A stretch of DNA of 60,898 nt. Source: a virus. Lineage: Duplodnaviria > Caudoviricetes. A program made the translations under genes and the position numbers. This document shows, one piece after another, positions 1-60,898 of this stretch. The first letter of the stretch is position 1, and each line of letters opens with the position of its first letter. The notes beneath the pieces are model-generated. The model was not told the DNA's origin, searched no databases, and saw nothing but the letters and a program-made list of their open reading frames with translations. The stretch spans positions 1-60,898 of the IMG/VR virus record IMGVR_UViG_3300030328_000942; one strand, given 5' to 3'.

Positions 1-1
1 A

Positions 2-86
2 GTGGTATGACGAGATAAAAGAAACGGATGTATTAATTTTCAAGCACAGAACAAGTGGGTTTGTTCCACGATTAAGTAGTAAGGAT
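2..86 (+). repeat. Terminal direct repeat (left copy), identical to 60814-60898; indicates a circular or circularly permuted assembly
   Basis: 85 nt gtggtatgacgag...gtagtaaggat match the last 85 nt exactly. Confidence 0.95.
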
Positions 87-281
87 GATACTCAAGTTTT
101 TAATTGGATGGACATCTACATCATAAGATATACTGAGGCGAATGGGCGAAAGTATGTAGTGGATGTTACTAATAATAAAGAGAAGTGGATACTCGAAAAC
201 AATTCCACAAGAGATGAAGACCAATTCGAAAAGTTGTCAGACTTTGACATCGAAAGACGAACAATTAAAATTTATAATTAA
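3..281 (+). CDS. 3' part of the junction-spanning hypothetical protein that starts at 60611
   Basis: Manual translation WYDEIKETD...RRTIKIYN* is in frame with the 60611 ORF. Confidence 0.75.
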   Translation, partial: WYDEIKETDVLIFKHRTSGFVPRLSSKDDTQVFNWMDIYIIRYTEANGRKYVVDVTNNKEKWILENNSTRDEDQFEKLSDFDIERRTIKIYN

Positions 282-287
282 AATGAT

Positions 288-674
288 ATGGAAAATTCAC
301 AAACAAAAGAAACGCAAAAAAACTTTAACGCAATACAAAAAAATATTGCAAACAATTTAGAAAAAAAAGAACAAAGAAAAATGGATACTATGAAAGTAAA
401 AATTCAACAACGAAGTGTCTACCACAAATTTGCTGAGGTAGAGGTAGAAGTACCAAACAATTTAACAGACGACAAAATTCTTGATTACCTTTGGGACAAC
501 GAAGACTTATATGTAGACAAGATAGATGAGGCGATGAGCAAAGCATCTTACGAGTATGGCTTTGGCACAGATTCAGATGCCAATGCAGAATACAATTCTT
601 GTATGGATGAAGATGATTCAGAATCTGAATGGAGATTTGAATGTGAGGAATTAAAGATAGGTGGACATCTATAA
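288..674 (+). CDS. Hypothetical acidic early protein (start may be 381)
   Basis: ORF track; co-directional with early gene run. Confidence 0.7.
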   Translation: MENSQTKETQKNFNAIQKNIANNLEKKEQRKMDTMKVKIQQRSVYHKFAEVEVEVPNNLTDDKILDYLWDNEDLYVDKIDEAMSKASYEYGFGTDSDANAEYNSCMDEDDSESEWRFECEELKIGGHL

Positions 675-688
675 TATAAATCAGAGCG

Positions 689-704
689 GTGTCTTCAAAG
701 ACAC
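689..704 (+). repeat. 16-bp palindrome copy 1 (GTGTCTTCAAAGACAC), intergenic, stem extended by GAGCG/TGCTC
   Basis: Read directly. Confidence 0.95.
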
Positions 705-725
705 TGCTCATAAAATTAAATTAAA

Positions 726-1124
726 ATGAAAGTAGAAGTAATTAGTACAGAGGGATTGGACAAAAAAACTATCGAGAAGATAGAGAGTCCAATGACATTT
801 AATCAATGGTGGTTTGAAAACGAAACCACTTTTGTAGAGATACAAAATTCTAAAGGAGAAATCATTAGGGTGTTTCCCGAAAGAATTATCCCATCTCTTA
901 AAGAAGTATCAAGCGAAGACTTGAGACAAGAACTAAAGCTGAGAGGTTACCAAACAGATAACCTATGGCAAGTGGATGATGTAATGCAGAACTATGATTG
1001 TGAAAGTGAAGAGGCACAAGAAGTATTGATTAAAGCATTAGACAATGAAGCCACGATGGAACAAGTTTATCTTGCGATAGACATTATAGCAGACGAAGTG
1101 TTTAACTTAAAAAAGAAATCATAA
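726..1124 (+). CDS. Hypothetical protein
   Basis: ORF track; AT-rich leader; stop overlaps next start. Confidence 0.75.
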   Translation: MKVEVISTEGLDKKTIEKIESPMTFNQWWFENETTFVEIQNSKGEIIRVFPERIIPSLKEVSSEDLRQELKLRGYQTDNLWQVDDVMQNYDCESEEAQEVLIKALDNEATMEQVYLAIDIIADEVFNLKKKS

Positions 1125-1438
1125 TGGCAATGTATATAACTAAAGACAATTTTGTTTGGTTGGATGTAACCGACAGAATGAAATACGCACAAGGAAATGA
1201 GCGTGATGAGATATGGGTAGGCAACGACTTGTATGTAATTCACGAGGATGATAGCGAATCCCTGCTTGAGTCACACGATGAGATAGATGAGGCACTGAAG
1301 TTAGGACTAAAGATTGGTATCGAAGTGGGATTCCTACCAAAAAAGAAACCAACATCATTGCTCAATTGGGAGGAAGTAGATAAAAAAATAATCAATGGAC
1401 ATTGGTGGGTAAAATATGGCTCCCAAAAATTTGGATAG
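1124..1438 (+). CDS. Hypothetical protein
   Basis: ORF track; TAATG coupling. Confidence 0.75.
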   Translation: MAMYITKDNFVWLDVTDRMKYAQGNERDEIWVGNDLYVIHEDDSESLLESHDEIDEALKLGLKIGIEVGFLPKKKPTSLLNWEEVDKKIINGHWWVKYGSQKFG

Positions 1439-1461
1439 TATAAATAAATGTACTATCTTTG
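1430..1461 (+). promoter_or_regulatory. Bacteroidota sigma-A-type promoter (-33 TTTG, 20-nt spacer, -7 TATCTTTG)
   Basis: TTTG 1430-1433 and TATCTTTG 1454-1461 match the established TTTG/TAnnTTTG consensus. Confidence 0.8.
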
Positions 1462-1496
1462 AACAGAAATCAAACATTAATTAAATATAAAAGACA

Positions 1497-1760
1497 ATGG
1501 CAAAATTAATAAAATCAAACGGAGAAGTTATCGAGAACTATAAAGCTATAGGACTTAAAGCAAAACAAAAAGCAGTAGGCGGATACATTGAAGCAGTGTA
1601 TACCGACAAGTATGTAATCTTTTGTAATGAAGAAGGATTGCTTTACCAACTCCCAATGAACTTAGAAGTGTCTGCGTTATGCGGGAAAGTAATAGTAGGA
1701 GATTGCGTAGTGATGACACAGAAAGAATCTATGGAGGAAGAAAGGGGGATGGACTCGTGA
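1497..1760 (+). CDS. DUF3846-like protein
   Basis: QKAVGGYIEAV...CNEEGLL...LPMN...IVGD motif pattern. Confidence 0.7.
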   Translation: MAKLIKSNGEVIENYKAIGLKAKQKAVGGYIEAVYTDKYVIFCNEEGLLYQLPMNLEVSALCGKVIVGDCVVMTQKESMEEERGMDS

Positions 1761-1894
1761 ACATAAAAGCGTGGAGTATAGAAATCATATGGGAGGACGG
1801 AACAATTGAAAGATTGGATAGCGTCCCTCATTATGTGTCAAGAGAAGTAAACAATCATCTTGATATAATAGAAGAAGTTAAAAATTTAAATTAA
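1757..1894 (+). CDS. Small hypothetical protein (GTG start overlapping the previous stop)
   Basis: 3' part of track ORF 1679-1894; GTGA overlap. Confidence 0.55.
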   Translation: MNIKAWSIEIIWEDGTIERLDSVPHYVSREVNNHLDIIEEVKNLN

Positions 1895-1899
1895 ATAAA

Positions 1900-2238
1900 A
1901 TGAAAGCAATATATTTAAAAGAAGCAACGGCAGAAAAATTAAGACCAAATTCTGATTCGAATTTTATCAGACGAATGCAACAACTTGCAGACAAAGAAAA
2001 AGAATTTACATTGAGTGTCTTCAAAGACACGGGTAGGTTAATGAATCGACTTGACTTTGTAAAGAACTTTAGCTTTGATTCCTTAAACGATAACACAGAT
2101 ATGGTGATGACTTATATCGATGGGTTATACATTGAGAAGTTAAAGGATGGTACTTGGTACACACAAGGAGTGCAGGACACAGATATAAATGTGATAGAAG
2201 AAATTCTTTTCAACTCCATAGGGGGTTATGATGAATAG
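1900..2238 (+). CDS. Hypothetical protein
   Basis: ORF track. Confidence 0.75.
   Translation: MKAIYLKEATAEKLRPNSDSNFIRRMQQLADKEKEFTLSVFKDTGRLMNRLDFVKNFSFDSLNDNTDMVMTYIDGLYIEKLKDGTWYTQGVQDTDINVIEEILFNSIGGYDE
2015..2030 (+). repeat. 16-bp palindrome copy 2 (TTCAAA centre), inside CDS (encodes SVFKDT)
   Basis: Read directly. Confidence 0.95.
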
Positions 2239-2323
2239 TTTCGAGCAAACAATGATAGCAATAATCCTCGTTCAATTTATTGGATGGGGATTAATTTATT
2301 TATGGACTAAAACAAATAAGTAA
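2231..2323 (+). CDS. 30-aa single-TM peptide
   Basis: MNSFEQTMIAIILVQFIGWGLIYLWTKTNK*; overlaps both neighbours. Confidence 0.5.
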   Translation: MNSFEQTMIAIILVQFIGWGLIYLWTKTNK

Positions 2324-2613
2324 TGAGTAAAGAAAAGACAGAAGAACTAATAAAAGAAGAGGCGAGAAAAATAGTAATGCTCCTCCTTGAAAAGAACAAA
2401 GCGTATGGCGACACCGCAAACAATCCTCCGAAAATATTCAGCAAGTTAGAGGCAGTGGAAGGTTTGTGTGCAAGGATAGATGACAAGCTATCAAGAATAA
2501 AGATGCGTGGAATAACTGACGCAACTGAAGATAGCGTCAGCGACTTAATCGGATACTTAATTTTATTGAAAGTACAACTCAAAAAGAATAGAAAAAATTT
2601 GGACAAGAAATAA
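2323..2613 (+). CDS. DUF1599 / nucleotide-modification-associated domain 1-like protein
   Basis: KNKAYGD...RIDDKLSRI...EDSVSDLIGYLILL motif. Confidence 0.7.
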   Translation: MSKEKTEELIKEEARKIVMLLLEKNKAYGDTANNPPKIFSKLEAVEGLCARIDDKLSRIKMRGITDATEDSVSDLIGYLILLKVQLKKNRKNLDKK

Positions 2614-2629
2614 ACATTGTTTATATTTA
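2598..2629 (+). promoter_or_regulatory. Probable Bacteroidota-type promoter (TTTG-20 nt-TATATTTA)
   Basis: One mismatch to the -7 consensus, canonical spacing. Confidence 0.5.
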
Positions 2630-2656
2630 CCTAATCAAAAATCAAATTAAATTATT

Positions 2657-2857
2657 ATGTCAAAATCAAAAAGAATGTTCACCGAAATGCGTGAACAAAG
2701 CCAAGACTCACACATCGATGCAGAGTATCGATACGACCAATGGATGAGTCAGTTAAATCAAAAACAAAATCACAAGTCTAACTCAGCAGTAGAAATTCTC
2801 GATGAAGTATTTAAATCATACGGGGAAATCTTCGGCTCTAAATCTAATGAAGAATGA
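2657..2857 (+). CDS. Hypothetical protein
   Basis: ORF track. Confidence 0.7.
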   Translation: MSKSKRMFTEMREQSQDSHIDAEYRYDQWMSQLNQKQNHKSNSAVEILDEVFKSYGEIFGSKSNEE

Positions 2858-3147
2858 AACAAGTAGCTTTCGATGAGTACCTAAAAGTAGTGTGCGAAAT
2901 GTTCGGTATTACACAAGAAGATTTGATGACCAAATCTAAGCGAAGAGATATTGTAGATGCACGACATCTTCTATATTATCTGTGCTACCACAGACCAATG
3001 CAAATAAGATACATCCAAGAGTATATGGGGAAGTATGGTTATAAGGTTGGGCATTCTACAATTATACACGGTATCGATACGGTATCCGATAAAGTAGAGG
3101 TAGATGTGGACTACCAAAAGATAGTAACTCAAATGAATATTATCTAA
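2854..3147 (+). CDS. Stand-alone DnaA C-terminal (domain IV)-like HTH protein
   Basis: KSKRRDIVDARHLLYYLC...HSTIIHG resembles DnaA domain IV (R..IV.ARQ.AMYL...DHTTV.HA). Confidence 0.75.
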   Translation: MKQVAFDEYLKVVCEMFGITQEDLMTKSKRRDIVDARHLLYYLCYHRPMQIRYIQEYMGKYGYKVGHSTIIHGIDTVSDKVEVDVDYQKIVTQMNII

Positions 3148-3578
3148 TGACTTATACTATGCAAGACATAATGAATCAAGCAATGGAAGACGAGTTTAGT
3201 GCAAACTTAAATGGGAAAACCTACACTGCAAGGTTGCTTTATGGATGTAAGATAAGTCAAGACGCAGAAACAAAAGAGATTCAAATCCTCAACACCTCAT
3301 TGGGTGGAGAGTGGTATTCCAAAGTCGACAACAATCAAATAAATATTTTTTTAGAAAAAGGTTGGAGAATTGGAGTGTATGAATTATCTTTGTCTAACTA
3401 TCGTTTAAAACTTGACAAGATTGAATTGTCGGTAAAGAAAGAAATGAATGGTAGGCGAAATCCTAAACAGATTCAGTCATTAAAATCTGCGAGGGAAAAT
3501 ATACTAAGGAAGTATAGTAAAATTAAATATAAATTAAATCAAGAATCAAATGGCAAAATTAAAAACGGTAAACATTAA
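3147..3578 (+). CDS. Hypothetical protein
   Basis: ORF track; coupled to neighbours. Confidence 0.75.
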   Translation: MTYTMQDIMNQAMEDEFSANLNGKTYTARLLYGCKISQDAETKEIQILNTSLGGEWYSKVDNNQINIFLEKGWRIGVYELSLSNYRLKLDKIELSVKKEMNGRRNPKQIQSLKSARENILRKYSKIKYKLNQESNGKIKNGKH

Positions 3579-4077
3579 AGGTAAAGAATATGTTGAAGTA
3601 AATGAAAGACTAAAGTATTTCAGAAAAACATATTCCAATTATTCTCTAACATCAGAAGTGATAGAGAAGACAGACAAGACAATCCTAATCCTCGCATCTA
3701 TTATAAATGAAGATGGTAGAGTCATAGCTAATGGTATGGCAGAGGAAGAGAAAGGGAGTACCTTCATTAATAAAACATCATATGTAGAGAACTGCGAAAC
3801 ATCTGCTTGGGGTAGAGCGTTAGCTAACTTTGGTATCGGACTTGATACCTCAGTCGCATCAGCAGAGGAAGTGCAGAATGCTATTAAGAACCAAGACAAA
3901 GTGTCTTCAAAGACACCGACTAATATAGTGTTAGATATTGGTGATGATAATTGGGAAAAGGTTTTAAGCTATGTGGTTGCTAATAAAGAAAAAGGATTAG
4001 GGGCTATCGTTAAAACTTTACAGACCAAATATCAAATAGCAAATAAAGTTAAAACTGAAATCAAAAAACATCTATAA
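3550..4077 (+). CDS. Putative single-strand annealing protein (Sak/Rad52-like)
   Basis: IKGKEYVEVNERL...ENCETSAWGRALANFGIG motif; adjacent to exonuclease and SSB. Confidence 0.6.
   Translation: MAKLKTVNIKGKEYVEVNERLKYFRKTYSNYSLTSEVIEKTDKTILILASIINEDGRVIANGMAEEEKGSTFINKTSYVENCETSAWGRALANFGIGLDTSVASAEEVQNAIKNQDKVSSKTPTNIVLDIGDDNWEKVLSYVVANKEKGLGAIVKTLQTKYQIANKVKTEIKKHL
3901..3916 (+). repeat. 16-bp palindrome copy 3 (TTCAAA), inside CDS (VSSKT)
   Basis: Read directly. Confidence 0.95.
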
Positions 4078-4078
4078 T

Positions 4079-4834
4079 ATGACAACACAAAAAATTATCG
4101 AGACACTAAAGGATGATAATGAATACTATAATGGATTGGGTAGAAAGTATCTATCCAATTCAGATATAGGAACTCTCCTCAAAAATCCACGAGACTTTGG
4201 TAGAAAATTAGAAGACTCAAAAGAATTTGCAATGGGAAGATATTTCCATCAACTTTTTCTTGAGCCGTCTAAAGCTAAGGAGTGGGAATTTATTGATGTA
4301 TCATCTCGTAATACTAAGAAGTATAAAGAGTATGTCGCAGAACTACAAGAGAGTAGTAATAGAGAAAGAAACTTTGCTTTACTCCAAAAAGAAAAGGAGG
4401 ATGTAGAAAGATGGGTTGATGCAATGAAAACTAACATTGACTTTTTCGATTATATCAATGACTCTTCTAACAAGTACGAGGTACCTAACATTAAAGAGAT
4501 ATGTGGTGAAACTTGGAAAGGGAAGGCAGATATTGTAGGCAAAGATTTTATCTACGATTTGAAAACAACAAGTAATATTTTTGATTTTAAATGGAACTCT
4601 CGTAAGTATAATTACGATAGTCAAGCGTATATCTATCAAGAATTATTTGGTAAACCTATGGTCTTCTTAGTTATTGATAAGACTAACTTAATGATGGGAT
4701 TCTTTTCAGTAAGTGAGGAATCATTAGACAGAGGTAAACAGAAAGTAGAAAGAGCAATAGAGGTGTATAGAAAATTCTATGGAGAGAATCCATCAGAAGA
4801 TATAAACCAATATTATTTATATGAAGAAGTTTAA
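4079..4834 (+). CDS. PD-(D/E)XK exonuclease, RecE/DUF3799-like
   Basis: LSNSDI...GRYFH...KGKADI...DLKTT...YDSQAYIY motifs. Confidence 0.8.
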   Translation: MTTQKIIETLKDDNEYYNGLGRKYLSNSDIGTLLKNPRDFGRKLEDSKEFAMGRYFHQLFLEPSKAKEWEFIDVSSRNTKKYKEYVAELQESSNRERNFALLQKEKEDVERWVDAMKTNIDFFDYINDSSNKYEVPNIKEICGETWKGKADIVGKDFIYDLKTTSNIFDFKWNSRKYNYDSQAYIYQELFGKPMVFLVIDKTNLMMGFFSVSEESLDRGKQKVERAIEVYRKFYGENPSEDINQYYLYEEV

Positions 4835-4985
4835 AAAATTTATAGTGTCTTTAAAGACACGACTATTTAAAAGAAACCGAATCTCAATAGTGGAAGTTCC
4901 AAACACTTGTGAGAGTCGTGCCGAAAAAAATAAAGTAATAAAGGCAACATTAAAATTCTTGGAACAACACATTATAATAAATTAA
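4821..4985 (+). CDS. 54-aa hypothetical protein (below ORF-track cut-off)
   Basis: MKKFKKFIVSLKTRLF...HIIIN* fills the gap between exonuclease and SSB. Confidence 0.5.
   Translation: MKKFKKFIVSLKTRLFKRNRISIVEVPNTCESRAEKNKVIKATLKFLEQHIIIN
4845..4860. repeat. 16-bp palindrome copy 4 (perfect, TTTAAA centre)
   Basis: Read directly. Confidence 0.95.
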
Positions 4986-4987
4986 TT

Positions 4988-5266
4988 ATGGCAAATGAAA
5001 ACAACGATGAGAAAATATTTGCGGATGGTTTCTCATTTAAGCGTCAAGAAAACTCTCCCGACTTTGTAGTAGGAAGAGTATCAGTTAAGTGTGATGAAGC
5101 AATAGCTTTTATGAAAAAGCACACAAAGAATGGTTGGTTAAACCTAAACATCAAGTACGCTAAAAGCGGTAAACCCTATATGGAACTTGATACTTGGGAG
5201 CCAACTAATAAAACTCAGGCGGTTAAAGAGCCCGTTGCACAAGCATCGGATGACTTACCGTTTTAG
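4988..5266 (+). CDS. Putative single-stranded DNA-binding protein
   Basis: Beta-rich core with acidic DDLPF C-terminus; recombination module context. Confidence 0.65.
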   Translation: MANENNDEKIFADGFSFKRQENSPDFVVGRVSVKCDEAIAFMKKHTKNGWLNLNIKYAKSGKPYMELDTWEPTNKTQAVKEPVAQASDDLPF

Positions 5267-5292
5267 TTGAGTGTTAATCATTTTTTAATTGT

Positions 5293-5323
5293 GAGGGGTG
5301 TCTTCAAAGACACCTCTCTTTTT
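5293..5323 (+). terminator. Intrinsic terminator whose stem is palindrome copy 5 (5298-5313)
   Basis: GAGGG-GTGTCTTCAAAGACAC-CTCTC-TTTTT downstream of the SSB gene. Confidence 0.75.
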
Positions 5324-5339
5324 GACCAATGAGTGACAA

Positions 5340-5480
5340 GATTAGAAAGCTTTTAGTTATATTATTTATTATATCTCTTTTATTTTTTTTTATAGTATGA
5401 TAGAAAAAAGTTAACAAAGTAAGCAACTCATTGATAATCAGCAACAAACCAAACACAAACTCGACACTAAGTCAACACTA
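5340..5480 (+). other. Origin-like element A: AT-rich tract, IHF-consensus box (5424-5436), 11-bp iterons (5458-5479)
   Basis: CAACTCATTGATA fits YAANNNNTTGATW; AACTCGACACT-AAGTCAACACT tandem; directly upstream of primase-helicase. Confidence 0.55.
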
Positions 5481-5491
5481 AAATTAAATTT

Positions 5492-7906
5492 ATGACATCA
5501 AAGATTACAATATTCAGAAACATTAAGGAGACAGATGCTCCTTTTCACAGAGAGGTAGAACACATTATAGAACGAATAAAGAATGGGGCAAGTAAAGATT
5601 TAGTAAAGCGTATCCGTTTAGAACAACGCAAGGCAGAGCGTAATGAACTAAAGAAACAACTACCCGCTATTTGTTTTAGTGGATACTTCACTAAAAGAAA
5701 CGATAATTCAATTCAGGAACATTCAGGTCTTATTTGTTTAGACTTCGATGGGTACGAGAAGAATAAAGAATTATTACAAGACAAAGAAAACATAACCAAA
5801 TCACCCTATACTTATTCAGTATTTATTTCTCCAAGCGGTAAAGGTTTAAAGGTATTAGTTAAGATACCTCAAGATGTAGACAACCACGTTAACTACTTTA
5901 ATAGTTTAGAAAAACATTTTAATAACGACAAGTTTGATATAGCTTGTAAAAATCTTTCTCGTGTTTGTTACGAATCATACGACCCGTTGATATACGTTAA
6001 TGAGAACTCTTCTATATGGGATAAGATAGAAGAAAAAGAATACCAAGAGAAACATCAATACAGAGATACTCCTACGATACCAATCACAGATGAGAATAGA
6101 ATTGTAGATATTCTAATTAAGTGGTGGACTAAAAAGTATCCAATGAATGAAGGCAGTCGAAATAATAACTGCTATGTTCTTGCCGCAGCCTTTAATGATT
6201 TTGGTATAAACAAATCGTTAGCGGGTTATGTAATGTCAAACTACCAAACCTCAGACTTTAATGAGGCAGAGATAAATCGGACTATAGATTCAGCATATGC
6301 AAACACACAAAACTTTGGAACTAAATACTATGAGGATGAAGAGCGTGTTCAGAATCTAAAAATAAAACTGAAGCGAGGTGCTTCAAAAAAAGAACTCCGT
6401 TCTCAACTCGAAGAGTCTCAAGTAGAGGACGAAGTAATAGAGGCAGTGCTTACTCGTATAGATGAAGAAGCACAAGAGACTCAGTTTTGGACTAAGAATG
6501 AAAAAGGTGTAATCAAAATTGTACACATTCTTTTTAAACAATTCTTAGAAGACAATGGTTTCTATAAGTATTGTCCCGAAGGAAGTAAGAATTATGTATT
6601 TGTTAAGGTAACCAACAACTTAATAGACCATACAGATGAGAAAGAAATAAAAGACTTTATTCTGAATCACCTCATCGAGATAGATGACTTAAGTATTTAC
6701 AATTACTTTGCAGATAAAACAAGATTCTTTGAGGAGAGATTTTTAACTCTATTAAATACAATAGATATTTATTTTATAGAAGACAATAAAGACACCTCCT
6801 ATTTATACTTTAGAAACTGTGCGGTTAAGATTACCAATAACGAAGTGGTGATGATTGACTACATAGACTTAGGCGGGTACGTATGGAAAGACCACGTTAT
6901 TAATAGAAGCTTTTCATTATGTGATTCAAACACAGATTATAAAAAATTTATATCTAACATTTGTAAAGGAGAAGAAGATAGGATTAAGTCTATGGAATCT
7001 ACAATTGGATTTATGATGCACGGACATAAGAATCTTTCTTACTGCCCCGCAGTTATATTAAACGATGAGGTTATCTCTGATAATCCTGAAGGCGGTACGG
7101 GAAAAGGAATCTTTATGAACGCATTAGCCCAAATGAAAAAGGTGGTTACGATAGATGGAAAGTCTTTCACTTTTGAAAGGTCGTTTGCTTATCAACTTGT
7201 TAGTGCTGACACACAGATACTTGTGTTCGATGATGTAAAAAAATACTTTGACTTCGAAAGATTATTCTCAGTTGTAACCGAAGGATTAACTCTTGAAAAG
7301 AAAAACAAAGATGCGATTAAGATACCATTTGAAAAGTCTCCGAAGATAGCTATCACTACGAACTACGCTATAAAAGGAAGCGGTAATTCTTTTGCTCGTA
7401 GAAAATGGGAATTAGAATTACATCAGCATTATACTAAAAACTTTACACCATTAGATGAATTTACTAAACTCTTCTTTGGAGATTGGAATGATGATGAGTG
7501 GTGTGCGTTTGATAACTATATGATTGAATGTTTACAAGGATACCTCAACACAGGGTTAGTCGAAAGTAAGTTTGTAAATTTAAAGATAAGACAACTGAGT
7601 GCAGAAACTTCCCACGACTTCATCGAATGGTGTGGATTAATAAACGGTAGCCAAGCTAACGACTTACTTGTCATTGATTATAAGATAAGATTACACGAGG
7701 CTTACTTAGATTTCATAGAGCAGTATCCTGACTATGCACCAAAGGCAAAGCTAACTATTAGTAGAATTAGATTTAATAAATGGATGTCTGCTTTTGCAAG
7801 ATTCAAGACAGGTGTAAACGCTGAAGAGGGAAGAGACAACACGGGAAGATGGATGCGATTAAAAAGAATAGATGAGGTTAATACACAAACAAACTTGAAT
7901 GTCTGA
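5492..7906 (+). CDS. Primase-helicase (BT4734/VirE-N-like N-terminus, PriCT-like region, C-terminal P-loop helicase)
   Basis: SGLICLDFD...FISPSGKGLK primase-polymerase motifs; EGSRNN PriCT; GGTGKG Walker A, LVFDD Walker B, ITTNY motif C. Confidence 0.85.
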   Translation: MTSKITIFRNIKETDAPFHREVEHIIERIKNGASKDLVKRIRLEQRKAERNELKKQLPAICFSGYFTKRNDNSIQEHSGLICLDFDGYEKNKELLQDKENITKSPYTYSVFISPSGKGLKVLVKIPQDVDNHVNYFNSLEKHFNNDKFDIACKNLSRVCYESYDPLIYVNENSSIWDKIEEKEYQEKHQYRDTPTIPITDENRIVDILIKWWTKKYPMNEGSRNNNCYVLAAAFNDFGINKSLAGYVMSNYQTSDFNEAEINRTIDSAYANTQNFGTKYYEDEERVQNLKIKLKRGASKKELRSQLEESQVEDEVIEAVLTRIDEEAQETQFWTKNEKGVIKIVHILFKQFLEDNGFYKYCPEGSKNYVFVKVTNNLIDHTDEKEIKDFILNHLIEIDDLSIYNYFADKTRFFEERFLTLLNTIDIYFIEDNKDTSYLYFRNCAVKITNNEVVMIDYIDLGGYVWKDHVINRSFSLCDSNTDYKKFISNICKGEEDRIKSMESTIGFMMHGHKNLSYCPAVILNDEVISDNPEGGTGKGIFMNALAQMKKVVTIDGKSFTFERSFAYQLVSADTQILVFDDVKKYFDFERLFSVVTEGLTLEKKNKDAIKIPFEKSPKIAITTNYAIKGSGNSFARRKWELELHQHYTKNFTPLDEFTKLFFGDWNDDEWCAFDNYMIECLQGYLNTGLVESKFVNLKIRQLSAETSHDFIEWCGLINGSQANDLLVIDYKIRLHEAYLDFIEQYPDYAPKAKLTISRIRFNKWMSAFARFKTGVNAEEGRDNTGRWMRLKRIDEVNTQTNLNV

Positions 7907-8144
7907 TATAAACCGAGCAATGATTAATTCTTTAAATGTTTTTACAGGACATAAAACTTTAATTGAATTAATATTAAGTGATGAAGGATACTTTGTATTC
8001 AACCCTGAAAAGCCCGTGTCTTTAAAGACACTACAAATTATGCTTGATTACTTTGTCTCGGTAGAAGATTATGAAAGATGTGGTATAGTGCAGAAACTAA
8101 TTAAAGATGGAAGTATAATAGGTAAAGACTTAAGAGATGTTTAA
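7899..8144 (+). CDS. Hypothetical protein with UvrB/C-like helical motif
   Basis: YFVSVEDYERCGIV motif. Confidence 0.6.
   Translation: MSDINRAMINSLNVFTGHKTLIELILSDEGYFVFNPEKPVSLKTLQIMLDYFVSVEDYERCGIVQKLIKDGSIIGKDLRDV
8016..8031. repeat. 16-bp palindrome copy 6 (TTTAAA), inside CDS (VSLKT)
   Basis: Read directly. Confidence 0.95.
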
Positions 8145-9372
8145 ATACAGAGAGTACCAATGGAGAATAATAGACGAGGCTGCGGAGATATGTGCGAAAT
8201 ATAAATTCGTTTACTTAGCTATGCAGGTACGTACAGGTAAAACTCTTACAAGTCTTGGTTTAGCTAACTCCTTGCAAAGTAAAAATGTATTGTTTGTTAC
8301 CAAGAAAAAAGCCATACCAAGTATTCAAGATGATTACTTTACCCTTAACCCTGCTTTTGAAATTTGTATTATTAATTATGAATCATTACATAAGGTGAGT
8401 GACCTTGATTATGATATGATAATTTTAGACGAAGCTCATACGCTTGGTGCGTATCCTAAACCAAGCAAGAGAGCGAAGCAAGTTAAAGAGCTAATTAAAA
8501 AATATAAAAAATCATATGTGTGTTTGATGTCAGGAACCCCAACACCTGAGAGTTACAGTCAGATGTTTCATCAGGTGTATGGGATTCCAAATAACCCTTT
8601 CAAAAACTACGTTAATTTTTACAAGTTTGCTAAAGACTATGTGAATATAAAACAAAGAAAGATTAATGCTTTATGGGTGAACGATTACTCACGAGGTTTA
8701 AAAACTATTCTTGACAAAGTTCAACCAATGACTATCTCTTTCACGCAACAAGAAGCGGGATTTGTAAATAAAATAAACGAAGAAGTCTTGCAAGTAAAAA
8801 TGAAACCCTCCACTTATTATACGGCTAATCAACTAAAAAAATACAGAGTAGTAGAAGGTAAAGAAGAAGTTATATTAGGAGATACCCCTGCTAAAATGAT
8901 GCAAAAGTTACATCAGATATTTTCCGGAACTTGTAAGTTTGAGTCAGGCAACTTTAAAGTATTTGATTTAAGTAAAGCAGAATTTATTAAGAGTTATTTT
9001 GCTGATAAAAAGATTGCTATCTTTTATAAATTTAAAGCGGAGTATGAAGCAATGAAAGAAGTTTTTGGAGATAAGCTATGTAATAATTTAAAAGACTTTG
9101 TTATTAGCGAAAGACATATTGCTTTACAAATTGTGAGCGGAAGAGAAGGAATCTCTTTAAAACAAGCAGACGCTTTGGTTTATTATAACATTGACTTTAG
9201 TGCCACAAGTTATTGGCAGTCAAGAGATAGGATGACTACTAAAGATAGAAAACAAAGTAAAGTATATTGGATATTTTCTGAAGGAGGAATTGAAAAAGAC
9301 ATTTATAAAGCAGTTGTAAAGAAAAAAGACTACACGGTAACTCACTTTAAAAGAGATTTATTAATTTTGTAA
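8137..9372 (+). CDS. SF2 (SNF2-like) helicase
   Basis: YREYQ Q-motif, VRTGKT, ILDEAH, MSGTP, GREGISL, QSRDR. Confidence 0.85.
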   Translation: MFKYREYQWRIIDEAAEICAKYKFVYLAMQVRTGKTLTSLGLANSLQSKNVLFVTKKKAIPSIQDDYFTLNPAFEICIINYESLHKVSDLDYDMIILDEAHTLGAYPKPSKRAKQVKELIKKYKKSYVCLMSGTPTPESYSQMFHQVYGIPNNPFKNYVNFYKFAKDYVNIKQRKINALWVNDYSRGLKTILDKVQPMTISFTQQEAGFVNKINEEVLQVKMKPSTYYTANQLKKYRVVEGKEEVILGDTPAKMMQKLHQIFSGTCKFESGNFKVFDLSKAEFIKSYFADKKIAIFYKFKAEYEAMKEVFGDKLCNNLKDFVISERHIALQIVSGREGISLKQADALVYYNIDFSATSYWQSRDRMTTKDRKQSKVYWIFSEGGIEKDIYKAVVKKKDYTVTHFKRDLLIL

Positions 9373-9374
9373 AG

Positions 9375-9605
9375 ATGAAAAAGTTTATTAACTTTTTGGT
9401 CATATGGATAAGTCAGAATCTCGCAATGCCCTTTTGGATTGTAGGACACATTCATTTATCTCACAATGTTTATGGTGATATAAAAGAAATTTTAGCCTCC
9501 GTTGGGATGAATATAATTGTATTAGCAGGATTCATAATGGATTATCGAAACAGTATTAAAGGTGACCGAACAACAGATACAAAAGAAAAGGATACAAGAA
9601 CTTGA
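9375..9605 (+). CDS. Small membrane protein
   Basis: Two hydrophobic segments. Confidence 0.6.
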   Translation: MKKFINFLVIWISQNLAMPFWIVGHIHLSHNVYGDIKEILASVGMNIIVLAGFIMDYRNSIKGDRTTDTKEKDTRT

Positions 9606-9801
9606 AAGTCAAGGATACTATGTAATCAAATTAGTAAAGACCAATAAGAATGGGATACCTGATTTGATAGCCATACCTCCTAACTCTGATGTATTGTTCA
9701 GTGAAGTAAAGAAACCTACAGGAAAAGTTTCTAAGCTTCAAGAGTATCGCTTAAAAGAACTAAACGAGTATGGAATCAAAACAGAAATATATACAGGATA
9801 A
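9562..9801 (+). CDS. VRR-NUC domain nuclease
   Basis: EQQIQ...GIPDL...FSEVK...GKVSKLQ motif; paired with SNF2 helicase. Confidence 0.85.
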   Translation: MTEQQIQKKRIQELESQGYYVIKLVKTNKNGIPDLIAIPPNSDVLFSEVKKPTGKVSKLQEYRLKELNEYGIKTEIYTG

Positions 9802-10141
9802 TTACTACTATGAAGTAGATGATTGGTTTGTAGATAGATTAAAATCTTTACCAAGACAACACGGTATTGAAATAGCATCAATGATTGATTTCAACTTTGA
9901 TATTTTACCTGACCGAATAGGGTGGACTCAACACGTAGGAGGAGTGTGTACCAAATATAAAGACCCAATTTATTTTGAAGTAGAATATTTAAAAGAACCA
10001 ATGCAACCTCCTATCTTTTTAGATATAGACCTCATTGAGGTAGATGATTACCTCGACTATATATTAGATAAAAATATACTTATAATTAACTCCAATGATA
10101 AAACCGATTGTCCAACACCAAGTCAAGCAGACGCTCCTTAA
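9770..10141 (+). CDS. Hypothetical protein
   Basis: ORF track. Confidence 0.7.
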   Translation: MESKQKYIQDNYYYEVDDWFVDRLKSLPRQHGIEIASMIDFNFDILPDRIGWTQHVGGVCTKYKDPIYFEVEYLKEPMQPPIFLDIDLIEVDDYLDYILDKNILIINSNDKTDCPTPSQADAP

Positions 10142-10628
10142 TTTAATAGAAAAATACTTAGACGTTAACTTGCTTTCCAAATCACGTAAGCAGGAAAATG
10201 TATTTGGAAGAATGATTTACTACAAGATTCTTAGAGAACAACGTCACGGTTTCCAAGCCATCGCTCACTCCCTAAATAAAAACCACGCCACTGTTATTCA
10301 CGCCATTAAAACCTTTGATAACTTATATGATTCAGAAAAAGAATTAAGACAGTCTTATGAAATAATTAAAGAGATATATTTCGACATTGAAGGCAATCAT
10401 CCACTGACTTTTACTACTCGCCCTGAATTAATTGAGAAGGTGATTAGTTTGGAAAAACAAAATAAAAGTTTAAATTTGTCAAATGAAATGTTGAAAGATA
10501 GTCTAAAAAATTATCAACAGTACGATGAGTTTATTGAATTAATTAAAGAAAGATGTCTTGCTGATGAAACCAAAGAGTATGTCTATAAAAAATTAAATAT
10601 GATATTAAATGGAATACACCGTAAATGA
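10095..10628 (+). CDS. Second DnaA-domain-IV-like HTH protein with C-terminal coiled coil
   Basis: KSRKQENVFGRMIYYKIL...IAHSLNKNHATVIHAIK. Confidence 0.7.
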   Translation: MIKPIVQHQVKQTLLNLIEKYLDVNLLSKSRKQENVFGRMIYYKILREQRHGFQAIAHSLNKNHATVIHAIKTFDNLYDSEKELRQSYEIIKEIYFDIEGNHPLTFTTRPELIEKVISLEKQNKSLNLSNEMLKDSLKNYQQYDEFIELIKERCLADETKEYVYKKLNMILNGIHRK

Positions 10629-10845
10629 TTTGGAAAAAATAATGAGCTTTACTTCTTGGAATGCCAAGAAAAAAATAGACGAGCTTCTTCGAATAGACTG
10701 CACGATGTATACCACATTGGGGTGTGACTCAACAGAAAAAGAAAAAGCTCAGGTTAAATCTCGTTCCCGCAAAATATATAATCATATAAAAAAACTCGAC
10801 CATAGAATGGGAGAAGAGTTTTTAATAGCTATGGATAAGAGGTGA
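10609..10845 (+). CDS. Hypothetical protein
   Basis: ORF track. Confidence 0.7.
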   Translation: MEYTVNDLEKIMSFTSWNAKKKIDELLRIDCTMYTTLGCDSTEKEKAQVKSRSRKIYNHIKKLDHRMGEEFLIAMDKR

Positions 10846-11036
10846 GAAACAACGTGTCATCCATAGAAAACGAAAGACTTACTTACATCAATCTCACGAT
10901 GGATGGATTACACAACCGACTCGATAATGTTTATGAGGGATTAGTAGACAGAGAAATAAAAGAAACTCAAACAGAAATTAAATCCTTAATGGAAGAGCTT
11001 AAGTCTCTTCACGATTCAATGGAGGATGACTTATAA
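10842..11036 (+). CDS. Small coiled-coil protein
   Basis: ORF track; GTGA overlap. Confidence 0.6.
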   Translation: MRNNVSSIENERLTYINLTMDGLHNRLDNVYEGLVDREIKETQTEIKSLMEELKSLHDSMEDDL

Positions 11037-11415
11037 GGTATGCAGTGGATGTGGTAAGAAAAAAAAAGAATCTTGCTATTATCTTACAGGTCACGTAACA
11101 AAAGAAGGGCGTAATATTCCACGAAGAAAATGTAAGAAATGTGTACAAGGAGTCAAACAAAAGAGAAGAGAAAATATTAGGGCGTGGTTAAAACAATATA
11201 AAAGAAATAGTGCTTGTGCTAAATGCGGTTACTCTAAAGAAACACACGCTTCGTTTAACATTAAAGCATTAGAGTTTCATCACCCCCAAGATAATAAAGA
11301 GTTTAATATAGCTGATGCAGCAAGTAGAGGAATGAAGATAGACAACCTACTTAAAGAAATAGATAAATGTGTATTACTTTGTGCTCGGTGTCATATTGAA
11401 ATACATAGTAAATGA
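11026..11415 (+). CDS. HNH endonuclease-like Zn-binding protein
   Basis: CxxC pairs, LEFHH, KCVLLCARCHIEIH. Confidence 0.75.
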   Translation: MTYKVCSGCGKKKKESCYYLTGHVTKEGRNIPRRKCKKCVQGVKQKRRENIRAWLKQYKRNSACAKCGYSKETHASFNIKALEFHHPQDNKEFNIADAASRGMKIDNLLKEIDKCVLLCARCHIEIHSK

Positions 11416-11822
11416 GATTCGAATCTAATAAAGATTTAAGTAGGGAGAAAAAGGCTATAGAAAAATTTGTTTCTAAGTTCAAAGGCACCTACAAAAAACT
11501 CGGAGAAAATGATGTAGACTACAGGGTCTTCGATGAATCAGGTAAGCTTATCGCTTACGTAGAAGTTAAAGGAAGATATAAAACCCTATCAATGGCTTAT
11601 CCGTTACCTGTTGCTGCACGTAAAGTGGTAAAGCTATGTGATAAAAGATTGAATCCTGTTTTGATATGGGCGTGTGAGGATGGAATTATCTACGGTAAAC
11701 CCACACACTTAAAGGGCTCGGTTAGATGGGGTGGTAGGAAACCACGAGAAGGTTCCGTTAATGATGAAGAGCTGATGATTTACTACGACAAACAAAAAGA
11801 GTTTAGATACTTTAGATACTAA
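11412..11822 (+). CDS. PD-(D/E)XK-family nuclease-like protein
   Basis: VDY...YVEVKGR motif. Confidence 0.6.
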   Translation: MRFESNKDLSREKKAIEKFVSKFKGTYKKLGENDVDYRVFDESGKLIAYVEVKGRYKTLSMAYPLPVAARKVVKLCDKRLNPVLIWACEDGIIYGKPTHLKGSVRWGGRKPREGSVNDEELMIYYDKQKEFRYFRY

Positions 11823-11838
11823 GTGTCTTTGAAGACAC
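11823..11838 (-). repeat. 16-bp palindrome copy 7 (TTTGAA on +), exactly filling the gap between the two convergent genome arms
   Basis: Lies between the TAA ending at 11822 and the minus-strand stop at 11838. Confidence 0.95.
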
Positions 11839-14800
11839 TAATCTATTTTATAAAGCTTACCGTTTCTTTCTACGTAACCTCTTTTTCTAAGAGCTTCTTT
11901 TCTAATTTCTCTTTTTTCTTTTTCTATCGCATCCCTTCTACCATATATTTTTTCGTATAGTTCAGGGTCGTATCTTTTTAATTGTGTTTTGGTTCTTATT
12001 CCTCCTTCAGGAATTACGCCTTCCAAGTTTGGACCTCTTCTACCGTGACCCGGTCTGTAAGATGGAGTAACACCTAATAATTCATATATGTTTTCATAAA
12101 ACTCTTTTTCACTAACATCTCCAAACGTACCATCTTGTATGGCATTATAAAGAGCAACCATTGGGTCTAATTGTGTTTTTAATACAATTTCTGCTATTGG
12201 CTGAACATATTTTTCAAAAGCATTATCTGACTCCATAAGCTTAGTAACCTTTCTGTCAATCGATTTAATAGGGTTAACAACATCGTCTACCTTTCTCGGT
12301 TTGTCATACATCCACTTAGCATTCAACTCTTCTATATATGCTCCAAATAAAGGTATCTGATACAGTAAATTCATTCCCATTAAAGCCTCTCCCACTTTTT
12401 TGTAGAATAAATCTTGGTCATCTTTATCTCCTCGTGTTAATAGTGCAAGGTTAGATACCCCAACAAACAATGCGTTAGCTACGGCAGCGTTTAAATAAAA
12501 ACTTCTTATGTCTTCTTTTTGGATTCCTTTTTTCCCAAAGAAACTTTCTTTCTTATCGATTGCATCTCTAAAAGCTCTACGCATATTAGTTGCATTTTGC
12601 ATTACGTTATTCATTTGCAAGAATAATGTACTACCAAACATAGTAAATACACGAGATTGAAAATCTCCTTGTAATTGCAGTGGAACTTTTTCCGTATTAC
12701 TTCTTGTTTGCTGAGTAGATTCATATGCATTAAACGCTTCTAACGCTTCTGCCTCAGTCATTCCGTTAGCGATATTTCTTTTGTAGTTAATGTAGTAACC
12801 CATCACCCCAAGTATATCCCCCAAAATAGTAGGAGCCGCAGCGATTTGTTTTACTTTTCTTCTAATTCGTGCTAAGTAGGAAGTCCCCTGACCGGCTTCT
12901 TTATAAGTTTGGCTACCTGATTCAAGACCATAGATATCCCCTTCTAAACCTTCCCGTATACGTTGGTCAAACAATGCAGATTTTTCTCTCATCTTAGCGA
13001 TAGCCCCTTTCTTTCCTAACAAACCCTTACCTATATCTAAAAGAACTCCTACCAAATCTACAGGGAACATTACTGCGTCCACTGCACTTTGTACCACACT
13101 TGGAATATTACTATTTTTTGGAAAATAATTATACTTAGAGTATGCATTTACAAAAGATGTGGCTTGTTTAGGTATTTGCACTAATTTCAAACCTAATGCC
13201 CACGAGGTAAAGAAGCTCTGAAATTTGCTCAATATGTCTCGTCCAACTCTTCCTGCTTTGGTTTTACTCATCATTGATGCTTGAGCTGCTGCTCTTGGAT
13301 TTACCGCAGCATTTACAAGCATTCTTGTTAATCCCGCCATACCCGTTTCTTCCAACAACACATTAACAGATTCTACTTTAAAGAAGTTGTTTATTTCTTT
13401 TACCGGCATTGCATAAGCTTTGTACGTTTCCATAGTTTCCATATGGTTCATAAGCACACCGGTAAAGGTTCCTCCTTTTAAATCTATATCACTACCAAAG
13501 TCTGTCCTATCTTTAAATGCAGGTGCAGTTTCAGCGTTGAATATTTTACTAAAGTCTCCATCTACTAACATATTTCCGTCAACCTTTGGCTTGATAATTT
13601 TAGTTGGAAAATAATTTTCTACAAACCCTAAACTGACTCCATTAGCTTGTTTATATACGGAGTTAACTTCATTAAAATAATCGGTACTTAAATAGTTAAC
13701 CATCTTATCTGCAAAGCTTAGCAGTTCAGGACCAAGCGTTGCTTCTATTTCCGCCATTACTTCCGGAGTAATTCCTTGATTAATTAGTTTCTTTCTCTGA
13801 ACATCATTTTTATACAACGCATAGAGTCGAAGCATTTGATTTGCATTAAGCTCGGTTTTATATTCATTAACCTGTCTTTTACCTTTTCTAACTACGTTTT
13901 CTTTTAGGTTAAAAGTTTTGGTGTTAATAATACCTCTGTAATTAAACCCTAATAAACTGTTTAATTTTCTTTCTACTCCTAAGAATCCATTTTCAATACC
14001 TGACTCTGTCGCAAAATCATTAAGAGTCTGCTTCATTGTTCTTATATTTTGTAAAGAAACTTCTCTTGTACGTGTTAATTTTCTATATACTTTATCTGTA
14101 AACAAGGTAAGTTTTCTATTCTTATTGTCTAAGAAATTGGTTACGGTCTGTAAGTTGGTAAGCGAATTTTTAAATGAGCTTAGAGCAGAATTAGTACGCC
14201 CAAATAATGCGTCTGTTATTTTATCAACAACATTACGAATACCACGTTTGATAAAATTTTGTCTTATCTGCTCTTTGTCAGCAGTTCTTTGTGCTTCACC
14301 TTTTAATGTACCATCCTCATTAAATAAATCAGGATTAGTCTCTTGGATTTGAGTATCTAACTCTTCCTTTAAAGAAGCAGCATCCGCTTGTTCTTGTAGT
14401 CTACGATTATTCATTCTAAGAATAGACTCCTTTGCTACCCCTTTCATATCGTTTAAAACTTGTTGTGCCTCTTCCAAACTTGCAGTTTCTAAATCGGCAA
14501 ACATATCAAAGGCAGCTTGTTTTTGCACAAGGTTTTCTTGTTCAGCAGTAAGCTCTTGGTCATTCATCATTAACTCATAAGCGGCTGCTAATTCATCTTG
14601 TCTTGCCTCTAAATCAGTTTTAACTTCTTGAATCGCTATAGCTCTTGCTTCAGGGTCTGTTAAACTCAGAGCTTTTAAAATTTGTTTTGCGTTTTCAAAA
14701 AATAAAACCCCAACATTATCTAAACCTTTTGGTCTACGCTTCCCTGATTGTTTACGTGTAGAAGATTTTTTCTTTGCCGTTGATATTATCTCTCTAATAA

Positions 14801-17800
14801 TACTACGTTTCATTTTAGCTCTTTGCTCATCCACAAGACGCATAACCTTTTCCATTTGCCTCTGCATCTGCTCAGGTGTTTTTATGTCATTCACGGCATT
14901 AATAAACCTATTTATCTGTGCTTGAGTATAATCTTGTGACTTAGGTAGTACAGTTCTAATATAATTTTTTAGTTGGGTTTTTAATTCTTGTAAGTTTTGA
15001 GCCCCTATAGTTCTGTCCTTTAAGGTTTTCTTTAATTGGGAAATTTGTTGAGATACATTTTTATTTCCTCTATACCCAAGACTTCTATCTAAACCTACAC
15101 GTAGTTCCATTTGAACTGTGTCAGTTTGTTGTTTGTATGTTGGGTGTGCTTGAATTAACTCTTGAGCTTTTTGTCTTATCTCTGAAAAAGTTTTCACTCT
15201 CTTCTTGCCAATTATATTAGCTCTTCCTGATGTAGCAAATTTTTCTAATGCTATTTTAATGTCATTAAACATTTGAGCCGCCACTTGTATACCGCCCTCA
15301 ACTCTTTGAAACTCAGAAGGCATTTCACCAAACACATCTACTTTATATGTTAAAGCAGTATCTATGTCTGCTTTTTTAAATCCTCTTCCTTTTAAAACCT
15401 CACGAATAGTTGCATCTGAAAACCCATTTTCTCTACCCTTCTTTACTACATCAGTTATAGATAAGTCTGTACTAAATGCTACTTCGGGATTCTTCATCTT
15501 CTTTAACTGACTATCAGTCATAGGTAATTTTTTCCCTGCGAATATATCTGCAAGAGCGGACCCAATAAATTCATCAAGGGTTAAGGCTTGTATTTCTTCT
15601 GCACTTAAGTCTTGGGTTTGTTTAAACTGTGACTTGATATAGTTCCACATACCAAGAAGCCATTCTTTGAACTTAGATTTAATGGAAGCATCCGCTATAG
15701 TTTGACCTTTATTTCCAATCAGAATAGCCATTGTTTCATTAGCTGCTCTTGCTTTATCTCCGTCAAACTTTTTTAGTTGTCGCTGATACTCTTCTGTTTG
15801 TTCTACAAGAGTAACCCCTTTTGCGTAGATAGTTCTACCTTTCTTTGTGGTCTTTAAATAATCTGTCCACACGTGTCCCATCTCGTGAATAGAAGTGTTA
15901 TGCAGTGCAGAAGTGGAATTATGTACGTCAGGATTGATGTATATATCTCCATCCACTGTGACACCATAAACTGTTTGACCACCTTTCTTATACTTCATTA
16001 CATTATCTTGAGACATTACTGTTTCAAAAGTAGCTTTGTCAGTAGTAATATTAGTTTGTGGAAATGATAGATTCATAAATGCAGTTAGCTTAGTTGCATT
16101 GTCTACATTACCTTGTGATATAGCTCCTACAAATTCAAGGTTAGGCATACCGATTTGTACACCAAGCGTTTCGGTAAGTATACTTCCTACACTTGACGGT
16201 GCAAGTTCACCCGCTTCCGGCATAGTTTTTCTATCTTCTACCGATGCCCGTTCTCTTTGTTTCTGCGTAACTTTTTTTCCTTTCGCCTCTGATTTAATTA
16301 ATCCTCCCATAGCATTTTGATATGCTTGAGGAAATGCCTTTACAAGGGAAACAGGATTTTCTAATATTCCTATACTTTTTCCTTTAACACCAAATGGATA
16401 ATTAGGATGAGTGCTTTCTAACACTTCAGGATTTAACACATCTACTCCTTGTAAAGCCACGATGCTTCGATTAGGTACGTTAGCTAACTGTGGTTCTGTA
16501 AGTATATCTGTTATCTCTGCAAGGTGAACTAATTTAAAGGCATCTTTTTCCATACCCTCTATTAATATATTAGGTATAAGTTTTTGTCCTTTAGTTGCCG
16601 TCTTTTTTGTTCCCGGCTTATTTGGTTCACCAAACGTAAATGTTTTAAGAAACTCTGTACGAGTAGGTAAGTTTAGTTTTTGTAAGAACTCTACTGATAC
16701 CACATCATCTAAAGTTTCAGGTTGTTGTTCGTTAATTAATTCTATAACATTTTTAAGTCCCGCTATTTCTTTAGCATAATTTTTATTGGTTAATGGAGAT
16801 TTTTTCCCTGAATCAATAGCTGCTTGTTTAGTTGCAATCTTTTTGTTTATCGCCCCTACAAGAGCCTCTAACGCCTTTTTACGGTTAACCTCAGGTATCT
16901 TACTTAAGTTGTCTCTAAACACTCTAAAAGTAGCCTCATTTGAAAGGATAGAACCTTCACCCATTTTTACTACCGGCATTGGAACAAGACCGTTGTATTC
17001 CGGATTGGCTGCCCAAAACTCTTCAAAGGTTGGTTTGTTTGCTTCGTAAACTGCAGTAGCTTTCTCTATTATATTACTTGCCTCTGTGTCTGTGGTGTTT
17101 GCCCAAGCTAAGTTTTGATTACCTTCAGTTCCTGTAAATCCTATACCTCCTTTTAAATTATCAATCGTGGTATTAGTTTGAGGATTCACAACATTACCTG
17201 TAGTAAGTTGGTCTGATATAGTAAATATAACAGGGACTCCATTAATAATTTCTAAAGACCCAATACTATTTATATCTGAATCAGTCCTTTGGTTTATATC
17301 ATTTACATCTATTGTAGACTCACTAACTGTTTCATCTAAATTAGTTTCTACATTTCCGGATGCTAACTCATTTATAGCCTCAGTAATTTGTGCTACCTCA
17401 TCTGTGTTAGGAACAAACTTACCTTCTTGCTTAAACTGTACATTACCATCTTCAATACGAGTACGTTTATTTCTTAACTCTTCAATTAAAGCTACTTTAG
17501 TTGCTCTGTTTCTTTTAGATTTTTTTATCTCCTCAATTTCAGCATCTATCTTATTTAATTCTTTTTGAATTGTTTTATTTTTTTGCTTATTGATTTTATT
17601 TACACGAGCTACTTCTGCTTTATATTCTCTCTTTAATTCTTTTATATCCTCTTTGTAGTTATCGATTTCCGCTTTTGCATCTTGTCTTAAGTCTGCTTTT
17701 TCTGCACTTGTTAGTCCTTTCTTTGCAAGGTCTTTTTTTAGTTGTTGTTTAGTATTTTCAATCTCAACATTTATATCTTCAATTTCTCCATCAAGCTCAG

Positions 17801-20800
17801 CTTTCGCATCTGCTTTAATCTCTGCCGGAGTAACCGGAGTGCTAAAAGTATATTCATCTCCAAACCCCTCTTCGGTTTCTGCTTCTTCTTTTGTTGCAGC
17901 TCTTTTCCCTTTCTTTGTAGACACCTCTACAGGTGGGGTAACTTCTTCTGTAGTTACTTCTTCTGTAGTAACCTCTTGTGTAGGTGTAACCTCTTCGGTA
18001 GCTACATCTTCTGTCGCTACATCTTCTTGGAATTTCGGAGGTGTTTTATAGTCTTGATACAAATGTTCCGCATTTTTTTCTGCTTGTTTTTTGGTAGGAA
18101 AATATTCAATGATATACGCCTCTTCCAATCCTCTTACGGGACTATCAAAACCGGTATCATCAAAATCCTCCGTGACCTCCATAGTTACACTCCATCTTCC
18201 ATCAGGGTTAACCGCTTCTCCCACTTCATTTATTTTCCCTCTATTTTCAATTGTAAACTTATAAAGAGGTGTTGTCGCTACATATACCCCTGCTCTTTGT
18301 TTCTTCCACTTTAGCTTCTTAGGTTGTTTTTTTATTGCCGCTTCTATCTTCGCTTTTTTCTCAGCCGGAGTAAGCTCGGTAGTAGATTCAACAACAGTTT
18401 CTCCCTCTAACATAGCCTCCATTTCAGCAACTGATTCTGCTTGTGTCTTTGAAGACACCATTTCATCTACACGCAATTGATTTGCACGAGTTTTTACAAC
18501 TCGTTTTTGAAATTCAGAAAGTTTTTGATTGGCTATTTGTTTGTCTGCAATACCTGCAAGTATTCTATCAAGACGGGATTGGTCAATAGTTTTATTATCA
18601 TAAGCTTGAACATCAGCTATAGTGGGTTGCTTAAGAGATTTAGGAACAACAATAGTTTCTGATTCTGTATCTACTGACACCTCCGCAGCTTTACGTTGTT
18701 TGTTTTCTTTGAAGATTCTTGCTGCTTCATTCATATTAGCAAAACTTTCTTCACGCAACTCAACTGCTTCTTCATTGGTTATATCACCATTGTTTAGAGC
18801 TTGTGTAATAGCTTTTGTTTTTTCTCTTCTTTGTTTACCTGTATCTTCATTTACTTCTATGGATGATAAAGGGTTATTCCCCACCACCTGTGGTGTTTCT
18901 ACCTCACTCTCCTGAGTGGTCGTAGATTCTGTGGTTTGTTCTTGAACGCCCCGTAACGATTCTTCCATCGTTTCCATATTTCCGGTTTGTTGATTTTCAT
19001 CCACTGTTCCTGTTTCTTGCTTTGAAATGGCATCTTGTCCAAATTTATCGGTTACTAATTCACTTACTTTTTCATCGTTGTCTATCGTTATGTTTGCTGC
19101 TTTTAATTCTTTAGGGGACATATCCATTATACGGCTCAAAAATTTTGAACGCTTCAGTGATTTCCCGTCTATTGTATATTTTGATTTTGCATCTGTTCTA
19201 ATGTCTACACCGGAAGTTTGATTCTCATTTAGACCTACAATCCCTGCGAGGTTAGTTTGAAATCCTTGTCCAAAAGTATTGCCTTGTTCTATTTGTGTAT
19301 CAGTAGCTGACTCAATATTTGGTCTAACAGTTTTAGTCTCTACCAACTCATTAAGCTCGGCTTTTATTTCTTTTAATTTACCTGAGAAAACTTCCCTTCT
19401 ATTAGATGAAGATTCAAGCTCTTGTTTTGCTGCCATCAACTCCATCGTTCTATTCAATACTTCAGGTGAAGATTTACCTTCTGTGGCGTTTAAAACATTT
19501 TGTGCGTCTTGCCTTAAGCCTAAGTTTACCTGTATTCTTTGGTTAGTTTCTGTGCTTATCTGTCCAAGCTTGTGCATATTGTTTGCCCAACTTGAAACCT
19601 TTGTAGGACTTGGAGCAAAAAATCCTTTAAGCTCATTATTTAAACCTCTTATAGAAGAGATGTCATTAGCTATAGTAGTGTTGTTTTGTGCACGTAAATC
19701 TAAAGCCGTATTTAGAGCCGCAAATGGAGCGTTGTTTCCAAGACCACCCATTGCTTCTGCAAATATCTCCTTCATCTCTATTTTATCTCCGGCTGAAATT
19801 TGTGCTGCTAATTCACCTGTCGCTTCTGCAAAAGGGTCAAACACTACACGTTCTCCTAATTGCACCGCTACTCTTCGTCCAAAAGAAGCAGTCTTTCCTG
19901 CGTTAAATACTCTACCGGCTAAACCTGAAGACAACATATCTACCACCGCAATTGGAATACCTCTTTGTGCTCCTCTCACATTTCCTTTCTTCCACACTAA
20001 AGGGTCGTTTAAAGCGGCAGTCATATCTTCAGGGTCATTTATATTATAACCCTCTTTACGAGCTACATCTAAAATAGCATTCGTGTATTCTAATGCGTAG
20101 GATGTGGCTGCAAATCCTGTCCTTAAACCCCATATAGCTCCGGCTGCTGCACCACCTCCCGTAGTAACTACACCACCGGGTCCTGTAACAAAACCTGTAG
20201 CACCTATACCTGCACCTATACCTGTTCCGGTTGCAGTTGTAGCTGCAATAATTTTAGTACCATACGGCAGCATTTGGTTTATACTATTAGCCGCCATACT
20301 AAACATCAACTCTGCGGGATTATCAGAGAATGCATCCCAAGCCTCACGAAAACCTTTAGCTCTATGCCATCTTCCCATAGCTCTACTTGTTTCTTCTGTA
20401 TTACTTGCATCTAAATAATCTACTATTCTTTGTGCAAGTTCAGCCGTGCTTTCATCGTCATCACCTTCAAGACCTAATGCCATTTTTAATATTTCATTAC
20501 CGGCTTTACCTCTATACCATCCTTCATCTACTTGCTGCATAAAACCTCCCCAATTATCTACAAGCTCTCCTCTTAAATTTTCATCAAACTTTCCGCTTAA
20601 ATAGGTTTGGGCTACTTCATATTCATTAGCAGCCAATGATGATACATCTTTAGTTGCTTTATAAGATGTAAGAATTGCATCTTGCATCTCTTTACCATCA
20701 TCATCTGTGGCGTTGTAATCTTTTAATTCATCTATGGTTAGTCCAAACTCTGCTAAAGATTTAGCCTCTAATTCATTACTAACATATTTTGCAGATGCGT

Positions 20801-22373
20801 TAGACCTTGCTGCATTACGAGATAATTTTTGATATTGTTTATCTATATAAACATCAAAATCTTCTTGGACCTCTTGAAGGTCATCATCTAAATACACATC
20901 TTTTAAAGCATTAAACTTATCCTCTTCAATTTTTAAAAGCTCTTCTGCGTCTTGTCTTAAATAACCTTTTGAATTATAAAAGTCTCCAAACATCTCTTGC
21001 TCTTCTTCGGTAAGGCTATCATAATTCCTTGCACCCCACTTTATTTCATCTTGTAAATGATAAAATCTCTCACGTGCATTTTCGTATGCTTCATATTGGT
21101 TTTTAATATTTAGGTAATCATAACCTCTGTCTTGAAAAAATCGTTGTCCTTCTGCATCTATATTTCTTACATCTTTCCAACTACCTTTTGCAAACTCTTT
21201 AGCTTCCTTATCTGTTTTAAAAATAAAAACCTCGTTTCTTTTTAACGCCTCTTCATAAGCATCCATACCATCTAACTCGTTCCAATATCGTGGGTCCGCA
21301 TTTGATATTTCAGGATTTATCGGAAATAAAGTGGGGTATACTACAAACTTTCCATCAACTTCTCCTGATTCAAACAGTACAGTAGACTCAGTACCATCAT
21401 TATTTAAACGAGGTGTATCTCTTAAATGTTGAGCTTTTATAGCTGAAGTTACAAAATCACTTTCTGCTTGTTCTCGGTTTTCATCCGGATTTTGAGCGTA
21501 TTGTTTAACGAAATTTTTTAATTTTTCTGATTCTTCGGCAGCAGTAGAGTCAAAGAAAGGGTCTAAATCTATTTCAATTTTTTTAACATCACCATTGGGT
21601 AAAACAATAGAACCTTCCATTGCGTCCCCTATGCTTATTTCCCTAAAATTAAACCCGTACTTTCCGTAAATAGAATTAAAATAAGGAACTGCATCTTCTT
21701 CCTGTAAGTTTATTTTTGCAGCATCAGTAGCGTTAAGTGCTTGTTGAAATCCCTCATCAACTTGAGCCATCTCATTACTCGCTATAGTATCTTCTCCCTT
21801 TCCTTTACGGGTTGCTTTCTCTTTAGCTTGGGTAGCTAATAGCTCCGGATTTTCTTCTTGAATTTTTTTGGAAGTATATTCAATGTCAGCACGTTGTTGT
21901 GCATAAGCTCTTGTGTATGCATCTTCCCCTCCTTCAGGGTACATACCAAGTGCTCTTATAGGGTCTCTATAATCATCATCTCTTGTGTCTTTAGGGATAA
22001 TTTGGTCGGGGTCATAATTAATTTTGAAATCATCCCAATTAGTTATTATTCCAACTTCAGTTTCGGATGAATCCGAAGAACCAATTTCCGAAGGAGAGAC
22101 CGTATCGTCTTTTTTTTTTACTTCAGGATTTAAAGGGTCTAAATCTACAACTTCTTCCTCTTGAGTAGTAATTCCAATATCCCCTAAAAACGTAGTAATG
22201 TCTACTTCAAATTTAAAAGACTCATCAAGTGAGCCTAAGTATTGATATATCTGAGCCGCATATTGCTTATCTGCCATATCCGCTATAAATTGGTCTTTAC
22301 TTACATCGCCTTGAAAAGTAGCGTCATTAGTACCAAGATAATCGTACAACTCAACTAAGTATTCTTCATTCAT
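11838..22373 (-). CDS. Giant (3511 aa) probable internal virion/ejected protein with a zincin-like HExxH motif
   Basis: Last gene of structural arm; HEMGH motif; Gly/Ala-rich hydrophobic segment; long coiled coils. Confidence 0.7.
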   Translation of the reverse strand: MNEEYLVELYDYLGTNDATFQGDVSKDQFIADMADKQYAAQIYQYLGSLDESFKFEVDITTFLGDIGITTQEEEVVDLDPLNPEVKKKDDTVSPSEIGSSDSSETEVGIITNWDDFKINYDPDQIIPKDTRDDDYRDPIRALGMYPEGGEDAYTRAYAQQRADIEYTSKKIQEENPELLATQAKEKATRKGKGEDTIASNEMAQVDEGFQQALNATDAAKINLQEEDAVPYFNSIYGKYGFNFREISIGDAMEGSIVLPNGDVKKIEIDLDPFFDSTAAEESEKLKNFVKQYAQNPDENREQAESDFVTSAIKAQHLRDTPRLNNDGTESTVLFESGEVDGKFVVYPTLFPINPEISNADPRYWNELDGMDAYEEALKRNEVFIFKTDKEAKEFAKGSWKDVRNIDAEGQRFFQDRGYDYLNIKNQYEAYENARERFYHLQDEIKWGARNYDSLTEEEQEMFGDFYNSKGYLRQDAEELLKIEEDKFNALKDVYLDDDLQEVQEDFDVYIDKQYQKLSRNAARSNASAKYVSNELEAKSLAEFGLTIDELKDYNATDDDGKEMQDAILTSYKATKDVSSLAANEYEVAQTYLSGKFDENLRGELVDNWGGFMQQVDEGWYRGKAGNEILKMALGLEGDDDESTAELAQRIVDYLDASNTEETSRAMGRWHRAKGFREAWDAFSDNPAELMFSMAANSINQMLPYGTKIIAATTATGTGIGAGIGATGFVTGPGGVVTTGGGAAAGAIWGLRTGFAATSYALEYTNAILDVARKEGYNINDPEDMTAALNDPLVWKKGNVRGAQRGIPIAVVDMLSSGLAGRVFNAGKTASFGRRVAVQLGERVVFDPFAEATGELAAQISAGDKIEMKEIFAEAMGGLGNNAPFAALNTALDLRAQNNTTIANDISSIRGLNNELKGFFAPSPTKVSSWANNMHKLGQISTETNQRIQVNLGLRQDAQNVLNATEGKSSPEVLNRTMELMAAKQELESSSNRREVFSGKLKEIKAELNELVETKTVRPNIESATDTQIEQGNTFGQGFQTNLAGIVGLNENQTSGVDIRTDAKSKYTIDGKSLKRSKFLSRIMDMSPKELKAANITIDNDEKVSELVTDKFGQDAISKQETGTVDENQQTGNMETMEESLRGVQEQTTESTTTQESEVETPQVVGNNPLSSIEVNEDTGKQRREKTKAITQALNNGDITNEEAVELREESFANMNEAARIFKENKQRKAAEVSVDTESETIVVPKSLKQPTIADVQAYDNKTIDQSRLDRILAGIADKQIANQKLSEFQKRVVKTRANQLRVDEMVSSKTQAESVAEMEAMLEGETVVESTTELTPAEKKAKIEAAIKKQPKKLKWKKQRAGVYVATTPLYKFTIENRGKINEVGEAVNPDGRWSVTMEVTEDFDDTGFDSPVRGLEEAYIIEYFPTKKQAEKNAEHLYQDYKTPPKFQEDVATEDVATEEVTPTQEVTTEEVTTEEVTPPVEVSTKKGKRAATKEEAETEEGFGDEYTFSTPVTPAEIKADAKAELDGEIEDINVEIENTKQQLKKDLAKKGLTSAEKADLRQDAKAEIDNYKEDIKELKREYKAEVARVNKINKQKNKTIQKELNKIDAEIEEIKKSKRNRATKVALIEELRNKRTRIEDGNVQFKQEGKFVPNTDEVAQITEAINELASGNVETNLDETVSESTIDVNDINQRTDSDINSIGSLEIINGVPVIFTISDQLTTGNVVNPQTNTTIDNLKGGIGFTGTEGNQNLAWANTTDTEASNIIEKATAVYEANKPTFEEFWAANPEYNGLVPMPVVKMGEGSILSNEATFRVFRDNLSKIPEVNRKKALEALVGAINKKIATKQAAIDSGKKSPLTNKNYAKEIAGLKNVIELINEQQPETLDDVVSVEFLQKLNLPTRTEFLKTFTFGEPNKPGTKKTATKGQKLIPNILIEGMEKDAFKLVHLAEITDILTEPQLANVPNRSIVALQGVDVLNPEVLESTHPNYPFGVKGKSIGILENPVSLVKAFPQAYQNAMGGLIKSEAKGKKVTQKQRERASVEDRKTMPEAGELAPSSVGSILTETLGVQIGMPNLEFVGAISQGNVDNATKLTAFMNLSFPQTNITTDKATFETVMSQDNVMKYKKGGQTVYGVTVDGDIYINPDVHNSTSALHNTSIHEMGHVWTDYLKTTKKGRTIYAKGVTLVEQTEEYQRQLKKFDGDKARAANETMAILIGNKGQTIADASIKSKFKEWLLGMWNYIKSQFKQTQDLSAEEIQALTLDEFIGSALADIFAGKKLPMTDSQLKKMKNPEVAFSTDLSITDVVKKGRENGFSDATIREVLKGRGFKKADIDTALTYKVDVFGEMPSEFQRVEGGIQVAAQMFNDIKIALEKFATSGRANIIGKKRVKTFSEIRQKAQELIQAHPTYKQQTDTVQMELRVGLDRSLGYRGNKNVSQQISQLKKTLKDRTIGAQNLQELKTQLKNYIRTVLPKSQDYTQAQINRFINAVNDIKTPEQMQRQMEKVMRLVDEQRAKMKRSIIREIISTAKKKSSTRKQSGKRRPKGLDNVGVLFFENAKQILKALSLTDPEARAIAIQEVKTDLEARQDELAAAYELMMNDQELTAEQENLVQKQAAFDMFADLETASLEEAQQVLNDMKGVAKESILRMNNRRLQEQADAASLKEELDTQIQETNPDLFNEDGTLKGEAQRTADKEQIRQNFIKRGIRNVVDKITDALFGRTNSALSSFKNSLTNLQTVTNFLDNKNRKLTLFTDKVYRKLTRTREVSLQNIRTMKQTLNDFATESGIENGFLGVERKLNSLLGFNYRGIINTKTFNLKENVVRKGKRQVNEYKTELNANQMLRLYALYKNDVQRKKLINQGITPEVMAEIEATLGPELLSFADKMVNYLSTDYFNEVNSVYKQANGVSLGFVENYFPTKIIKPKVDGNMLVDGDFSKIFNAETAPAFKDRTDFGSDIDLKGGTFTGVLMNHMETMETYKAYAMPVKEINNFFKVESVNVLLEETGMAGLTRMLVNAAVNPRAAAQASMMSKTKAGRVGRDILSKFQSFFTSWALGLKLVQIPKQATSFVNAYSKYNYFPKNSNIPSVVQSAVDAVMFPVDLVGVLLDIGKGLLGKKGAIAKMREKSALFDQRIREGLEGDIYGLESGSQTYKEAGQGTSYLARIRRKVKQIAAAPTILGDILGVMGYYINYKRNIANGMTEAEALEAFNAYESTQQTRSNTEKVPLQLQGDFQSRVFTMFGSTLFLQMNNVMQNATNMRRAFRDAIDKKESFFGKKGIQKEDIRSFYLNAAVANALFVGVSNLALLTRGDKDDQDLFYKKVGEALMGMNLLYQIPLFGAYIEELNAKWMYDKPRKVDDVVNPIKSIDRKVTKLMESDNAFEKYVQPIAEIVLKTQLDPMVALYNAIQDGTFGDVSEKEFYENIYELLGVTPSYRPGHGRRGPNLEGVIPEGGIRTKTQLKRYDPELYEKIYGRRDAIEKEKREIRKEALRKRGYVERNGKLYKID
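17936..18028 (-). repeat. 15-bp degenerate tandem repeat encoding a (T/A)EEVT-type linker in the giant protein
   Basis: EDVATEDVATEEVTPTQEVTTEEVTTEEVTPP. Confidence 0.7.
18443..18458 (-). repeat. 16-bp palindrome copy 8, inside the giant-protein CDS (VSSKT)
   Basis: Read directly. Confidence 0.95.
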
Positions 22374-22375
22374 AA

Positions 22376-24292
22376 CTATTTCTTTTTACGAGGAACACTA
22401 CTTGCCGCTCCCGGATTACCATTTGGCTTAGGATTTTTCTTTACTTTCCCGTAATCTTCTACATATTGTTTTTTAGCATCCTCATCCATCAAGATGTTAT
22501 TATTTAATGAATGATTAATTAAAGCCTTTCTAATAACTTCGATTTCTTCAGCAACTTTATCAGGCTTCTCAAGACTTATATACAAGTCATCTTGTCCTTC
22601 AATTTCAACCTTAATTCCTCTTCCACCTGCAGCCCATTCTTTTACTTCAACACCTTCCATATTTGGAATACTCTTAACCATTGTTTGTACAACTTTTACC
22701 GCCTCGTCTTCTTTGTCAGCGTCTATAGTTGTAGAAGCAAAAGCAGCTATAGCTGCCGCATCAATTTTAGCACCTTCTCTTTGTTTGAATGTTTCTTCAA
22801 ATGGAAGGGTGGTAGTTACATCTCCCATAGATTCAAACACATAGTCTGAACCTGATAACTTAGGTTTGGTTAGGTCTATATTACCACGCTTAATAACTTC
22901 GTTTATATCACCAATCTTATCGTCACCCGATAATATAAAGTTCATTCCTGATTCTACGAAACTCTGTTGGTCATCTCCAAATGATAGTGTTTCAGGCGGT
23001 AGTCCTGATTTTTCTGTAAATGTTAATACAACAGATTCTCCATCTTCTGATAAACTAACAGATTCAACATTAGGATTGTATGCTCGTATAGAATCTGCAG
23101 CATCTTCCTTCATTGCTTTATCACCATACCATAGTTTAGCAAAATTACTAACAATAGATACTTGGTTAGATTCAGTATTTCCTCTTGAAATATCTGTAGC
23201 ACTATCTTTTGGCGTGAATCCTGCACCTTTGGTTTGCATCTTCTCGTCAATAGCAGCACGAATACCTGTTTTTAATATTGCTCTTGCTGCTTCCTCTTGC
23301 TCAGCATTCAATACCGGAACTCCATCAGCAGTTGCACCAATTGTAGGGTCTAAATAAATTTCATTAGGCTTTCTTTTTTTTGCGTCAGGCTCATTAGTAA
23401 AAGTATACTGTTCACCGTTAGAAGCTTTTAAAGCTCTGTCTACTAAAATAGAAGCCGCATCATTAGGGTTTTCCATACCAACATCAATTTGGTCTTTCTC
23501 CCAAGTTAAATAGGTTGATGCGAATGCATCACCCTCAACTCCATAATTACCTTCTTTAGCATCTATCTTTGTTAATATGGTATTTAAGTTTCCTTTCGAT
23601 GCATACTTTACGACTGAAGTTTCCACCGCTCCAAGTTGTCCTGCAGCTCCCGTAGTAAATTTATTTACATCCATACGGTCAATCTTTTGTTTGAGACGGT
23701 CACGCATTTCTGCAACTGTTACAACATCATTAGGGTTATTCGATAAAGTAGTGGTTTGTTGTGCACCCGTACCTGTGGTTTGATATTTACCAAGACTTAC
23801 AACTCCATTGGTAGGATTAATCCAAGCACCAACTTCACGTAAGTTTGCTAAGCCCTCAGCTTGTTCCATCTTGTATACTTCTTGATAAGAAGAGATTTTA
23901 TCTCCGTATCTTTTCATTTTATCCGCAAATTCAGCCTCATATTCTTTAGCTAAAGCAAACATCTGTGTAGTTCCATCTTTACCATTCTGTCGGTTACGAG
24001 TATAATCTCTTAGGGATAGTTGACCGCTTTGAAACATTCGGTCTTGCATTAATCTATATTCTTGTTGGTCTTTAGAATAATTAGCGGCAAAAGTATTTGC
24101 TACATCATAGTCTCCCGTAGGAGCGTCTGATAACGTCTTACCGTAGTTTCTTGAGTCTTCTGCTAACTGTTGTTTTTTTAACTCACGAGAAGCTGCTTCA
24201 CTTTGAAGCATATCACTCATACTCTTACCTACTTCAGCCCAATTTATTTGGTCTTCAGCATTTCTTTCTACATACTTATAATACGTTGCCAT
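22376..24292 (-). CDS. Probable internal virion protein
   Basis: Position between tail genes and giant protein. Confidence 0.55.
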   Translation of the reverse strand: MATYYKYVERNAEDQINWAEVGKSMSDMLQSEAASRELKKQQLAEDSRNYGKTLSDAPTGDYDVANTFAANYSKDQQEYRLMQDRMFQSGQLSLRDYTRNRQNGKDGTTQMFALAKEYEAEFADKMKRYGDKISSYQEVYKMEQAEGLANLREVGAWINPTNGVVSLGKYQTTGTGAQQTTTLSNNPNDVVTVAEMRDRLKQKIDRMDVNKFTTGAAGQLGAVETSVVKYASKGNLNTILTKIDAKEGNYGVEGDAFASTYLTWEKDQIDVGMENPNDAASILVDRALKASNGEQYTFTNEPDAKKRKPNEIYLDPTIGATADGVPVLNAEQEEAARAILKTGIRAAIDEKMQTKGAGFTPKDSATDISRGNTESNQVSIVSNFAKLWYGDKAMKEDAADSIRAYNPNVESVSLSEDGESVVLTFTEKSGLPPETLSFGDDQQSFVESGMNFILSGDDKIGDINEVIKRGNIDLTKPKLSGSDYVFESMGDVTTTLPFEETFKQREGAKIDAAAIAAFASTTIDADKEDEAVKVVQTMVKSIPNMEGVEVKEWAAGGRGIKVEIEGQDDLYISLEKPDKVAEEIEVIRKALINHSLNNNILMDEDAKKQYVEDYGKVKKNPKPNGNPGAASSVPRKKK

Positions 24293-24307
24293 AAACTAAT
24301 TTATTTA

Positions 24308-25210
24308 TTAACTATCCCCAAGAAGACCCATTTGTTTCATCATCAAATATTTTTGAAACTCTTCATTATTTGCTCCGGCTCCTCCTGCGGCAAAGTTGCC
24401 TCCCCACATATTTCCAAAGTTGGATTGTAGTTTGCTATCTAACCCTGTCTTATAAGCCTCAGAACCAAAAATCAATCCTGATTGAGTCGCATCAAGACCT
24501 CCTTTAAATTGTCTAAATTCTTTGTTAGACATATTTGCAAAATCAATTTGGTCTAATGTTTTACCACCCAACGAATAACCTTTAAACGCATCATTTCCTG
24601 CGGTAGTAGATAAGTCCAATCCACCAACTACACCTCTTTGTGTTGCGGCAGAACCGGATTGCATTAATGGAACCATACCAAGTCCTTGTTGTAGTGCGGA
24701 ACCTGCACTTTGAATACCTTGTTGAATTGAAGCAGCTCTCATCGCCTCAGCATCGGCTGCGGCTTGTTGAGCACCTTCTACTTCTGCTAAATCTAACTGA
24801 ACACCTAAGTCTCTTAAACGACCTTCTTCTTTAGCCACCATACCTTCTATCTCATTAACCCTTGCTTCTTGACTTATTCGGGTTTTAGCTTGTGCATCTT
24901 GAGCAGCTAATTGTATTCTTCCTGCCGTTGCTGCTGCACCTCTTTGGTCTCCTTCTTGTCCTGCTTGTAATGCTAATTGAGCTGATTCATTGATACGGTC
25001 TTGCTCTTGTGTATATAATTCTTTGTTAACATCTAAATCTTCAAAAACATTAACCTCTAATTTCTTTCGTGCCTCTAACATCATTTCCTCAGCTTTCTTG
25101 TTAGCTTCTTCCATTTTTTTTCTTTGCTTAGCTGCTTGACTAAACGAGACTGCGGAAGTTCCTGCGGCTACTATTAAAGACCCTGCTGCGAGTGCGGTTG
25201 CTGCTGCCAT
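24308..25210 (-). CDS. Probable internal virion/ejection (pilot-like) protein
   Basis: Ala/Gly/Gln-rich, hydrophobic N-terminus followed by coiled coil. Confidence 0.6.
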   Translation of the reverse strand: MAAATALAAGSLIVAAGTSAVSFSQAAKQRKKMEEANKKAEEMMLEARKKLEVNVFEDLDVNKELYTQEQDRINESAQLALQAGQEGDQRGAAATAGRIQLAAQDAQAKTRISQEARVNEIEGMVAKEEGRLRDLGVQLDLAEVEGAQQAAADAEAMRAASIQQGIQSAGSALQQGLGMVPLMQSGSAATQRGVVGGLDLSTTAGNDAFKGYSLGGKTLDQIDFANMSNKEFRQFKGGLDATQSGLIFGSEAYKTGLDSKLQSNFGNMWGGNFAAGGAGANNEEFQKYLMMKQMGLLGDS

Positions 25211-25211
25211 A

Positions 25212-25622
25212 TTATATTTTTTTTATTAGTTCTGATGTGTAAGCAGCACCTTGATTAAATCCAAGTTTCTCATACACCTCTATTAATCCTTTATGTTTTA
25301 CAAGAGCATACACATATTTATGTCCTGTTTTGATTGCTAAATTTTCTAAACTAACTATAAGCCACTCAAGAGCATTTTTGCGTTGAGGTTTTTTGCGGTA
25401 TGTCTTTGAAGACACTATCCAATCTACCCAAGCTACTCCTGAATTAGTGGTATAAATAAATCCTGCACATACAGGAATATCTCCATCTAAAACCATCAAA
25501 CCACCGGTACCATTTTGAGGTAAAAAATCCTGTTGAGGAGGCTCCCATTTCCAATCACTCCACCATTTACATAAAATAGTTTCGTAATCAGTGTCTAATA
25601 ATGGTCTTATAGTTAATTCCAT
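25212..25622 (-). CDS. GNAT-fold acetyltransferase-like protein
   Basis: IRPL..D N-terminus and YEKLGF C-terminal motif; position typical of podovirus ejection modules. Confidence 0.6.
   Translation of the reverse strand: MELTIRPLLDTDYETILCKWWSDWKWEPPQQDFLPQNGTGGLMVLDGDIPVCAGFIYTTNSGVAWVDWIVSSKTYRKKPQRKNALEWLIVSLENLAIKTGHKYVYALVKHKGLIEVYEKLGFNQGAAYTSELIKKI
25400..25415 (-). repeat. 16-bp palindrome copy 9 (one mismatch), inside CDS (VSSKT)
   Basis: ATGTCTTTGAAGACAC on +. Confidence 0.85.
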
Positions 25623-25629
25623 TTAACTA

Positions 25630-25637
25630 CAAAGATA
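25630..25637 (-). promoter_or_regulatory. Late promoter -7 box TATCTTTG
   Basis: Intergenic; same box recurs before eight other leftward genes. Confidence 0.6.
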
Positions 25638-25643
25638 ATAAAT

Positions 25644-26471
25644 TTAAGGGAAAGATTTCATTACTTCGGATTCTACTGCAAATAACTCTGATGCCGTAAT
25701 TGCTTCACCAACCGGCAGAGTTAAAGTAAATTCACAATAGTGCCCTAAAACCCCGTGTGATTCTGCAATAGGGTTTTTAATATATAAGTAGTAAGCGTCA
25801 TCTATTGGTATAGGGAATGTTGCACCCGCAACAGAAGAATCAATAATTAATTGATTAACTCCATTAGGTAAGTCTACATTTATTGCAGTTACTACTCCTG
25901 CATACTCAGGGGTATAAGTAGTAACAGGTAAGACCGGAGGTTCAGCATAGTATAAATCATCACCTATACTAATAATACTACCCACACTAACTGTTAAAGG
26001 AAAATTAATTTCTTGAGCAGCCTGTACTCCACCTATAGAAACACTGTTACCAATACCATTTAAAGACCTTAATTCAAATTCAGTTTCAGGTACATTCGCT
26101 CCTGTTGGTGCATCGTTTCTTACAAAAGCAAACCACGCTGCTTCTTTTAATTCAAAATATTCTGCGTTGATAACACCGGTATTCTGAATATCAGTAGTTA
26201 GAGTTGCACCCCACGCATCATCAGACTCAAGGTTTAATGTTTTAAATAATTTATTTTCTAAAGGTTGGTCGTTAAAGACGCTTGTCATTTGAGACACGTA
26301 AGCAGTACCATAAAAAGTATTATATGCAGGATTAACATTATGACGATAAAGATTGCCTCCTTTAAATGTATAAAGGAATTGATTCATTCCTATTATGTAA
26401 TCAGGAAAAAATGAATAAAAAGAGGGAAACCCTTTTGAACCTTCGCTATATGTTAATGTATAATTTGGCAT
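25644..26471 (-). CDS. Tail/structural protein
   Basis: Structural module context; beta-rich. Confidence 0.6.
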   Translation of the reverse strand: MPNYTLTYSEGSKGFPSFYSFFPDYIIGMNQFLYTFKGGNLYRHNVNPAYNTFYGTAYVSQMTSVFNDQPLENKLFKTLNLESDDAWGATLTTDIQNTGVINAEYFELKEAAWFAFVRNDAPTGANVPETEFELRSLNGIGNSVSIGGVQAAQEINFPLTVSVGSIISIGDDLYYAEPPVLPVTTYTPEYAGVVTAINVDLPNGVNQLIIDSSVAGATFPIPIDDAYYLYIKNPIAESHGVLGHYCEFTLTLPVGEAITASELFAVESEVMKSFP

Positions 26472-26472
26472 A

Positions 26473-27414
26473 TTATGGACAGTTAACTATGTTTGTTATT
26501 ACGCTATATTGATTTACTGTGAGTATTTGTTCATCTCCATTAATGTTTTCAATACAAAAATCACCTGCGTTTGCGGGGGATGTAGCTACATCCAAATCGC
26601 CATCACTTGTTCGCACAAAAAATTCATTTACTGCAGGAACACCGGGTTGTCCACTTCTATTCGGTACATTGTAAAAAGTTTGAGGTTTAGGGTCACCACA
26701 TACACCACCTAAAAGAGAAGATGATACACCTGTTAAGGTAACCGGACACGGTATTTCTATATCCCAATCTGCACTTGCACACACCGAAGCTATCTCTGCT
26801 AAAATAGTATTTGATATACCCGGAGTAAAAGAGGTAAAAAATGTACACCAACCCATATTGGCTGCTTCTGTTTGCACATCGGCAGCATTACCTGTAACCA
26901 CTCCTGCTGCTGCTGCAAGATTAAAGTTGGTTCCATCAAAAACAAATTCGTCTAATCCCGCATATCCACCGGCTCCTAATTGAGCTGCAATTCCACAGTC
27001 ATCCGCATTCAACCCTAAGTACACAAAGTTTGATTGGGTGGCAGCAGTAAAGAACCCATAGTTCTCTGAAGTACCTCTATTAAACTCATTACTATCATAA
27101 GTCATTCTAACTCCGCTTACACTACCCGCATTTGGTTTAAACCATATTACTAAACATCCTGCATTATTACCCGCATCATAGCTTAATTCATAAATACCTT
27201 GAGTGCTATTAACACCTATAGCGTTATTACACGCAAATAAACAATTAGGACAATTTATCGCATTACCTAATATACCATTACTTTGTAGTCTATTAATTGT
27301 ACCATCAGAATAGTAACCATCTGCTGCTGCAGTAGTTAAAGCTGCATCGATAAATACAGTAGTAGCTGCTGAAAAAGTAGTGGCATTAATAAAAAAGTTT
27401 CCTAATTGTGGCAT
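26473..27414 (-). CDS. Cys-containing tail fibre/appendage protein
   Basis: AADGYYSDG motif, beta-rich; tail module. Confidence 0.55.
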   Translation of the reverse strand: MPQLGNFFINATTFSAATTVFIDAALTTAAADGYYSDGTINRLQSNGILGNAINCPNCLFACNNAIGVNSTQGIYELSYDAGNNAGCLVIWFKPNAGSVSGVRMTYDSNEFNRGTSENYGFFTAATQSNFVYLGLNADDCGIAAQLGAGGYAGLDEFVFDGTNFNLAAAAGVVTGNAADVQTEAANMGWCTFFTSFTPGISNTILAEIASVCASADWDIEIPCPVTLTGVSSSLLGGVCGDPKPQTFYNVPNRSGQPGVPAVNEFFVRTSDGDLDVATSPANAGDFCIENINGDEQILTVNQYSVITNIVNCP

Positions 27415-27427
27415 AATTTAATTTTTA

Positions 27428-30400
27428 CTACGGACATCCGCAATTTGATAATGTTACTGTTATGAATGGACTCAAAGATACGAATTGTGACGCACATACA
27501 AAATTCGAACCTCCACCCGCTATAGTAATTACTTGTGCACCGTTACTACAATCTACATAATCTACTGCAGTAGGTCCCGGTGAAGCATTCTCCAATAGAT
27601 AATATTGACAGACTGACGAACACCCTCTTATAAATAACTGTTGTAAAACTGTTTCCGTTGCAGGTCCCGCACTTAATTGTGTCACTTCAAAAGTACAACT
27701 TACATAATTACTTATTTCTACATAATCACCTATATTCAACGAATTAGAGAAATCTTGAATTATTTCGGTATTAACAACACCATCTTGTCTACATTGTGTT
27801 ACTTCATAAAATTGTAAATCTCCACCCGAACAACCGCACTCATCTAAATTTATTGTTAAATTACCTGATAAAGAAGTAATATCTTTTAAACAGAGAGTTG
27901 TGTTTCTACCCGGTTGTAGCGTGACACTTTGCGGGTCATCATTACAATCAATGAAGTTAATGGTAGCAGCATTTGCTAAAAAATTATCTATTCGATATTT
28001 ATAACATAAGTCATCGCAATCAGTTACAAGAGGTCTTGCCGCAGATATAACCGCATTTGTAGGGTCGGAGGTTACTCCGAGTATTTCAAACACACAATCT
28101 CCAAATCCTTGCAATTCACAAAAATCTCCTGTCGTTAATCCAAACGCTAATGCTACCGAATATTGTACATTAACTGCATCTTGTCTACATTGTTTTGCAA
28201 TATAGTTTTCGCTAAATGCTCCACATTCACAACACGCTGCAAAAGAAGTATTGGCATCATAACATAACTGAACTTCTTCAGCCGCCCTGTAGTCATATAT
28301 TAAATATAAATATTCGTCAGTAGTGTTTGGCATTACAAAGTTAGCTCTATAAGTATTACCACCACCTAAAATTGGAGTAGCATTATTAGAAGCAGCCAAT
28401 AAGTTTGCAATATTACCCGGAGTATTTACGTATAATGTACTCGTTCTTAAATACCTTAAATTATCTACCGTAGGGTCGAAAATATAATCATCGTTTGGAG
28501 CAATACGATTACTTTGTATTGTGACAGTAGCCCCATTACTTGGAGCAATACTTCCTTGTAGACCGGTCACCACACTGTATTGAGATATTAAAGGATTCGT
28601 AGTTCCTGAAGCTAATTGGACACCTACACTTGTAGTTGGAGATTGAACTACTCCATCATTCCAATCATATTCATTATGAATAAGCTCTCCTGCATTTTGG
28701 TCTCGTGAAACACACACTTGAATTATACTTATAGAATCTGCATTTGGACAAAGAACTGTAACTTCTAACACCACGTCTCCTCCACCTACCATCTCAATAA
28801 ATACACCTAAAGTTTCCGGAGTAACAGAATTTTTGTTAACCGGAAGGGTTCCACTTACTGCGGTATTTCCACTTGAATCTACTACATTATTGTATGCGAC
28901 TTCTACTTTAAAGTCATCACCACTCCCACCTAATACAGTCCAATTTACATCAACTTGTCCTACGGAGCTTCCTACGTCTACACAAAAATTAGAAGGAGCG
29001 ACATCACTAATATTTAAGGTACGTGTAACTCCACACTCAATACAATCCACTACTTGAGGGATATCTATTTCGTTAGAGCTTAATACGTACTCATTCATAT
29101 ATGGGTCATATCCGCCAAGCTTTTGAGTAGTGAAATTATCAATAAATAAATCTCTAAACCAAGAACGCATTCCCGCTTCTGAGATTACCGCAAGTTGTTC
29201 ATTTTGTGCTGAGGTTCCTTTTAGTTGTAATACCGCTCCTCTTTTTGCGTCAGTAAAGAATTTATTACTTCCCCATTTAGCAAAACTTTCGGGATTAAAA
29301 CTAATACCATATTCTTCTATTCGAGCTATCTGTGTACCAAGAACTTCAGGAACAGAGGTTACTGCTCCACCACCTACTGCGTCAGATAGTAAATTTTTCC
29401 CTGATAATATGTAAGAGATTTTATCTTCTTGTAAACAAAGTATATCTGTCTCTCTTCCGTCTAACTTCATTACCAATCCAAACTCTTCTTCTAAAGCTTT
29501 AAAATTTAATAAACCTAAATTAAATTCATTTAGTTTATTTACGTTGGATTCATCATTAAATACACCACTGTAAGTTAAATCCGCAAACCTTAATACTTCT
29601 TTATATTCTTGTGCCGATGTACTTGTAACTTGGTTTCCAAGTGTTAATGATTGTCCGGCAATTTCATCTCGTATTAAATAACTTTCAATTCCATTTCCAA
29701 ATGAATAGCAATTAAAAAATGCAGTATTAATAATACCTGTGTTAGTCCCCCCTGCTCCACCAAATTGGTTCTGTACATTACCTATGTGAGCTCCTTGTGG
29801 AAGCGGATAACTATCAATAGTAGTAAAAGAGGGGTTGTCGGGAGGAGTAGATGGACTAACCACCATTGTTGTACATTCTCCTATTACTATCGTAGTTTCT
29901 CCCGGTGCTACTACTATATTGGCAGGATTGCCATTTACATCAACATAATCAAACTGTATTGGGGTTGATTGAGATGAAGATACGGTTGCTTCAAACTCAC
30001 ACGAATTAGCTTTAGCTAAAGGATAAGAGTCTGAACTTAAATACCATAAATCAGGAACTGCATCTGTAGGTTTAGTTTCCCACGCTATAAAAGAAGTGGC
30101 TCTAATAACTTCTATAAGAACTCGTAATCGAACATTTTTTTTATTACCACTATATCCTTCAGAACTTTTTACTTTTAACCATAATGAACCCGCAGGGGCA
30201 ATCGTGTCATAAAAAGAACACGAAATAGCACAACAATTACAACTTGCTATACTATTCATCGCAGAGTTATATCCAATTCCACTTACTCCTGTTCCGCTAT
30301 CACTCCCTTGTGCAGATAGAGATGAAGCAATTTGTTGACCATCAAACCAATCTTTGAAATTAGGGTAGTCTTGATTAGCGGTAAAATTTTCATCTACTAA

Positions 30401-32824
30401 ATATTTACGTTCAGGAACTCCGGCTTTTCCTTGTCTATAATTATCAATACGTATTCTAATTTTACTTCCTGCCGGTATGTCATAGTTTTCATACAAAGGT
30501 GCGACTGTAGTAGATATATGTACCGGATAGTTTATGGTTCTACACCCACTCCCTTTTGAACTTCTTTCTCCAAAATTTATAACTGAATTTTCCTCAAATG
30601 TTGCTGAAAACTCATTGGGTCTCATTTTCATATAAACCCCTGTTGGAATAGGGATAGCGTCTGATGTGCCGGGAATAATGGGAGGATTGTCCTCGCCTAA
30701 AAAGTTTGCAACTTGAGATTTTTTTTCTAATACCGTAGCAAAAGCACATCTTTCAAGAGGTCCTGTCGAATCAGCTTTTACTTGTAAGATATCACCCTCT
30801 TCTACTTTTTGAGCGTTTTGTCCTTCTAATAAAAAATATGTTGCTGAACTGACAGGGTCAGTAAAGAAGAATGAACTATAAATATTAAAGTAATTTTCTT
30901 TATCTTGTTTAATGCACAACTTATATCGAGTAGCCCAATCAGGAGCAATTTGAGTAGTAGGTATTGTAACTTGAATAGAGTTTTTAGAATCAGACTCTGA
31001 ACAAGGAACGTGTACTGTATTATTTTGACTTACTAAAGCAGTGGAAGCTCTATTAAACTCATCCATATAAATTATACCAACCTCATAACTTCTATTACTT
31101 TTTAAAGACTTAGGGTCTCCAATGGTTTGAAAAGTACACGAAGCACTTGCTACTTGATAATCCTCATAAGCTTCTTGAGTTATCGCAACCCCTGTAGGGT
31201 CATCTACAAAACGCATTCTCAACAAGGTAAATCCTATATTAGGATTACCCGCAGAAGCTATAACTGTCATAGGTTGATTGGCTCCACTAACTCCACTTTC
31301 ATATTTTGTTAAAGCCCCTAACGTATTTGGAATTACGCAATTAAATTTATCAGTAGTTGTAACACCATCACACGCATCAGGTACCAATTGAATATTAGCT
31401 ATCGTCCCCATTTGGTCTAAAAACTCTTGGCTTGAAGCCATATCAAATGCAGAACCATAATCACGAGGACAGATAAAAGTAAAATTTATTGCAACTAATG
31501 GAGTGTCAGCAGCCGGAGGATTAGGACCCGTCCATCCTTGATGCTCAAAATTAATTTCAAAATCAAATATAGAACCCGCTTGTATATCTAATGAATCTAT
31601 GTCAAGAAATATAATCGCTCCATTTTGTACGGTAGAAGAAGTAGGTCCAAAAGTATAGGATGTGGTAGCCGTTTGTTCTTCTACGTCTTCTACACCTATA
31701 TCTTCTGATATTAAATCAGTGGTGTAATTTAATTGGACGGGAGCACCCGCAGCCGTAAGTAAATCATATTGTTCTAAATAGTTTCCATAAATTAATCGGT
31801 TCCCCATTAAAGTTTGAGCTTGAGCTAATCGAGGAACATTGTCATATAGTCTTAGTATTTCGCTACTTGGTAATACCGTAAATATTTTGCTATCTGAAAA
31901 CTCATAAGTGTATTCAGTATTATCAGTTATGTTTAATAAGCTTTTATCTAATTTTTCTATTACTCGAATACTTCCATTATTCATATCCTTCCATAGTAAT
32001 TCTATAGCTACTACTAATGGACCTCCTGAGTCATATCTAATGTTAGCTACATTAATAGCGTTTAACATTCCTTCATTTAACCCTACGCCAAAGTCATATG
32101 AAAAAGGTGAAGGAATAAATGCAGGTTCTGAAAACTGTGAAGTGGCTGAAAACTCTCCGTCAGCATATTGATATCTATAAGCAAAACAAACAAACCTATC
32201 TTCTAAAAAATTATTTTGAGAAGCGGCTGAAATAAACTGTAACGATGGAGAAGTTCTCGGTGGCTTTTTAATTACAAGTAAAGACTCGGCATCAAACCCA
32301 TCTATGTTTGCAACAGGATTAGGATAGTTTCTTTGTACATTTATAAAACGTGGAGGATTAATGTTGTCAGTAAAAAACAAAAGCTTTGAATCAACAAGGC
32401 TTATTCCTGTGATTAAGTATGAAGGGTTAAAATTTAACTTAGTTCCACTCCCTGTATCATCACTAATACTAATTACGTGATAAGTAATTACTTGAGTTTG
32501 GACGTTATAAGAAACAATTAAATCAATTGTGTTAGTAGGACTTGAGGGGTAATCGCCATCGTGTATAAACCAATATATAGTTTCATTACCTCCATCTTCA
32601 AAAGCACCAATACATCGAGCTGAACTTGATAAAGCAATACCGTCATATTCTAATGTGGTTAAAGCCACATTTCCTTTAGTGTTCTCTACTGAACCTACTT
32701 CAGTTTCTTCAGTAGAACCTAAACGCACATTTAACGCATCAACATATTGTCCATTAGGTAAAAGCCTTTCATCAAGACTTTTATTCATTATACCCGCTAT
32801 AAAATTTCTTTGCAAATTTGCCAT
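27428..32824 (-). CDS. Large tail (nozzle/stabilisation-type) protein with C-terminal Cys-rich repeats
   Basis: MNKSLDERLLPNGQYVDALNV N-terminus, LFFTDNINPPRFIN, FAYRYQYADGE motifs typical of Bacteroidota podovirus tail proteins. Confidence 0.7.
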   Translation of the reverse strand: MANLQRNFIAGIMNKSLDERLLPNGQYVDALNVRLGSTEETEVGSVENTKGNVALTTLEYDGIALSSSARCIGAFEDGGNETIYWFIHDGDYPSSPTNTIDLIVSYNVQTQVITYHVISISDDTGSGTKLNFNPSYLITGISLVDSKLLFFTDNINPPRFINVQRNYPNPVANIDGFDAESLLVIKKPPRTSPSLQFISAASQNNFLEDRFVCFAYRYQYADGEFSATSQFSEPAFIPSPFSYDFGVGLNEGMLNAINVANIRYDSGGPLVVAIELLWKDMNNGSIRVIEKLDKSLLNITDNTEYTYEFSDSKIFTVLPSSEILRLYDNVPRLAQAQTLMGNRLIYGNYLEQYDLLTAAGAPVQLNYTTDLISEDIGVEDVEEQTATTSYTFGPTSSTVQNGAIIFLDIDSLDIQAGSIFDFEINFEHQGWTGPNPPAADTPLVAINFTFICPRDYGSAFDMASSQEFLDQMGTIANIQLVPDACDGVTTTDKFNCVIPNTLGALTKYESGVSGANQPMTVIASAGNPNIGFTLLRMRFVDDPTGVAITQEAYEDYQVASASCTFQTIGDPKSLKSNRSYEVGIIYMDEFNRASTALVSQNNTVHVPCSESDSKNSIQVTIPTTQIAPDWATRYKLCIKQDKENYFNIYSSFFFTDPVSSATYFLLEGQNAQKVEEGDILQVKADSTGPLERCAFATVLEKKSQVANFLGEDNPPIIPGTSDAIPIPTGVYMKMRPNEFSATFEENSVINFGERSSKGSGCRTINYPVHISTTVAPLYENYDIPAGSKIRIRIDNYRQGKAGVPERKYLVDENFTANQDYPNFKDWFDGQQIASSLSAQGSDSGTGVSGIGYNSAMNSIASCNCCAISCSFYDTIAPAGSLWLKVKSSEGYSGNKKNVRLRVLIEVIRATSFIAWETKPTDAVPDLWYLSSDSYPLAKANSCEFEATVSSSQSTPIQFDYVDVNGNPANIVVAPGETTIVIGECTTMVVSPSTPPDNPSFTTIDSYPLPQGAHIGNVQNQFGGAGGTNTGIINTAFFNCYSFGNGIESYLIRDEIAGQSLTLGNQVTSTSAQEYKEVLRFADLTYSGVFNDESNVNKLNEFNLGLLNFKALEEEFGLVMKLDGRETDILCLQEDKISYILSGKNLLSDAVGGGAVTSVPEVLGTQIARIEEYGISFNPESFAKWGSNKFFTDAKRGAVLQLKGTSAQNEQLAVISEAGMRSWFRDLFIDNFTTQKLGGYDPYMNEYVLSSNEIDIPQVVDCIECGVTRTLNISDVAPSNFCVDVGSSVGQVDVNWTVLGGSGDDFKVEVAYNNVVDSSGNTAVSGTLPVNKNSVTPETLGVFIEMVGGGDVVLEVTVLCPNADSISIIQVCVSRDQNAGELIHNEYDWNDGVVQSPTTSVGVQLASGTTNPLISQYSVVTGLQGSIAPSNGATVTIQSNRIAPNDDYIFDPTVDNLRYLRTSTLYVNTPGNIANLLAASNNATPILGGGNTYRANFVMPNTTDEYLYLIYDYRAAEEVQLCYDANTSFAACCECGAFSENYIAKQCRQDAVNVQYSVALAFGLTTGDFCELQGFGDCVFEILGVTSDPTNAVISAARPLVTDCDDLCYKYRIDNFLANAATINFIDCNDDPQSVTLQPGRNTTLCLKDITSLSGNLTINLDECGCSGGDLQFYEVTQCRQDGVVNTEIIQDFSNSLNIGDYVEISNYVSCTFEVTQLSAGPATETVLQQLFIRGCSSVCQYYLLENASPGPTAVDYVDCSNGAQVITIAGGGSNFVCASQFVSLSPFITVTLSNCGCP

Positions 32825-32825
32825 A

Positions 32826-33749
32826 TTACTTTAGCCATTTATCCTTACCTCTCATATTCATTAAAAGTCTTCCCGGATGTATGTTACTTATTCTAATTTT
32901 TGCATTTCTTAATAATGCACTTTTTCTTTTACGTGCTCTATTAACAAGATATTCTTGAGTTCCTTGTTTAGAATTAAGTATTGCATACTCAATGTAAGCA
33001 TATATATAGTCTTCAAATAGTTTGTTTACCGTAATTGCTGACACATCTCCATTCTCCATTCCATCAGAAACATACTCTAAGACAACTGATTGATTAGCTA
33101 TTTGGGAACTAAAGTTTATTACTCCTCCTTTTTTATCAATACTAAAAGTAGGATTTGAATTAGCAGTCTCTGTGTTTAAACCAAATCGTGCTCCAATTCT
33201 ATAATCAAAATACCAATACCCATCACAACACCAACCTTCCATTCCATTAAAAGGACTATTAGAATTTAAATAAATACTTCTTTCTCCTCCCGTAATTCTA
33301 TCAAAGTCTAACTCAGAAAATTGAGGACTTAAAGCCTCACCTGTATGGTCAAACAATATTCTACAATTGTTGTCTTGTAGGTACGCACTACTCCAATTAG
33401 TTTGGATGTTTTCAGTTAATGGGAAAAGCAATCCATCTTTATGCATTGAGATTCTAACCCAATTCACATAATCAGATGGTAATACATATCTTAATGTGTT
33501 ACATACGGTAAGTTGTAATATTTTAATTTCCTTAAATGCATCGTAGTTTAATTCTTGTATTCCACGTTTTGCGTGAAATAAAATCTTATATCTCTCCTCG
33601 TTGTTTACAAGACTATGATTACCTGCATACATCAACATAAAATTATTTACTATATCATATAAAGACACATACTGATAAGAACCCCAATTAGCATTCTCAG
33701 GTTGGCTTCCACCATTTTCGTAATATTGATATTGTGATATATAAGGCAT
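32826..33749 (-). CDS. Tail ring/adaptor protein
   Basis: Position after capsid cluster; LPSDYVNWVRI motif. Confidence 0.6.
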   Translation of the reverse strand: MPYISQYQYYENGGSQPENANWGSYQYVSLYDIVNNFMLMYAGNHSLVNNEERYKILFHAKRGIQELNYDAFKEIKILQLTVCNTLRYVLPSDYVNWVRISMHKDGLLFPLTENIQTNWSSAYLQDNNCRILFDHTGEALSPQFSELDFDRITGGERSIYLNSNSPFNGMEGWCCDGYWYFDYRIGARFGLNTETANSNPTFSIDKKGGVINFSSQIANQSVVLEYVSDGMENGDVSAITVNKLFEDYIYAYIEYAILNSKQGTQEYLVNRARKRKSALLRNAKIRISNIHPGRLLMNMRGKDKWLK

Positions 33750-33756
33750 AATTTAT

Positions 33757-34722
33757 TTATTTTTCTTCTTGGTCTTCTTTTGCTTCTAATCCTTGTCCAA
33801 ATTGTACCGCAGCTACTTCTCTAATAGACATACCTGCATACTGTAATATTTTTAAAACCAAAGTTGGTTCATCAGATATGGATAATTCAAAATCTTGATA
33901 GTCAGTTTGAGATTGGTCAAATGATGGTTCACCTCCAACTAAGTTTACATAAGTCCATTTAGGGTCTTCAGGATATCTTATGTATTGACATTGCACTGCT
34001 CCCAAAGTATTTATACTTGCAGGGAATAAAGTCAGTAATGGTTCTTGCTGAGTGTATGCAGGAAACAAAGTTGAAGGTGCAGTTAACATTGAATTGTTAA
34101 GCATTGTTATTTTACTTTGCGTAACTTTTTCTGCCTCATTTACTATAGCATCATCATATATAGCATATCCTTCCGGAGTTGCAGTAAAAATATCAGCAAC
34201 AGTTCCGTCTTCGTTTATTAACTCTAACTCTTGTGAGCTAAGTACCGCACCCACATAAGCCACCTGTCCTGTTGTGGTATTAGCAACTATATCTCCTACT
34301 TGAACTCCATCTGCAATAAAATCTGCAGAGGTTAAATCTTCTAACACACCTACTGATACACCATCGTTTACTCCTGAAGCTAATAACCTTGTATACGCTA
34401 AAACTTTATTGAGTAAGTAATAATTATCATTAGTGGTTAAGGGACTTGGAGTAAAGAACCTATTATTAAACTGATGAGCTAAAAACTTAGTTTCCGAAAA
34501 AATGTTTATCACCTCTTCATAGTTCTTCACTATATCCGCATACCCTGTTCCGGACTGTCTTACATTTTCCTTATTAAGTTGGTAGTTATACTGATAAAAA
34601 TAATCTTCAAATATATCTAACTGAGCTTGTTTTGCAAACAAGTTAAAATCTGCAGGAGATATGTATCCGTAGTTATTCTTATTAAGTATAGATAATACTG
34701 TGTTTCTTACCGAGTTTATCAT
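33757..34722 (-). CDS. Head-tail adaptor/ring protein
   Basis: NKNNYGYISPADFNLFAKQAQ N-terminus; YIRYP..PKW. Confidence 0.6.
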   Translation of the reverse strand: MINSVRNTVLSILNKNNYGYISPADFNLFAKQAQLDIFEDYFYQYNYQLNKENVRQSGTGYADIVKNYEEVINIFSETKFLAHQFNNRFFTPSPLTTNDNYYLLNKVLAYTRLLASGVNDGVSVGVLEDLTSADFIADGVQVGDIVANTTTGQVAYVGAVLSSQELELINEDGTVADIFTATPEGYAIYDDAIVNEAEKVTQSKITMLNNSMLTAPSTLFPAYTQQEPLLTLFPASINTLGAVQCQYIRYPEDPKWTYVNLVGGEPSFDQSQTDYQDFELSISDEPTLVLKILQYAGMSIREVAAVQFGQGLEAKEDQEEK

Positions 34723-34739
34723 CTGTTAATACTTTGTTA

Positions 34740-34747
34740 CAAAGATA
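34740..34747 (-). promoter_or_regulatory. Late promoter -7 box TATCTTTG
   Basis: Intergenic, just downstream of a terminator. Confidence 0.6.
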
Positions 34748-34750
34748 AGC

Positions 34751-34783
34751 AAAAAAAAAAGAGGACTCTTTTTAAGCCCTCTT
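34751..34783 (-). terminator. Intrinsic terminator
   Basis: Minus strand AAGAGGGCTT-AAAA-AGAGTCCTC-T10. Confidence 0.7.
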
Positions 34784-34808
34784 CTTAATTTCTTCAATAA
34801 AACAATTG

Positions 34809-35054
34809 TTATGCAACTGTTGTTATTGCTTGACTTAAAGTTACATCAATGGTGGAATCAGTATAAGATTGTCCCCATACCGCTACAAGAGCATCTTCAA
34901 CTGCAGTTTTATCTGCCGCTCCAAAACTTCCTGCTCCGGTAAGGTTAATTTGCTTGTCATCATAATTGAGAGTTAATGTTCCCCCGCTTACGCCAACATA
35001 TACTACACTACCTCCAAAAACATAATCTCCGATTTTTAAAAATTTATTCATCAT
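34809..35054 (-). CDS. Small structural (decoration-like) protein
   Basis: ORF track; resembles its upstream neighbour. Confidence 0.6.
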   Translation of the reverse strand: MMNKFLKIGDYVFGGSVVYVGVSGGTLTLNYDDKQINLTGAGSFGAADKTAVEDALVAVWGQSYTDSTIDVTLSQAITTVA

Positions 35055-35066
35055 AGTTTCTAAGGT

Positions 35067-35342
35067 TTAAAAGGTGAATGTTACTGCGTTTACGTCTTCG
35101 CTTAATGCCGGTATCGTATACTTTACCGTGCTCCATTTATGTTGCTGAGAACTCTTGATAACACCAAATACGATGTCTGCGTCTCCTTGTACTAACGCTG
35201 ATGCTGATGCAATAGCGATACTCGAACCATTATTATAATCAATGATTACATCATCATTTGCGTCAATATAGCAAGATGCAACATTCATTAATGAAATAAG
35301 TCCTGAACCACCTGTAGTGGTTATTTCTCCATACTTGTTCAT
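35067..35342 (-). CDS. Small structural protein (start probably MNKYG at 35342)
   Basis: The -7 box at 35373-35380 overlaps the longer track start, favouring the later ATG. Confidence 0.6.
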   Translation of the reverse strand: MNKYGEITTTGGSGLISLMNVASCYIDANDDVIIDYNNGSSIAIASASALVQGDADIVFGVIKSSQQHKWSTVKYTIPALSEDVNAVTFTF

Positions 35343-35372
35343 AATAAAAAAATTTATGAGGTTAATAAAGTA

Positions 35373-35380
35373 CAAAGATA
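35373..35380 (-). promoter_or_regulatory. Late promoter -7 box TATCTTTG
   Basis: Recurrent intergenic motif. Confidence 0.6.
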
Positions 35381-35403
35381 AACAAAAAAACTATGCACTA
35401 TTT

Positions 35404-36141
35404 CTACATTTGCTTTTCTAAAAACGCTAACACTTCTACACCATCATCGGTTGTAAACCACTGAGATAAAAACTCATTACGTTCTATACCAAAAGGTATT
35501 TTAATCATACGTTTTTTGTTACCTGTTAAGTTAAAATATACCTCTCTGTTTTTAGGTCTATACACGAGAAGTTTCTCATCAAAGAACTTTTGTACAGAAG
35601 ATTGTAATTTTAAGTTAGGGTCATTGATAGCATTTAAAAAAGCCGAAGGATTTCTACGAGCAAAAATCATTACATCTCTACGAAGCTCGGCTGATGTCAT
35701 AATAGATACATCTTTTGAAAACAAAACTCTTCCGATACTTTCTAATTGCTCCACACCCATTGCTTTAGCTTCAACCAATGCGTCTACTTCTACATTGATA
35801 GCCTCTACTACTTCGGCAGCATCTTTACCATAATCTACCTCAACAAACCTTTTGCCTCGCAAAGGGTGGTAGTGTAAAAACTCTTGAAGTATAGGATTGT
35901 TTTTTGCAACTCTAAGAAGACCGTCTGTAAAGATAACCGGTTCTACTATTGCCTTTCCATCTTGCTCATCCTCGAAAGGTGACTTTTGATTTCTTGCATA
36001 TCTTAAAGCTCTATTGTAACCTTTTTCTTCATCAAAATAAAGTAAAGGATTTCTTGGGGTATTTCTTGAAGGGATAATACACGACAGAGGGGCTCTGTCT
36101 CTTGTGAGTTTATAAACTCTATCTTTTATTTCTAATTTCAT
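35404..36141 (-). CDS. Hypothetical protein downstream of the major capsid gene
   Basis: ORF track; RALRYARNQKSPF.DEQ motif. Confidence 0.7.
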   Translation of the reverse strand: MKLEIKDRVYKLTRDRAPLSCIIPSRNTPRNPLLYFDEEKGYNRALRYARNQKSPFEDEQDGKAIVEPVIFTDGLLRVAKNNPILQEFLHYHPLRGKRFVEVDYGKDAAEVVEAINVEVDALVEAKAMGVEQLESIGRVLFSKDVSIMTSAELRRDVMIFARRNPSAFLNAINDPNLKLQSSVQKFFDEKLLVYRPKNREVYFNLTGNKKRMIKIPFGIERNEFLSQWFTTDDGVEVLAFLEKQM

Positions 36142-36168
36142 TTTAATTAAATTTAATTTTTAAACAAT

Positions 36169-36207
36169 AAAAAAAAGGGAAGTGTCTTTAAAGACACTCC
36201 CTCTTTT
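36169..36207 (-). terminator. Terminator after the major capsid gene; stem built on palindrome copy 10 (36182-36197)
   Basis: Minus strand GAGGGA-GTGTCTTTAAAGACAC-TTCCC-TTTTTTTT. Confidence 0.8.
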
Positions 36208-36216
36208 CAATAACTA

Positions 36217-37686
36217 TTAGTTGTCAAACAACACGAAGTTGTTAGCACCTAATACACACACACATCTTTCAGATAAGTAGTTAACTCTCATCTCATCAAC
36301 ATCTGTCGTAGCTGCTCCACCTGCTGAACCTGTAATCCACGTTTTGTAACGTCTGTCTTCAGTTTCAGAAGCTCTATATCTAACGTGTAGATAAGGTCTC
36401 TTAGCGTTTTTACCAAGAACTTGGTCATAAACACTTGTAGAACCTGCAGGTACTAATAGACCGTTGATACTTCCTGAACCAACTCCTGTAGGTAAATCAC
36501 CTCTCATTGTTGGGTCGTTTAAGTATTTCCAATCTGTTTTGTAGAAGTCATATCCTCTACGGAAACCTGTAAATCCTAAGTTAAGAGCCATCTCTGTATC
36601 GTTGTCAAATAGACCATAAGATGTACCACCTACTCCATAAGAGTTTTGTTCTGCTAACATATCATCGATAGCGAAACTAAACTGTCTGTCAAGGAATAAT
36701 ACATTCTCTTCGATAGCACCCTGTGCATCTAATCTACCAATGATAGTATCAAAGTCAGCTAATGTGTCAGGCACTCCGCCTGTCCATAAGTTACCTCTGT
36801 CAGCAACTACAAAGAATACACCGTCAGAACCTTTATTACCAAAGTTCGGGTTAACTGCAGGGTCAACAACACCTGAGTTAGCCTCAGCCGGTACTGCTTC
36901 AACCATTGCAGTTTCTAAGTAATCATCGAATCTTAGTCTTGTTTCGTGCTCAGACTTCATATACCAAAGGTATCCTGATGCTCCGTTTTCAGTTGTGATT
37001 TCAATCCAACCGATTTGAGCCATATCTGAACCATTAACAAGGTAAGTATCTTTTACGATAATTGGTGAATTATCAAAGATGTAGTCATCAGATTCTAATG
37101 AACCTGCCATACCTGCAGTTCCTTTTCTAAATTCAGAACCGTAGATAAAGATAGTATAAGCTGCTGCTGCAACTAAACCTGCACCTTCGTAAAATGCTAC
37201 TGTACACGTACTGTTCGCTAAGTCAGTCCCGGTAACAATACCTTTGTTTTCTCCTGACCCATCGTTAGCAACGACAACAACTGTCTGACCTTCTCTAATT
37301 GCAATCCCGTTTGCCGCTCCAAATGCTGCAGCCCCTGTAGTTTGTATAGGGTTACCTTGTGCATCAAGAGGTTGAGACGGGTCATTAATAGTGAAAGTAG
37401 CGACATCGTCACCACCAACTGCTGCAGTTGTACAGTTTATGTATTTAATATGCAATCTTCCTTGCTCTGCCCACTTTATAAGGTCAGAGTTAGAAGGCAT
37501 TTCTGCTCCTACTAAACGTAGGAATGAACTAATTGTTCTATTACCATATCTTTCAAATTCTTTCTCATATGTATCAGGAAGATACTGATTCAAGAAATCG
37601 AAATTGGTAATATAATTTGTGCTTAGCGGCACTTGTTGTGCCGATGGCTGTAAGTCGAAACCTACGCCGCCTAATGCTCCTGCCAT
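36217..37686 (-). CDS. Major capsid protein
   Basis: After portal and scaffold; QYLPDTYEKEFERYGNR and LNLGF.GFRRGYDFYKTDWKYLND motifs; followed by a strong terminator. Confidence 0.8.
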   Translation of the reverse strand: MAGALGGVGFDLQPSAQQVPLSTNYITNFDFLNQYLPDTYEKEFERYGNRTISSFLRLVGAEMPSNSDLIKWAEQGRLHIKYINCTTAAVGGDDVATFTINDPSQPLDAQGNPIQTTGAAAFGAANGIAIREGQTVVVVANDGSGENKGIVTGTDLANSTCTVAFYEGAGLVAAAAYTIFIYGSEFRKGTAGMAGSLESDDYIFDNSPIIVKDTYLVNGSDMAQIGWIEITTENGASGYLWYMKSEHETRLRFDDYLETAMVEAVPAEANSGVVDPAVNPNFGNKGSDGVFFVVADRGNLWTGGVPDTLADFDTIIGRLDAQGAIEENVLFLDRQFSFAIDDMLAEQNSYGVGGTSYGLFDNDTEMALNLGFTGFRRGYDFYKTDWKYLNDPTMRGDLPTGVGSGSINGLLVPAGSTSVYDQVLGKNAKRPYLHVRYRASETEDRRYKTWITGSAGGAATTDVDEMRVNYLSERCVCVLGANNFVLFDN

Positions 37687-37714
37687 AATTTCTAATTTTT
37701 AAATGGTTATTACT

Positions 37715-38881
37715 TTATTTTTTATTACTTCTAATCTTCAAGCCTCTACTACTTGGTGTAGATATAGACTTGATTTGCAATCCATCCTTGTTTTGTCTTG
37801 TAATCTGTGGAGTTCTACGCTCAGACATATCAACATTTTTCATCTTACGTGTAACATCCTCAGTTGCATCTGACTTTCCTTGCTCATAAAAAAACTGAGC
37901 AAATCTTTCCGGATTCATTGCGATGGCTAATGCCCTATGGTAACCTGCTGCATCATTTAATAATCCACTCTCTTTATCAACAAACTTCTTCACAAAGGAA
38001 GAAGAGTCTAATTGAGCTTCTTTAATTTTGCTTGGGTCACCGGGATTAAAAGTTAAAGTAGTATCACCTATTTTGAAATCAAAACCTTTGAAATCCGTGA
38101 ATACTTCGTTGGTCTTATTTAAGAACCAATCTCTTTTTCTTTTTATTTCCTGTTCATTGCTTTTAGCCTCAGCTAAATATTGCTTATAAGTCTCAAATTT
38201 TTCTTGGTCCTCTGAAGAAATTCCAACCGTACTTGACTCAAGGGGTTGTTTATACATTTCTTTTTGTTCCTCAAAAAACTTTTTGGCTTTAGCAATAGCT
38301 TTTTTCTTAGACATCTTTATTTTCTTAATATCTTTTTCTTCGTCAAGGTCTTCATCAAAAGTGTAGTCATCCATAAGGACTTCTACATCTTCTGAATCTG
38401 TTGCCTCTCCTGAAGCCAAAAGATATTCTTCTAATAAATTGTCTTCATCCATAGTAGAAAAATCTCGATTAAGTTTTATATAATCATCCATTCCTCTACC
38501 GGTGGTCTTTTTATATTCGAAATAAGCTTTTACATCTTCAGGTAAATCTTCATTCTCCGACTTTTGGTCAAAGAGTTGGTCTACTGATGTAAAATCCTTT
38601 TCGTATCTATTCTTAATAAATGAAAGAACGTCTTCCTCTTTTAACTCTGAGGATTGAGTTGTTTCTTCTTGTGTTTCGTCTTGCGACTGTACACCTTCTT
38701 GCTCTTCTGTGGCGGGGGTGTTCGGATTGCCGATAACCACTCGCTCCACGTTAGAGTCAGTTGTTTTAGTTTCTTTAACTTCTTGTTGTTCATTTTTTTC
38801 ATTATGCTTATCAAGAAGTTCTTGCTCTATTTCCTGTTTAGACTTTTGGGTAGCCTCAACCGTTTTTACTTTAATTTCCAT
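37715..38881 (-). CDS. Probable scaffolding protein
   Basis: Acidic, coiled-coil; between portal and capsid. Confidence 0.65.
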   Translation of the reverse strand: MEIKVKTVEATQKSKQEIEQELLDKHNEKNEQQEVKETKTTDSNVERVVIGNPNTPATEEQEGVQSQDETQEETTQSSELKEEDVLSFIKNRYEKDFTSVDQLFDQKSENEDLPEDVKAYFEYKKTTGRGMDDYIKLNRDFSTMDEDNLLEEYLLASGEATDSEDVEVLMDDYTFDEDLDEEKDIKKIKMSKKKAIAKAKKFFEEQKEMYKQPLESSTVGISSEDQEKFETYKQYLAEAKSNEQEIKRKRDWFLNKTNEVFTDFKGFDFKIGDTTLTFNPGDPSKIKEAQLDSSSFVKKFVDKESGLLNDAAGYHRALAIAMNPERFAQFFYEQGKSDATEDVTRKMKNVDMSERRTPQITRQNKDGLQIKSISTPSSRGLKIRSNKK

Positions 38882-38897
38882 TAGATTAGATTTTGTA

Positions 38898-38905
38898 CAA
38901 AGTTA
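38898..38905 (-). promoter_or_regulatory. Late promoter -7 box TAACTTTG
   Basis: Recurrent intergenic motif upstream of scaffold/capsid. Confidence 0.6.
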
Positions 38906-38933
38906 ATAAATAATTTTCGTTCAATTTATTCAG

Positions 38934-41369
38934 TTATCTTGGCGAGAACTCAGCTAAGTCAAATCCGTCTAAACTGTCCTCATTAGATTCGAATATTTGT
39001 GGTGGTGTGTTGTTCTTTCTCTGATTAATTAATCGAGATTGTTGTGTGTTTTGTTGATTGATTCGTTTAGCTTTAGCTTCTTCTCTTTGAGTCTCTCGGC
39101 TTTGTAAAGCGTTTTCCGATATATCACGCAACTGTTGATTATAATTAAACTCTTCCGCCATCAGTTGAGATTTAAGTTGTGCCTCATTATTCATCTTTTC
39201 AATTTCAAATGCAACCTTCGCTTGTTCTAATTGCATCTTACCTTGCATCTCCATTTGCATTTTTTGTGCAGCAACTTGTGCAGCCATCTCTTGAGCCTTC
39301 ATATTTTGTTGTGCAGTCATAGCTTGTTTCTGCATCATTAGTTGCTCTTCTTTATCTTGCTTTTGTTGACGCTTAAGTTTTAATAATTGATTAGCAAGTT
39401 TTAAGTTTTTTAATTCTCGTATATCAATTGCATCTTCTAAGTTAATATCTTGTTTAGATAAAGCCATCTGAATATTTTGTTCAAGTAAAGCTTTTTCTTC
39501 TTCATCAGGTGCTACCTCTATAAATATACCAAAGTCATAAATGTATAAATCTCTTATCTCGTGAAGTATAGATACATTATACTTTCCTATCTTATTAGCA
39601 AAATCATCTTTAAAGTCAGCGTATTCTAAAATATCCGCTACTCTATAAGTTAAAGCTTCTGCTATACTTCTGAATATATATAAACTTCCATCAAGAATAT
39701 GACGAGTAGCTACATTAGAATTTAAAGCAGCAAGTTTTTGTAAGCCTACTAATGAATTAGGGTCCGGGTCACTACCGTCACGTGCTTCATTTAATCCTGT
39801 TACCGTTCTAATCATATTAAGATAATGATTGTAATTAGTAATAAGCATTTGAGTTTTAGAAGCTCCGGAGTTAGATGTAAGTTCTTTAATAGGTACTTTG
39901 CCTTGATTGTAATCTCCATCTTGAGTATAAGACCTACCAATAACAGAACCTGTTTGAAAATAAAGTCTTAATGCATCTTCAGGATTATATGCTTGACCCG
40001 TACCTAAATCTACTTCACTAAGTCCATCTGCATCAATATAAACACCGTCAGGTACAACACGTGAAATAACTTGTTGTAATTTTAAATGAGTCATTTGAAT
40101 TAAGTCTGCAAAAGGAATCATTCTTCTAACTAAAGATTCTAAAGCTCCCTTATACATTCTTGGGGCACACGCTACATAGTTTGGTAATGCGTGTTGACTT
40201 GTTGATTTAGGTCTTACCATATTACGAGCAAGTTCCCACTTAAGTATAATATTAGTACCCATTACCATTACACCATCATACCATACATCAATAGTTTTTT
40301 CAAACTTTTCAAAATTCCCTTCTTCCATTACTTCTACCGGTGGGTCAAATTGGTCATCTTTTTCAATAACCTTATCTCCTCCTGATGAAGTTACTTTCTT
40401 TTTATAAACCATCTTTTTAGTGGTCTTATAATTAAAGTATAATAATGTACAAGTATCTCTATAAAATATATCATTTTGATAAAACTGTGCTACGTTATAA
40501 TAATCAAACCACGTTTGACTATACTGTGATATTTCTTCTAAATCTGCATTAGTAAGAGATGGGTCAATCTTCATCAATTCCGTAATAGGAATAGTTTTAA
40601 CTTCACCCCAATAAAAACAATCTTTAAAGTAAGGGTCTTCAGTATAACTATATACTACATTTGCAGGGTCTACATATTTAATTTCTACTCCTGCTCCTTT
40701 TAAAAACTGATGTCTTGTTATCCCAATACCTAAAGTTGTAATATCTAAATCACATCTTTTACGGACATCCCAATAGTGATTTTCATCAAGTATAGTATTG
40801 ATAGCCTCTTCTTCTGCTATCTCAATAGCAGGTTTATAATTAAGTTGCATATATAATGAAAGTTCTTCATCACTTGCGGGAAGTTCCTCTTCGGGAATTA
40901 CAAAAGGGTCATACCCTCCTTGTTTTTGTACAATACTTAGGATATCTTTAGCAGCCATTTGTCCTTCTACCATATCTTGATATTTAGAACGCTTAGCTTG
41001 AGACATAGCATCTTGTGCGTATGCTTTAACTTTAAAGAGTCGGTCAGACATTCCATTTACCACAATGTCCACAAATTTTGGAATAATAGGCACAGGAGTC
41101 CAATCTAAGTTTAAATAAGATAAATCGCCATCAATAGCTAATTCATTTTTATATTTACTTATGGATTGTTCGCCTCTTGCGTATAATCTTAACCTATGAA
41201 ACTCTCGCCATTGGTCATAGAATCTGCAGCCATTTCCATCTTTACGAAACCATTCATATTGAATAGCTTGTCCTATCATCAATCCATATTGGTCCGTAGC
41301 CTTTTCAGCATCGGATACAAACTGTGTGGGAAACCCTGCAGATGAAATATTTATTTTTACGTCTTTCAT
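38934..41369 (-). CDS. Portal protein
   Basis: Follows terminase; VPIIPKFVDIVVNG motif; Gln/Met-rich C-terminal barrel helix. Confidence 0.85.
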   Translation of the reverse strand: MKDVKINISSAGFPTQFVSDAEKATDQYGLMIGQAIQYEWFRKDGNGCRFYDQWREFHRLRLYARGEQSISKYKNELAIDGDLSYLNLDWTPVPIIPKFVDIVVNGMSDRLFKVKAYAQDAMSQAKRSKYQDMVEGQMAAKDILSIVQKQGGYDPFVIPEEELPASDEELSLYMQLNYKPAIEIAEEEAINTILDENHYWDVRKRCDLDITTLGIGITRHQFLKGAGVEIKYVDPANVVYSYTEDPYFKDCFYWGEVKTIPITELMKIDPSLTNADLEEISQYSQTWFDYYNVAQFYQNDIFYRDTCTLLYFNYKTTKKMVYKKKVTSSGGDKVIEKDDQFDPPVEVMEEGNFEKFEKTIDVWYDGVMVMGTNIILKWELARNMVRPKSTSQHALPNYVACAPRMYKGALESLVRRMIPFADLIQMTHLKLQQVISRVVPDGVYIDADGLSEVDLGTGQAYNPEDALRLYFQTGSVIGRSYTQDGDYNQGKVPIKELTSNSGASKTQMLITNYNHYLNMIRTVTGLNEARDGSDPDPNSLVGLQKLAALNSNVATRHILDGSLYIFRSIAEALTYRVADILEYADFKDDFANKIGKYNVSILHEIRDLYIYDFGIFIEVAPDEEEKALLEQNIQMALSKQDINLEDAIDIRELKNLKLANQLLKLKRQQKQDKEEQLMMQKQAMTAQQNMKAQEMAAQVAAQKMQMEMQGKMQLEQAKVAFEIEKMNNEAQLKSQLMAEEFNYNQQLRDISENALQSRETQREEAKAKRINQQNTQQSRLINQRKNNTPPQIFESNEDSLDGFDLAEFSPR

Positions 41370-43597
41370 CTAATTATCTGACTTAATTTTCCATCATTAC
41401 TATACCTTGCAAAGTTAATCATAATTCTTGACTCTTTTTTTTCAGGCATATATAAATGTTTTTGACACGCCATAATAGCTAAACCCGAGCTAATTGATGC
41501 ATCATACGAAGTTCTATTGCTAATATCGAACCTTGCCCAATCCTCTAAGGTACGATTAAAATACATACCACTCATATTCTCATTATCACCTAATCCCACG
41601 TGTGCTTCTATAAAAGACTCTATAGCTGCAGCGTGAGCTTGTTTTACGGCTTCACTTGAGTTAGGAATACCCCCTAATTCTTTTTCGGTTTTAGAGAGCT
41701 TTGTATAATGTTTATCCGGTCTATTGATACAATAATGTCTATATCCTCTATTTTTAAAATGATATAATAATCGAGGTTTGTTATTTTCAATAAGTATTGG
41801 CATTCCATAAAAAACACACGCCATTAAAACATCTTCAAAAAATATTTCAGCCGTTTGAGGTCTTGCAATGTATTCTAAAAAAAATTCATTACTTGGAGCC
41901 TCTTCCATATTAAATTTAGTTAATCCGTGTAATGCTCCATTAGAACCTCCTCCTCCTACAGTTCCTGAAATGTCATAGCTATCACAACCAAAGGCTCCAA
42001 TGTGTTCGTTGCCCGGATATAATTTACCGTGCTTGGTATAACAATTATTCTGTAATCCTTTATTTGGTGCCCACGTAATAATAAATCTTCCTCGCTTATC
42101 GGGAGTAAAATAAACTTTAGTATCCTTTACTCCATTTTCCCAATGAAAAGAACCTTTAGTTAAATGTTGTTCTGTTATCATTGAATCGTTATAATCTATC
42201 TGTTGATATATCTTTGTAAGATTAAATAAAGATTGTTTACTTTCATCTCTAAATGCGTGTGACTCAGTGCGTGGAAATTGACGATAGTATTCATTTAATG
42301 CATCAGGGTCGTGCTTTAAAGAGTCTACTTCATTTTTCCAATATTGTAAAGAGCTTTGAGTAATGTATTCATTATCAATACCTCTTATTTTTTCTACTAC
42401 ATCATCTATAACCGGATGACCATACCTGTCAATAAAACCCTCCATATTCCATTCCATCGGAATAAATAAAGAATATAATCCTGATTTTGTTTGTCCATTA
42501 GCATTACGTGATAACACATCAGAGTCGGTATATAGTTTTTTAAAATTTCCTCCTCCTTTATTTAATGCATTAGATGTAGAACCCATCATACATTTACCAA
42601 TAATTCTACTTCCTAATCTAAGACAAGTTTTTGTAACACGCCAATTGTTTAATATATTATTGGGCTTCAACCATTTACCGCTCTCATCGTGAACTAATAA
42701 TAATAATTTTTCCCCATCATAAGAGTTATCGTCTGTGTTTTTCCAATCTATTGTGGTATCTAATCCTTCTATTTCTTCTTCATCTAATTCATACATATTT
42801 TTTTTAGTAATCTTAGACGCAGGAACACGATAAGCTAATTCAGTTTTAGGTTTATCCATTCCATCCATAATAGGTTTAAAAAAGAAAGGTAAGCGACTAT
42901 TGATAGGAACAACTTTGTCTGTAAACATTTTCTTTGCATCTGACCCTGTTTTAGAAAGTATACCTACTCGTGAATCTTTTACAAGAGTACCGGTGTTTAC
43001 GCATTCTGATGAAGACATAAATGAAAACCCTGAACGTCTTATCTTTAAATATATCATTCCAAAACTTCTCTTGTCGGCTTTACAAGCTTCCCAAAAGATG
43101 TATAAAATTCTATTTGCTTCTCTAAATTCAGGATAGCCAATATCAATATTAGTCCATTGCAAATACATATAATGAGCTCCCGTAATATAAGTAGGTACTC
43201 CATTATTCATAAACCAAAAACCATACTCTCTATTATCAAACTCGGCTTCTATATAATCCACCCATCTTGATTTAAATTGTGATGGCATTTCATTCCATTG
43301 AAAGATGGATGATATTTTAGATAAAGGTTTTGGAAGTTCTTCTCTTTCCCAATATTGTTCGGTGGAAGTGGAGTGTCTTTGAAGACACTCTTTAGGAGTT
43401 TTAGGTAATGCAATGTATAGTCCGGAAATATAAAGTACCTCACCTATTTCTCCGGATTTAGATATAACAATAAGGTCATACTTTTCATTATACCCATACA
43501 CCCAAGAACGATTACGATTTTTATTCGTCAATACACTCTTCGGTACGTAGTCTTTCACTACTCGATATAATATACTATTTTGACCTTCGTTCTGCAA
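41366..43597 (-). CDS. terL: Terminase large subunit
   Basis: KIRRSGFS Walker A-like, LLVHDESGKW Walker B, GSTSN, GCDSYD RNase H-like nuclease. Confidence 0.9.
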   Translation of the reverse strand: MQNEGQNSILYRVVKDYVPKSVLTNKNRNRSWVYGYNEKYDLIVISKSGEIGEVLYISGLYIALPKTPKECLQRHSTSTEQYWEREELPKPLSKISSIFQWNEMPSQFKSRWVDYIEAEFDNREYGFWFMNNGVPTYITGAHYMYLQWTNIDIGYPEFREANRILYIFWEACKADKRSFGMIYLKIRRSGFSFMSSSECVNTGTLVKDSRVGILSKTGSDAKKMFTDKVVPINSRLPFFFKPIMDGMDKPKTELAYRVPASKITKKNMYELDEEEIEGLDTTIDWKNTDDNSYDGEKLLLLVHDESGKWLKPNNILNNWRVTKTCLRLGSRIIGKCMMGSTSNALNKGGGNFKKLYTDSDVLSRNANGQTKSGLYSLFIPMEWNMEGFIDRYGHPVIDDVVEKIRGIDNEYITQSSLQYWKNEVDSLKHDPDALNEYYRQFPRTESHAFRDESKQSLFNLTKIYQQIDYNDSMITEQHLTKGSFHWENGVKDTKVYFTPDKRGRFIITWAPNKGLQNNCYTKHGKLYPGNEHIGAFGCDSYDISGTVGGGGSNGALHGLTKFNMEEAPSNEFFLEYIARPQTAEIFFEDVLMACVFYGMPILIENNKPRLLYHFKNRGYRHYCINRPDKHYTKLSKTEKELGGIPNSSEAVKQAHAAAIESFIEAHVGLGDNENMSGMYFNRTLEDWARFDISNRTSYDASISSGLAIMACQKHLYMPEKKESRIMINFARYSNDGKLSQIIR
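43373..43388 (-). repeat. 16-bp palindrome copy 11, inside terL (CLQRH)
   Basis: Read directly. Confidence 0.95.
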
Positions 43598-43850
43598 ATC
43601 CCTGTTTTGTATCTACCTTATTATCTGTTGTACCTCCTTCTATAGCTTCTCGTTCTTCTTCTATTTTTTTTAGTATTTCAAATGCATCAAAAATACAAAG
43701 CTTTTTAGTAGCTGCCGCATTTTTTAATCTGTCCGCAGAGATATCATCTTCAGGGTCAGGCTTTATAATTTTTTCTTTAGCTACCTTTATAAGTTGCTCA
43801 ACTGCTTGATGTCCGGCTTCTATTATTTTTAATTTAGTTTCTTTACTCAT
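43575..43850 (-). CDS. Putative terminase small subunit
   Basis: Helical 91-aa ORF overlapping the terL start. Confidence 0.5.
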   Translation of the reverse strand: MSKETKLKIIEAGHQAVEQLIKVAKEKIIKPDPEDDISADRLKNAAATKKLCIFDAFEILKKIEEEREAIEGGTTDNKVDTKQGFAERRSK

Positions 43851-44235
43851 AGTATTCTTTTTTATAAGTATGATGTCTATAATTAGTTACAATTTCTTCG
43901 CCTTCATTTATTATTTTATCAGCAATTAAAATCATATTATCATTATTTCTAAAGAAATAAAACTTTGCATTTGGTACTGCTGAATGATTTACATATCTCC
44001 CTGCTAATGTTCTTGTATTGTTAATAATGCCATAACCAATCTGCTCTCCTTTTATTATTTGTCTTTCAGCAAAAATACCTACTCCTTCTATAGCCGATTC
44101 TTTTACTGTATAGTTTTTATTTTTATCATCAACAACCGGTCCTGCTTTTAATTCAAATTCCTTTGAATTAATATAATTATTTAAATCATCTAAGTTAATA
44201 TTATGCTCTTTAAGCATATTTAAAAAATCACTCAT
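43843..44235 (-). CDS. SET-domain protein (putative lysine methyltransferase)
   Basis: SAIEGVGIFA...RYVNHSAVPNA...INEGEEIVTNY: canonical GxG, NHS and EExxxY motifs. Confidence 0.85.
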   Translation of the reverse strand: MSDFLNMLKEHNINLDDLNNYINSKEFELKAGPVVDDKNKNYTVKESAIEGVGIFAERQIIKGEQIGYGIINNTRTLAGRYVNHSAVPNAKFYFFRNNDNMILIADKIINEGEEIVTNYRHHTYKKEYYE

Positions 44236-44704
44236 CTTTTAATTTTAAAAACAAAACTTGCACCATCCTTGCATCATTTTGAGAACCAAAGTTTAACTTT
44301 ATATTTCTTGAGTGTTTCACATTAGATTCAAAAATAAAAGCACTATTATATTGTGCTTGGTTTATTAAAATAGGAGTTTCGTTATTGTCATAAAGCGTAG
44401 TTCCATATCCTTCAGGATAAGTTTTATTTAAATATAATATTACGGTTCTATCTCCGTGCATATCATCGGTGTGAATATAATGAGGCTCTTCTTGATGTAA
44501 AGGAGATTTACGTACAAAATTTAATGTAATCTCATACTCCGGAAATAAAACGGTAGCTAATTCAGCTAATTCATCCATTCCTCTTTCTTGGATACCTCTA
44601 AATTCTCCGGCTTCTGCCTCTATCACTTTCCACCCACCGCTTTCTATTTCTTCCACATAAGCATCGGGGTCAGCTAATACATTAAAAAAATTCATTGTTA
44701 TCAT
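44228..44704 (-). CDS. 2OG-Fe(II) oxygenase-like protein
   Basis: HTD...ILYLN...GTTLY...H...RMVQV facial triad and Arg. Confidence 0.75.
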   Translation of the reverse strand: MITMNFFNVLADPDAYVEEIESGGWKVIEAEAGEFRGIQERGMDELAELATVLFPEYEITLNFVRKSPLHQEEPHYIHTDDMHGDRTVILYLNKTYPEGYGTTLYDNNETPILINQAQYNSAFIFESNVKHSRNIKLNFGSQNDARMVQVLFLKLKDE

Positions 44705-45264
44705 AGAACCAAAGTAATACAGTGGTCGTATAATCTATACAAAGTTTGATTATCCACTTTAAATTCATATTCTTGATTGGGTTTGTAACAAACCTTATCT
44801 CCAATCTTTACTCCTTTGTTTTGAAGGGTTTCATTTAAGATAGCCACCTCCCCCATTAAAGGTTCTTTACTTAGGGGTTTATATATATAACTTTCCTCTA
44901 CAGGAATAGGTTTTAAAAAACAATACCTATCATACCCTATCCACTCGTTGTCTTTTTTATATGCAAAGAACTGTTCATCATCTACAAGAAATAGATTGTC
45001 TTTTAAAAAACTTCTACCGCTCTGTCTGTTTCCATACATATCATTATAAAACTTAAAGACATTATGGTGTACTAATAAAGTATCTCCTTTTTCAATAGGA
45101 CCCTCGTAGTTTATAGGGGTCTCAATAACCGTAGCTTCACGATTAGATGTGGTATAATTTTCTTCCGATGTACTAACGACTAAATCAATATTACCTATCT
45201 GTTTAGTGTTATTATATCTTTTTCCCTTTACAGGAGTTACAAGGAATGAGTATGGTGATTGCAT
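44701..45264 (-). CDS. GroES-like protein with two tandem GroES-like halves
   Basis: Twice-repeated ..V..P....I(E/K).GD.(L/V) pattern (IEKGDTLLV; VKIGDKVCY). Confidence 0.6.
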   Translation of the reverse strand: MQSPYSFLVTPVKGKRYNNTKQIGNIDLVVSTSEENYTTSNREATVIETPINYEGPIEKGDTLLVHHNVFKFYNDMYGNRQSGRSFLKDNLFLVDDEQFFAYKKDNEWIGYDRYCFLKPIPVEESYIYKPLSKEPLMGEVAILNETLQNKGVKIGDKVCYKPNQEYEFKVDNQTLYRLYDHCITLVL

Positions 45265-45295
45265 TTAATTTCATTTTATTTAACTTCTAATAGAT

Positions 45296-45667
45296 TTATG
45301 ATGCACGAAAGTTTTGTGTTACTCTTGCTCTGTTTCTATTAATTCGAGTTTTACCATTTCTCGAAGTAACTTTTTTAACATCTTTTGCTATGACTTTACC
45401 GTCAGCATCTCTTACAATAAACTTTTCTTTAACTTTAGTTTTAGTTTTAGTCTTGCCTCTTCGGTTAGTTTTTGTTTTATCTTTTTGAGTAGTAATTTTG
45501 GTAGAGGTTTCTCCCGTCTTTAAATTAGTAACTACCGAATCTTCGGTATACTTTTTTTTAGTCTTTTCTTTGGCACCTCTTTTATTAACCTTCTTTTTTG
45601 ACTTTGTTGACATTGATGCAGTTGATTGAACCAATGATGGGTCTAAAGATTTATCTCCGTTAGGCAT
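45296..45667 (-). CDS. Lys/Thr-rich basic protein
   Basis: KTKTKTK repeats; strongly basic. Confidence 0.6.
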   Translation of the reverse strand: MPNGDKSLDPSLVQSTASMSTKSKKKVNKRGAKEKTKKKYTEDSVVTNLKTGETSTKITTQKDKTKTNRRGKTKTKTKVKEKFIVRDADGKVIAKDVKKVTSRNGKTRINRNRARVTQNFRAS

Positions 45668-45669
45668 AA

Positions 45670-45897
45670 TTAAAAGTTTATATTATATTCAATACTAATA
45701 GGCATTGTGTTGGTAAATTCTTTCCAACAAACAATCTCTCCTCCCTCATTTTCTATCCATATTTTTATAGAATCAGATTCTTCGTAATATTTAATAAGGT
45801 GGATATTGTATGCCGAACCTAATACGTTTTGCCCTACAATGTAGTGCATTGCTCCTGATTTATAATCAGGACCTATAGAGATTTTCCTAATATCCAT
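45670..45897 (-). CDS. Hypothetical protein
   Basis: ORF track; IRKISIGPDYKSGAMHYIVGQ. Confidence 0.7.
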   Translation of the reverse strand: MDIRKISIGPDYKSGAMHYIVGQNVLGSAYNIHLIKYYEESDSIKIWIENEGGEIVCWKEFTNTMPISIEYNINF

Positions 45898-45907
45898 TTA
45901 ATTAAAT

Positions 45908-47263
45908 TTACTTTCCTGCCTTACAAGAGTCAAGTTCTTTTTTAAGCTCTTGTATAGCTTTTACCAATACAGGTATTAAAGCTGCATTACCAACCTCCCA
46001 CGCTTCATTATTGTTTTTATTTAACAATGAAGGAAGAACGTCTTCTGCGTCCCAATCCTGAATTACTTCATCCAACTCTTGTGCAACAAAGCCTGAATCT
46101 TTTTTTCCTGACATTGTGCCATCACGTCTGTCCCAATCCCAAGATACCGGTTCTAAATCCATTATGAATTGTAGTCCTAATTCTAACTCTTCAATGTTAT
46201 CTTTATCTCTTACGTCTGAAAGACCTGAAATAACTTGAGTATTACATCTTAGTGTAGTTACATTATTATCTCCTAATACAACTTCATTATCGGCTTGTGC
46301 TTGAGAGTTGTGACCTAAGTTGGTGGTATTAATAAACCCTACTACTGTAGAACCTGCAGCTTTTCCAATCGCAGTATTTGTAGTACCTGTTTGTAATTGT
46401 TGTAAAGCATCATTACCTATGGCTACATTATAGTCTCCACCTGTTTGACTCTGACAAGCATTTGTTCCGACTGCAACATTAAAGTATCCAAGATTGGAGT
46501 TTGTTCCTGCTGACGTTCCAATTCCGATGTTGTGTTGACCGTTTGCATTTAGACCTGCGTTGTTTCCAATATAGACACAGTCTGTTATTTCACTAACCCC
46601 TGCATTACCTACATTGCCTCCGGCATTTGGTCCAATCATTACATTGCTAACTAATTGTTGTCCATTATTACCTGCACTTTTTGCAACACCAAAACCAATC
46701 ATAGTGTTATTAGTAGATGGTACATCCATATCTCTTGCTACTTCGTATCCTATAGCAACAGTCTTATCTACATCCTCAGTTGCATTTTGAAATACTTTAC
46801 TTCCTACAAGAACAGAACCTGTTAATGTTTGAGCATTTACCATTTGGTCATACCCTACTAAAACAGATTGGGCTACAGTAGGTAGAGTTGTAGCTAACTG
46901 TATTCCAACTGCTACTGTTGCAGCAGGGCTTTGTGTTTCTACTACTCCTTTTCCTAAAGTTAATGAAGTGTCATTATTAGAATTTGTTGCATTACAAATT
47001 AATGTCCCTCCAATTACTGTGGTGTCTTCAGGAATAATTCCTTGACCTCCTACAATATATGTTAAGGTGTTTGTTTCAGCAACTACTGAAGCAGCATCTC
47101 CATAAAACATTTTTGTTGGAGATAAAGTTGGGGGTGGGACTAAACCTACAATATCACCAATTAGATAATTTTTAGTTATGTCATTATCGGTTACATCCGT
47201 TCCAATAACTTTATCAGTTAATTGCGGTGTGCTATCAATGATATATGAAGATATTTTAGCCAT
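45908..47263 (-). CDS. Tail fibre/spike with C-terminal intramolecular chaperone (peptidase S74)
   Basis: N(T/V)A(I/V)G repeats; SDVRDKDNI...GFVAQE...LVKAIQEL. Confidence 0.85.
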   Translation of the reverse strand: MAKISSYIIDSTPQLTDKVIGTDVTDNDITKNYLIGDIVGLVPPPTLSPTKMFYGDAASVVAETNTLTYIVGGQGIIPEDTTVIGGTLICNATNSNNDTSLTLGKGVVETQSPAATVAVGIQLATTLPTVAQSVLVGYDQMVNAQTLTGSVLVGSKVFQNATEDVDKTVAIGYEVARDMDVPSTNNTMIGFGVAKSAGNNGQQLVSNVMIGPNAGGNVGNAGVSEITDCVYIGNNAGLNANGQHNIGIGTSAGTNSNLGYFNVAVGTNACQSQTGGDYNVAIGNDALQQLQTGTTNTAIGKAAGSTVVGFINTTNLGHNSQAQADNEVVLGDNNVTTLRCNTQVISGLSDVRDKDNIEELELGLQFIMDLEPVSWDWDRRDGTMSGKKDSGFVAQELDEVIQDWDAEDVLPSLLNKNNNEAWEVGNAALIPVLVKAIQELKKELDSCKAGK

Positions 47264-47269
47264 CAGTAT

Positions 47270-47494
47270 TTATTTTTTTTGTTGGACTTCTCCTGTTTGT
47301 ATATTGATAACAGAATCTTTCCCGTATTTGTCAATTAATGTTTTTTCATTCTGAGCGAACTTCATTTTCAATGCTCCTATCTCAGAAATGATTGCTGCTT
47401 TTTGAATCTCTAAATCTCCAAGCATCATTTTCTTTTTTGTGTATTCAGTGTTTAACGACTGAACTTCTTCTAATTCTTCTTTACTTAATTTCAT
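47270..47494 (-). CDS. Small coiled-coil protein (fibre-associated)
   Basis: KYG...INIQTGE C-terminus. Confidence 0.6.
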   Translation of the reverse strand: MKLSKEELEEVQSLNTEYTKKKMMLGDLEIQKAAIISEIGALKMKFAQNEKTLIDKYGKDSVINIQTGEVQQKK

Positions 47495-47517
47495 TTTAAT
47501 TTGATTTTAGTTTGTTA

Positions 47518-47525
47518 CAAAGTTA
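47518..47525 (-). promoter_or_regulatory. Late promoter -7 box TAACTTTG
   Basis: Recurrent intergenic motif. Confidence 0.55.
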
Positions 47526-47529
47526 CGAA

Positions 47530-47928
47530 TTATTTTCTTTTAATCTTTTCAAACGACCTTCCGCCAAAATAAGCTGAAATCACCGTAATCAAAGTAAGCT
47601 GCAAAAGGTCTGTCCATTTATCTTCTACAGAAAACTGAATTACTCCTGCATCTATATAAACTAACAATACAGTGGATATAACTAAAAATATTAAAACCAT
47701 AGGTCTTACATTTTTACTTAACCACGAATCAGCATTCGTATCTGATTTCCATCGTTCCGTTATATTCTTTTGCATTTCTGTTTCAGCCTCAATAAATATC
47801 TCTGTGAGTTCTTTTTCAAATTGAGCTTTTTCATCTTTAGTCTGAACAAACTTGTCGACTACACCGCTAACGCTATCTACTATTCCGCCTCCGGCTTTTC
47901 CAAATAATTTTAAAAATATTTCTTTCAT
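47530..47928 (-). CDS. Holin (3TM, GTA-holin-like)
   Basis: RWKSD...SWLSKNVRP...AYFGGRSFEK; adjacent to endolysin. Confidence 0.8.
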   Translation of the reverse strand: MKEIFLKLFGKAGGGIVDSVSGVVDKFVQTKDEKAQFEKELTEIFIEAETEMQKNITERWKSDTNADSWLSKNVRPMVLIFLVISTVLLVYIDAGVIQFSVEDKWTDLLQLTLITVISAYFGGRSFEKIKRK

Positions 47929-48344
47929 AGGTTTTTATATTCTTCTGTTGCATCAAAACTTGGACACGCTTTATTTGCATAATCTCGATGTCCATTTATA
48001 CTTGCCTGTGGAGCAAGTAGTTTTAAAAAGTATAATAAATATTCTAATGATTCTTTTTGTTTATCTGTTCGTGTATCCTTTGGGGTTTTACCATCTTTCT
48101 CTACACCTCCAATATAACATACACCCCACGACTTACAATTCAATCCTCTCGTGTGAGCTCCACATTCATTTATCTTTCTTCCTGTTTCTATTGTTCCATC
48201 CATCAACACGATGAAATGGTATCCGCATCCTTTCCATCCCCTTGCTTTATGCCATCTATCAATAACTTCTGTATCTATACTATCATCACCTTCTCTTGTT
48301 GCTGAACAATGTATTATTATATTTTTTATATCTGTTGTTTTCAT
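47925..48344 (-). CDS. Endolysin, N-acetylmuramoyl-L-alanine amidase (T7 lysozyme-like)
   Basis: IIIHCSAT, GYHF, GAH, GHRD, KACPSF motifs. Confidence 0.92.
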   Translation of the reverse strand: MKTTDIKNIIIHCSATREGDDSIDTEVIDRWHKARGWKGCGYHFIVLMDGTIETGRKINECGAHTRGLNCKSWGVCYIGGVEKDGKTPKDTRTDKQKESLEYLLYFLKLLAPQASINGHRDYANKACPSFDATEEYKNL

Positions 48345-48466
48345 CTTCCTTGTCCTCTGTATTTTAATTTGTAACCTGTCTGTCCTTTAGAAGCATTTTT
48401 AGAATGTACTCCCGGTCTTTTCTTGTGGGACTTCTCTCTGTATGTAGGGATGAATATCTTAGCCAT
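48341..48466 (-). CDS. 41-aa basic peptide
   Basis: MAKIFIPTYREKSHKKRPGVHSKNASKGQTGYKLKYRGQGR*; overlaps both neighbours. Confidence 0.6.
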   Translation of the reverse strand: MAKIFIPTYREKSHKKRPGVHSKNASKGQTGYKLKYRGQGR

Positions 48467-48804
48467 TATTGAAGTTCGTTTAAAACCTCTTGAATCTCTT
48501 CTATAGTTACAGTGGGTTCAAACATTATATTACCCTCCCAAACTCGTACAGGCTCATTACCTTTCTTTAAAGCTATAACAGGGATTTTGCTAAATTTTTC
48601 TTGAACACTTTTGGGTTGTTCTTCAAGAATTGCCCATTCAAGATTACAACCATTTAAGGTTTGAATAGGTAGGGAGTTGTCTTTATTCCAATTTGCATTT
48701 AAATGAAGCACGGTATAATCATAATCTAAATCTATTTTATTTGCATTCTCAACTGTTGAAGAGAAGGCTAATAGTAATAATAGACTAAGAATTAGATTTT
48801 TCAT
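48466..48804 (-). CDS. Secreted thioredoxin-fold-like protein lacking CxxC
   Basis: Signal peptide; HLNANWN and KIPVI motifs. Confidence 0.5.
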   Translation of the reverse strand: MKNLILSLLLLLAFSSTVENANKIDLDYDYTVLHLNANWNKDNSLPIQTLNGCNLEWAILEEQPKSVQEKFSKIPVIALKKGNEPVRVWEGNIMFEPTVTIEEIQEVLNELQ

Positions 48805-49106
48805 TTTCGTTTATTTTCATAGAGTCGTGCTTCTAATGTTTTTAATGTTTCTTTGATTTCCTTAATATCATCTTTCATTGCGTCCACATCTTGTTGTGTA
48901 AGCATTATAGTTTTTCTTACCACTTCATCTTTATAGTGATACTCTTGTTCTGAAATAACAGGCTCCGGTTTTTCCATTGCTAAAGCAATGTCAGATTTTA
49001 AAGTAAAATAAACTGTCATTATACTTACGAGTACAAATCCTAATCCTGCTGCGTCTTTAAGCGTTAACTTGAAAGTTGTATCTTTGTCTATCTGAGTCAT
49101 CTTCAT
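48801..49106 (-). CDS. Membrane-anchored coiled-coil protein
   Basis: One TM segment then coiled coil; lysis region. Confidence 0.6.
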   Translation of the reverse strand: MKMTQIDKDTTFKLTLKDAAGLGFVLVSIMTVYFTLKSDIALAMEKPEPVISEQEYHYKDEVVRKTIMLTQQDVDAMKDDIKEIKETLKTLEARLYENKRK

Positions 49107-49173
49107 TTACTATTTCATATGTTATTTCAATATCTTTAATGTCTAATGTTATAGATGTTTGATACTCCATATA

Positions 49174-49998
49174 TTAATTTACATATTCAATTAACACTGA
49201 ATTTGTTACATCTCCATTTGTTGATGGATATACGTTAGGGGTGTTGGTTCCTCCTGAACATATAAGTTGGATTTCAAATACATCACCTGCCGTTGCAGCA
49301 ACTATATTAGAACCTGTCATAACTCTTTTGTTTTGACCACCACCAACTGAACCTGTTTGAAATAATCCAATATCATATATGATTCCGGTAGTTACACCTG
49401 CAGTTGTATTAACTGCAACTTGTTGAATTATCATTCCTTCATTTTGGTCAAATAGATTTAGATTAAGAGTTATCTTATAAGCTCCTGTTTTTGGCATAGT
49501 AAATTGTGTAACACCATTTGAACCGGTAAGTCCATTCCAATTAAAAGTTATAGCCCCACCAACAGAGTCGGTAGAGATATTTGTACTTGCCGTATTAAAG
49601 GGAACATTTTTCAAGCCCCCACCTGAAGAACCATTGGTGAAATTAAAATAATTTACATTAGCGGCTCCCGGCTCCCAAGTCGCATACAATACTGTACGAA
49701 TAGGAACTCCCGGAAGTTGAGAGGGATTAATAAGTGCAGCTACATTACTTGCACCTGAACCATCTATATATAGAACATCATTGGCAACTTGGTTAGCAGC
49801 ATCAGTCAAAGCATCTAAAGCTAAAGGTTGAGTAATTTGCCCTGTACCTCCATTTTGAATTGATAAAGGTAGTCCTGTAAGATTACTTACATCTATATCT
49901 CCTACTGCAAACTTTGCATTAACACCACCCTCTAATCCTACTATCTCGGTAGTTGCTGATGGACCTACTGCGTTAAACTGTGAAAATTTTGTTGCCAT
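49174..49998 (-). CDS. Structural/fibre-like protein
   Basis: LSIQNGGTG motif, beta-rich C-terminus. Confidence 0.55.
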   Translation of the reverse strand: MATKFSQFNAVGPSATTEIVGLEGGVNAKFAVGDIDVSNLTGLPLSIQNGGTGQITQPLALDALTDAANQVANDVLYIDGSGASNVAALINPSQLPGVPIRTVLYATWEPGAANVNYFNFTNGSSGGGLKNVPFNTASTNISTDSVGGAITFNWNGLTGSNGVTQFTMPKTGAYKITLNLNLFDQNEGMIIQQVAVNTTAGVTTGIIYDIGLFQTGSVGGGQNKRVMTGSNIVAATAGDVFEIQLICSGGTNTPNVYPSTNGDVTNSVLIEYVN

Positions 49999-50007
49999 AA
50001 TTTTATT

Positions 50008-50166
50008 TTATTCTGTTGTTAAATCTACACCATTCTCATCGACTATTTGGTCATTAGCAGGAACGAATGTAGCTTCCGTTATCAAAAGTGAGGGTGAGGG
50101 TGCCGCACCGCCTCCACTCATTATAGTGGTTAGTATTGCATTCCCTATAGCTATTATACTACCCAT
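50008..50166 (-). CDS. 52-aa hypothetical structural peptide
   Basis: MGSIIAIGNAIL...ENGVDLTTE* fills the gap. Confidence 0.5.
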   Translation of the reverse strand: MGSIIAIGNAILTTIMSGGGAAPSPSLLITEATFVPANDQIVDENGVDLTTE

Positions 50167-50167
50167 C

Positions 50168-50641
50168 TTACCATAATGCTATTATTCCACTTGCAGTTGT
50201 TCCTGTGGCTTGTACACACTTAACCATAATTGGAATAAACGATGCATTAGCTACATTAGTTAATTGTACTGTATCTCCGCCTACTGTTGTGATAGCAAGT
50301 GTTCCGCCTGTTCCTACGAACAATACAGGACCTTCACTATTATTAGTATTGTAGACTGCATAACCTTCAGGTTGTGCAGCAAAGATATTAGCACTCAAAC
50401 TTAACGTAGTATTGCTATCTACATTAGTAACTGTTGCTACTGCGTTTGTCGTAGTATTATAAACCGTTGCTCCGGGAATAATACTCTTCGTTAAAAACAA
50501 TGCAGTGGAGTCAACTAATTTATTGGCAGTGTTAGCATCTGTAGTTCCTTCATCTGCTTTATCTCCCGGTGACGGGATGATAATATCATCTGTTGGATAT
50601 ACAGGTATAGCTCTTCGACCTTGTAATTTTTGATACGCCAT
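50168..50641 (-). CDS. Structural protein
   Basis: LFVGTGG...FIPIMV...TGTTASGIIALW. Confidence 0.6.
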   Translation of the reverse strand: MAYQKLQGRRAIPVYPTDDIIIPSPGDKADEGTTDANTANKLVDSTALFLTKSIIPGATVYNTTTNAVATVTNVDSNTTLSLSANIFAAQPEGYAVYNTNNSEGPVLFVGTGGTLAITTVGGDTVQLTNVANASFIPIMVKCVQATGTTASGIIALW

Positions 50642-50646
50642 AATTT

Positions 50647-50814
50647 TTATTTTTGATAGGGTATTATTCTGTTTAAGGTATCACGCCTTTTATCGCAACC
50701 ACAGTCCGACCCTAACTTTTTCGACACTGTATCTACTGCTGACTTAATCCCTGTTATACGTGTAACCTTTGCGATTGTGTCACCAAAACCTTTTGATTTC
50801 TCTTTCAGTTTCAT
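50647..50814 (-). CDS. 55-aa protein with DCGC motif
   Basis: KSKGFGDTIAKVT..TGIK...DCGCDKRRDTLN. Confidence 0.65.
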   Translation of the reverse strand: MKLKEKSKGFGDTIAKVTRITGIKSAVDTVSKKLGSDCGCDKRRDTLNRIIPYQK

Positions 50815-50951
50815 TTTTTACAAACGCACTTTGAGATAGGGCATTCATCGACTTTTACAATTAGTTTGGAAATTAACCAATTCCATTTGCATAGAGTTTT
50901 TCTCCAAACCTTTTGCATCCATAAACCTATCTTTACTAATAGCTTACCCAT
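50811..50951 (-). CDS. 46-aa Cys/Trp-containing peptide
   Basis: MGKLLVKIGLWMQK...ECPISKCVCKK*; ATGA overlap. Confidence 0.5.
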   Translation of the reverse strand: MGKLLVKIGLWMQKVWRKTLCKWNWLISKLIVKVDECPISKCVCKK

Positions 50952-50952
50952 A

Positions 50953-51153
50953 TTATTTTTTGCTTATGATTCTATCATTAGAACCTAAATGCTCTTCGTA
51001 CTTCATAGAGTGGTCTCCACTATAAGCGTGACCTGTCATTTTTTTAGCCATTCCTTTAGACTCATCTCTTCTATCTTTCATAGATTGTTTATGAGCACCT
51101 CTGTGCTTCATTCCTAAAGACTCATCTAATCTTGCATTATAACCTTGTTTCAT
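50953..51153 (-). CDS. Small basic protein
   Basis: KQGYNARLDESLGMK...KDRRDESKGM. Confidence 0.7.
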   Translation of the reverse strand: MKQGYNARLDESLGMKHRGAHKQSMKDRRDESKGMAKKMTGHAYSGDHSMKYEEHLGSNDRIISKK

Positions 51154-51167
51154 AACTTTACTTTTAA

Positions 51168-51362
51168 TTAGTTTTTGCAGCCAAAGTTGTTTGCGAAATT
51201 CGCCATCTTGACTACGTTGGGTTTATACTTCTTTTTATTTTTCATTACTGCACCTGCAGCAGCACATACCGATTTACCCGGCATATTCTTTTTAACCCAA
51301 TTGGTAAATTTACCTTCATTGGATTCTTTGATTTTTATATCATCTTTTTTCTTTCTTGCCAT
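51168..51362 (-). CDS. Small basic protein
   Basis: EGKFTNWVKK...KMANFANNF. Confidence 0.7.
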   Translation of the reverse strand: MARKKKDDIKIKESNEGKFTNWVKKNMPGKSVCAAAGAVMKNKKKYKPNVVKMANFANNFGCKN

Positions 51363-51382
51363 AACGGTACGTATTTAAGTTA

Positions 51383-51390
51383 CAAAGATA
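51383..51390 (-). promoter_or_regulatory. Late promoter -7 box TATCTTTG
   Basis: Recurrent intergenic motif. Confidence 0.55.
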
Positions 51391-51426
51391 CTAATATTTT
51401 CCTTTTCAATTTTTCGCATCTATGGA

Positions 51427-51588
51427 TTAGTAACCAATTTTAGGGGTATACATATTTGGGTTCTTCTTAAGTGAGCCTCCCATTACTTTAGCAAACTCTA
51501 CTGCTTGAGCTTTTCCCATTGCATTATAAGGAAACTCTTTAGTTTTCGTTTTTCCTGTTTTCCCGCATTTGTATTTTACTGTTGGCAT
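51427..51588 (-). CDS. 53-aa basic protein
   Basis: MPTVKYKCGKTGKTKTKEFPYNAMGKAQA...*. Confidence 0.55.
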   Translation of the reverse strand: MPTVKYKCGKTGKTKTKEFPYNAMGKAQAVEFAKVMGGSLKKNPNMYTPKIGY

Positions 51589-51684
51589 ATCTAATCTTTT
51601 TATTTAATTCATCTATAGTGTTCACCCAATCTTCTTGTAATCGATTTCTATTGTATTGTTCGATTAACCATTTATCACTGAACG

Positions 51685-51864
51685 TCACGAGTAACTACCG
51701 AACCTTCCTTTTTTAGGATTTAAAAAAGAGAGCCCTGCAAGACCGCTTGGGTTTTTGGACTTCCTTTTATTATTCCTACCATAATTGTTTGGCTTGTTCT
51801 TTACAATCTTGGCTGCTTGTGAATTTTTAAAAGCAGTGCTATTAAAATCTAAGTTGTCCGGCAT
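51685..51864 (-). CDS. 59-aa basic protein
   Basis: ATG just downstream of the -7 box at 51881. Confidence 0.45.
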   Translation of the reverse strand: MPDNLDFNSTAFKNSQAAKIVKNKPNNYGRNNKRKSKNPSGLAGLSFLNPKKGRFGSYS

Positions 51865-51880
51865 AATTATTACTTTTGTA

Positions 51881-51888
51881 CAAAGTTA
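51881..51888 (-). promoter_or_regulatory. Late promoter -7 box TAACTTTG
   Basis: Recurrent intergenic motif. Confidence 0.55.
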
Positions 51889-51909
51889 ATAAATTAAATC
51901 TATTATATT

Positions 51910-52344
51910 TTGAACAACGACTATTTAAAATATTGGCGAGTAATACGTCAATATATAAAAATAAAATACGGACTAACTCAGTCTGATTTAGATGTAATAC
52001 TTTTTTTAAATTCCGAAGATTACTTTTCCAAAGATAAGTTTGAAGAGTTTGATAGAATCTTATCTTGGGATGAGAATCGATTTAATAAGCTATTAAGAGA
52101 TGGATGGGTAGAGGTATTTAGAAAACGAAAAGGAAAGACTAAAGGATTATACAATCTATCTTATAAAGCAAAAAGAGTTATTACTTCAGTATATAAAAAA
52201 CTTAATGGGGAAGAACTCCCTACATCTCCTTCGCAGAACCCTATGTTCTTAAAGAATGTTTCCTATAGCGATAGAAGGTATAGAGAAGCTATTATAAATA
52301 TGAATGAGTTTATAAGACAACAACGACATCTCTCTCCTGAATAA
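51910..52344 (+). CDS. Winged-helix (MarR-like) DNA-binding protein; only rightward gene in the late arm
   Basis: YGLTQSDLDVILFL...LLRDGWVEV...YNLSYKAK pattern. Confidence 0.6.
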   Translation: MNNDYLKYWRVIRQYIKIKYGLTQSDLDVILFLNSEDYFSKDKFEEFDRILSWDENRFNKLLRDGWVEVFRKRKGKTKGLYNLSYKAKRVITSVYKKLNGEELPTSPSQNPMFLKNVSYSDRRYREAIINMNEFIRQQRHLSPE

Positions 52345-52567
52345 TTGTAACAGTCTCACTGTTGATTATTAAAGTGTAAGAGTTTCGTGTGTCATAATAG
52401 ATGAGGTCATCTTTTTTTAAATTACAACATTCAGAACCCGGTAAAATAATTTTACCCTTTTGATATCTAAAAGATTGTGCATCTTCATTAGATAATAACA
52501 AACCGCTTTCGGTTTTAATCTCTTCTTCTATCTTTTGTATTACTACGTTTTTTCCTATTGCTTTCAT
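52310..52567 (-). CDS. groES: Co-chaperonin GroES-like
   Basis: MKAIGKNVVI...KTESGLLL...G.I...G...DDLIYY...ERDVV; downstream of groEL. Confidence 0.85.
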   Translation of the reverse strand: MKAIGKNVVIQKIEEEIKTESGLLLSNEDAQSFRYQKGKIILPGSECCNLKKDDLIYYDTRNSYTLIINSETVTIIQERDVVVVL

Positions 52568-52795
52568 TAGATTTAATTTTATTCTCTTCAGGAAATGATT
52601 TTTCTAAAAACTTTATTGTTGCGTTATTTAATTTTCTCTTTCTCATTTCTATTTATGTACTCACCGTCTTTATATACTACGTATTTATTTTTTCTAAGAA
52701 GGTTAATAGCTTTTTTTATCTGTCTTTCATTTTCACGAAAGGCTTCAAAAATCTGATTATGTATTGGCATATACTTGTATTAGTTAAACTTACTT

Positions 52796-54400
52796 TTATT
52801 TGGTGTCATAACTACGTGCCATTGTTACAATTGCATTGGTAGATAAAATAGTAACCGCTACCGATACTGCATTCTGTAAAGCTTGTCTTGTAACCTTAAC
52901 AGGGTCAATCACCCCAAGAGTCATTAGATAGCCATACTTTTCTTTTTTTACATCATATCCATATAGAGCTCCTTTACAATCATCATAGATTACATCAGCA
53001 TCTAATCCTGCGTTCTCTAAGATTTGATAAAGCGGTGCTTTAAGGGATTCAGCTAAAACTGCGTAAGCAGTTTTTTTTGCGTAATCTTTTTCAGAAGATT
53101 CTTTTATAGAATAACTTTTATGAAAGTTGTATAATGATAATCCACCTCCCGGTAGTATACCTTCTTCAAGTGCAGAGCGTACTGCACATACCGCATCATC
53201 TACACGGTCATATAATTCTTTCTGCTCAAGGTCAGTGTTACCTCCCACATATACCACTCCTATCCCACCGGATAGCGAAGCAATACGTTGGTTAATAAAC
53301 TCACGGTTTGTTTTATCTTTTTCATTTTTGTGAGCCTCCTGAAGTTGAGCTATTCTTTCAGTTACTTCTTCTGTCGTCTCTTCATCATCCTTGACGATGA
53401 CCGTTGAGTCCCGGCTAACTATCACCTTAGCACAGTGACCCAAATCGTTGAAATTAATCAAACTCAAGTCATCGCCTGTCTTTTCACTAAAATACTTAGC
53501 ACCTACACTTATCGCAATATCTTGCATAAGCTCGTGTTGCCTGTATCCAAAGTCAGGAGGGTTTATCGTACAAACCTTTAATCCATTCTTAATTACATTA
53601 GCCGCTAAAGTATTTACTACATTAGTTGAGCAATGACCAATCAATAAAAGTTTTTTACCTTCATTGATAATTGGTTTAAGAACATTTTCAATTTGTAATA
53701 TGTTATTTATCTCAGTGTCGCATACTAATACATAAGTGTCTTCAAAGACACACTCGTCTCTCTTTTGGTCATTGATAAATAAGTTAGATGCATATCCTCT
53801 TTTTACCTTAATCCCTTTTGTGGTTTCATAATAGGTTGAGGAGGTTTTACTTTTCTCTACTGTTACTACACCATCTTTACCTACACTCTCATACACATCA
53901 GCTATGATATCACCCACTTGCTTATCATTGTTCGCTGAGATAATAGCTACGTCACGTAATCTTTTTGGGTCAAGTGTTTTACCTTTTACCTTTAGCGACT
54001 TCGATATCTGTTTGGTTTCTTCTACGATGTGTCTTAATACTTCGGTTCGATTGTCGTTATCAATTAATTCGGTTCCTGCATTTACTAATGCCTCTGCTAA
54101 TACAATAGCAGTTGTGGTTCCATCACCGGCTGAGGATGCAGTTCTATCGGCTGCCTCTTTCATCATCCTAACCGCAAGGTTCTCTACCGGGTCTAATAAT
54201 GAAATAGACTTCGCTACAGTCACACCGTCTTTTGTTACAGTGATTCCGTGTAAGTGTTCGGGTGATTCTATTAATACAGTATTACCTCTTGGACCTAATG
54301 TTGACTTAACTGCATTAGCTATTTTATTTATACCGCTTATAAGTTTGGTTCTACCTTCATCAGAAAAATGAAGTTCTTTGGGAGTGAATCCTTGTTGCAT
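52796..54400 (-). CDS. groEL: Chaperonin GroEL-like
   Basis: STLGPRG, TKDGVTVAK, AGDGTTTA, EGILPGGG, GVIDPVKVTR. Confidence 0.97.
   Translation of the reverse strand: MQQGFTPKELHFSDEGRTKLISGINKIANAVKSTLGPRGNTVLIESPEHLHGITVTKDGVTVAKSISLLDPVENLAVRMMKEAADRTASSAGDGTTTAIVLAEALVNAGTELIDNDNRTEVLRHIVEETKQISKSLKVKGKTLDPKRLRDVAIISANNDKQVGDIIADVYESVGKDGVVTVEKSKTSSTYYETTKGIKVKRGYASNLFINDQKRDECVFEDTYVLVCDTEINNILQIENVLKPIINEGKKLLLIGHCSTNVVNTLAANVIKNGLKVCTINPPDFGYRQHELMQDIAISVGAKYFSEKTGDDLSLINFNDLGHCAKVIVSRDSTVIVKDDEETTEEVTERIAQLQEAHKNEKDKTNREFINQRIASLSGGIGVVYVGGNTDLEQKELYDRVDDAVCAVRSALEEGILPGGGLSLYNFHKSYSIKESSEKDYAKKTAYAVLAESLKAPLYQILENAGLDADVIYDDCKGALYGYDVKKEKYGYLMTLGVIDPVKVTRQALQNAVSVAVTILSTNAIVTMARSYDTK
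53736..53751 (+). repeat. 16-bp palindrome copy 12, inside groEL (CVFEDT)
   Basis: Read directly; the only asymmetric copy oriented against local transcription. Confidence 0.95.
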
Positions 54401-54426
54401 AGTTTTATTTGATTTGAATTATTATG

Positions 54427-54434
54427 CAAAGATA
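54427..54434 (-). promoter_or_regulatory. -7 box TATCTTTG upstream of groEL
   Basis: Recurrent motif. Confidence 0.6.
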
Positions 54435-54479
54435 TAAAAAATAATAATGGTAACCTATGGTGCTTAGTTTTAATGTTCC

Positions 54480-54632
54480 TATACTACTACTACTACTTTA
54501 TATGTAATAATATTATTTCCCCTATGATAGCTTTAAAGTTGTCAAACTTAACACTTTTATAGTTAACTAATTGATTTACAATAACTTAACTAATTTAAAC
54601 TTAACACTAAGTCAACACTAAGTCAACACTAT
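54480..54632 (+). other. Origin-like element B: AT-rich tract, IHF-consensus box (54564-54576), 11-bp iterons (54545-54555, 54598-54630)
   Basis: TAACTAATTGATT; AACTTAACACT-AAGTCAACACT-AAGTCAACACT; same box-to-iteron spacing as element A. Confidence 0.55.
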
Positions 54633-54650
54633 AATAAAAAACAAGACACA

Positions 54651-54681
54651 AAAAAAGAGAGTCGGGGAGACTCTCTCTTTC
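54651..54681 (-). terminator. Intrinsic terminator
   Basis: Minus strand AGAGAGTC-TCCCC-GACTCTCT-TTTTT. Confidence 0.7.
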
Positions 54682-54724
54682 AATCAAACATCAAACACTA
54701 TAATTTACGACACACTATAGTTTC

Positions 54725-54931
54725 TTAAATATCTCTTTTAAATAAGTCAATGTTAGCATTAGCTAATTCATTTCCTTCTGCAATCATTTGCACCTTCTCA
54801 AATCTATCCTTTGCCTTTTTCATCATAGCAAGTCTTTGGATTCCCATTTCAGGTGAAGGAGCGTCATTGATTAACCTGCCCCCTTTAACTTCATAACCCA
54901 TCATTGATGGTGGTACACTAAACTTTTTCAT
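54725..54931 (-). CDS. Hypothetical protein, first gene of leftward arm
   Basis: ORF track; own -7 box and terminator. Confidence 0.7.
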   Translation of the reverse strand: MKKFSVPPSMMGYEVKGGRLINDAPSPEMGIQRLAMMKKAKDRFEKVQMIAEGNELANANIDLFKRDI

Positions 54932-54950
54932 ATCTGTAGTTTTCTTTATA

Positions 54951-54958
54951 CAAAGATA
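54951..54958 (-). promoter_or_regulatory. Late promoter -7 box TATCTTTG
   Basis: Recurrent motif. Confidence 0.55.
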
Positions 54959-55121
54959 ATAAAATTTTATTAGATATGTGGAGTCTTTGGGTTCCCCTTG
55001 AAAAATTAAAAAGCCCCCCCCTACCGAAAGTCAAAAAAAAAACTGATGGGGGGTAGTGTTTTCGGTGGTGAGGTTCCAAATTTTTTCGCTTTTTTCCTGT
55101 TACCTGTTGCCCTCCTGTAGT

Positions 55122-55157
55122 CCTCCGCTCCTCCGCTCCGCTCCTCCGCTCTGCTCT
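55122..55157 (+). repeat. (CCT)CCGCT pyrimidine-rich micro-repeat in the divergent non-coding region
   Basis: cctccgctcctccgctccgctcctccgctctgctct. Confidence 0.7.
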
Positions 55158-55228
55158 CGTTCTACCTCTGCTCTTGCTATGCATTCCCTCTGTTGATGAG
55201 GTACATCCATAGATAGAAAGTAAATAGA

Positions 55229-55244
55229 GTGTCTTTAACGACAC
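55229..55244. repeat. 16-bp palindrome copy 13 (variant GTGTCTTTAACGACAC)
   Basis: One mismatch to consensus. Confidence 0.8.
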
Positions 55245-55406
55245 TAAATGAGTAATCTACTGATAGACATACAGAGATTCCTCTTAACCTCTGCTTGACA
55301 TTTATTTGCCCATTACAAACCATAGTGAACAGAGTGTTTGTAATCTATTGAAACACAAAGAGAACAAAAGAATTAGACTAAGGATGAAAGAAAATTGAAA
55401 TTTATA

Positions 55407-55437
55407 GTTGATAATCCAAAATAATGTTGTATTATTG
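55407..55437 (+). promoter_or_regulatory. Probable first early promoter (GTTG-19 nt-TATTATTG)
   Basis: Near-consensus, upstream of the first rightward gene. Confidence 0.45.
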
Positions 55438-55498
55438 AACTATGGATGAACGAGGAATAAACCTTTAGTAAACATAAACACTTAAAAATCAAACAATT

Positions 55499-56146
55499 AT
55501 GAGAAATTTAATGCAAATCGAGGCAGACTTTTTAGCATCTGCACAAGTTCGTAGCCAAGTTAACTTTGCTACAATCGAGAATCTAATCACTGAGGTAGCT
55601 GATGCGAAGAAATCGAAGTTCGACAAATCACTGAAGTTAGCGAAGTTAGTACACGAATCTGTAGTATGGTTTAACGAAGATAGAACTAAGACTCAGTTAG
55701 AGGAGGAAGGAATCGAATGGAGCAATGTAGAAGTATTTTTTAACAGAGTATTTGGATGGCAAAAGTCGTTTGGCTACAAGATGGCTAAGGCAGGTAAATT
55801 ACAATTTACTGAGCCATCTGTGGTTACGAAGTTCAAGAGAAAATGTACTACTGCAGAGAACAATGGCGAGGATGTAAGAAGAAGTATTGAAGCTTTATTG
55901 AAGTTCGCTAAAAATGAGGAGAATGGTACAGAGGGAGAGAATGAGGTTAGCAGAGGGAAAGCATTGGCAACATTCAGTATCGCTAAAGATGGATTGAATG
56001 GTGACAAAGGAGTTTCTGCAAGACTTACGAGAGATGGTCAAGTATCTATTAGTGGTGAATTTGAAAATGAGGATGTTTCAAGAAGAGTAGCGGGTTTATT
56101 CGCTGAGTTGAAATTGGAGTTAGAGAGATACAATCTCAATCAGTAA
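55499..56146 (+). CDS. Hypothetical early protein
   Basis: ORF track; first gene of rightward arm. Confidence 0.8.
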   Translation: MRNLMQIEADFLASAQVRSQVNFATIENLITEVADAKKSKFDKSLKLAKLVHESVVWFNEDRTKTQLEEEGIEWSNVEVFFNRVFGWQKSFGYKMAKAGKLQFTEPSVVTKFKRKCTTAENNGEDVRRSIEALLKFAKNEENGTEGENEVSRGKALATFSIAKDGLNGDKGVSARLTRDGQVSISGEFENEDVSRRVAGLFAELKLELERYNLNQ

Positions 56147-56160
56147 TCAAACAAGGGGTA

Positions 56161-56176
56161 GTGTCTTCAAAGACAC
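56161..56176 (+). repeat. 16-bp palindrome copy 14; extended hairpin 56154-56182 abuts hammerhead 1
   Basis: AGGGGTA-palindrome-TATCCT. Confidence 0.95.
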
Positions 56177-56181
56177 TATCC

Positions 56182-56232
56182 TCTGTCCACAGATGAGTGT
56201 CTGTGCTGATGAGTTCAAAAGAACGAAACAGA
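56182..56232 (+). ncRNA. Hammerhead ribozyme 1 (type III), predicted cleavage GUC^ after 56187
   Basis: UCUG-UC | CACAGA-UGAGUG-UCUGUG | CUGAUGA | GUUC-AAAA-GAAC | GAAA | CAGA: full core and three stems. Confidence 0.92.
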
Positions 56233-56258
56233 AAACCAACAAATAATTAAATTAAATT

Positions 56259-57266
56259 ATGAGAAATTTAAGTCAAAATGGAGTTACTTTCACTACTCAC
56301 GATGAGCCATCGAGAGCGAGAGTTTCTTCTTATGGGAGCAAACCGCTACCATACAAAATTAACAAAGCTGAGTCTGTTGATATCAATGGGCTACCGAGCA
56401 GTGCAAGAAAAAACTTGTACACTGCTGATGGCGGAACAGAGTCATTGTTCACTATCGGTATGGAGTTCGAAAAAGTTCGCTTTCATAGAGGAGCAGTGCA
56501 AGAGTATGCATTGTTCTGCGGATTTGAACACGATGGTAGTTGTGGAGCTGAAGCAGTTACTCACATCTTACCATTGGTAGATAAGTCAATGTGGAGAACG
56601 AAAGTTTTCAATATGTTTGCTGAAGCGAAGAAAATCATTGAGGATGAGTATTCTCCATCTAATGTGAAGTGCGGTGGTCACATTACATTGGGAGTTAAAA
56701 ATGTAAGTGGTAGAGAGTTATCTGATAGACTGAAGAAGTTCAGTGGATTAGTGATGGCTATCTACAGACACAGAGTCTGTAACTACTACTGCAGAGGTAA
56801 CTTTAGAATGGACACATCTGATGAGTATGGTAGTAAGTATACTATTGCTAACTACAAGACTCTTGGTGATGATGGAGTAGTTGAGTTTAGAGTTCCATCG
56901 AGATTCACATCAGTGAAGCAGACAATCCGAAGATATGAGTTCTTTTATCAGATGGTTGACTTTGCGATGAACAAACAAAATTCATCTCTACATCATTTCT
57001 GTAATGCGGTTAGACCAATCCTAATGTCTATGTATGATAACGACACTGAGAAAGTTAACAAGACCATCGAGTTAGCAAAGGAGTTTCAAAAGGTTATCAA
57101 TGGTGGTAAGATTGATGAGAAGACTTGCGGATGGTTTGAGGGATGGTGGAGTTCTAATACTCAGTTAAACTATTTCTTCGGTGGAAGAAGAAGTGACTAC
57201 AAAAGGAATTTCAGTCCATCTGAATACACAGATGTAAGGAAGTTCAAAGAGGAGCAATACTTTTAA
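56259..57266 (+). CDS. Putative amidoligase (COOH-NH2 ligase, glutamine-synthetase-like fold)
   Basis: IGMEFE, HDGSC..EAVT, CGGHITLG, VEFR motifs. Confidence 0.7.
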   Translation: MRNLSQNGVTFTTHDEPSRARVSSYGSKPLPYKINKAESVDINGLPSSARKNLYTADGGTESLFTIGMEFEKVRFHRGAVQEYALFCGFEHDGSCGAEAVTHILPLVDKSMWRTKVFNMFAEAKKIIEDEYSPSNVKCGGHITLGVKNVSGRELSDRLKKFSGLVMAIYRHRVCNYYCRGNFRMDTSDEYGSKYTIANYKTLGDDGVVEFRVPSRFTSVKQTIRRYEFFYQMVDFAMNKQNSSLHHFCNAVRPILMSMYDNDTEKVNKTIELAKEFQKVINGGKIDEKTCGWFEGWWSSNTQLNYFFGGRRSDYKRNFSPSEYTDVRKFKEEQYF

Positions 57267-57273
57267 CCTCAAC

Positions 57274-57301
57274 ACATCCTAAGCAAGATGTAAAACTGCT
57301 T
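57274..57301 (+). ncRNA. H-type pseudoknot immediately 5' of hammerhead 2
   Basis: ACAUC/GAUGU stem; loop AAGCA pairs with downstream UGCUU. Confidence 0.6.
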
Positions 57302-57352
57302 TCTGTATGGTAGTGAGTGCTACCACTGATGATGCCAAAAGGTTGAAACAGA
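57302..57352 (+). ncRNA. Hammerhead ribozyme 2 (type III), predicted cleavage GUA^ after 57307
   Basis: UCUG-UA | UGGUAG-UGAGUG-CUACCA | CUGAUGA | UGCC-AAAA-GGUU | GAAA | CAGA. Confidence 0.85.
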
Positions 57353-57376
57353 TAAATAAATTTAAATTAAATAAAA

Positions 57377-57595
57377 ATGAAAACATTTAACACATTTCAA
57401 AACGCAACGCTTAACCTAATCACATTAATGGTCTATTCAATGGCAGTTAGAGTTCTAATTGACATATGGGTAAACAATGTAAATGATTTTAGGTGGATAG
57501 AACTAACCTATGCAAGTGCATCGAGCATCTTTGTAGCGATACTTGGTTGGTTTCTGCTATTGATAAACATCTCAGTATGGAAAGAAAATAAGTAA
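57377..57595 (+). CDS. Small two-TM membrane protein
   Basis: Two hydrophobic segments; flanked by hammerheads 2 and 3. Confidence 0.7.
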   Translation: MKTFNTFQNATLNLITLMVYSMAVRVLIDIWVNNVNDFRWIELTYASASSIFVAILGWFLLLINISVWKENK

Positions 57596-57659
57596 GGCAT
57601 ACTGATGAGTTCTCAATGAACGAAAGGGTGGTGTCTTCAAAGACACTACTCTCTATGTC
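57596..57659 (+). ncRNA. Hammerhead ribozyme 3 (type I) whose stem III is palindrome copy 15 (57631-57646); cleavage CUC^ after 57653
   Basis: GGCAUA | CUGAUGA | GUUC-UCAAU-GAAC | GAAA | GGGUG-GUGUCUUCAAAGACAC-UACUC | UC | UAUGUC. Confidence 0.88.
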
Positions 57660-57686
57660 AAACATTAAAATAAGAAACGATTAAAT

Positions 57687-58052
57687 ATGAAAACTTTAAC
57701 ACAATTACAAGAAGATTTTAAAGCATTAAACGATAGCTATAAAGCCAATCCATTACCTGCAGGAAAAGAATACAATGCATTTGTTAAGAAATGGAAGAGA
57801 CTTGAAGCTAAAATTAGAAACTACAATAACTCTACTAACATTATGAAAAGAGATGGACTTAAAGTTACTAAGCAATTCGCTGATTATAAAGTTGAATTTA
57901 AAGGAGTTGTTGCTCTAGTTTTTTTAGATGGATGTGTGACAGACTATTGGGCAGTTAATGTAATAGAAGGAAATGTAGAGTTTGAAATTGAAACTTTTGA
58001 AACTAAAGCCGAAGCAATTTGGTACATATATTCAGAATTAAGAAACGATTAA
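57687..58052 (+). CDS. Hypothetical early protein
   Basis: ORF track. Confidence 0.75.
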   Translation: MKTLTQLQEDFKALNDSYKANPLPAGKEYNAFVKKWKRLEAKIRNYNNSTNIMKRDGLKVTKQFADYKVEFKGVVALVFLDGCVTDYWAVNVIEGNVEFEIETFETKAEAIWYIYSELRND

Positions 58053-58075
58053 ATAACAATTAAAATCAAATAACT

Positions 58076-58489
58076 ATGGAAACAATTAAATTTAAAAATG
58101 TAGAGCCAAGTCACGAAGTTGAAAGAGACTTTGACTTGAAGTACGAAAGAATCAAATCTGTTTACAAAGGCAGAATAGATGCTTGTACTTGTGGGTGTGA
58201 GGGAGAGTTCCATTACACTAAACACTTTGCTGAGTACAAATCTAAAGTTGAGGGCAACGACTTACTACTACCATTGGCAGACGATGGTGAAGTTGAGTTT
58301 CTAATCCAAGATGCTTTAGTTTATTCTGACACTGCAAGATTCTTTGTGCAGATGAGTGGTGGATACTGCATCAAAGTTCCTACTCACACTGAGTGGAAAG
58401 ATGCAGAGGGTGGATATGTTCAAATGGGTTACATCATTGACTTACATTGGAAGGACATCAAATTAAATCAAACTAAAATAAATTTATAA
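58076..58489 (+). CDS. Hypothetical protein with CxCGCxG motif
   Basis: SVYKGRIDACTCGCEG. Confidence 0.75.
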   Translation: METIKFKNVEPSHEVERDFDLKYERIKSVYKGRIDACTCGCEGEFHYTKHFAEYKSKVEGNDLLLPLADDGEVEFLIQDALVYSDTARFFVQMSGGYCIKVPTHTEWKDAEGGYVQMGYIIDLHWKDIKLNQTKINL

Positions 58490-58491
58490 TT

Positions 58492-58821
58492 ATGGAAACT
58501 AAATTCGAATGGACTGATGAAGCAGTCAAATCATTTACACAAGTCTACTCTTCAAACTTTAGTAGCAAACTTGTAGACTTTCCTTGTAGCTACAAGGACT
58601 ATAGTGGAAAGAACATCCACGAGAAGATGGAGCAGTTCAAGTTGGACTACAAGCCACAAGAGAAAGTAACATATTGCATCACAATTAAATCTGTGTATGG
58701 TAACTATGGAACAAATGTCAAAGAGTTCAACAACGAAAAGCATTTCGAGAATTGGTATGCAATGATGAGTCGAAAGGGACACAAGATAGTTGGAGTTGAA
58801 TTATTAAAAGGCGAGGAATAA
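58492..58821 (+). CDS. Hypothetical early protein
   Basis: ORF track. Confidence 0.75.
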   Translation: METKFEWTDEAVKSFTQVYSSNFSSKLVDFPCSYKDYSGKNIHEKMEQFKLDYKPQEKVTYCITIKSVYGNYGTNVKEFNNEKHFENWYAMMSRKGHKIVGVELLKGEE

Positions 58822-58982
58822 TGGAAAGACAGAAATACTTTAAGGTCAGATATGCAGGGAAGCTAATTCAAGTTATCCCTGCTCACACGAAATGGGAAGC
58901 AATCGATAGGGTGTACCACGAGAACATCGGAAAGTACAAATGGATTGTCAGAGAAAAATTTACTGCCGTAATCAGTAGATAG
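58821..58982 (+). CDS. 53-aa hypothetical protein
   Basis: MERQKYFKVRY...AHTKWEAIDR...*; TAATG coupling. Confidence 0.6.
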   Translation: MERQKYFKVRYAGKLIQVIPAHTKWEAIDRVYHENIGKYKWIVREKFTAVISR

Positions 58983-58994
58983 ATAAAAAAAAGA

Positions 58995-59026
58995 TTTGGT
59001 AGTGTCGATTTATTGTCGTATCTTTG
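58995..59026 (+). promoter_or_regulatory. Bacteroidota sigma-A-type promoter (TTTG-20 nt-TATCTTTG)
   Basis: Perfect consensus match. Confidence 0.8.
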
Positions 59027-59054
59027 TCTAAATCAAACATTAATCAGTAGTTCT

Positions 59055-59070
59055 GTGTCTTCAAAGACAC
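59055..59070 (+). repeat. 16-bp palindrome copy 16, in the 5' leader of the GATase-GGCT gene
   Basis: Read directly; ~30 nt downstream of the -7 box. Confidence 0.95.
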
Positions 59071-59091
59071 TGCTACACAAACAGAAACACT

Positions 59092-60165
59092 ATGTGTATT
59101 ATTATTGTAAAACAAAAAGGTCAAGATGTACCAAGAGAAATTCTCAAAACATCTGCCCGTATTAATCCTCACGGATTAGGAATCGTATGGCTCGATACAT
59201 ACGAAGTAACTTATCACAAATCAAAGGAGTATAATTTACTTGACAACAACAGACCATACATCGCACACTTTAGATATGCGACCATTGGTAAAATCTGTAA
59301 AGAAAATACTCATCCGTTTGTATGCGGGAATAATAAAGATGAGTTACTAATGATGAACGGAACTGCTCACGGATATGGAAGTAAGGCGATGACAGATACA
59401 GAAGACTTAGCAATCAGACTTGGTAAATCATCAAGACAAAGTTGGGCTAAGCAGTTGAAGAAGTTCGATGCGAGATTCGTATCCATCAACACAAGAACGA
59501 GGTCGTTTCAAATCTACAACAAGTTGGCTTGGAAAAAGAGAGATGGTGTATGGTATTCAAAAGGCAATGTGTTGGAAGATAATCTTGTCGCAGTATATGG
59601 CACACTAAAGAAAGGTTATGGAAATTACTATAGCTACCTTACCTCATCCAAGCATCTTGGTAATGGAACAACAAAAGAGAAGTATCCATTGGTGGTCGAT
59701 GGACTACCTTACCTCATCGAAGAAAAAGGAAAAGGGTACAATGTAAAGGTTGATGTGTTTAAGGTCAGCGATGACAAGCTAAAACATTTAGACCAATTGG
59801 AATCTCATCCACGATGGTATGTGAGAAAACAAGTTCCAATCATAGTGAAAGGTAAAGAGTTACTATGTTGGGTGTACTTTAATCCATCTGCTAAATCAAG
59901 ATGGAATGGCTCAAACCATACTGAGTCTTACGAATATCAAAGACCAAATAATTATTTCAGATATGTGGAGGAGCCACAGATAGTTGTGGATGATAGGCAA
60001 ACGAATATGTTTGATGACTTAGGTGAGTGTGATGTAGAATCATCCTCTCCTTACTGCATCGAATGTTTCAATGACTTAGTATACGATGGCTTAGGAAACG
60101 ACTACCAATGTGTAGGGTGTGGTGCGGTATACGAGAAGTCAATGATAGAAAGTACAAATTGTTAA
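59092..60165 (+). CDS. Class II glutamine amidotransferase fused to a gamma-glutamylcyclotransferase (AIG2-like) domain and a C-terminal Zn ribbon
   Basis: N-terminal MC, NPHGLG, HFRYATIG, NTHPF, MNG; VYGTLKKG...LDQLE; CxxC...CxxC. Confidence 0.85.
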   Translation: MCIIIVKQKGQDVPREILKTSARINPHGLGIVWLDTYEVTYHKSKEYNLLDNNRPYIAHFRYATIGKICKENTHPFVCGNNKDELLMMNGTAHGYGSKAMTDTEDLAIRLGKSSRQSWAKQLKKFDARFVSINTRTRSFQIYNKLAWKKRDGVWYSKGNVLEDNLVAVYGTLKKGYGNYYSYLTSSKHLGNGTTKEKYPLVVDGLPYLIEEKGKGYNVKVDVFKVSDDKLKHLDQLESHPRWYVRKQVPIIVKGKELLCWVYFNPSAKSRWNGSNHTESYEYQRPNNYFRYVEEPQIVVDDRQTNMFDDLGECDVESSSPYCIECFNDLVYDGLGNDYQCVGCGAVYEKSMIESTNC

Positions 60166-60181
60166 TTGTTGGTTGGGGGTG

Positions 60182-60197
60182 GTGTCTTTAAAGACAC
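60182..60197. repeat. 16-bp palindrome copy 17; extended hairpin 60175-60204 abuts hammerhead 4
   Basis: GGGGGTG-palindrome-TGCTCCC. Confidence 0.95.
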
Positions 60198-60203
60198 TGC
60201 TCC

Positions 60204-60254
60204 CGTGTTTACGGATGAGTGTCCGTACTGATGATTCCGAAAGGATGAAACACG
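60204..60254 (+). ncRNA. Hammerhead ribozyme 4 (type III), predicted cleavage GUU^ after 60209
   Basis: CGUG-UU | UACGGA-UGAGUG-UCCGUA | CUGAUGA | UUCC-GAAA-GGAU | GAAA | CACG. Confidence 0.85.
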
Positions 60255-60275
60255 AAACATTAAAACACAAATCAA

Positions 60276-60608
60276 ATGAAAGACACAATAGAACATCTAA
60301 GTGTAGAGCAAATCGAATCTCTTTACGAGAAAACTTTTGGAAATCCAATAGACCATTATCCAAGTATGGAAGTATCTCAAATGATAGAGGAGATTGTAGA
60401 AGAACACTTATCACTAAAGACTATGAATAAAGACTATGTTATTTACGACCAAGCTAACGACAGAATGTTATGCTTTGGTAACGGGGATGTAATTTTATTT
60501 GCAGACCGCACAGAAGCAGTTGAAGATTTGTATGGCAATGAAGTTGTTGTACAATTCCAAGACTTATCAAAAGAGAATCAATTAATAATTTTAAATCAAA
60601 TCAAATAA
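60276..60608 (+). CDS. Hypothetical early protein
   Basis: ORF track; starts just after hammerhead 4. Confidence 0.75.
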   Translation: MKDTIEHLSVEQIESLYEKTFGNPIDHYPSMEVSQMIEEIVEEHLSLKTMNKDYVIYDQANDRMLCFGNGDVILFADRTEAVEDLYGNEVVVQFQDLSKENQLIILNQIK

Positions 60609-60610
60609 TT

Positions 60611-60898
60611 ATGGAAGCACTTGCACAATTTACAATGAATCAAATCTTGGAGTTAAAAATTATTCAAGATGAATTTTCAGACGCAGACCAAAAAACTGAA
60701 GACTATCTGATTAAGCAGATAGATAACCTATACCATCAGCTACATCTAATGTATGACGGGAAGTGTAAAAGAGAACACGATGAGGTAGAGGGGAAAGACT
60801 ACTACATTGAAAGGTGGTATGACGAGATAAAAGAAACGGATGTATTAATTTTCAAGCACAGAACAAGTGGGTTTGTTCCACGATTAAGTAGTAAGGAT
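60611..60898 (+). CDS. Hypothetical protein, 5' part; continues across the junction to the TAA at 279-281 (~160 aa total)
   Basis: ATG at 60611 after an AT-rich leader; frame stays open through the repeat and on to 281. Confidence 0.8.
   Translation, partial: MEALAQFTMNQILELKIIQDEFSDADQKTEDYLIKQIDNLYHQLHLMYDGKCKREHDEVEGKDYYIERWYDEIKETDVLIFKHRTSGFVPRLSSKD
60814..60898 (+). repeat. Terminal direct repeat (right copy)
   Basis: Identical to nt 2-86. Confidence 0.95.

Follow-up and report, generated by a model that had tools for sequence, protein, structure and literature searches.

Why should one gene block of a tailed phage carry a series of self-cleaving RNA motifs between its genes, and what would they do there? 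A sequence-only reading of the window, the whole 60,898-nt stretch analyzed here from a ~61 kb uncultured marine tailed phage, had placed four intergenic hammerhead ribozymes on the sense strand of this block and proposed that they cut an early polycistronic mRNA into gene-sized units. Our own descriptor and a direct reading of the sequence recovered exactly four hammerheads at the same positions, all on the + strand (56182-56232, 57302-57352, 57596-57659, and 60204-60254; elements 1 to 4). CUGAUGA, GAAA, and the A15.1-U16.1 pair were present in each, together with three stems and a U-H dinucleotide at the cleavage site, and the predicted cuts fell where the earlier reading had put them (56187/8, 57307/8, 57653/4, and 60209/10). 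The stem I pairs that it quoted (CACAGA/UCUGUG, UGGUAG/CUACCA, UACGGA/UCCGUA) were also correct, as was its spacing of 21-27 nt to the start codon, with elements 1-4 ending 26, 24, 27, and 21 nt before the next ATG. Applied to both strands of 100 random sequences as long as the window, generated by a first-order Markov model, the descriptor matched 0.03 times on average and once at most. No fifth copy was found elsewhere in the 60.9 kb record by the descriptor scan or by models built from relatives only with filters off.

The block consists of small unknown ORFs that lie directly after a ~550 bp non-coding divergent region and before primase/helicase genes on the same strand, a layout that may point to early expression. 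A scan for sigma-70-type promoters stayed at chance level (18 found vs 20.2 expected). The rightward block opens with a 215-aa ORF (55499..56146, +) that had no family. Behind it lies a strong hairpin (56155..56182, +) with GUGUCUUCAAAGACAC at its apex and an extended stem that varies (48 nt upstream of the hammerhead, MFE -18.0 kcal/mol). This hairpin adjoins stem III of hammerhead 1 (56182..56232), a type III element with a G10.1-C11.1 pair and a predicted GUC/C cut. A 335-aa ORF with a weak lead to amidoligase (56259..57266, +) separates it from hammerhead 2 (57302..57352), also type III, with a U10.1-U11.1 mismatch, a G-U pair in stem II, and a predicted GUA/U cut. The stop codon of the subsequent 72-aa ORF (57377..57595, +) directly adjoins stem I (GGCAUA/UAUGUC) of hammerhead 3 (57596..57659), which is type I: its stem I is open, its stem III is an 11-12 bp hairpin that is the repeated hairpin of this genome (57625-57652, +), and its predicted cut is CUC/U. 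Four small ORFs (121, 137, 109, and 53 aa; 57687..58982, +) have no hammerhead among them. They are followed by a 16-mer hairpin copy without a hammerhead (59055..59070, +) and a 357-aa ORF (59092..60165, +) that has a GGACT domain and weakly matches class-II glutamine amidotransferase. Behind that gene, a strong hairpin with apex GUGUCUUUAAAGACAC and 8 further pairs (60175..60204, +; 48 nt upstream, -21.6 kcal/mol) adjoins hammerhead 4 (60204..60254), another type III element that has the U10.1-U11.1 mismatch and a predicted GUU/U cut, and a 110-aa ORF (60276..60608, +) lies downstream. With five ORFs (57687-60165) between cuts 3 and 4, the proposed units are not all gene-sized.

Rfam at the gathering score returned no match for any of the four elements. 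In E-value mode, Hammerhead_3 (RF00008, gathering score 48.5) matched elements 1 (42.4 bits, E 6.1e-07) and 4 (35.1 bits, E 7.1e-05), and no Rfam family matched elements 2 and 3 at E<=10. The Rfam search suggested by the earlier reading thus supported two elements below threshold and missed the other two, and standard annotation would overlook all four, although their core, three-way junction, and cleavage site are those of Hammerhead_3 and Hammerhead_1 (RF00163). The relatives-only model R3 scored hammerheads 1, 2, and 4 at 76.2, 67.9 (E 7.9e-21), and 68.9 bits. R2, built from 12 relatives and leaving out the hammerhead 3 sequence and its near kin, scored hammerhead 3 at 56.4 bits (E 2.9e-15), and the next matches to these models reached at most 14 bits.

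The MFE fold was the hammerhead fold for elements 3 and 4. For elements 1 and 2, which have an identical stem III (UCUG/CAGA), the nearest-neighbour MFE fold contained stems I and II without the short stem III, and with the surrounding sequence included, the extended stem of the upstream hairpin competes for the UGU of that stem. The U-U mismatch at 10.1/11.1 in elements 2 and 4 adjoins the core, and without the G10.1-C11.1 pair these two may cleave more slowly. It is a known natural variant, for which more cleavage than for other mismatches is reported (PMC3088659). Its frequency varied by position, with 13 U-U and 4 A-A among 21 copies behind homologs of the GGACT-domain gene and U-U in 3/42 copies behind homologs of the 335-aa gene. 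The earlier reading had overlooked this variant, and likewise that element 3 is type I and that there is a tie to the repeated hairpin.

Alignments chosen with the descriptor favor paired stems, and the unbiased test was a pairing-free pattern search of IMG/VR, which found 67 copies in 59 phage stretches. Stem I was paired at 6/6 positions in 66/67 copies despite 38 distinct stem I strands, vs mostly 1-2 of 6 pairs in a control slid by 9 nt. The U-H site was present in 67/67, stem II had 4/4 pairs in 54 copies and 3/4 in 13, and stem III had at least 3/4 pairs in 66/67. Covariation among 93 type III sequences scored 0.731 vs 0.224 in shuffles (0/500 as high), with 13/16 pairs changed on both sides; the 13 distinct type I sequences were 100% paired, with 14/22 pairs changed on both sides and 0/500 shuffles as high. 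The covariation first seen within one genome therefore holds on a large scale, and cores and pairing, which the earlier reading had proposed to follow in related phages, were kept across the 59 stretches. Judged by sequence and predicted structure, the four elements are real, conserved hammerheads. Type III copies are compact, at 51-53 nt, and their loops (UGAGUG and AAAA) are nearly constant. Hammerheads of types I and III occur several to a phage among the relatives, and type III copies lay in one region in 5/5 complete relatives; two of these genomes had more than one copy, spread over ~4 kb. No hammerhead was found in the 20.9 kb examined of the 60.85 kb GenBank relative MW202828.1.

A strong hairpin lies just 5' of the predicted cut, a few bases away. 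Among type III copies, the upstream 48-mer had an MFE of -12 kcal/mol or lower in 100/112, compared with 76/1000 random 48-mers, and the hairpin ended 0-5 nt before U16.1 in 98 of these 100. In type I copies the hairpin itself is stem III. At one orthologous junction, recognized by homologous upstream genes, eight phages had the hairpin plus type III and two had type I; behind another upstream gene the numbers were two and three. Since the types swap at orthologous junctions, the conserved feature is a hairpin followed by a cut and not a topology. Hammerhead 2 is an exception, with no strong upstream hairpin (-3.6 kcal/mol) and a weak 5-bp one (ACAUC/GAUGU; 57274..57291, +), which a CCUAAGCAAG...AAACUGCU element in a few relatives resembles.

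Placement followed genes as well. Only 3/145 copies were within a same-strand ORF of at least 100 aa, and the median distance from the previous stop was 32 nt. A hammerhead followed homologs of the 215-aa ORF in 10 sources (9 related stretches and the window) and homologs of the 357-aa GGACT ORF in 21 (20 and the window), and a type III hammerhead followed homologs of the 335-aa ORF in 42 (41 and the window). Upstream genes accordingly formed clusters of 42, 21, and 10, while the downstream genes fell into 61 clusters among 110, the largest with 11. Copies track upstream genes far more than downstream genes, although this association could simply reflect conserved core genes with variable cassettes behind them.

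The best explanation, which we consider probable though well short of certain, is that cis-acting hammerheads within a multi-gene RNA of the rightward block cut the transcript so that upstream RNAs end in a protective hairpin. Each element would fold during transcription and self-cleave at N-U-H, a few bases 3' of the strong hairpin. The upstream product would end in this hairpin and a 2',3'-cyclic phosphate, and the downstream RNA, with its 5'-OH, would begin 33 nt before the next start codon for type I and 66-71 nt before it for type III, on an A-rich leader without a Shine-Dalgarno-like motif. If the block is co-transcribed and cleavage occurs in vivo, one transcript would become separate units; the 3' hairpin should block 3' exonucleases on each upstream unit, the unusual RNA ends may protect as well, and units could differ in stability and translation without a transcription stop.

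We regard it as fairly unlikely that the ribozymes instead serve the downstream gene, with cleavage freeing or remodeling the leader, away from the upstream hairpin and ribosomes and with a 5'-OH end, so that translation initiation is switched on or tuned in a host that would start on unstructured A-rich leaders. The ATG spacing is tight and conserved (median 24 nt in 145 copies; at most 40 nt in 100/137), and the leaders are 50% A with SD-like motifs in 2/65 genes. However, it is the upstream genes that are conserved, the downstream ones being highly variable, and a bare 33-nt leader (type I) swaps with a ribozyme-bearing leader (type III) at the same junction. Lopez-Galiano et al. 2026 describe hammerheads near start codons in UTRs and intergenic regions of fungal and plant RNA viruses, with cleavage linked to downstream ORF expression and, in some, self-cleavage upstream of ORFs needed for translation (PMC13725137), but this precedent is eukaryotic and cap-related, from RNA viruses with cap-independent translation, whereas ours is a DNA phage. 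Another parallel is HHphage of haloviruses HF1/HF2, 13 nt before the helicase gene that is first in an early polycistronic transcript, with a mapped 5' end near the cut (PMC3088659); it is a single-copy element of an archaeal virus, its core is a variant one, and no hairpin coupling is described for it.

Also unlikely is that the repeated hairpin is primary, as a terminator, pause site, promoter, or protein-binding site for a phage factor, and that the hammerheads are insulating accessories, for example giving all mRNAs of a gene a single 5' end by trimming off read-through RNA. Conservation of the 16-mer apex extends through the clade (64/112 upstream hairpins, in 33/60 sources), and the 16-mer occurred in each of five relatives (13-21 strand-counts vs 0 for a reversed control). 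Of its 17 copies in the window, which are mostly gene-oriented, only 3/17 have a hammerhead, and because the hairpin also occurs without hammerheads, its own function may be something else. T runs stand behind some copies (5298, 36182), and cuts lie 7-12 nt behind the 16-mer. On the other hand, most hammerhead-linked copies have no T run, 6/17 copies are inside ORFs, including one in GroEL in antisense orientation, and type I needs the hairpin and its upstream sequence to be on a single transcript. A phage RNA polymerase was not identified either; the 3511-aa ORF matched no family and had none of the four polymerase motifs scanned.

T4-type phages have promoter-stem-loop repeats that are associated with recombination and cassette shuffling. 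A similar DNA-level role for the modules here, as ~90-bp repeats between small genes that promote recombination of gene cassettes with ribozyme activity secondary, would fit the very variable downstream genes, but we find it quite unlikely. In metagenome contigs of a related population, the gene that immediately follows hammerhead 3 (57687-58052) was missing at one joint, and several of the contigs matched the module only, with unlike flanks, both being weak evidence from contigs of 85% likeness. A recombination repeat would keep its sequence, whereas the stems vary with pairing kept (38 stem I versions, 13/16 pairs compensatory) around an invariant core, and such free variation indicates selection on RNA structure.

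Two further readings are very improbable. In one, raised as a possibility by Perreault et al. (PMC3088659), pairs of ribozymes free gene-length RNAs with 5'-OH and cyclic-phosphate ends that a ribozyme or RtcB ligates into circular or spliced RNAs; because hammerheads 1 and 2 share stem III, the 1120-nt fragment between them could rebuild a hammerhead from its two ends, yet stem III was compatible in 17/46 consecutive type III pairs vs 27% of random inter-phage pairs, no clear excess, mixed type I/III neighbors cannot rebuild a ribozyme, and those authors sought such products and report none detected. In the other, the motifs are inactive, decayed, or chance look-alikes, as the scores below the Rfam gathering threshold and the two core-adjoining U-U mismatches might suggest, but the core is intact in 4/4, compensatory variation is massive across 59 related stretches, and 0.03 chance matches contrast with relatives-only scores of 56.4-76.2 bits.

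The preferred reading, cutting of a long transcript behind hairpins, resembles processing of T7 early mRNA, in which host RNase III cuts intergenically to give gene-length mRNAs and the upstream product keeps a hairpin at its 3' end, and the analogy drawn with T7 earlier is apt. RNase III leaves 5'-phosphate and 3'-OH ends, whereas here the RNA would cut itself, without a protein enzyme, to 5'-OH and 2',3'-cyclic phosphate. RiboJ, a synthetic-biology insulator, places a hammerhead before a coding sequence to remove upstream RNA and make expression context-independent; it is engineered, and the arrangement here is natural and repeated along an operon. Also close are the clustered hammerheads of Perreault et al. 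2011, for which the proposed task is to divide long phage transcripts into mRNAs of operon or gene length and which, tested in vitro, cleaved on ~2 kb native transcripts (PMC3088659). Those loci, in prophages and phages (Agrobacterium tumefaciens ardA locus, Clostridium scindens, Azorhizobium caulinodans), are described with the same traits: several mixed-type hammerheads on one strand that flank single genes or short blocks of changing identity, U10.1-U11.1 variants, and the same proposed role (PMC3088659). With clusters of this kind described in phages since 2011, the present locus adds a well-supported case to a known kind. Unlike the prophage clusters in that paper, it belongs to a clade of uncultured marine phages of ~61 kb that appear to be lytic, and its type III form is compact with near-constant loops. 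The main-text passages searched in PMC3088659 have no mention of a hairpin-tied cut or of type I/III swapping, and it is this coupling of hairpin and cut, with the two types exchanged at orthologous junctions, that is new here.

A hammerhead structure descriptor run over the whole record on both strands returned exactly four matches, all on the plus strand (elements 1–4: 56182–56232, 57302–57352, 57596–57659, and 60204–60254), against a mean of 0.03 per sequence in a control of 100 random sequences matched in first-order composition. A sequence-only reading had placed four hammerheads at the same coordinates. Elements 1, 2, and 4 were 51-nt type III hammerheads, ordered as the stem III 5' strand, U-H, a 6-bp stem I (loop UGAGUG), CUGAUGA, a 4-bp stem II (loop AAAA or GAAA), GAAA, and the stem III 3' strand. 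Element 3 was a 64-nt type I hammerhead with an open stem I (GGCAUA/UAUGUC) and a stem III consisting of an 11–12 bp hairpin. All four contained the conserved core (C3 U4 G5 A6 N7 G8 A9 ... G12 A13 A14) as CUGAUGA plus GAAA, together with the A15.1-U16.1 pair and the cleavage triplets GUC, GUA, CUC, and GUU in elements 1–4, respectively; H17 was never G. The G10.1-C11.1 pair closing stem II was present in elements 1 and 3, and elements 2 and 4 had U-U there. The four copies lay within 4.1 kb, all on the plus strand, all intergenic, and in one co-directional gene block. The fragments between the predicted cuts (56187/8, 57307/8, 57653/4, and 60209/10) were 1120, 346, and 2556 nt.

None of the four elements matched an Rfam model at gathering score, and in E-value mode Hammerhead_3 matched elements 1 and 4 alone (42.4 and 35.1 bits; gathering score 48.5). 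Models built from relatives without window sequences scored the three type III elements at 76.2, 68.9, and 67.9 bits and element 3 at 56.4 bits (12 sequences, excluding element 3 and its two nearest kin), and the rest of the window at 14 bits or less. Annotation at the Rfam gathering score thus misses a whole abundant hammerhead subfamily. For elements 3 and 4 the thermodynamic minimum free energy structure was the complete hammerhead; for elements 1 and 2 it left out the short stem III.

A search pattern restricted to conserved positions that do not pair (loop I, core, part of loop II, and GAAAC) gave 67 matches in 59 IMG/VR stretches, many from contigs of 58–65 kb. Because this pattern imposes no pairing, the matches are a fair test of it. 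Stem I was paired at 6/6 positions in 66 of the 67, with 38 different stem I strands, while a slid control mostly paired 1–2 of 6 positions. The U-H site was present in 67/67, stem II was paired at 4/4 positions in 54 and at 3/4 in 13, and stem III was at least 3/4 paired in 66. The descriptor found 141 hammerheads in the related stretches, giving with the four of the window a clade set of 145 copies (112 type III and 33 type I) in 60 sources; the unpaired stem II position in this set was 10.1/11.1. Many related stretches held three to five hammerheads of mixed type. In each of five complete relatives one region contained all type III copies; two of these genomes had more than one copy, over a span of ~4 kb.

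Stem pairing was maintained with varied sequence in both topologies, which extends to relatives the covariation that the sequence-only reading had described within one genome. The gap-free 53-nt alignment of 93 of 100 distinct type III sequences (seven of other lengths were left out) had a covariation score of 0.731 vs 0.224 when shuffled, and the 13 distinct type I sequences scored 0.597 vs 0.176, with 0/500 shuffles as high in either set. Both sides changed in 13/16 type III pairs and 14/22 type I pairs and every cell of the type I alignment was paired, although descriptor selection for pairing inflates the percent paired in both sets and leaves the variety of pair types unaffected. The core columns (N7 apart) and the U-A pair (16.1/15.1) were both invariant in all 93 aligned type III sequences. 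Across the 145 copies, H17 was C 88 times, A 48 times, and U 9 times. Several columns of the type III alignment in loop I (UGAGUG) and in loop II (AAAA or GAAA) were at least 90% conserved, which is consistent with a loop-loop or pseudoknot contact between stems I and II, the kind of tertiary contact on which activity at low Mg2+ depends. That the stems vary so freely in sequence speaks for selection at the level of RNA structure.

The same compact type III subfamily also occurred (18 copies, 10/11 stretches), often as two to four clustered copies per stretch, on contigs binned as Patescibacteria, Saccharibacteria, Zixiibacteriota, and a gammaproteobacterium; some of the contigs were 65–73 kb long and may be phage genomes placed in bins. 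Among 50,697 GenBank phage records, blastn with the hairpin and hammerhead 1 gave no match. Searches with the 335-aa protein encoded at 56259–57266 (tblastn) and with the region (blastn) each found only MW202828.1, which had no hammerhead in the 20.9 kb examined.

The main feature missed by the sequence-only reading was a repeated hairpin. Immediately 5' of elements 1 and 4 was a strong hairpin with the apex 16-mer GUGUCUUCAAAGACAC (carrying a single-base difference at element 4), and in element 3 the same hairpin constituted stem III. Element 2 was the exception, with an upstream fold of only -3.6 kcal/mol. Across the clade, the upstream 48-mer reached -12 kcal/mol or lower in 100/112 type III copies vs 76/1000 random 48-mers, and in 98 of those 100 the hairpin ended 0–5 nt before U16.1. 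As the hairpin stands 5' of type III and is itself stem III in type I, both topologies place the predicted cut a few bases 3' of it.

The hairpin was more widespread than the ribozymes. The near-palindromic 16-mer GTGTCTTCAAAGACAC occurred at 17 places in the window vs 0.75 expected, starting at 689, 2015, 3901, 4845, 5298, 8016, 11823, 18443, 25400, 36182, 43373, 53736, 55229, 56161, 57631, 59055, and 60182. Six copies were inside ORFs, among them the 3511-aa ORF and (antisense) GroEL, and read as VSSKT, VSLKT, VFKDT, or VFEDT, and intergenic copies had 5–8 further flanking base pairs that differed from copy to copy. Five related phages had 13–21 strand-counts of the 16-mer each vs none for the reversed word. 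The hairpin also exists without hammerheads, and in a minor alternative it would itself be the primary signal.

Only 3/145 copies were inside a same-strand ORF of at least 100 aa, and the median distances were 32 nt to the stop codon before the copy and 24 nt to the next ATG. The genes upstream were homologs of the 335-aa ORF in 42 cases, of the GGACT-domain gene (59092–60165 in the window) in 21, and of the 215-aa gene (55499–56146) in 10, while the 110 downstream ORFs formed 61 clusters of at most 11 members. The ribozymes thus track the upstream gene. Their topology was not fixed by junction: eight type III and two type I copies were found behind homologs of the 215-aa gene, and the corresponding counts for the 72-aa gene (57377–57595) were two and three, so that the two types replace each other at junctions behind homologous genes.

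Position 10.1/11.1 was unpaired in 32/93 type III copies of the clade. The U-U or A-A form was found in 17/21 copies behind GGACT gene homologs vs 3/42 behind homologs of the 335-aa gene, and because of this concentration behind the GGACT gene it looks like a form maintained by selection rather than decay. Passages of PMC3088659 (Perreault et al. 2011) report U10.1-U11.1 as a natural variant that supports more cleavage than other mismatches.

The best-supported reading is that the plus-strand block would be transcribed through the hammerhead spacers and each ribozyme would cut itself, so that the upstream RNA would keep the hairpin and a 2',3'-cyclic phosphate at its 3' end and the downstream RNA would begin with a 5'-OH. 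Given the constant geometry of hairpin, then cut, and the tie to upstream genes, we favor the view that hairpin and ribozyme would form and protect the upstream message's 3' end. A scan of the window for sigma-70-type promoters was at chance level, and a Bacteroidota-type pattern had 7 matches vs 3.1 expected, none in the four hammerhead spacers or ahead of 55499; likewise no terminator-like T run followed the hammerhead-linked hairpins, these spacer results being an absence of motifs only. One weak match to the Bacteroidota-type pattern (TTTG ... TAnnTTTG, 58995–59026, plus strand) preceded the 59055 hairpin and the GGACT gene, and is a possible internal promoter of the longest unit that lacks a ribozyme.

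A more specific and much more tentative proposal is that hairpin and hammerhead together might serve as a self-contained mRNA 3'-end-forming signal without polymerase termination, standing in for a terminator, with selection holding the cut in place relative to a clade-wide hairpin (apex GUGUCUUCAAAGACAC) bound by a phage or host protein, and with the junction-specific U-U ribozymes cutting deliberately slowly and thereby tuning how many messages stay joined relative to those that are separated. Such a signal would explain both the interchange of types I and III at one junction and the tracking of the upstream gene. We consider a function directed at the downstream leader less likely: types I and III would give that leader very different 5' ends, yet they are interchangeable.

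The modules of hairpin plus hammerhead could alternatively act in recombination, which we keep as a minor alternative on slight evidence. In metagenome contigs of related populations, similarity broke at module edges; contigs of one related population had a joint at 57670–58075 that removed the gene at 57687–58052 right behind hammerhead 3, and other contigs matched only the modules (56179–56234 and 57275–57384), with unlike sequence on both sides. The modules look like conserved islands at mosaic boundaries, but stems that vary freely in sequence point to selection on the RNA structure rather than on a shared DNA sequence. The idea of circular RNAs was rejected, since stem III was compatible in 17/46 neighboring ribozymes vs 27% of random pairs, with no clear excess.

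The window elements belong to a known kind. Passages of PMC3088659 describe hundreds of bacterial hammerheads, many near prophage genes, and clusters that flank single genes or short blocks of varying identity; they report that ~2 kb native transcripts were cleaved in vitro and that the Agrobacterium ardA locus showed cleavage in vivo, and propose the processing of long phage transcripts. The sequence-only reading, in which four hammerheads cut an early polycistronic mRNA into gene-sized units, is partly supported: it stands as to the hammerheads, their covariation, and their clustering, and its central idea had already been published there. In the main-text passages of that paper that were searched, neither the coupling to a repeated hairpin nor the exchange of topologies at one junction was found, though its supplements may list this subfamily. 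Among the papers listed in searches on hammerheads in phage genomes, early genes, and N4-like or crAss phages, none dealt with this clade. What is new here is the hairpin-anchored cut, a testable handle on the role of hammerheads in phages, a question that has stood since their discovery there; the roles of most genome-encoded ribozymes are described as still undeciphered in PMC6765202 and in a passage of PMC13725137. With two topologies at orthologous junctions, constant geometry, and position-specific U-U, the clade is an unusually clean comparative set that turns a vague processing idea into specific tests of upstream 3'-end protection, cutting rate, and hairpin dependence.

The record is a complete IMG/VR virus of 60,898 bp (CheckV completeness 100%). 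Its minus-strand genes cover ~43 kb and include the portal, large terminase, virion proteins, GroEL, a 1798-aa protein, and a 3511-aa ORF. The plus-strand block begins at 55499, right behind a ~550 bp non-coding stretch, and passes the record end to resume at position 1 with small ORFs followed by exonuclease, primase/helicase, and helicase genes, so that the four hammerheads are within its first 5 kb. This layout makes the label "early" reasonable, and the label has no basis beyond layout. The non-coding stretch itself (54950–55498), between the divergent gene blocks, carried CTCCG-type repeats and extended runs of C, of G, and of A; it is a candidate genome end, origin, or control region.

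The N-terminus of the 1798-aa ORF (27428–32824, minus strand) matched the crAss-virus muzzle protein family PF25731 (E 3.9e-10), which hints at a tail apparatus related to that of crass-like phages in a 61 kb genome. A full-length GroEL homolog was encoded at 52796–54400 (minus strand; PHROG E 1.3e-135), and MW202828.1, the single GenBank relative, was annotated with groEL and a 10 kDa chaperonin. The 3511-aa ORF (11838–22373, minus strand) had no match in PHROG, Pfam, NCBIfam, or PDB sequence searches, its sole lead being an Atlas score of 0.88 to clusters carrying the large polyvalent protein domain LPD39. None of four polymerase motifs scanned, of the DxDxD and T7-like motif B types, was found in it; these searches gave no support for it as an N4-like or crAss-like virion RNA polymerase acting as the transcribing enzyme, and that label was dropped.

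Of the genes flanked by ribozymes, the 335-aa ORF and the GGACT-domain gene were the most conserved. The former (plus strand) was nearest to an Atlas cluster at a score of 0.97, with Amidoligase_2 on 12% of cluster members, and the product of the latter (plus strand) had the GGACT domain and a weak class-II amidotransferase match. Pairings of amidoligase-like and class-II amidotransferase/GGACT proteins are predicted to make or attach small peptide-like tags.

Among all ORFs of at least 60 aa with a full leader, 2/65 leaders had a Shine-Dalgarno-like word, vs ~10% of random 17-mers, and leaders in the window were 50% A. A-rich leaders without Shine-Dalgarno motifs are typical of Bacteroidota, and their presence here suggests a host that does not use Shine-Dalgarno pairing, such as marine Bacteroidota.
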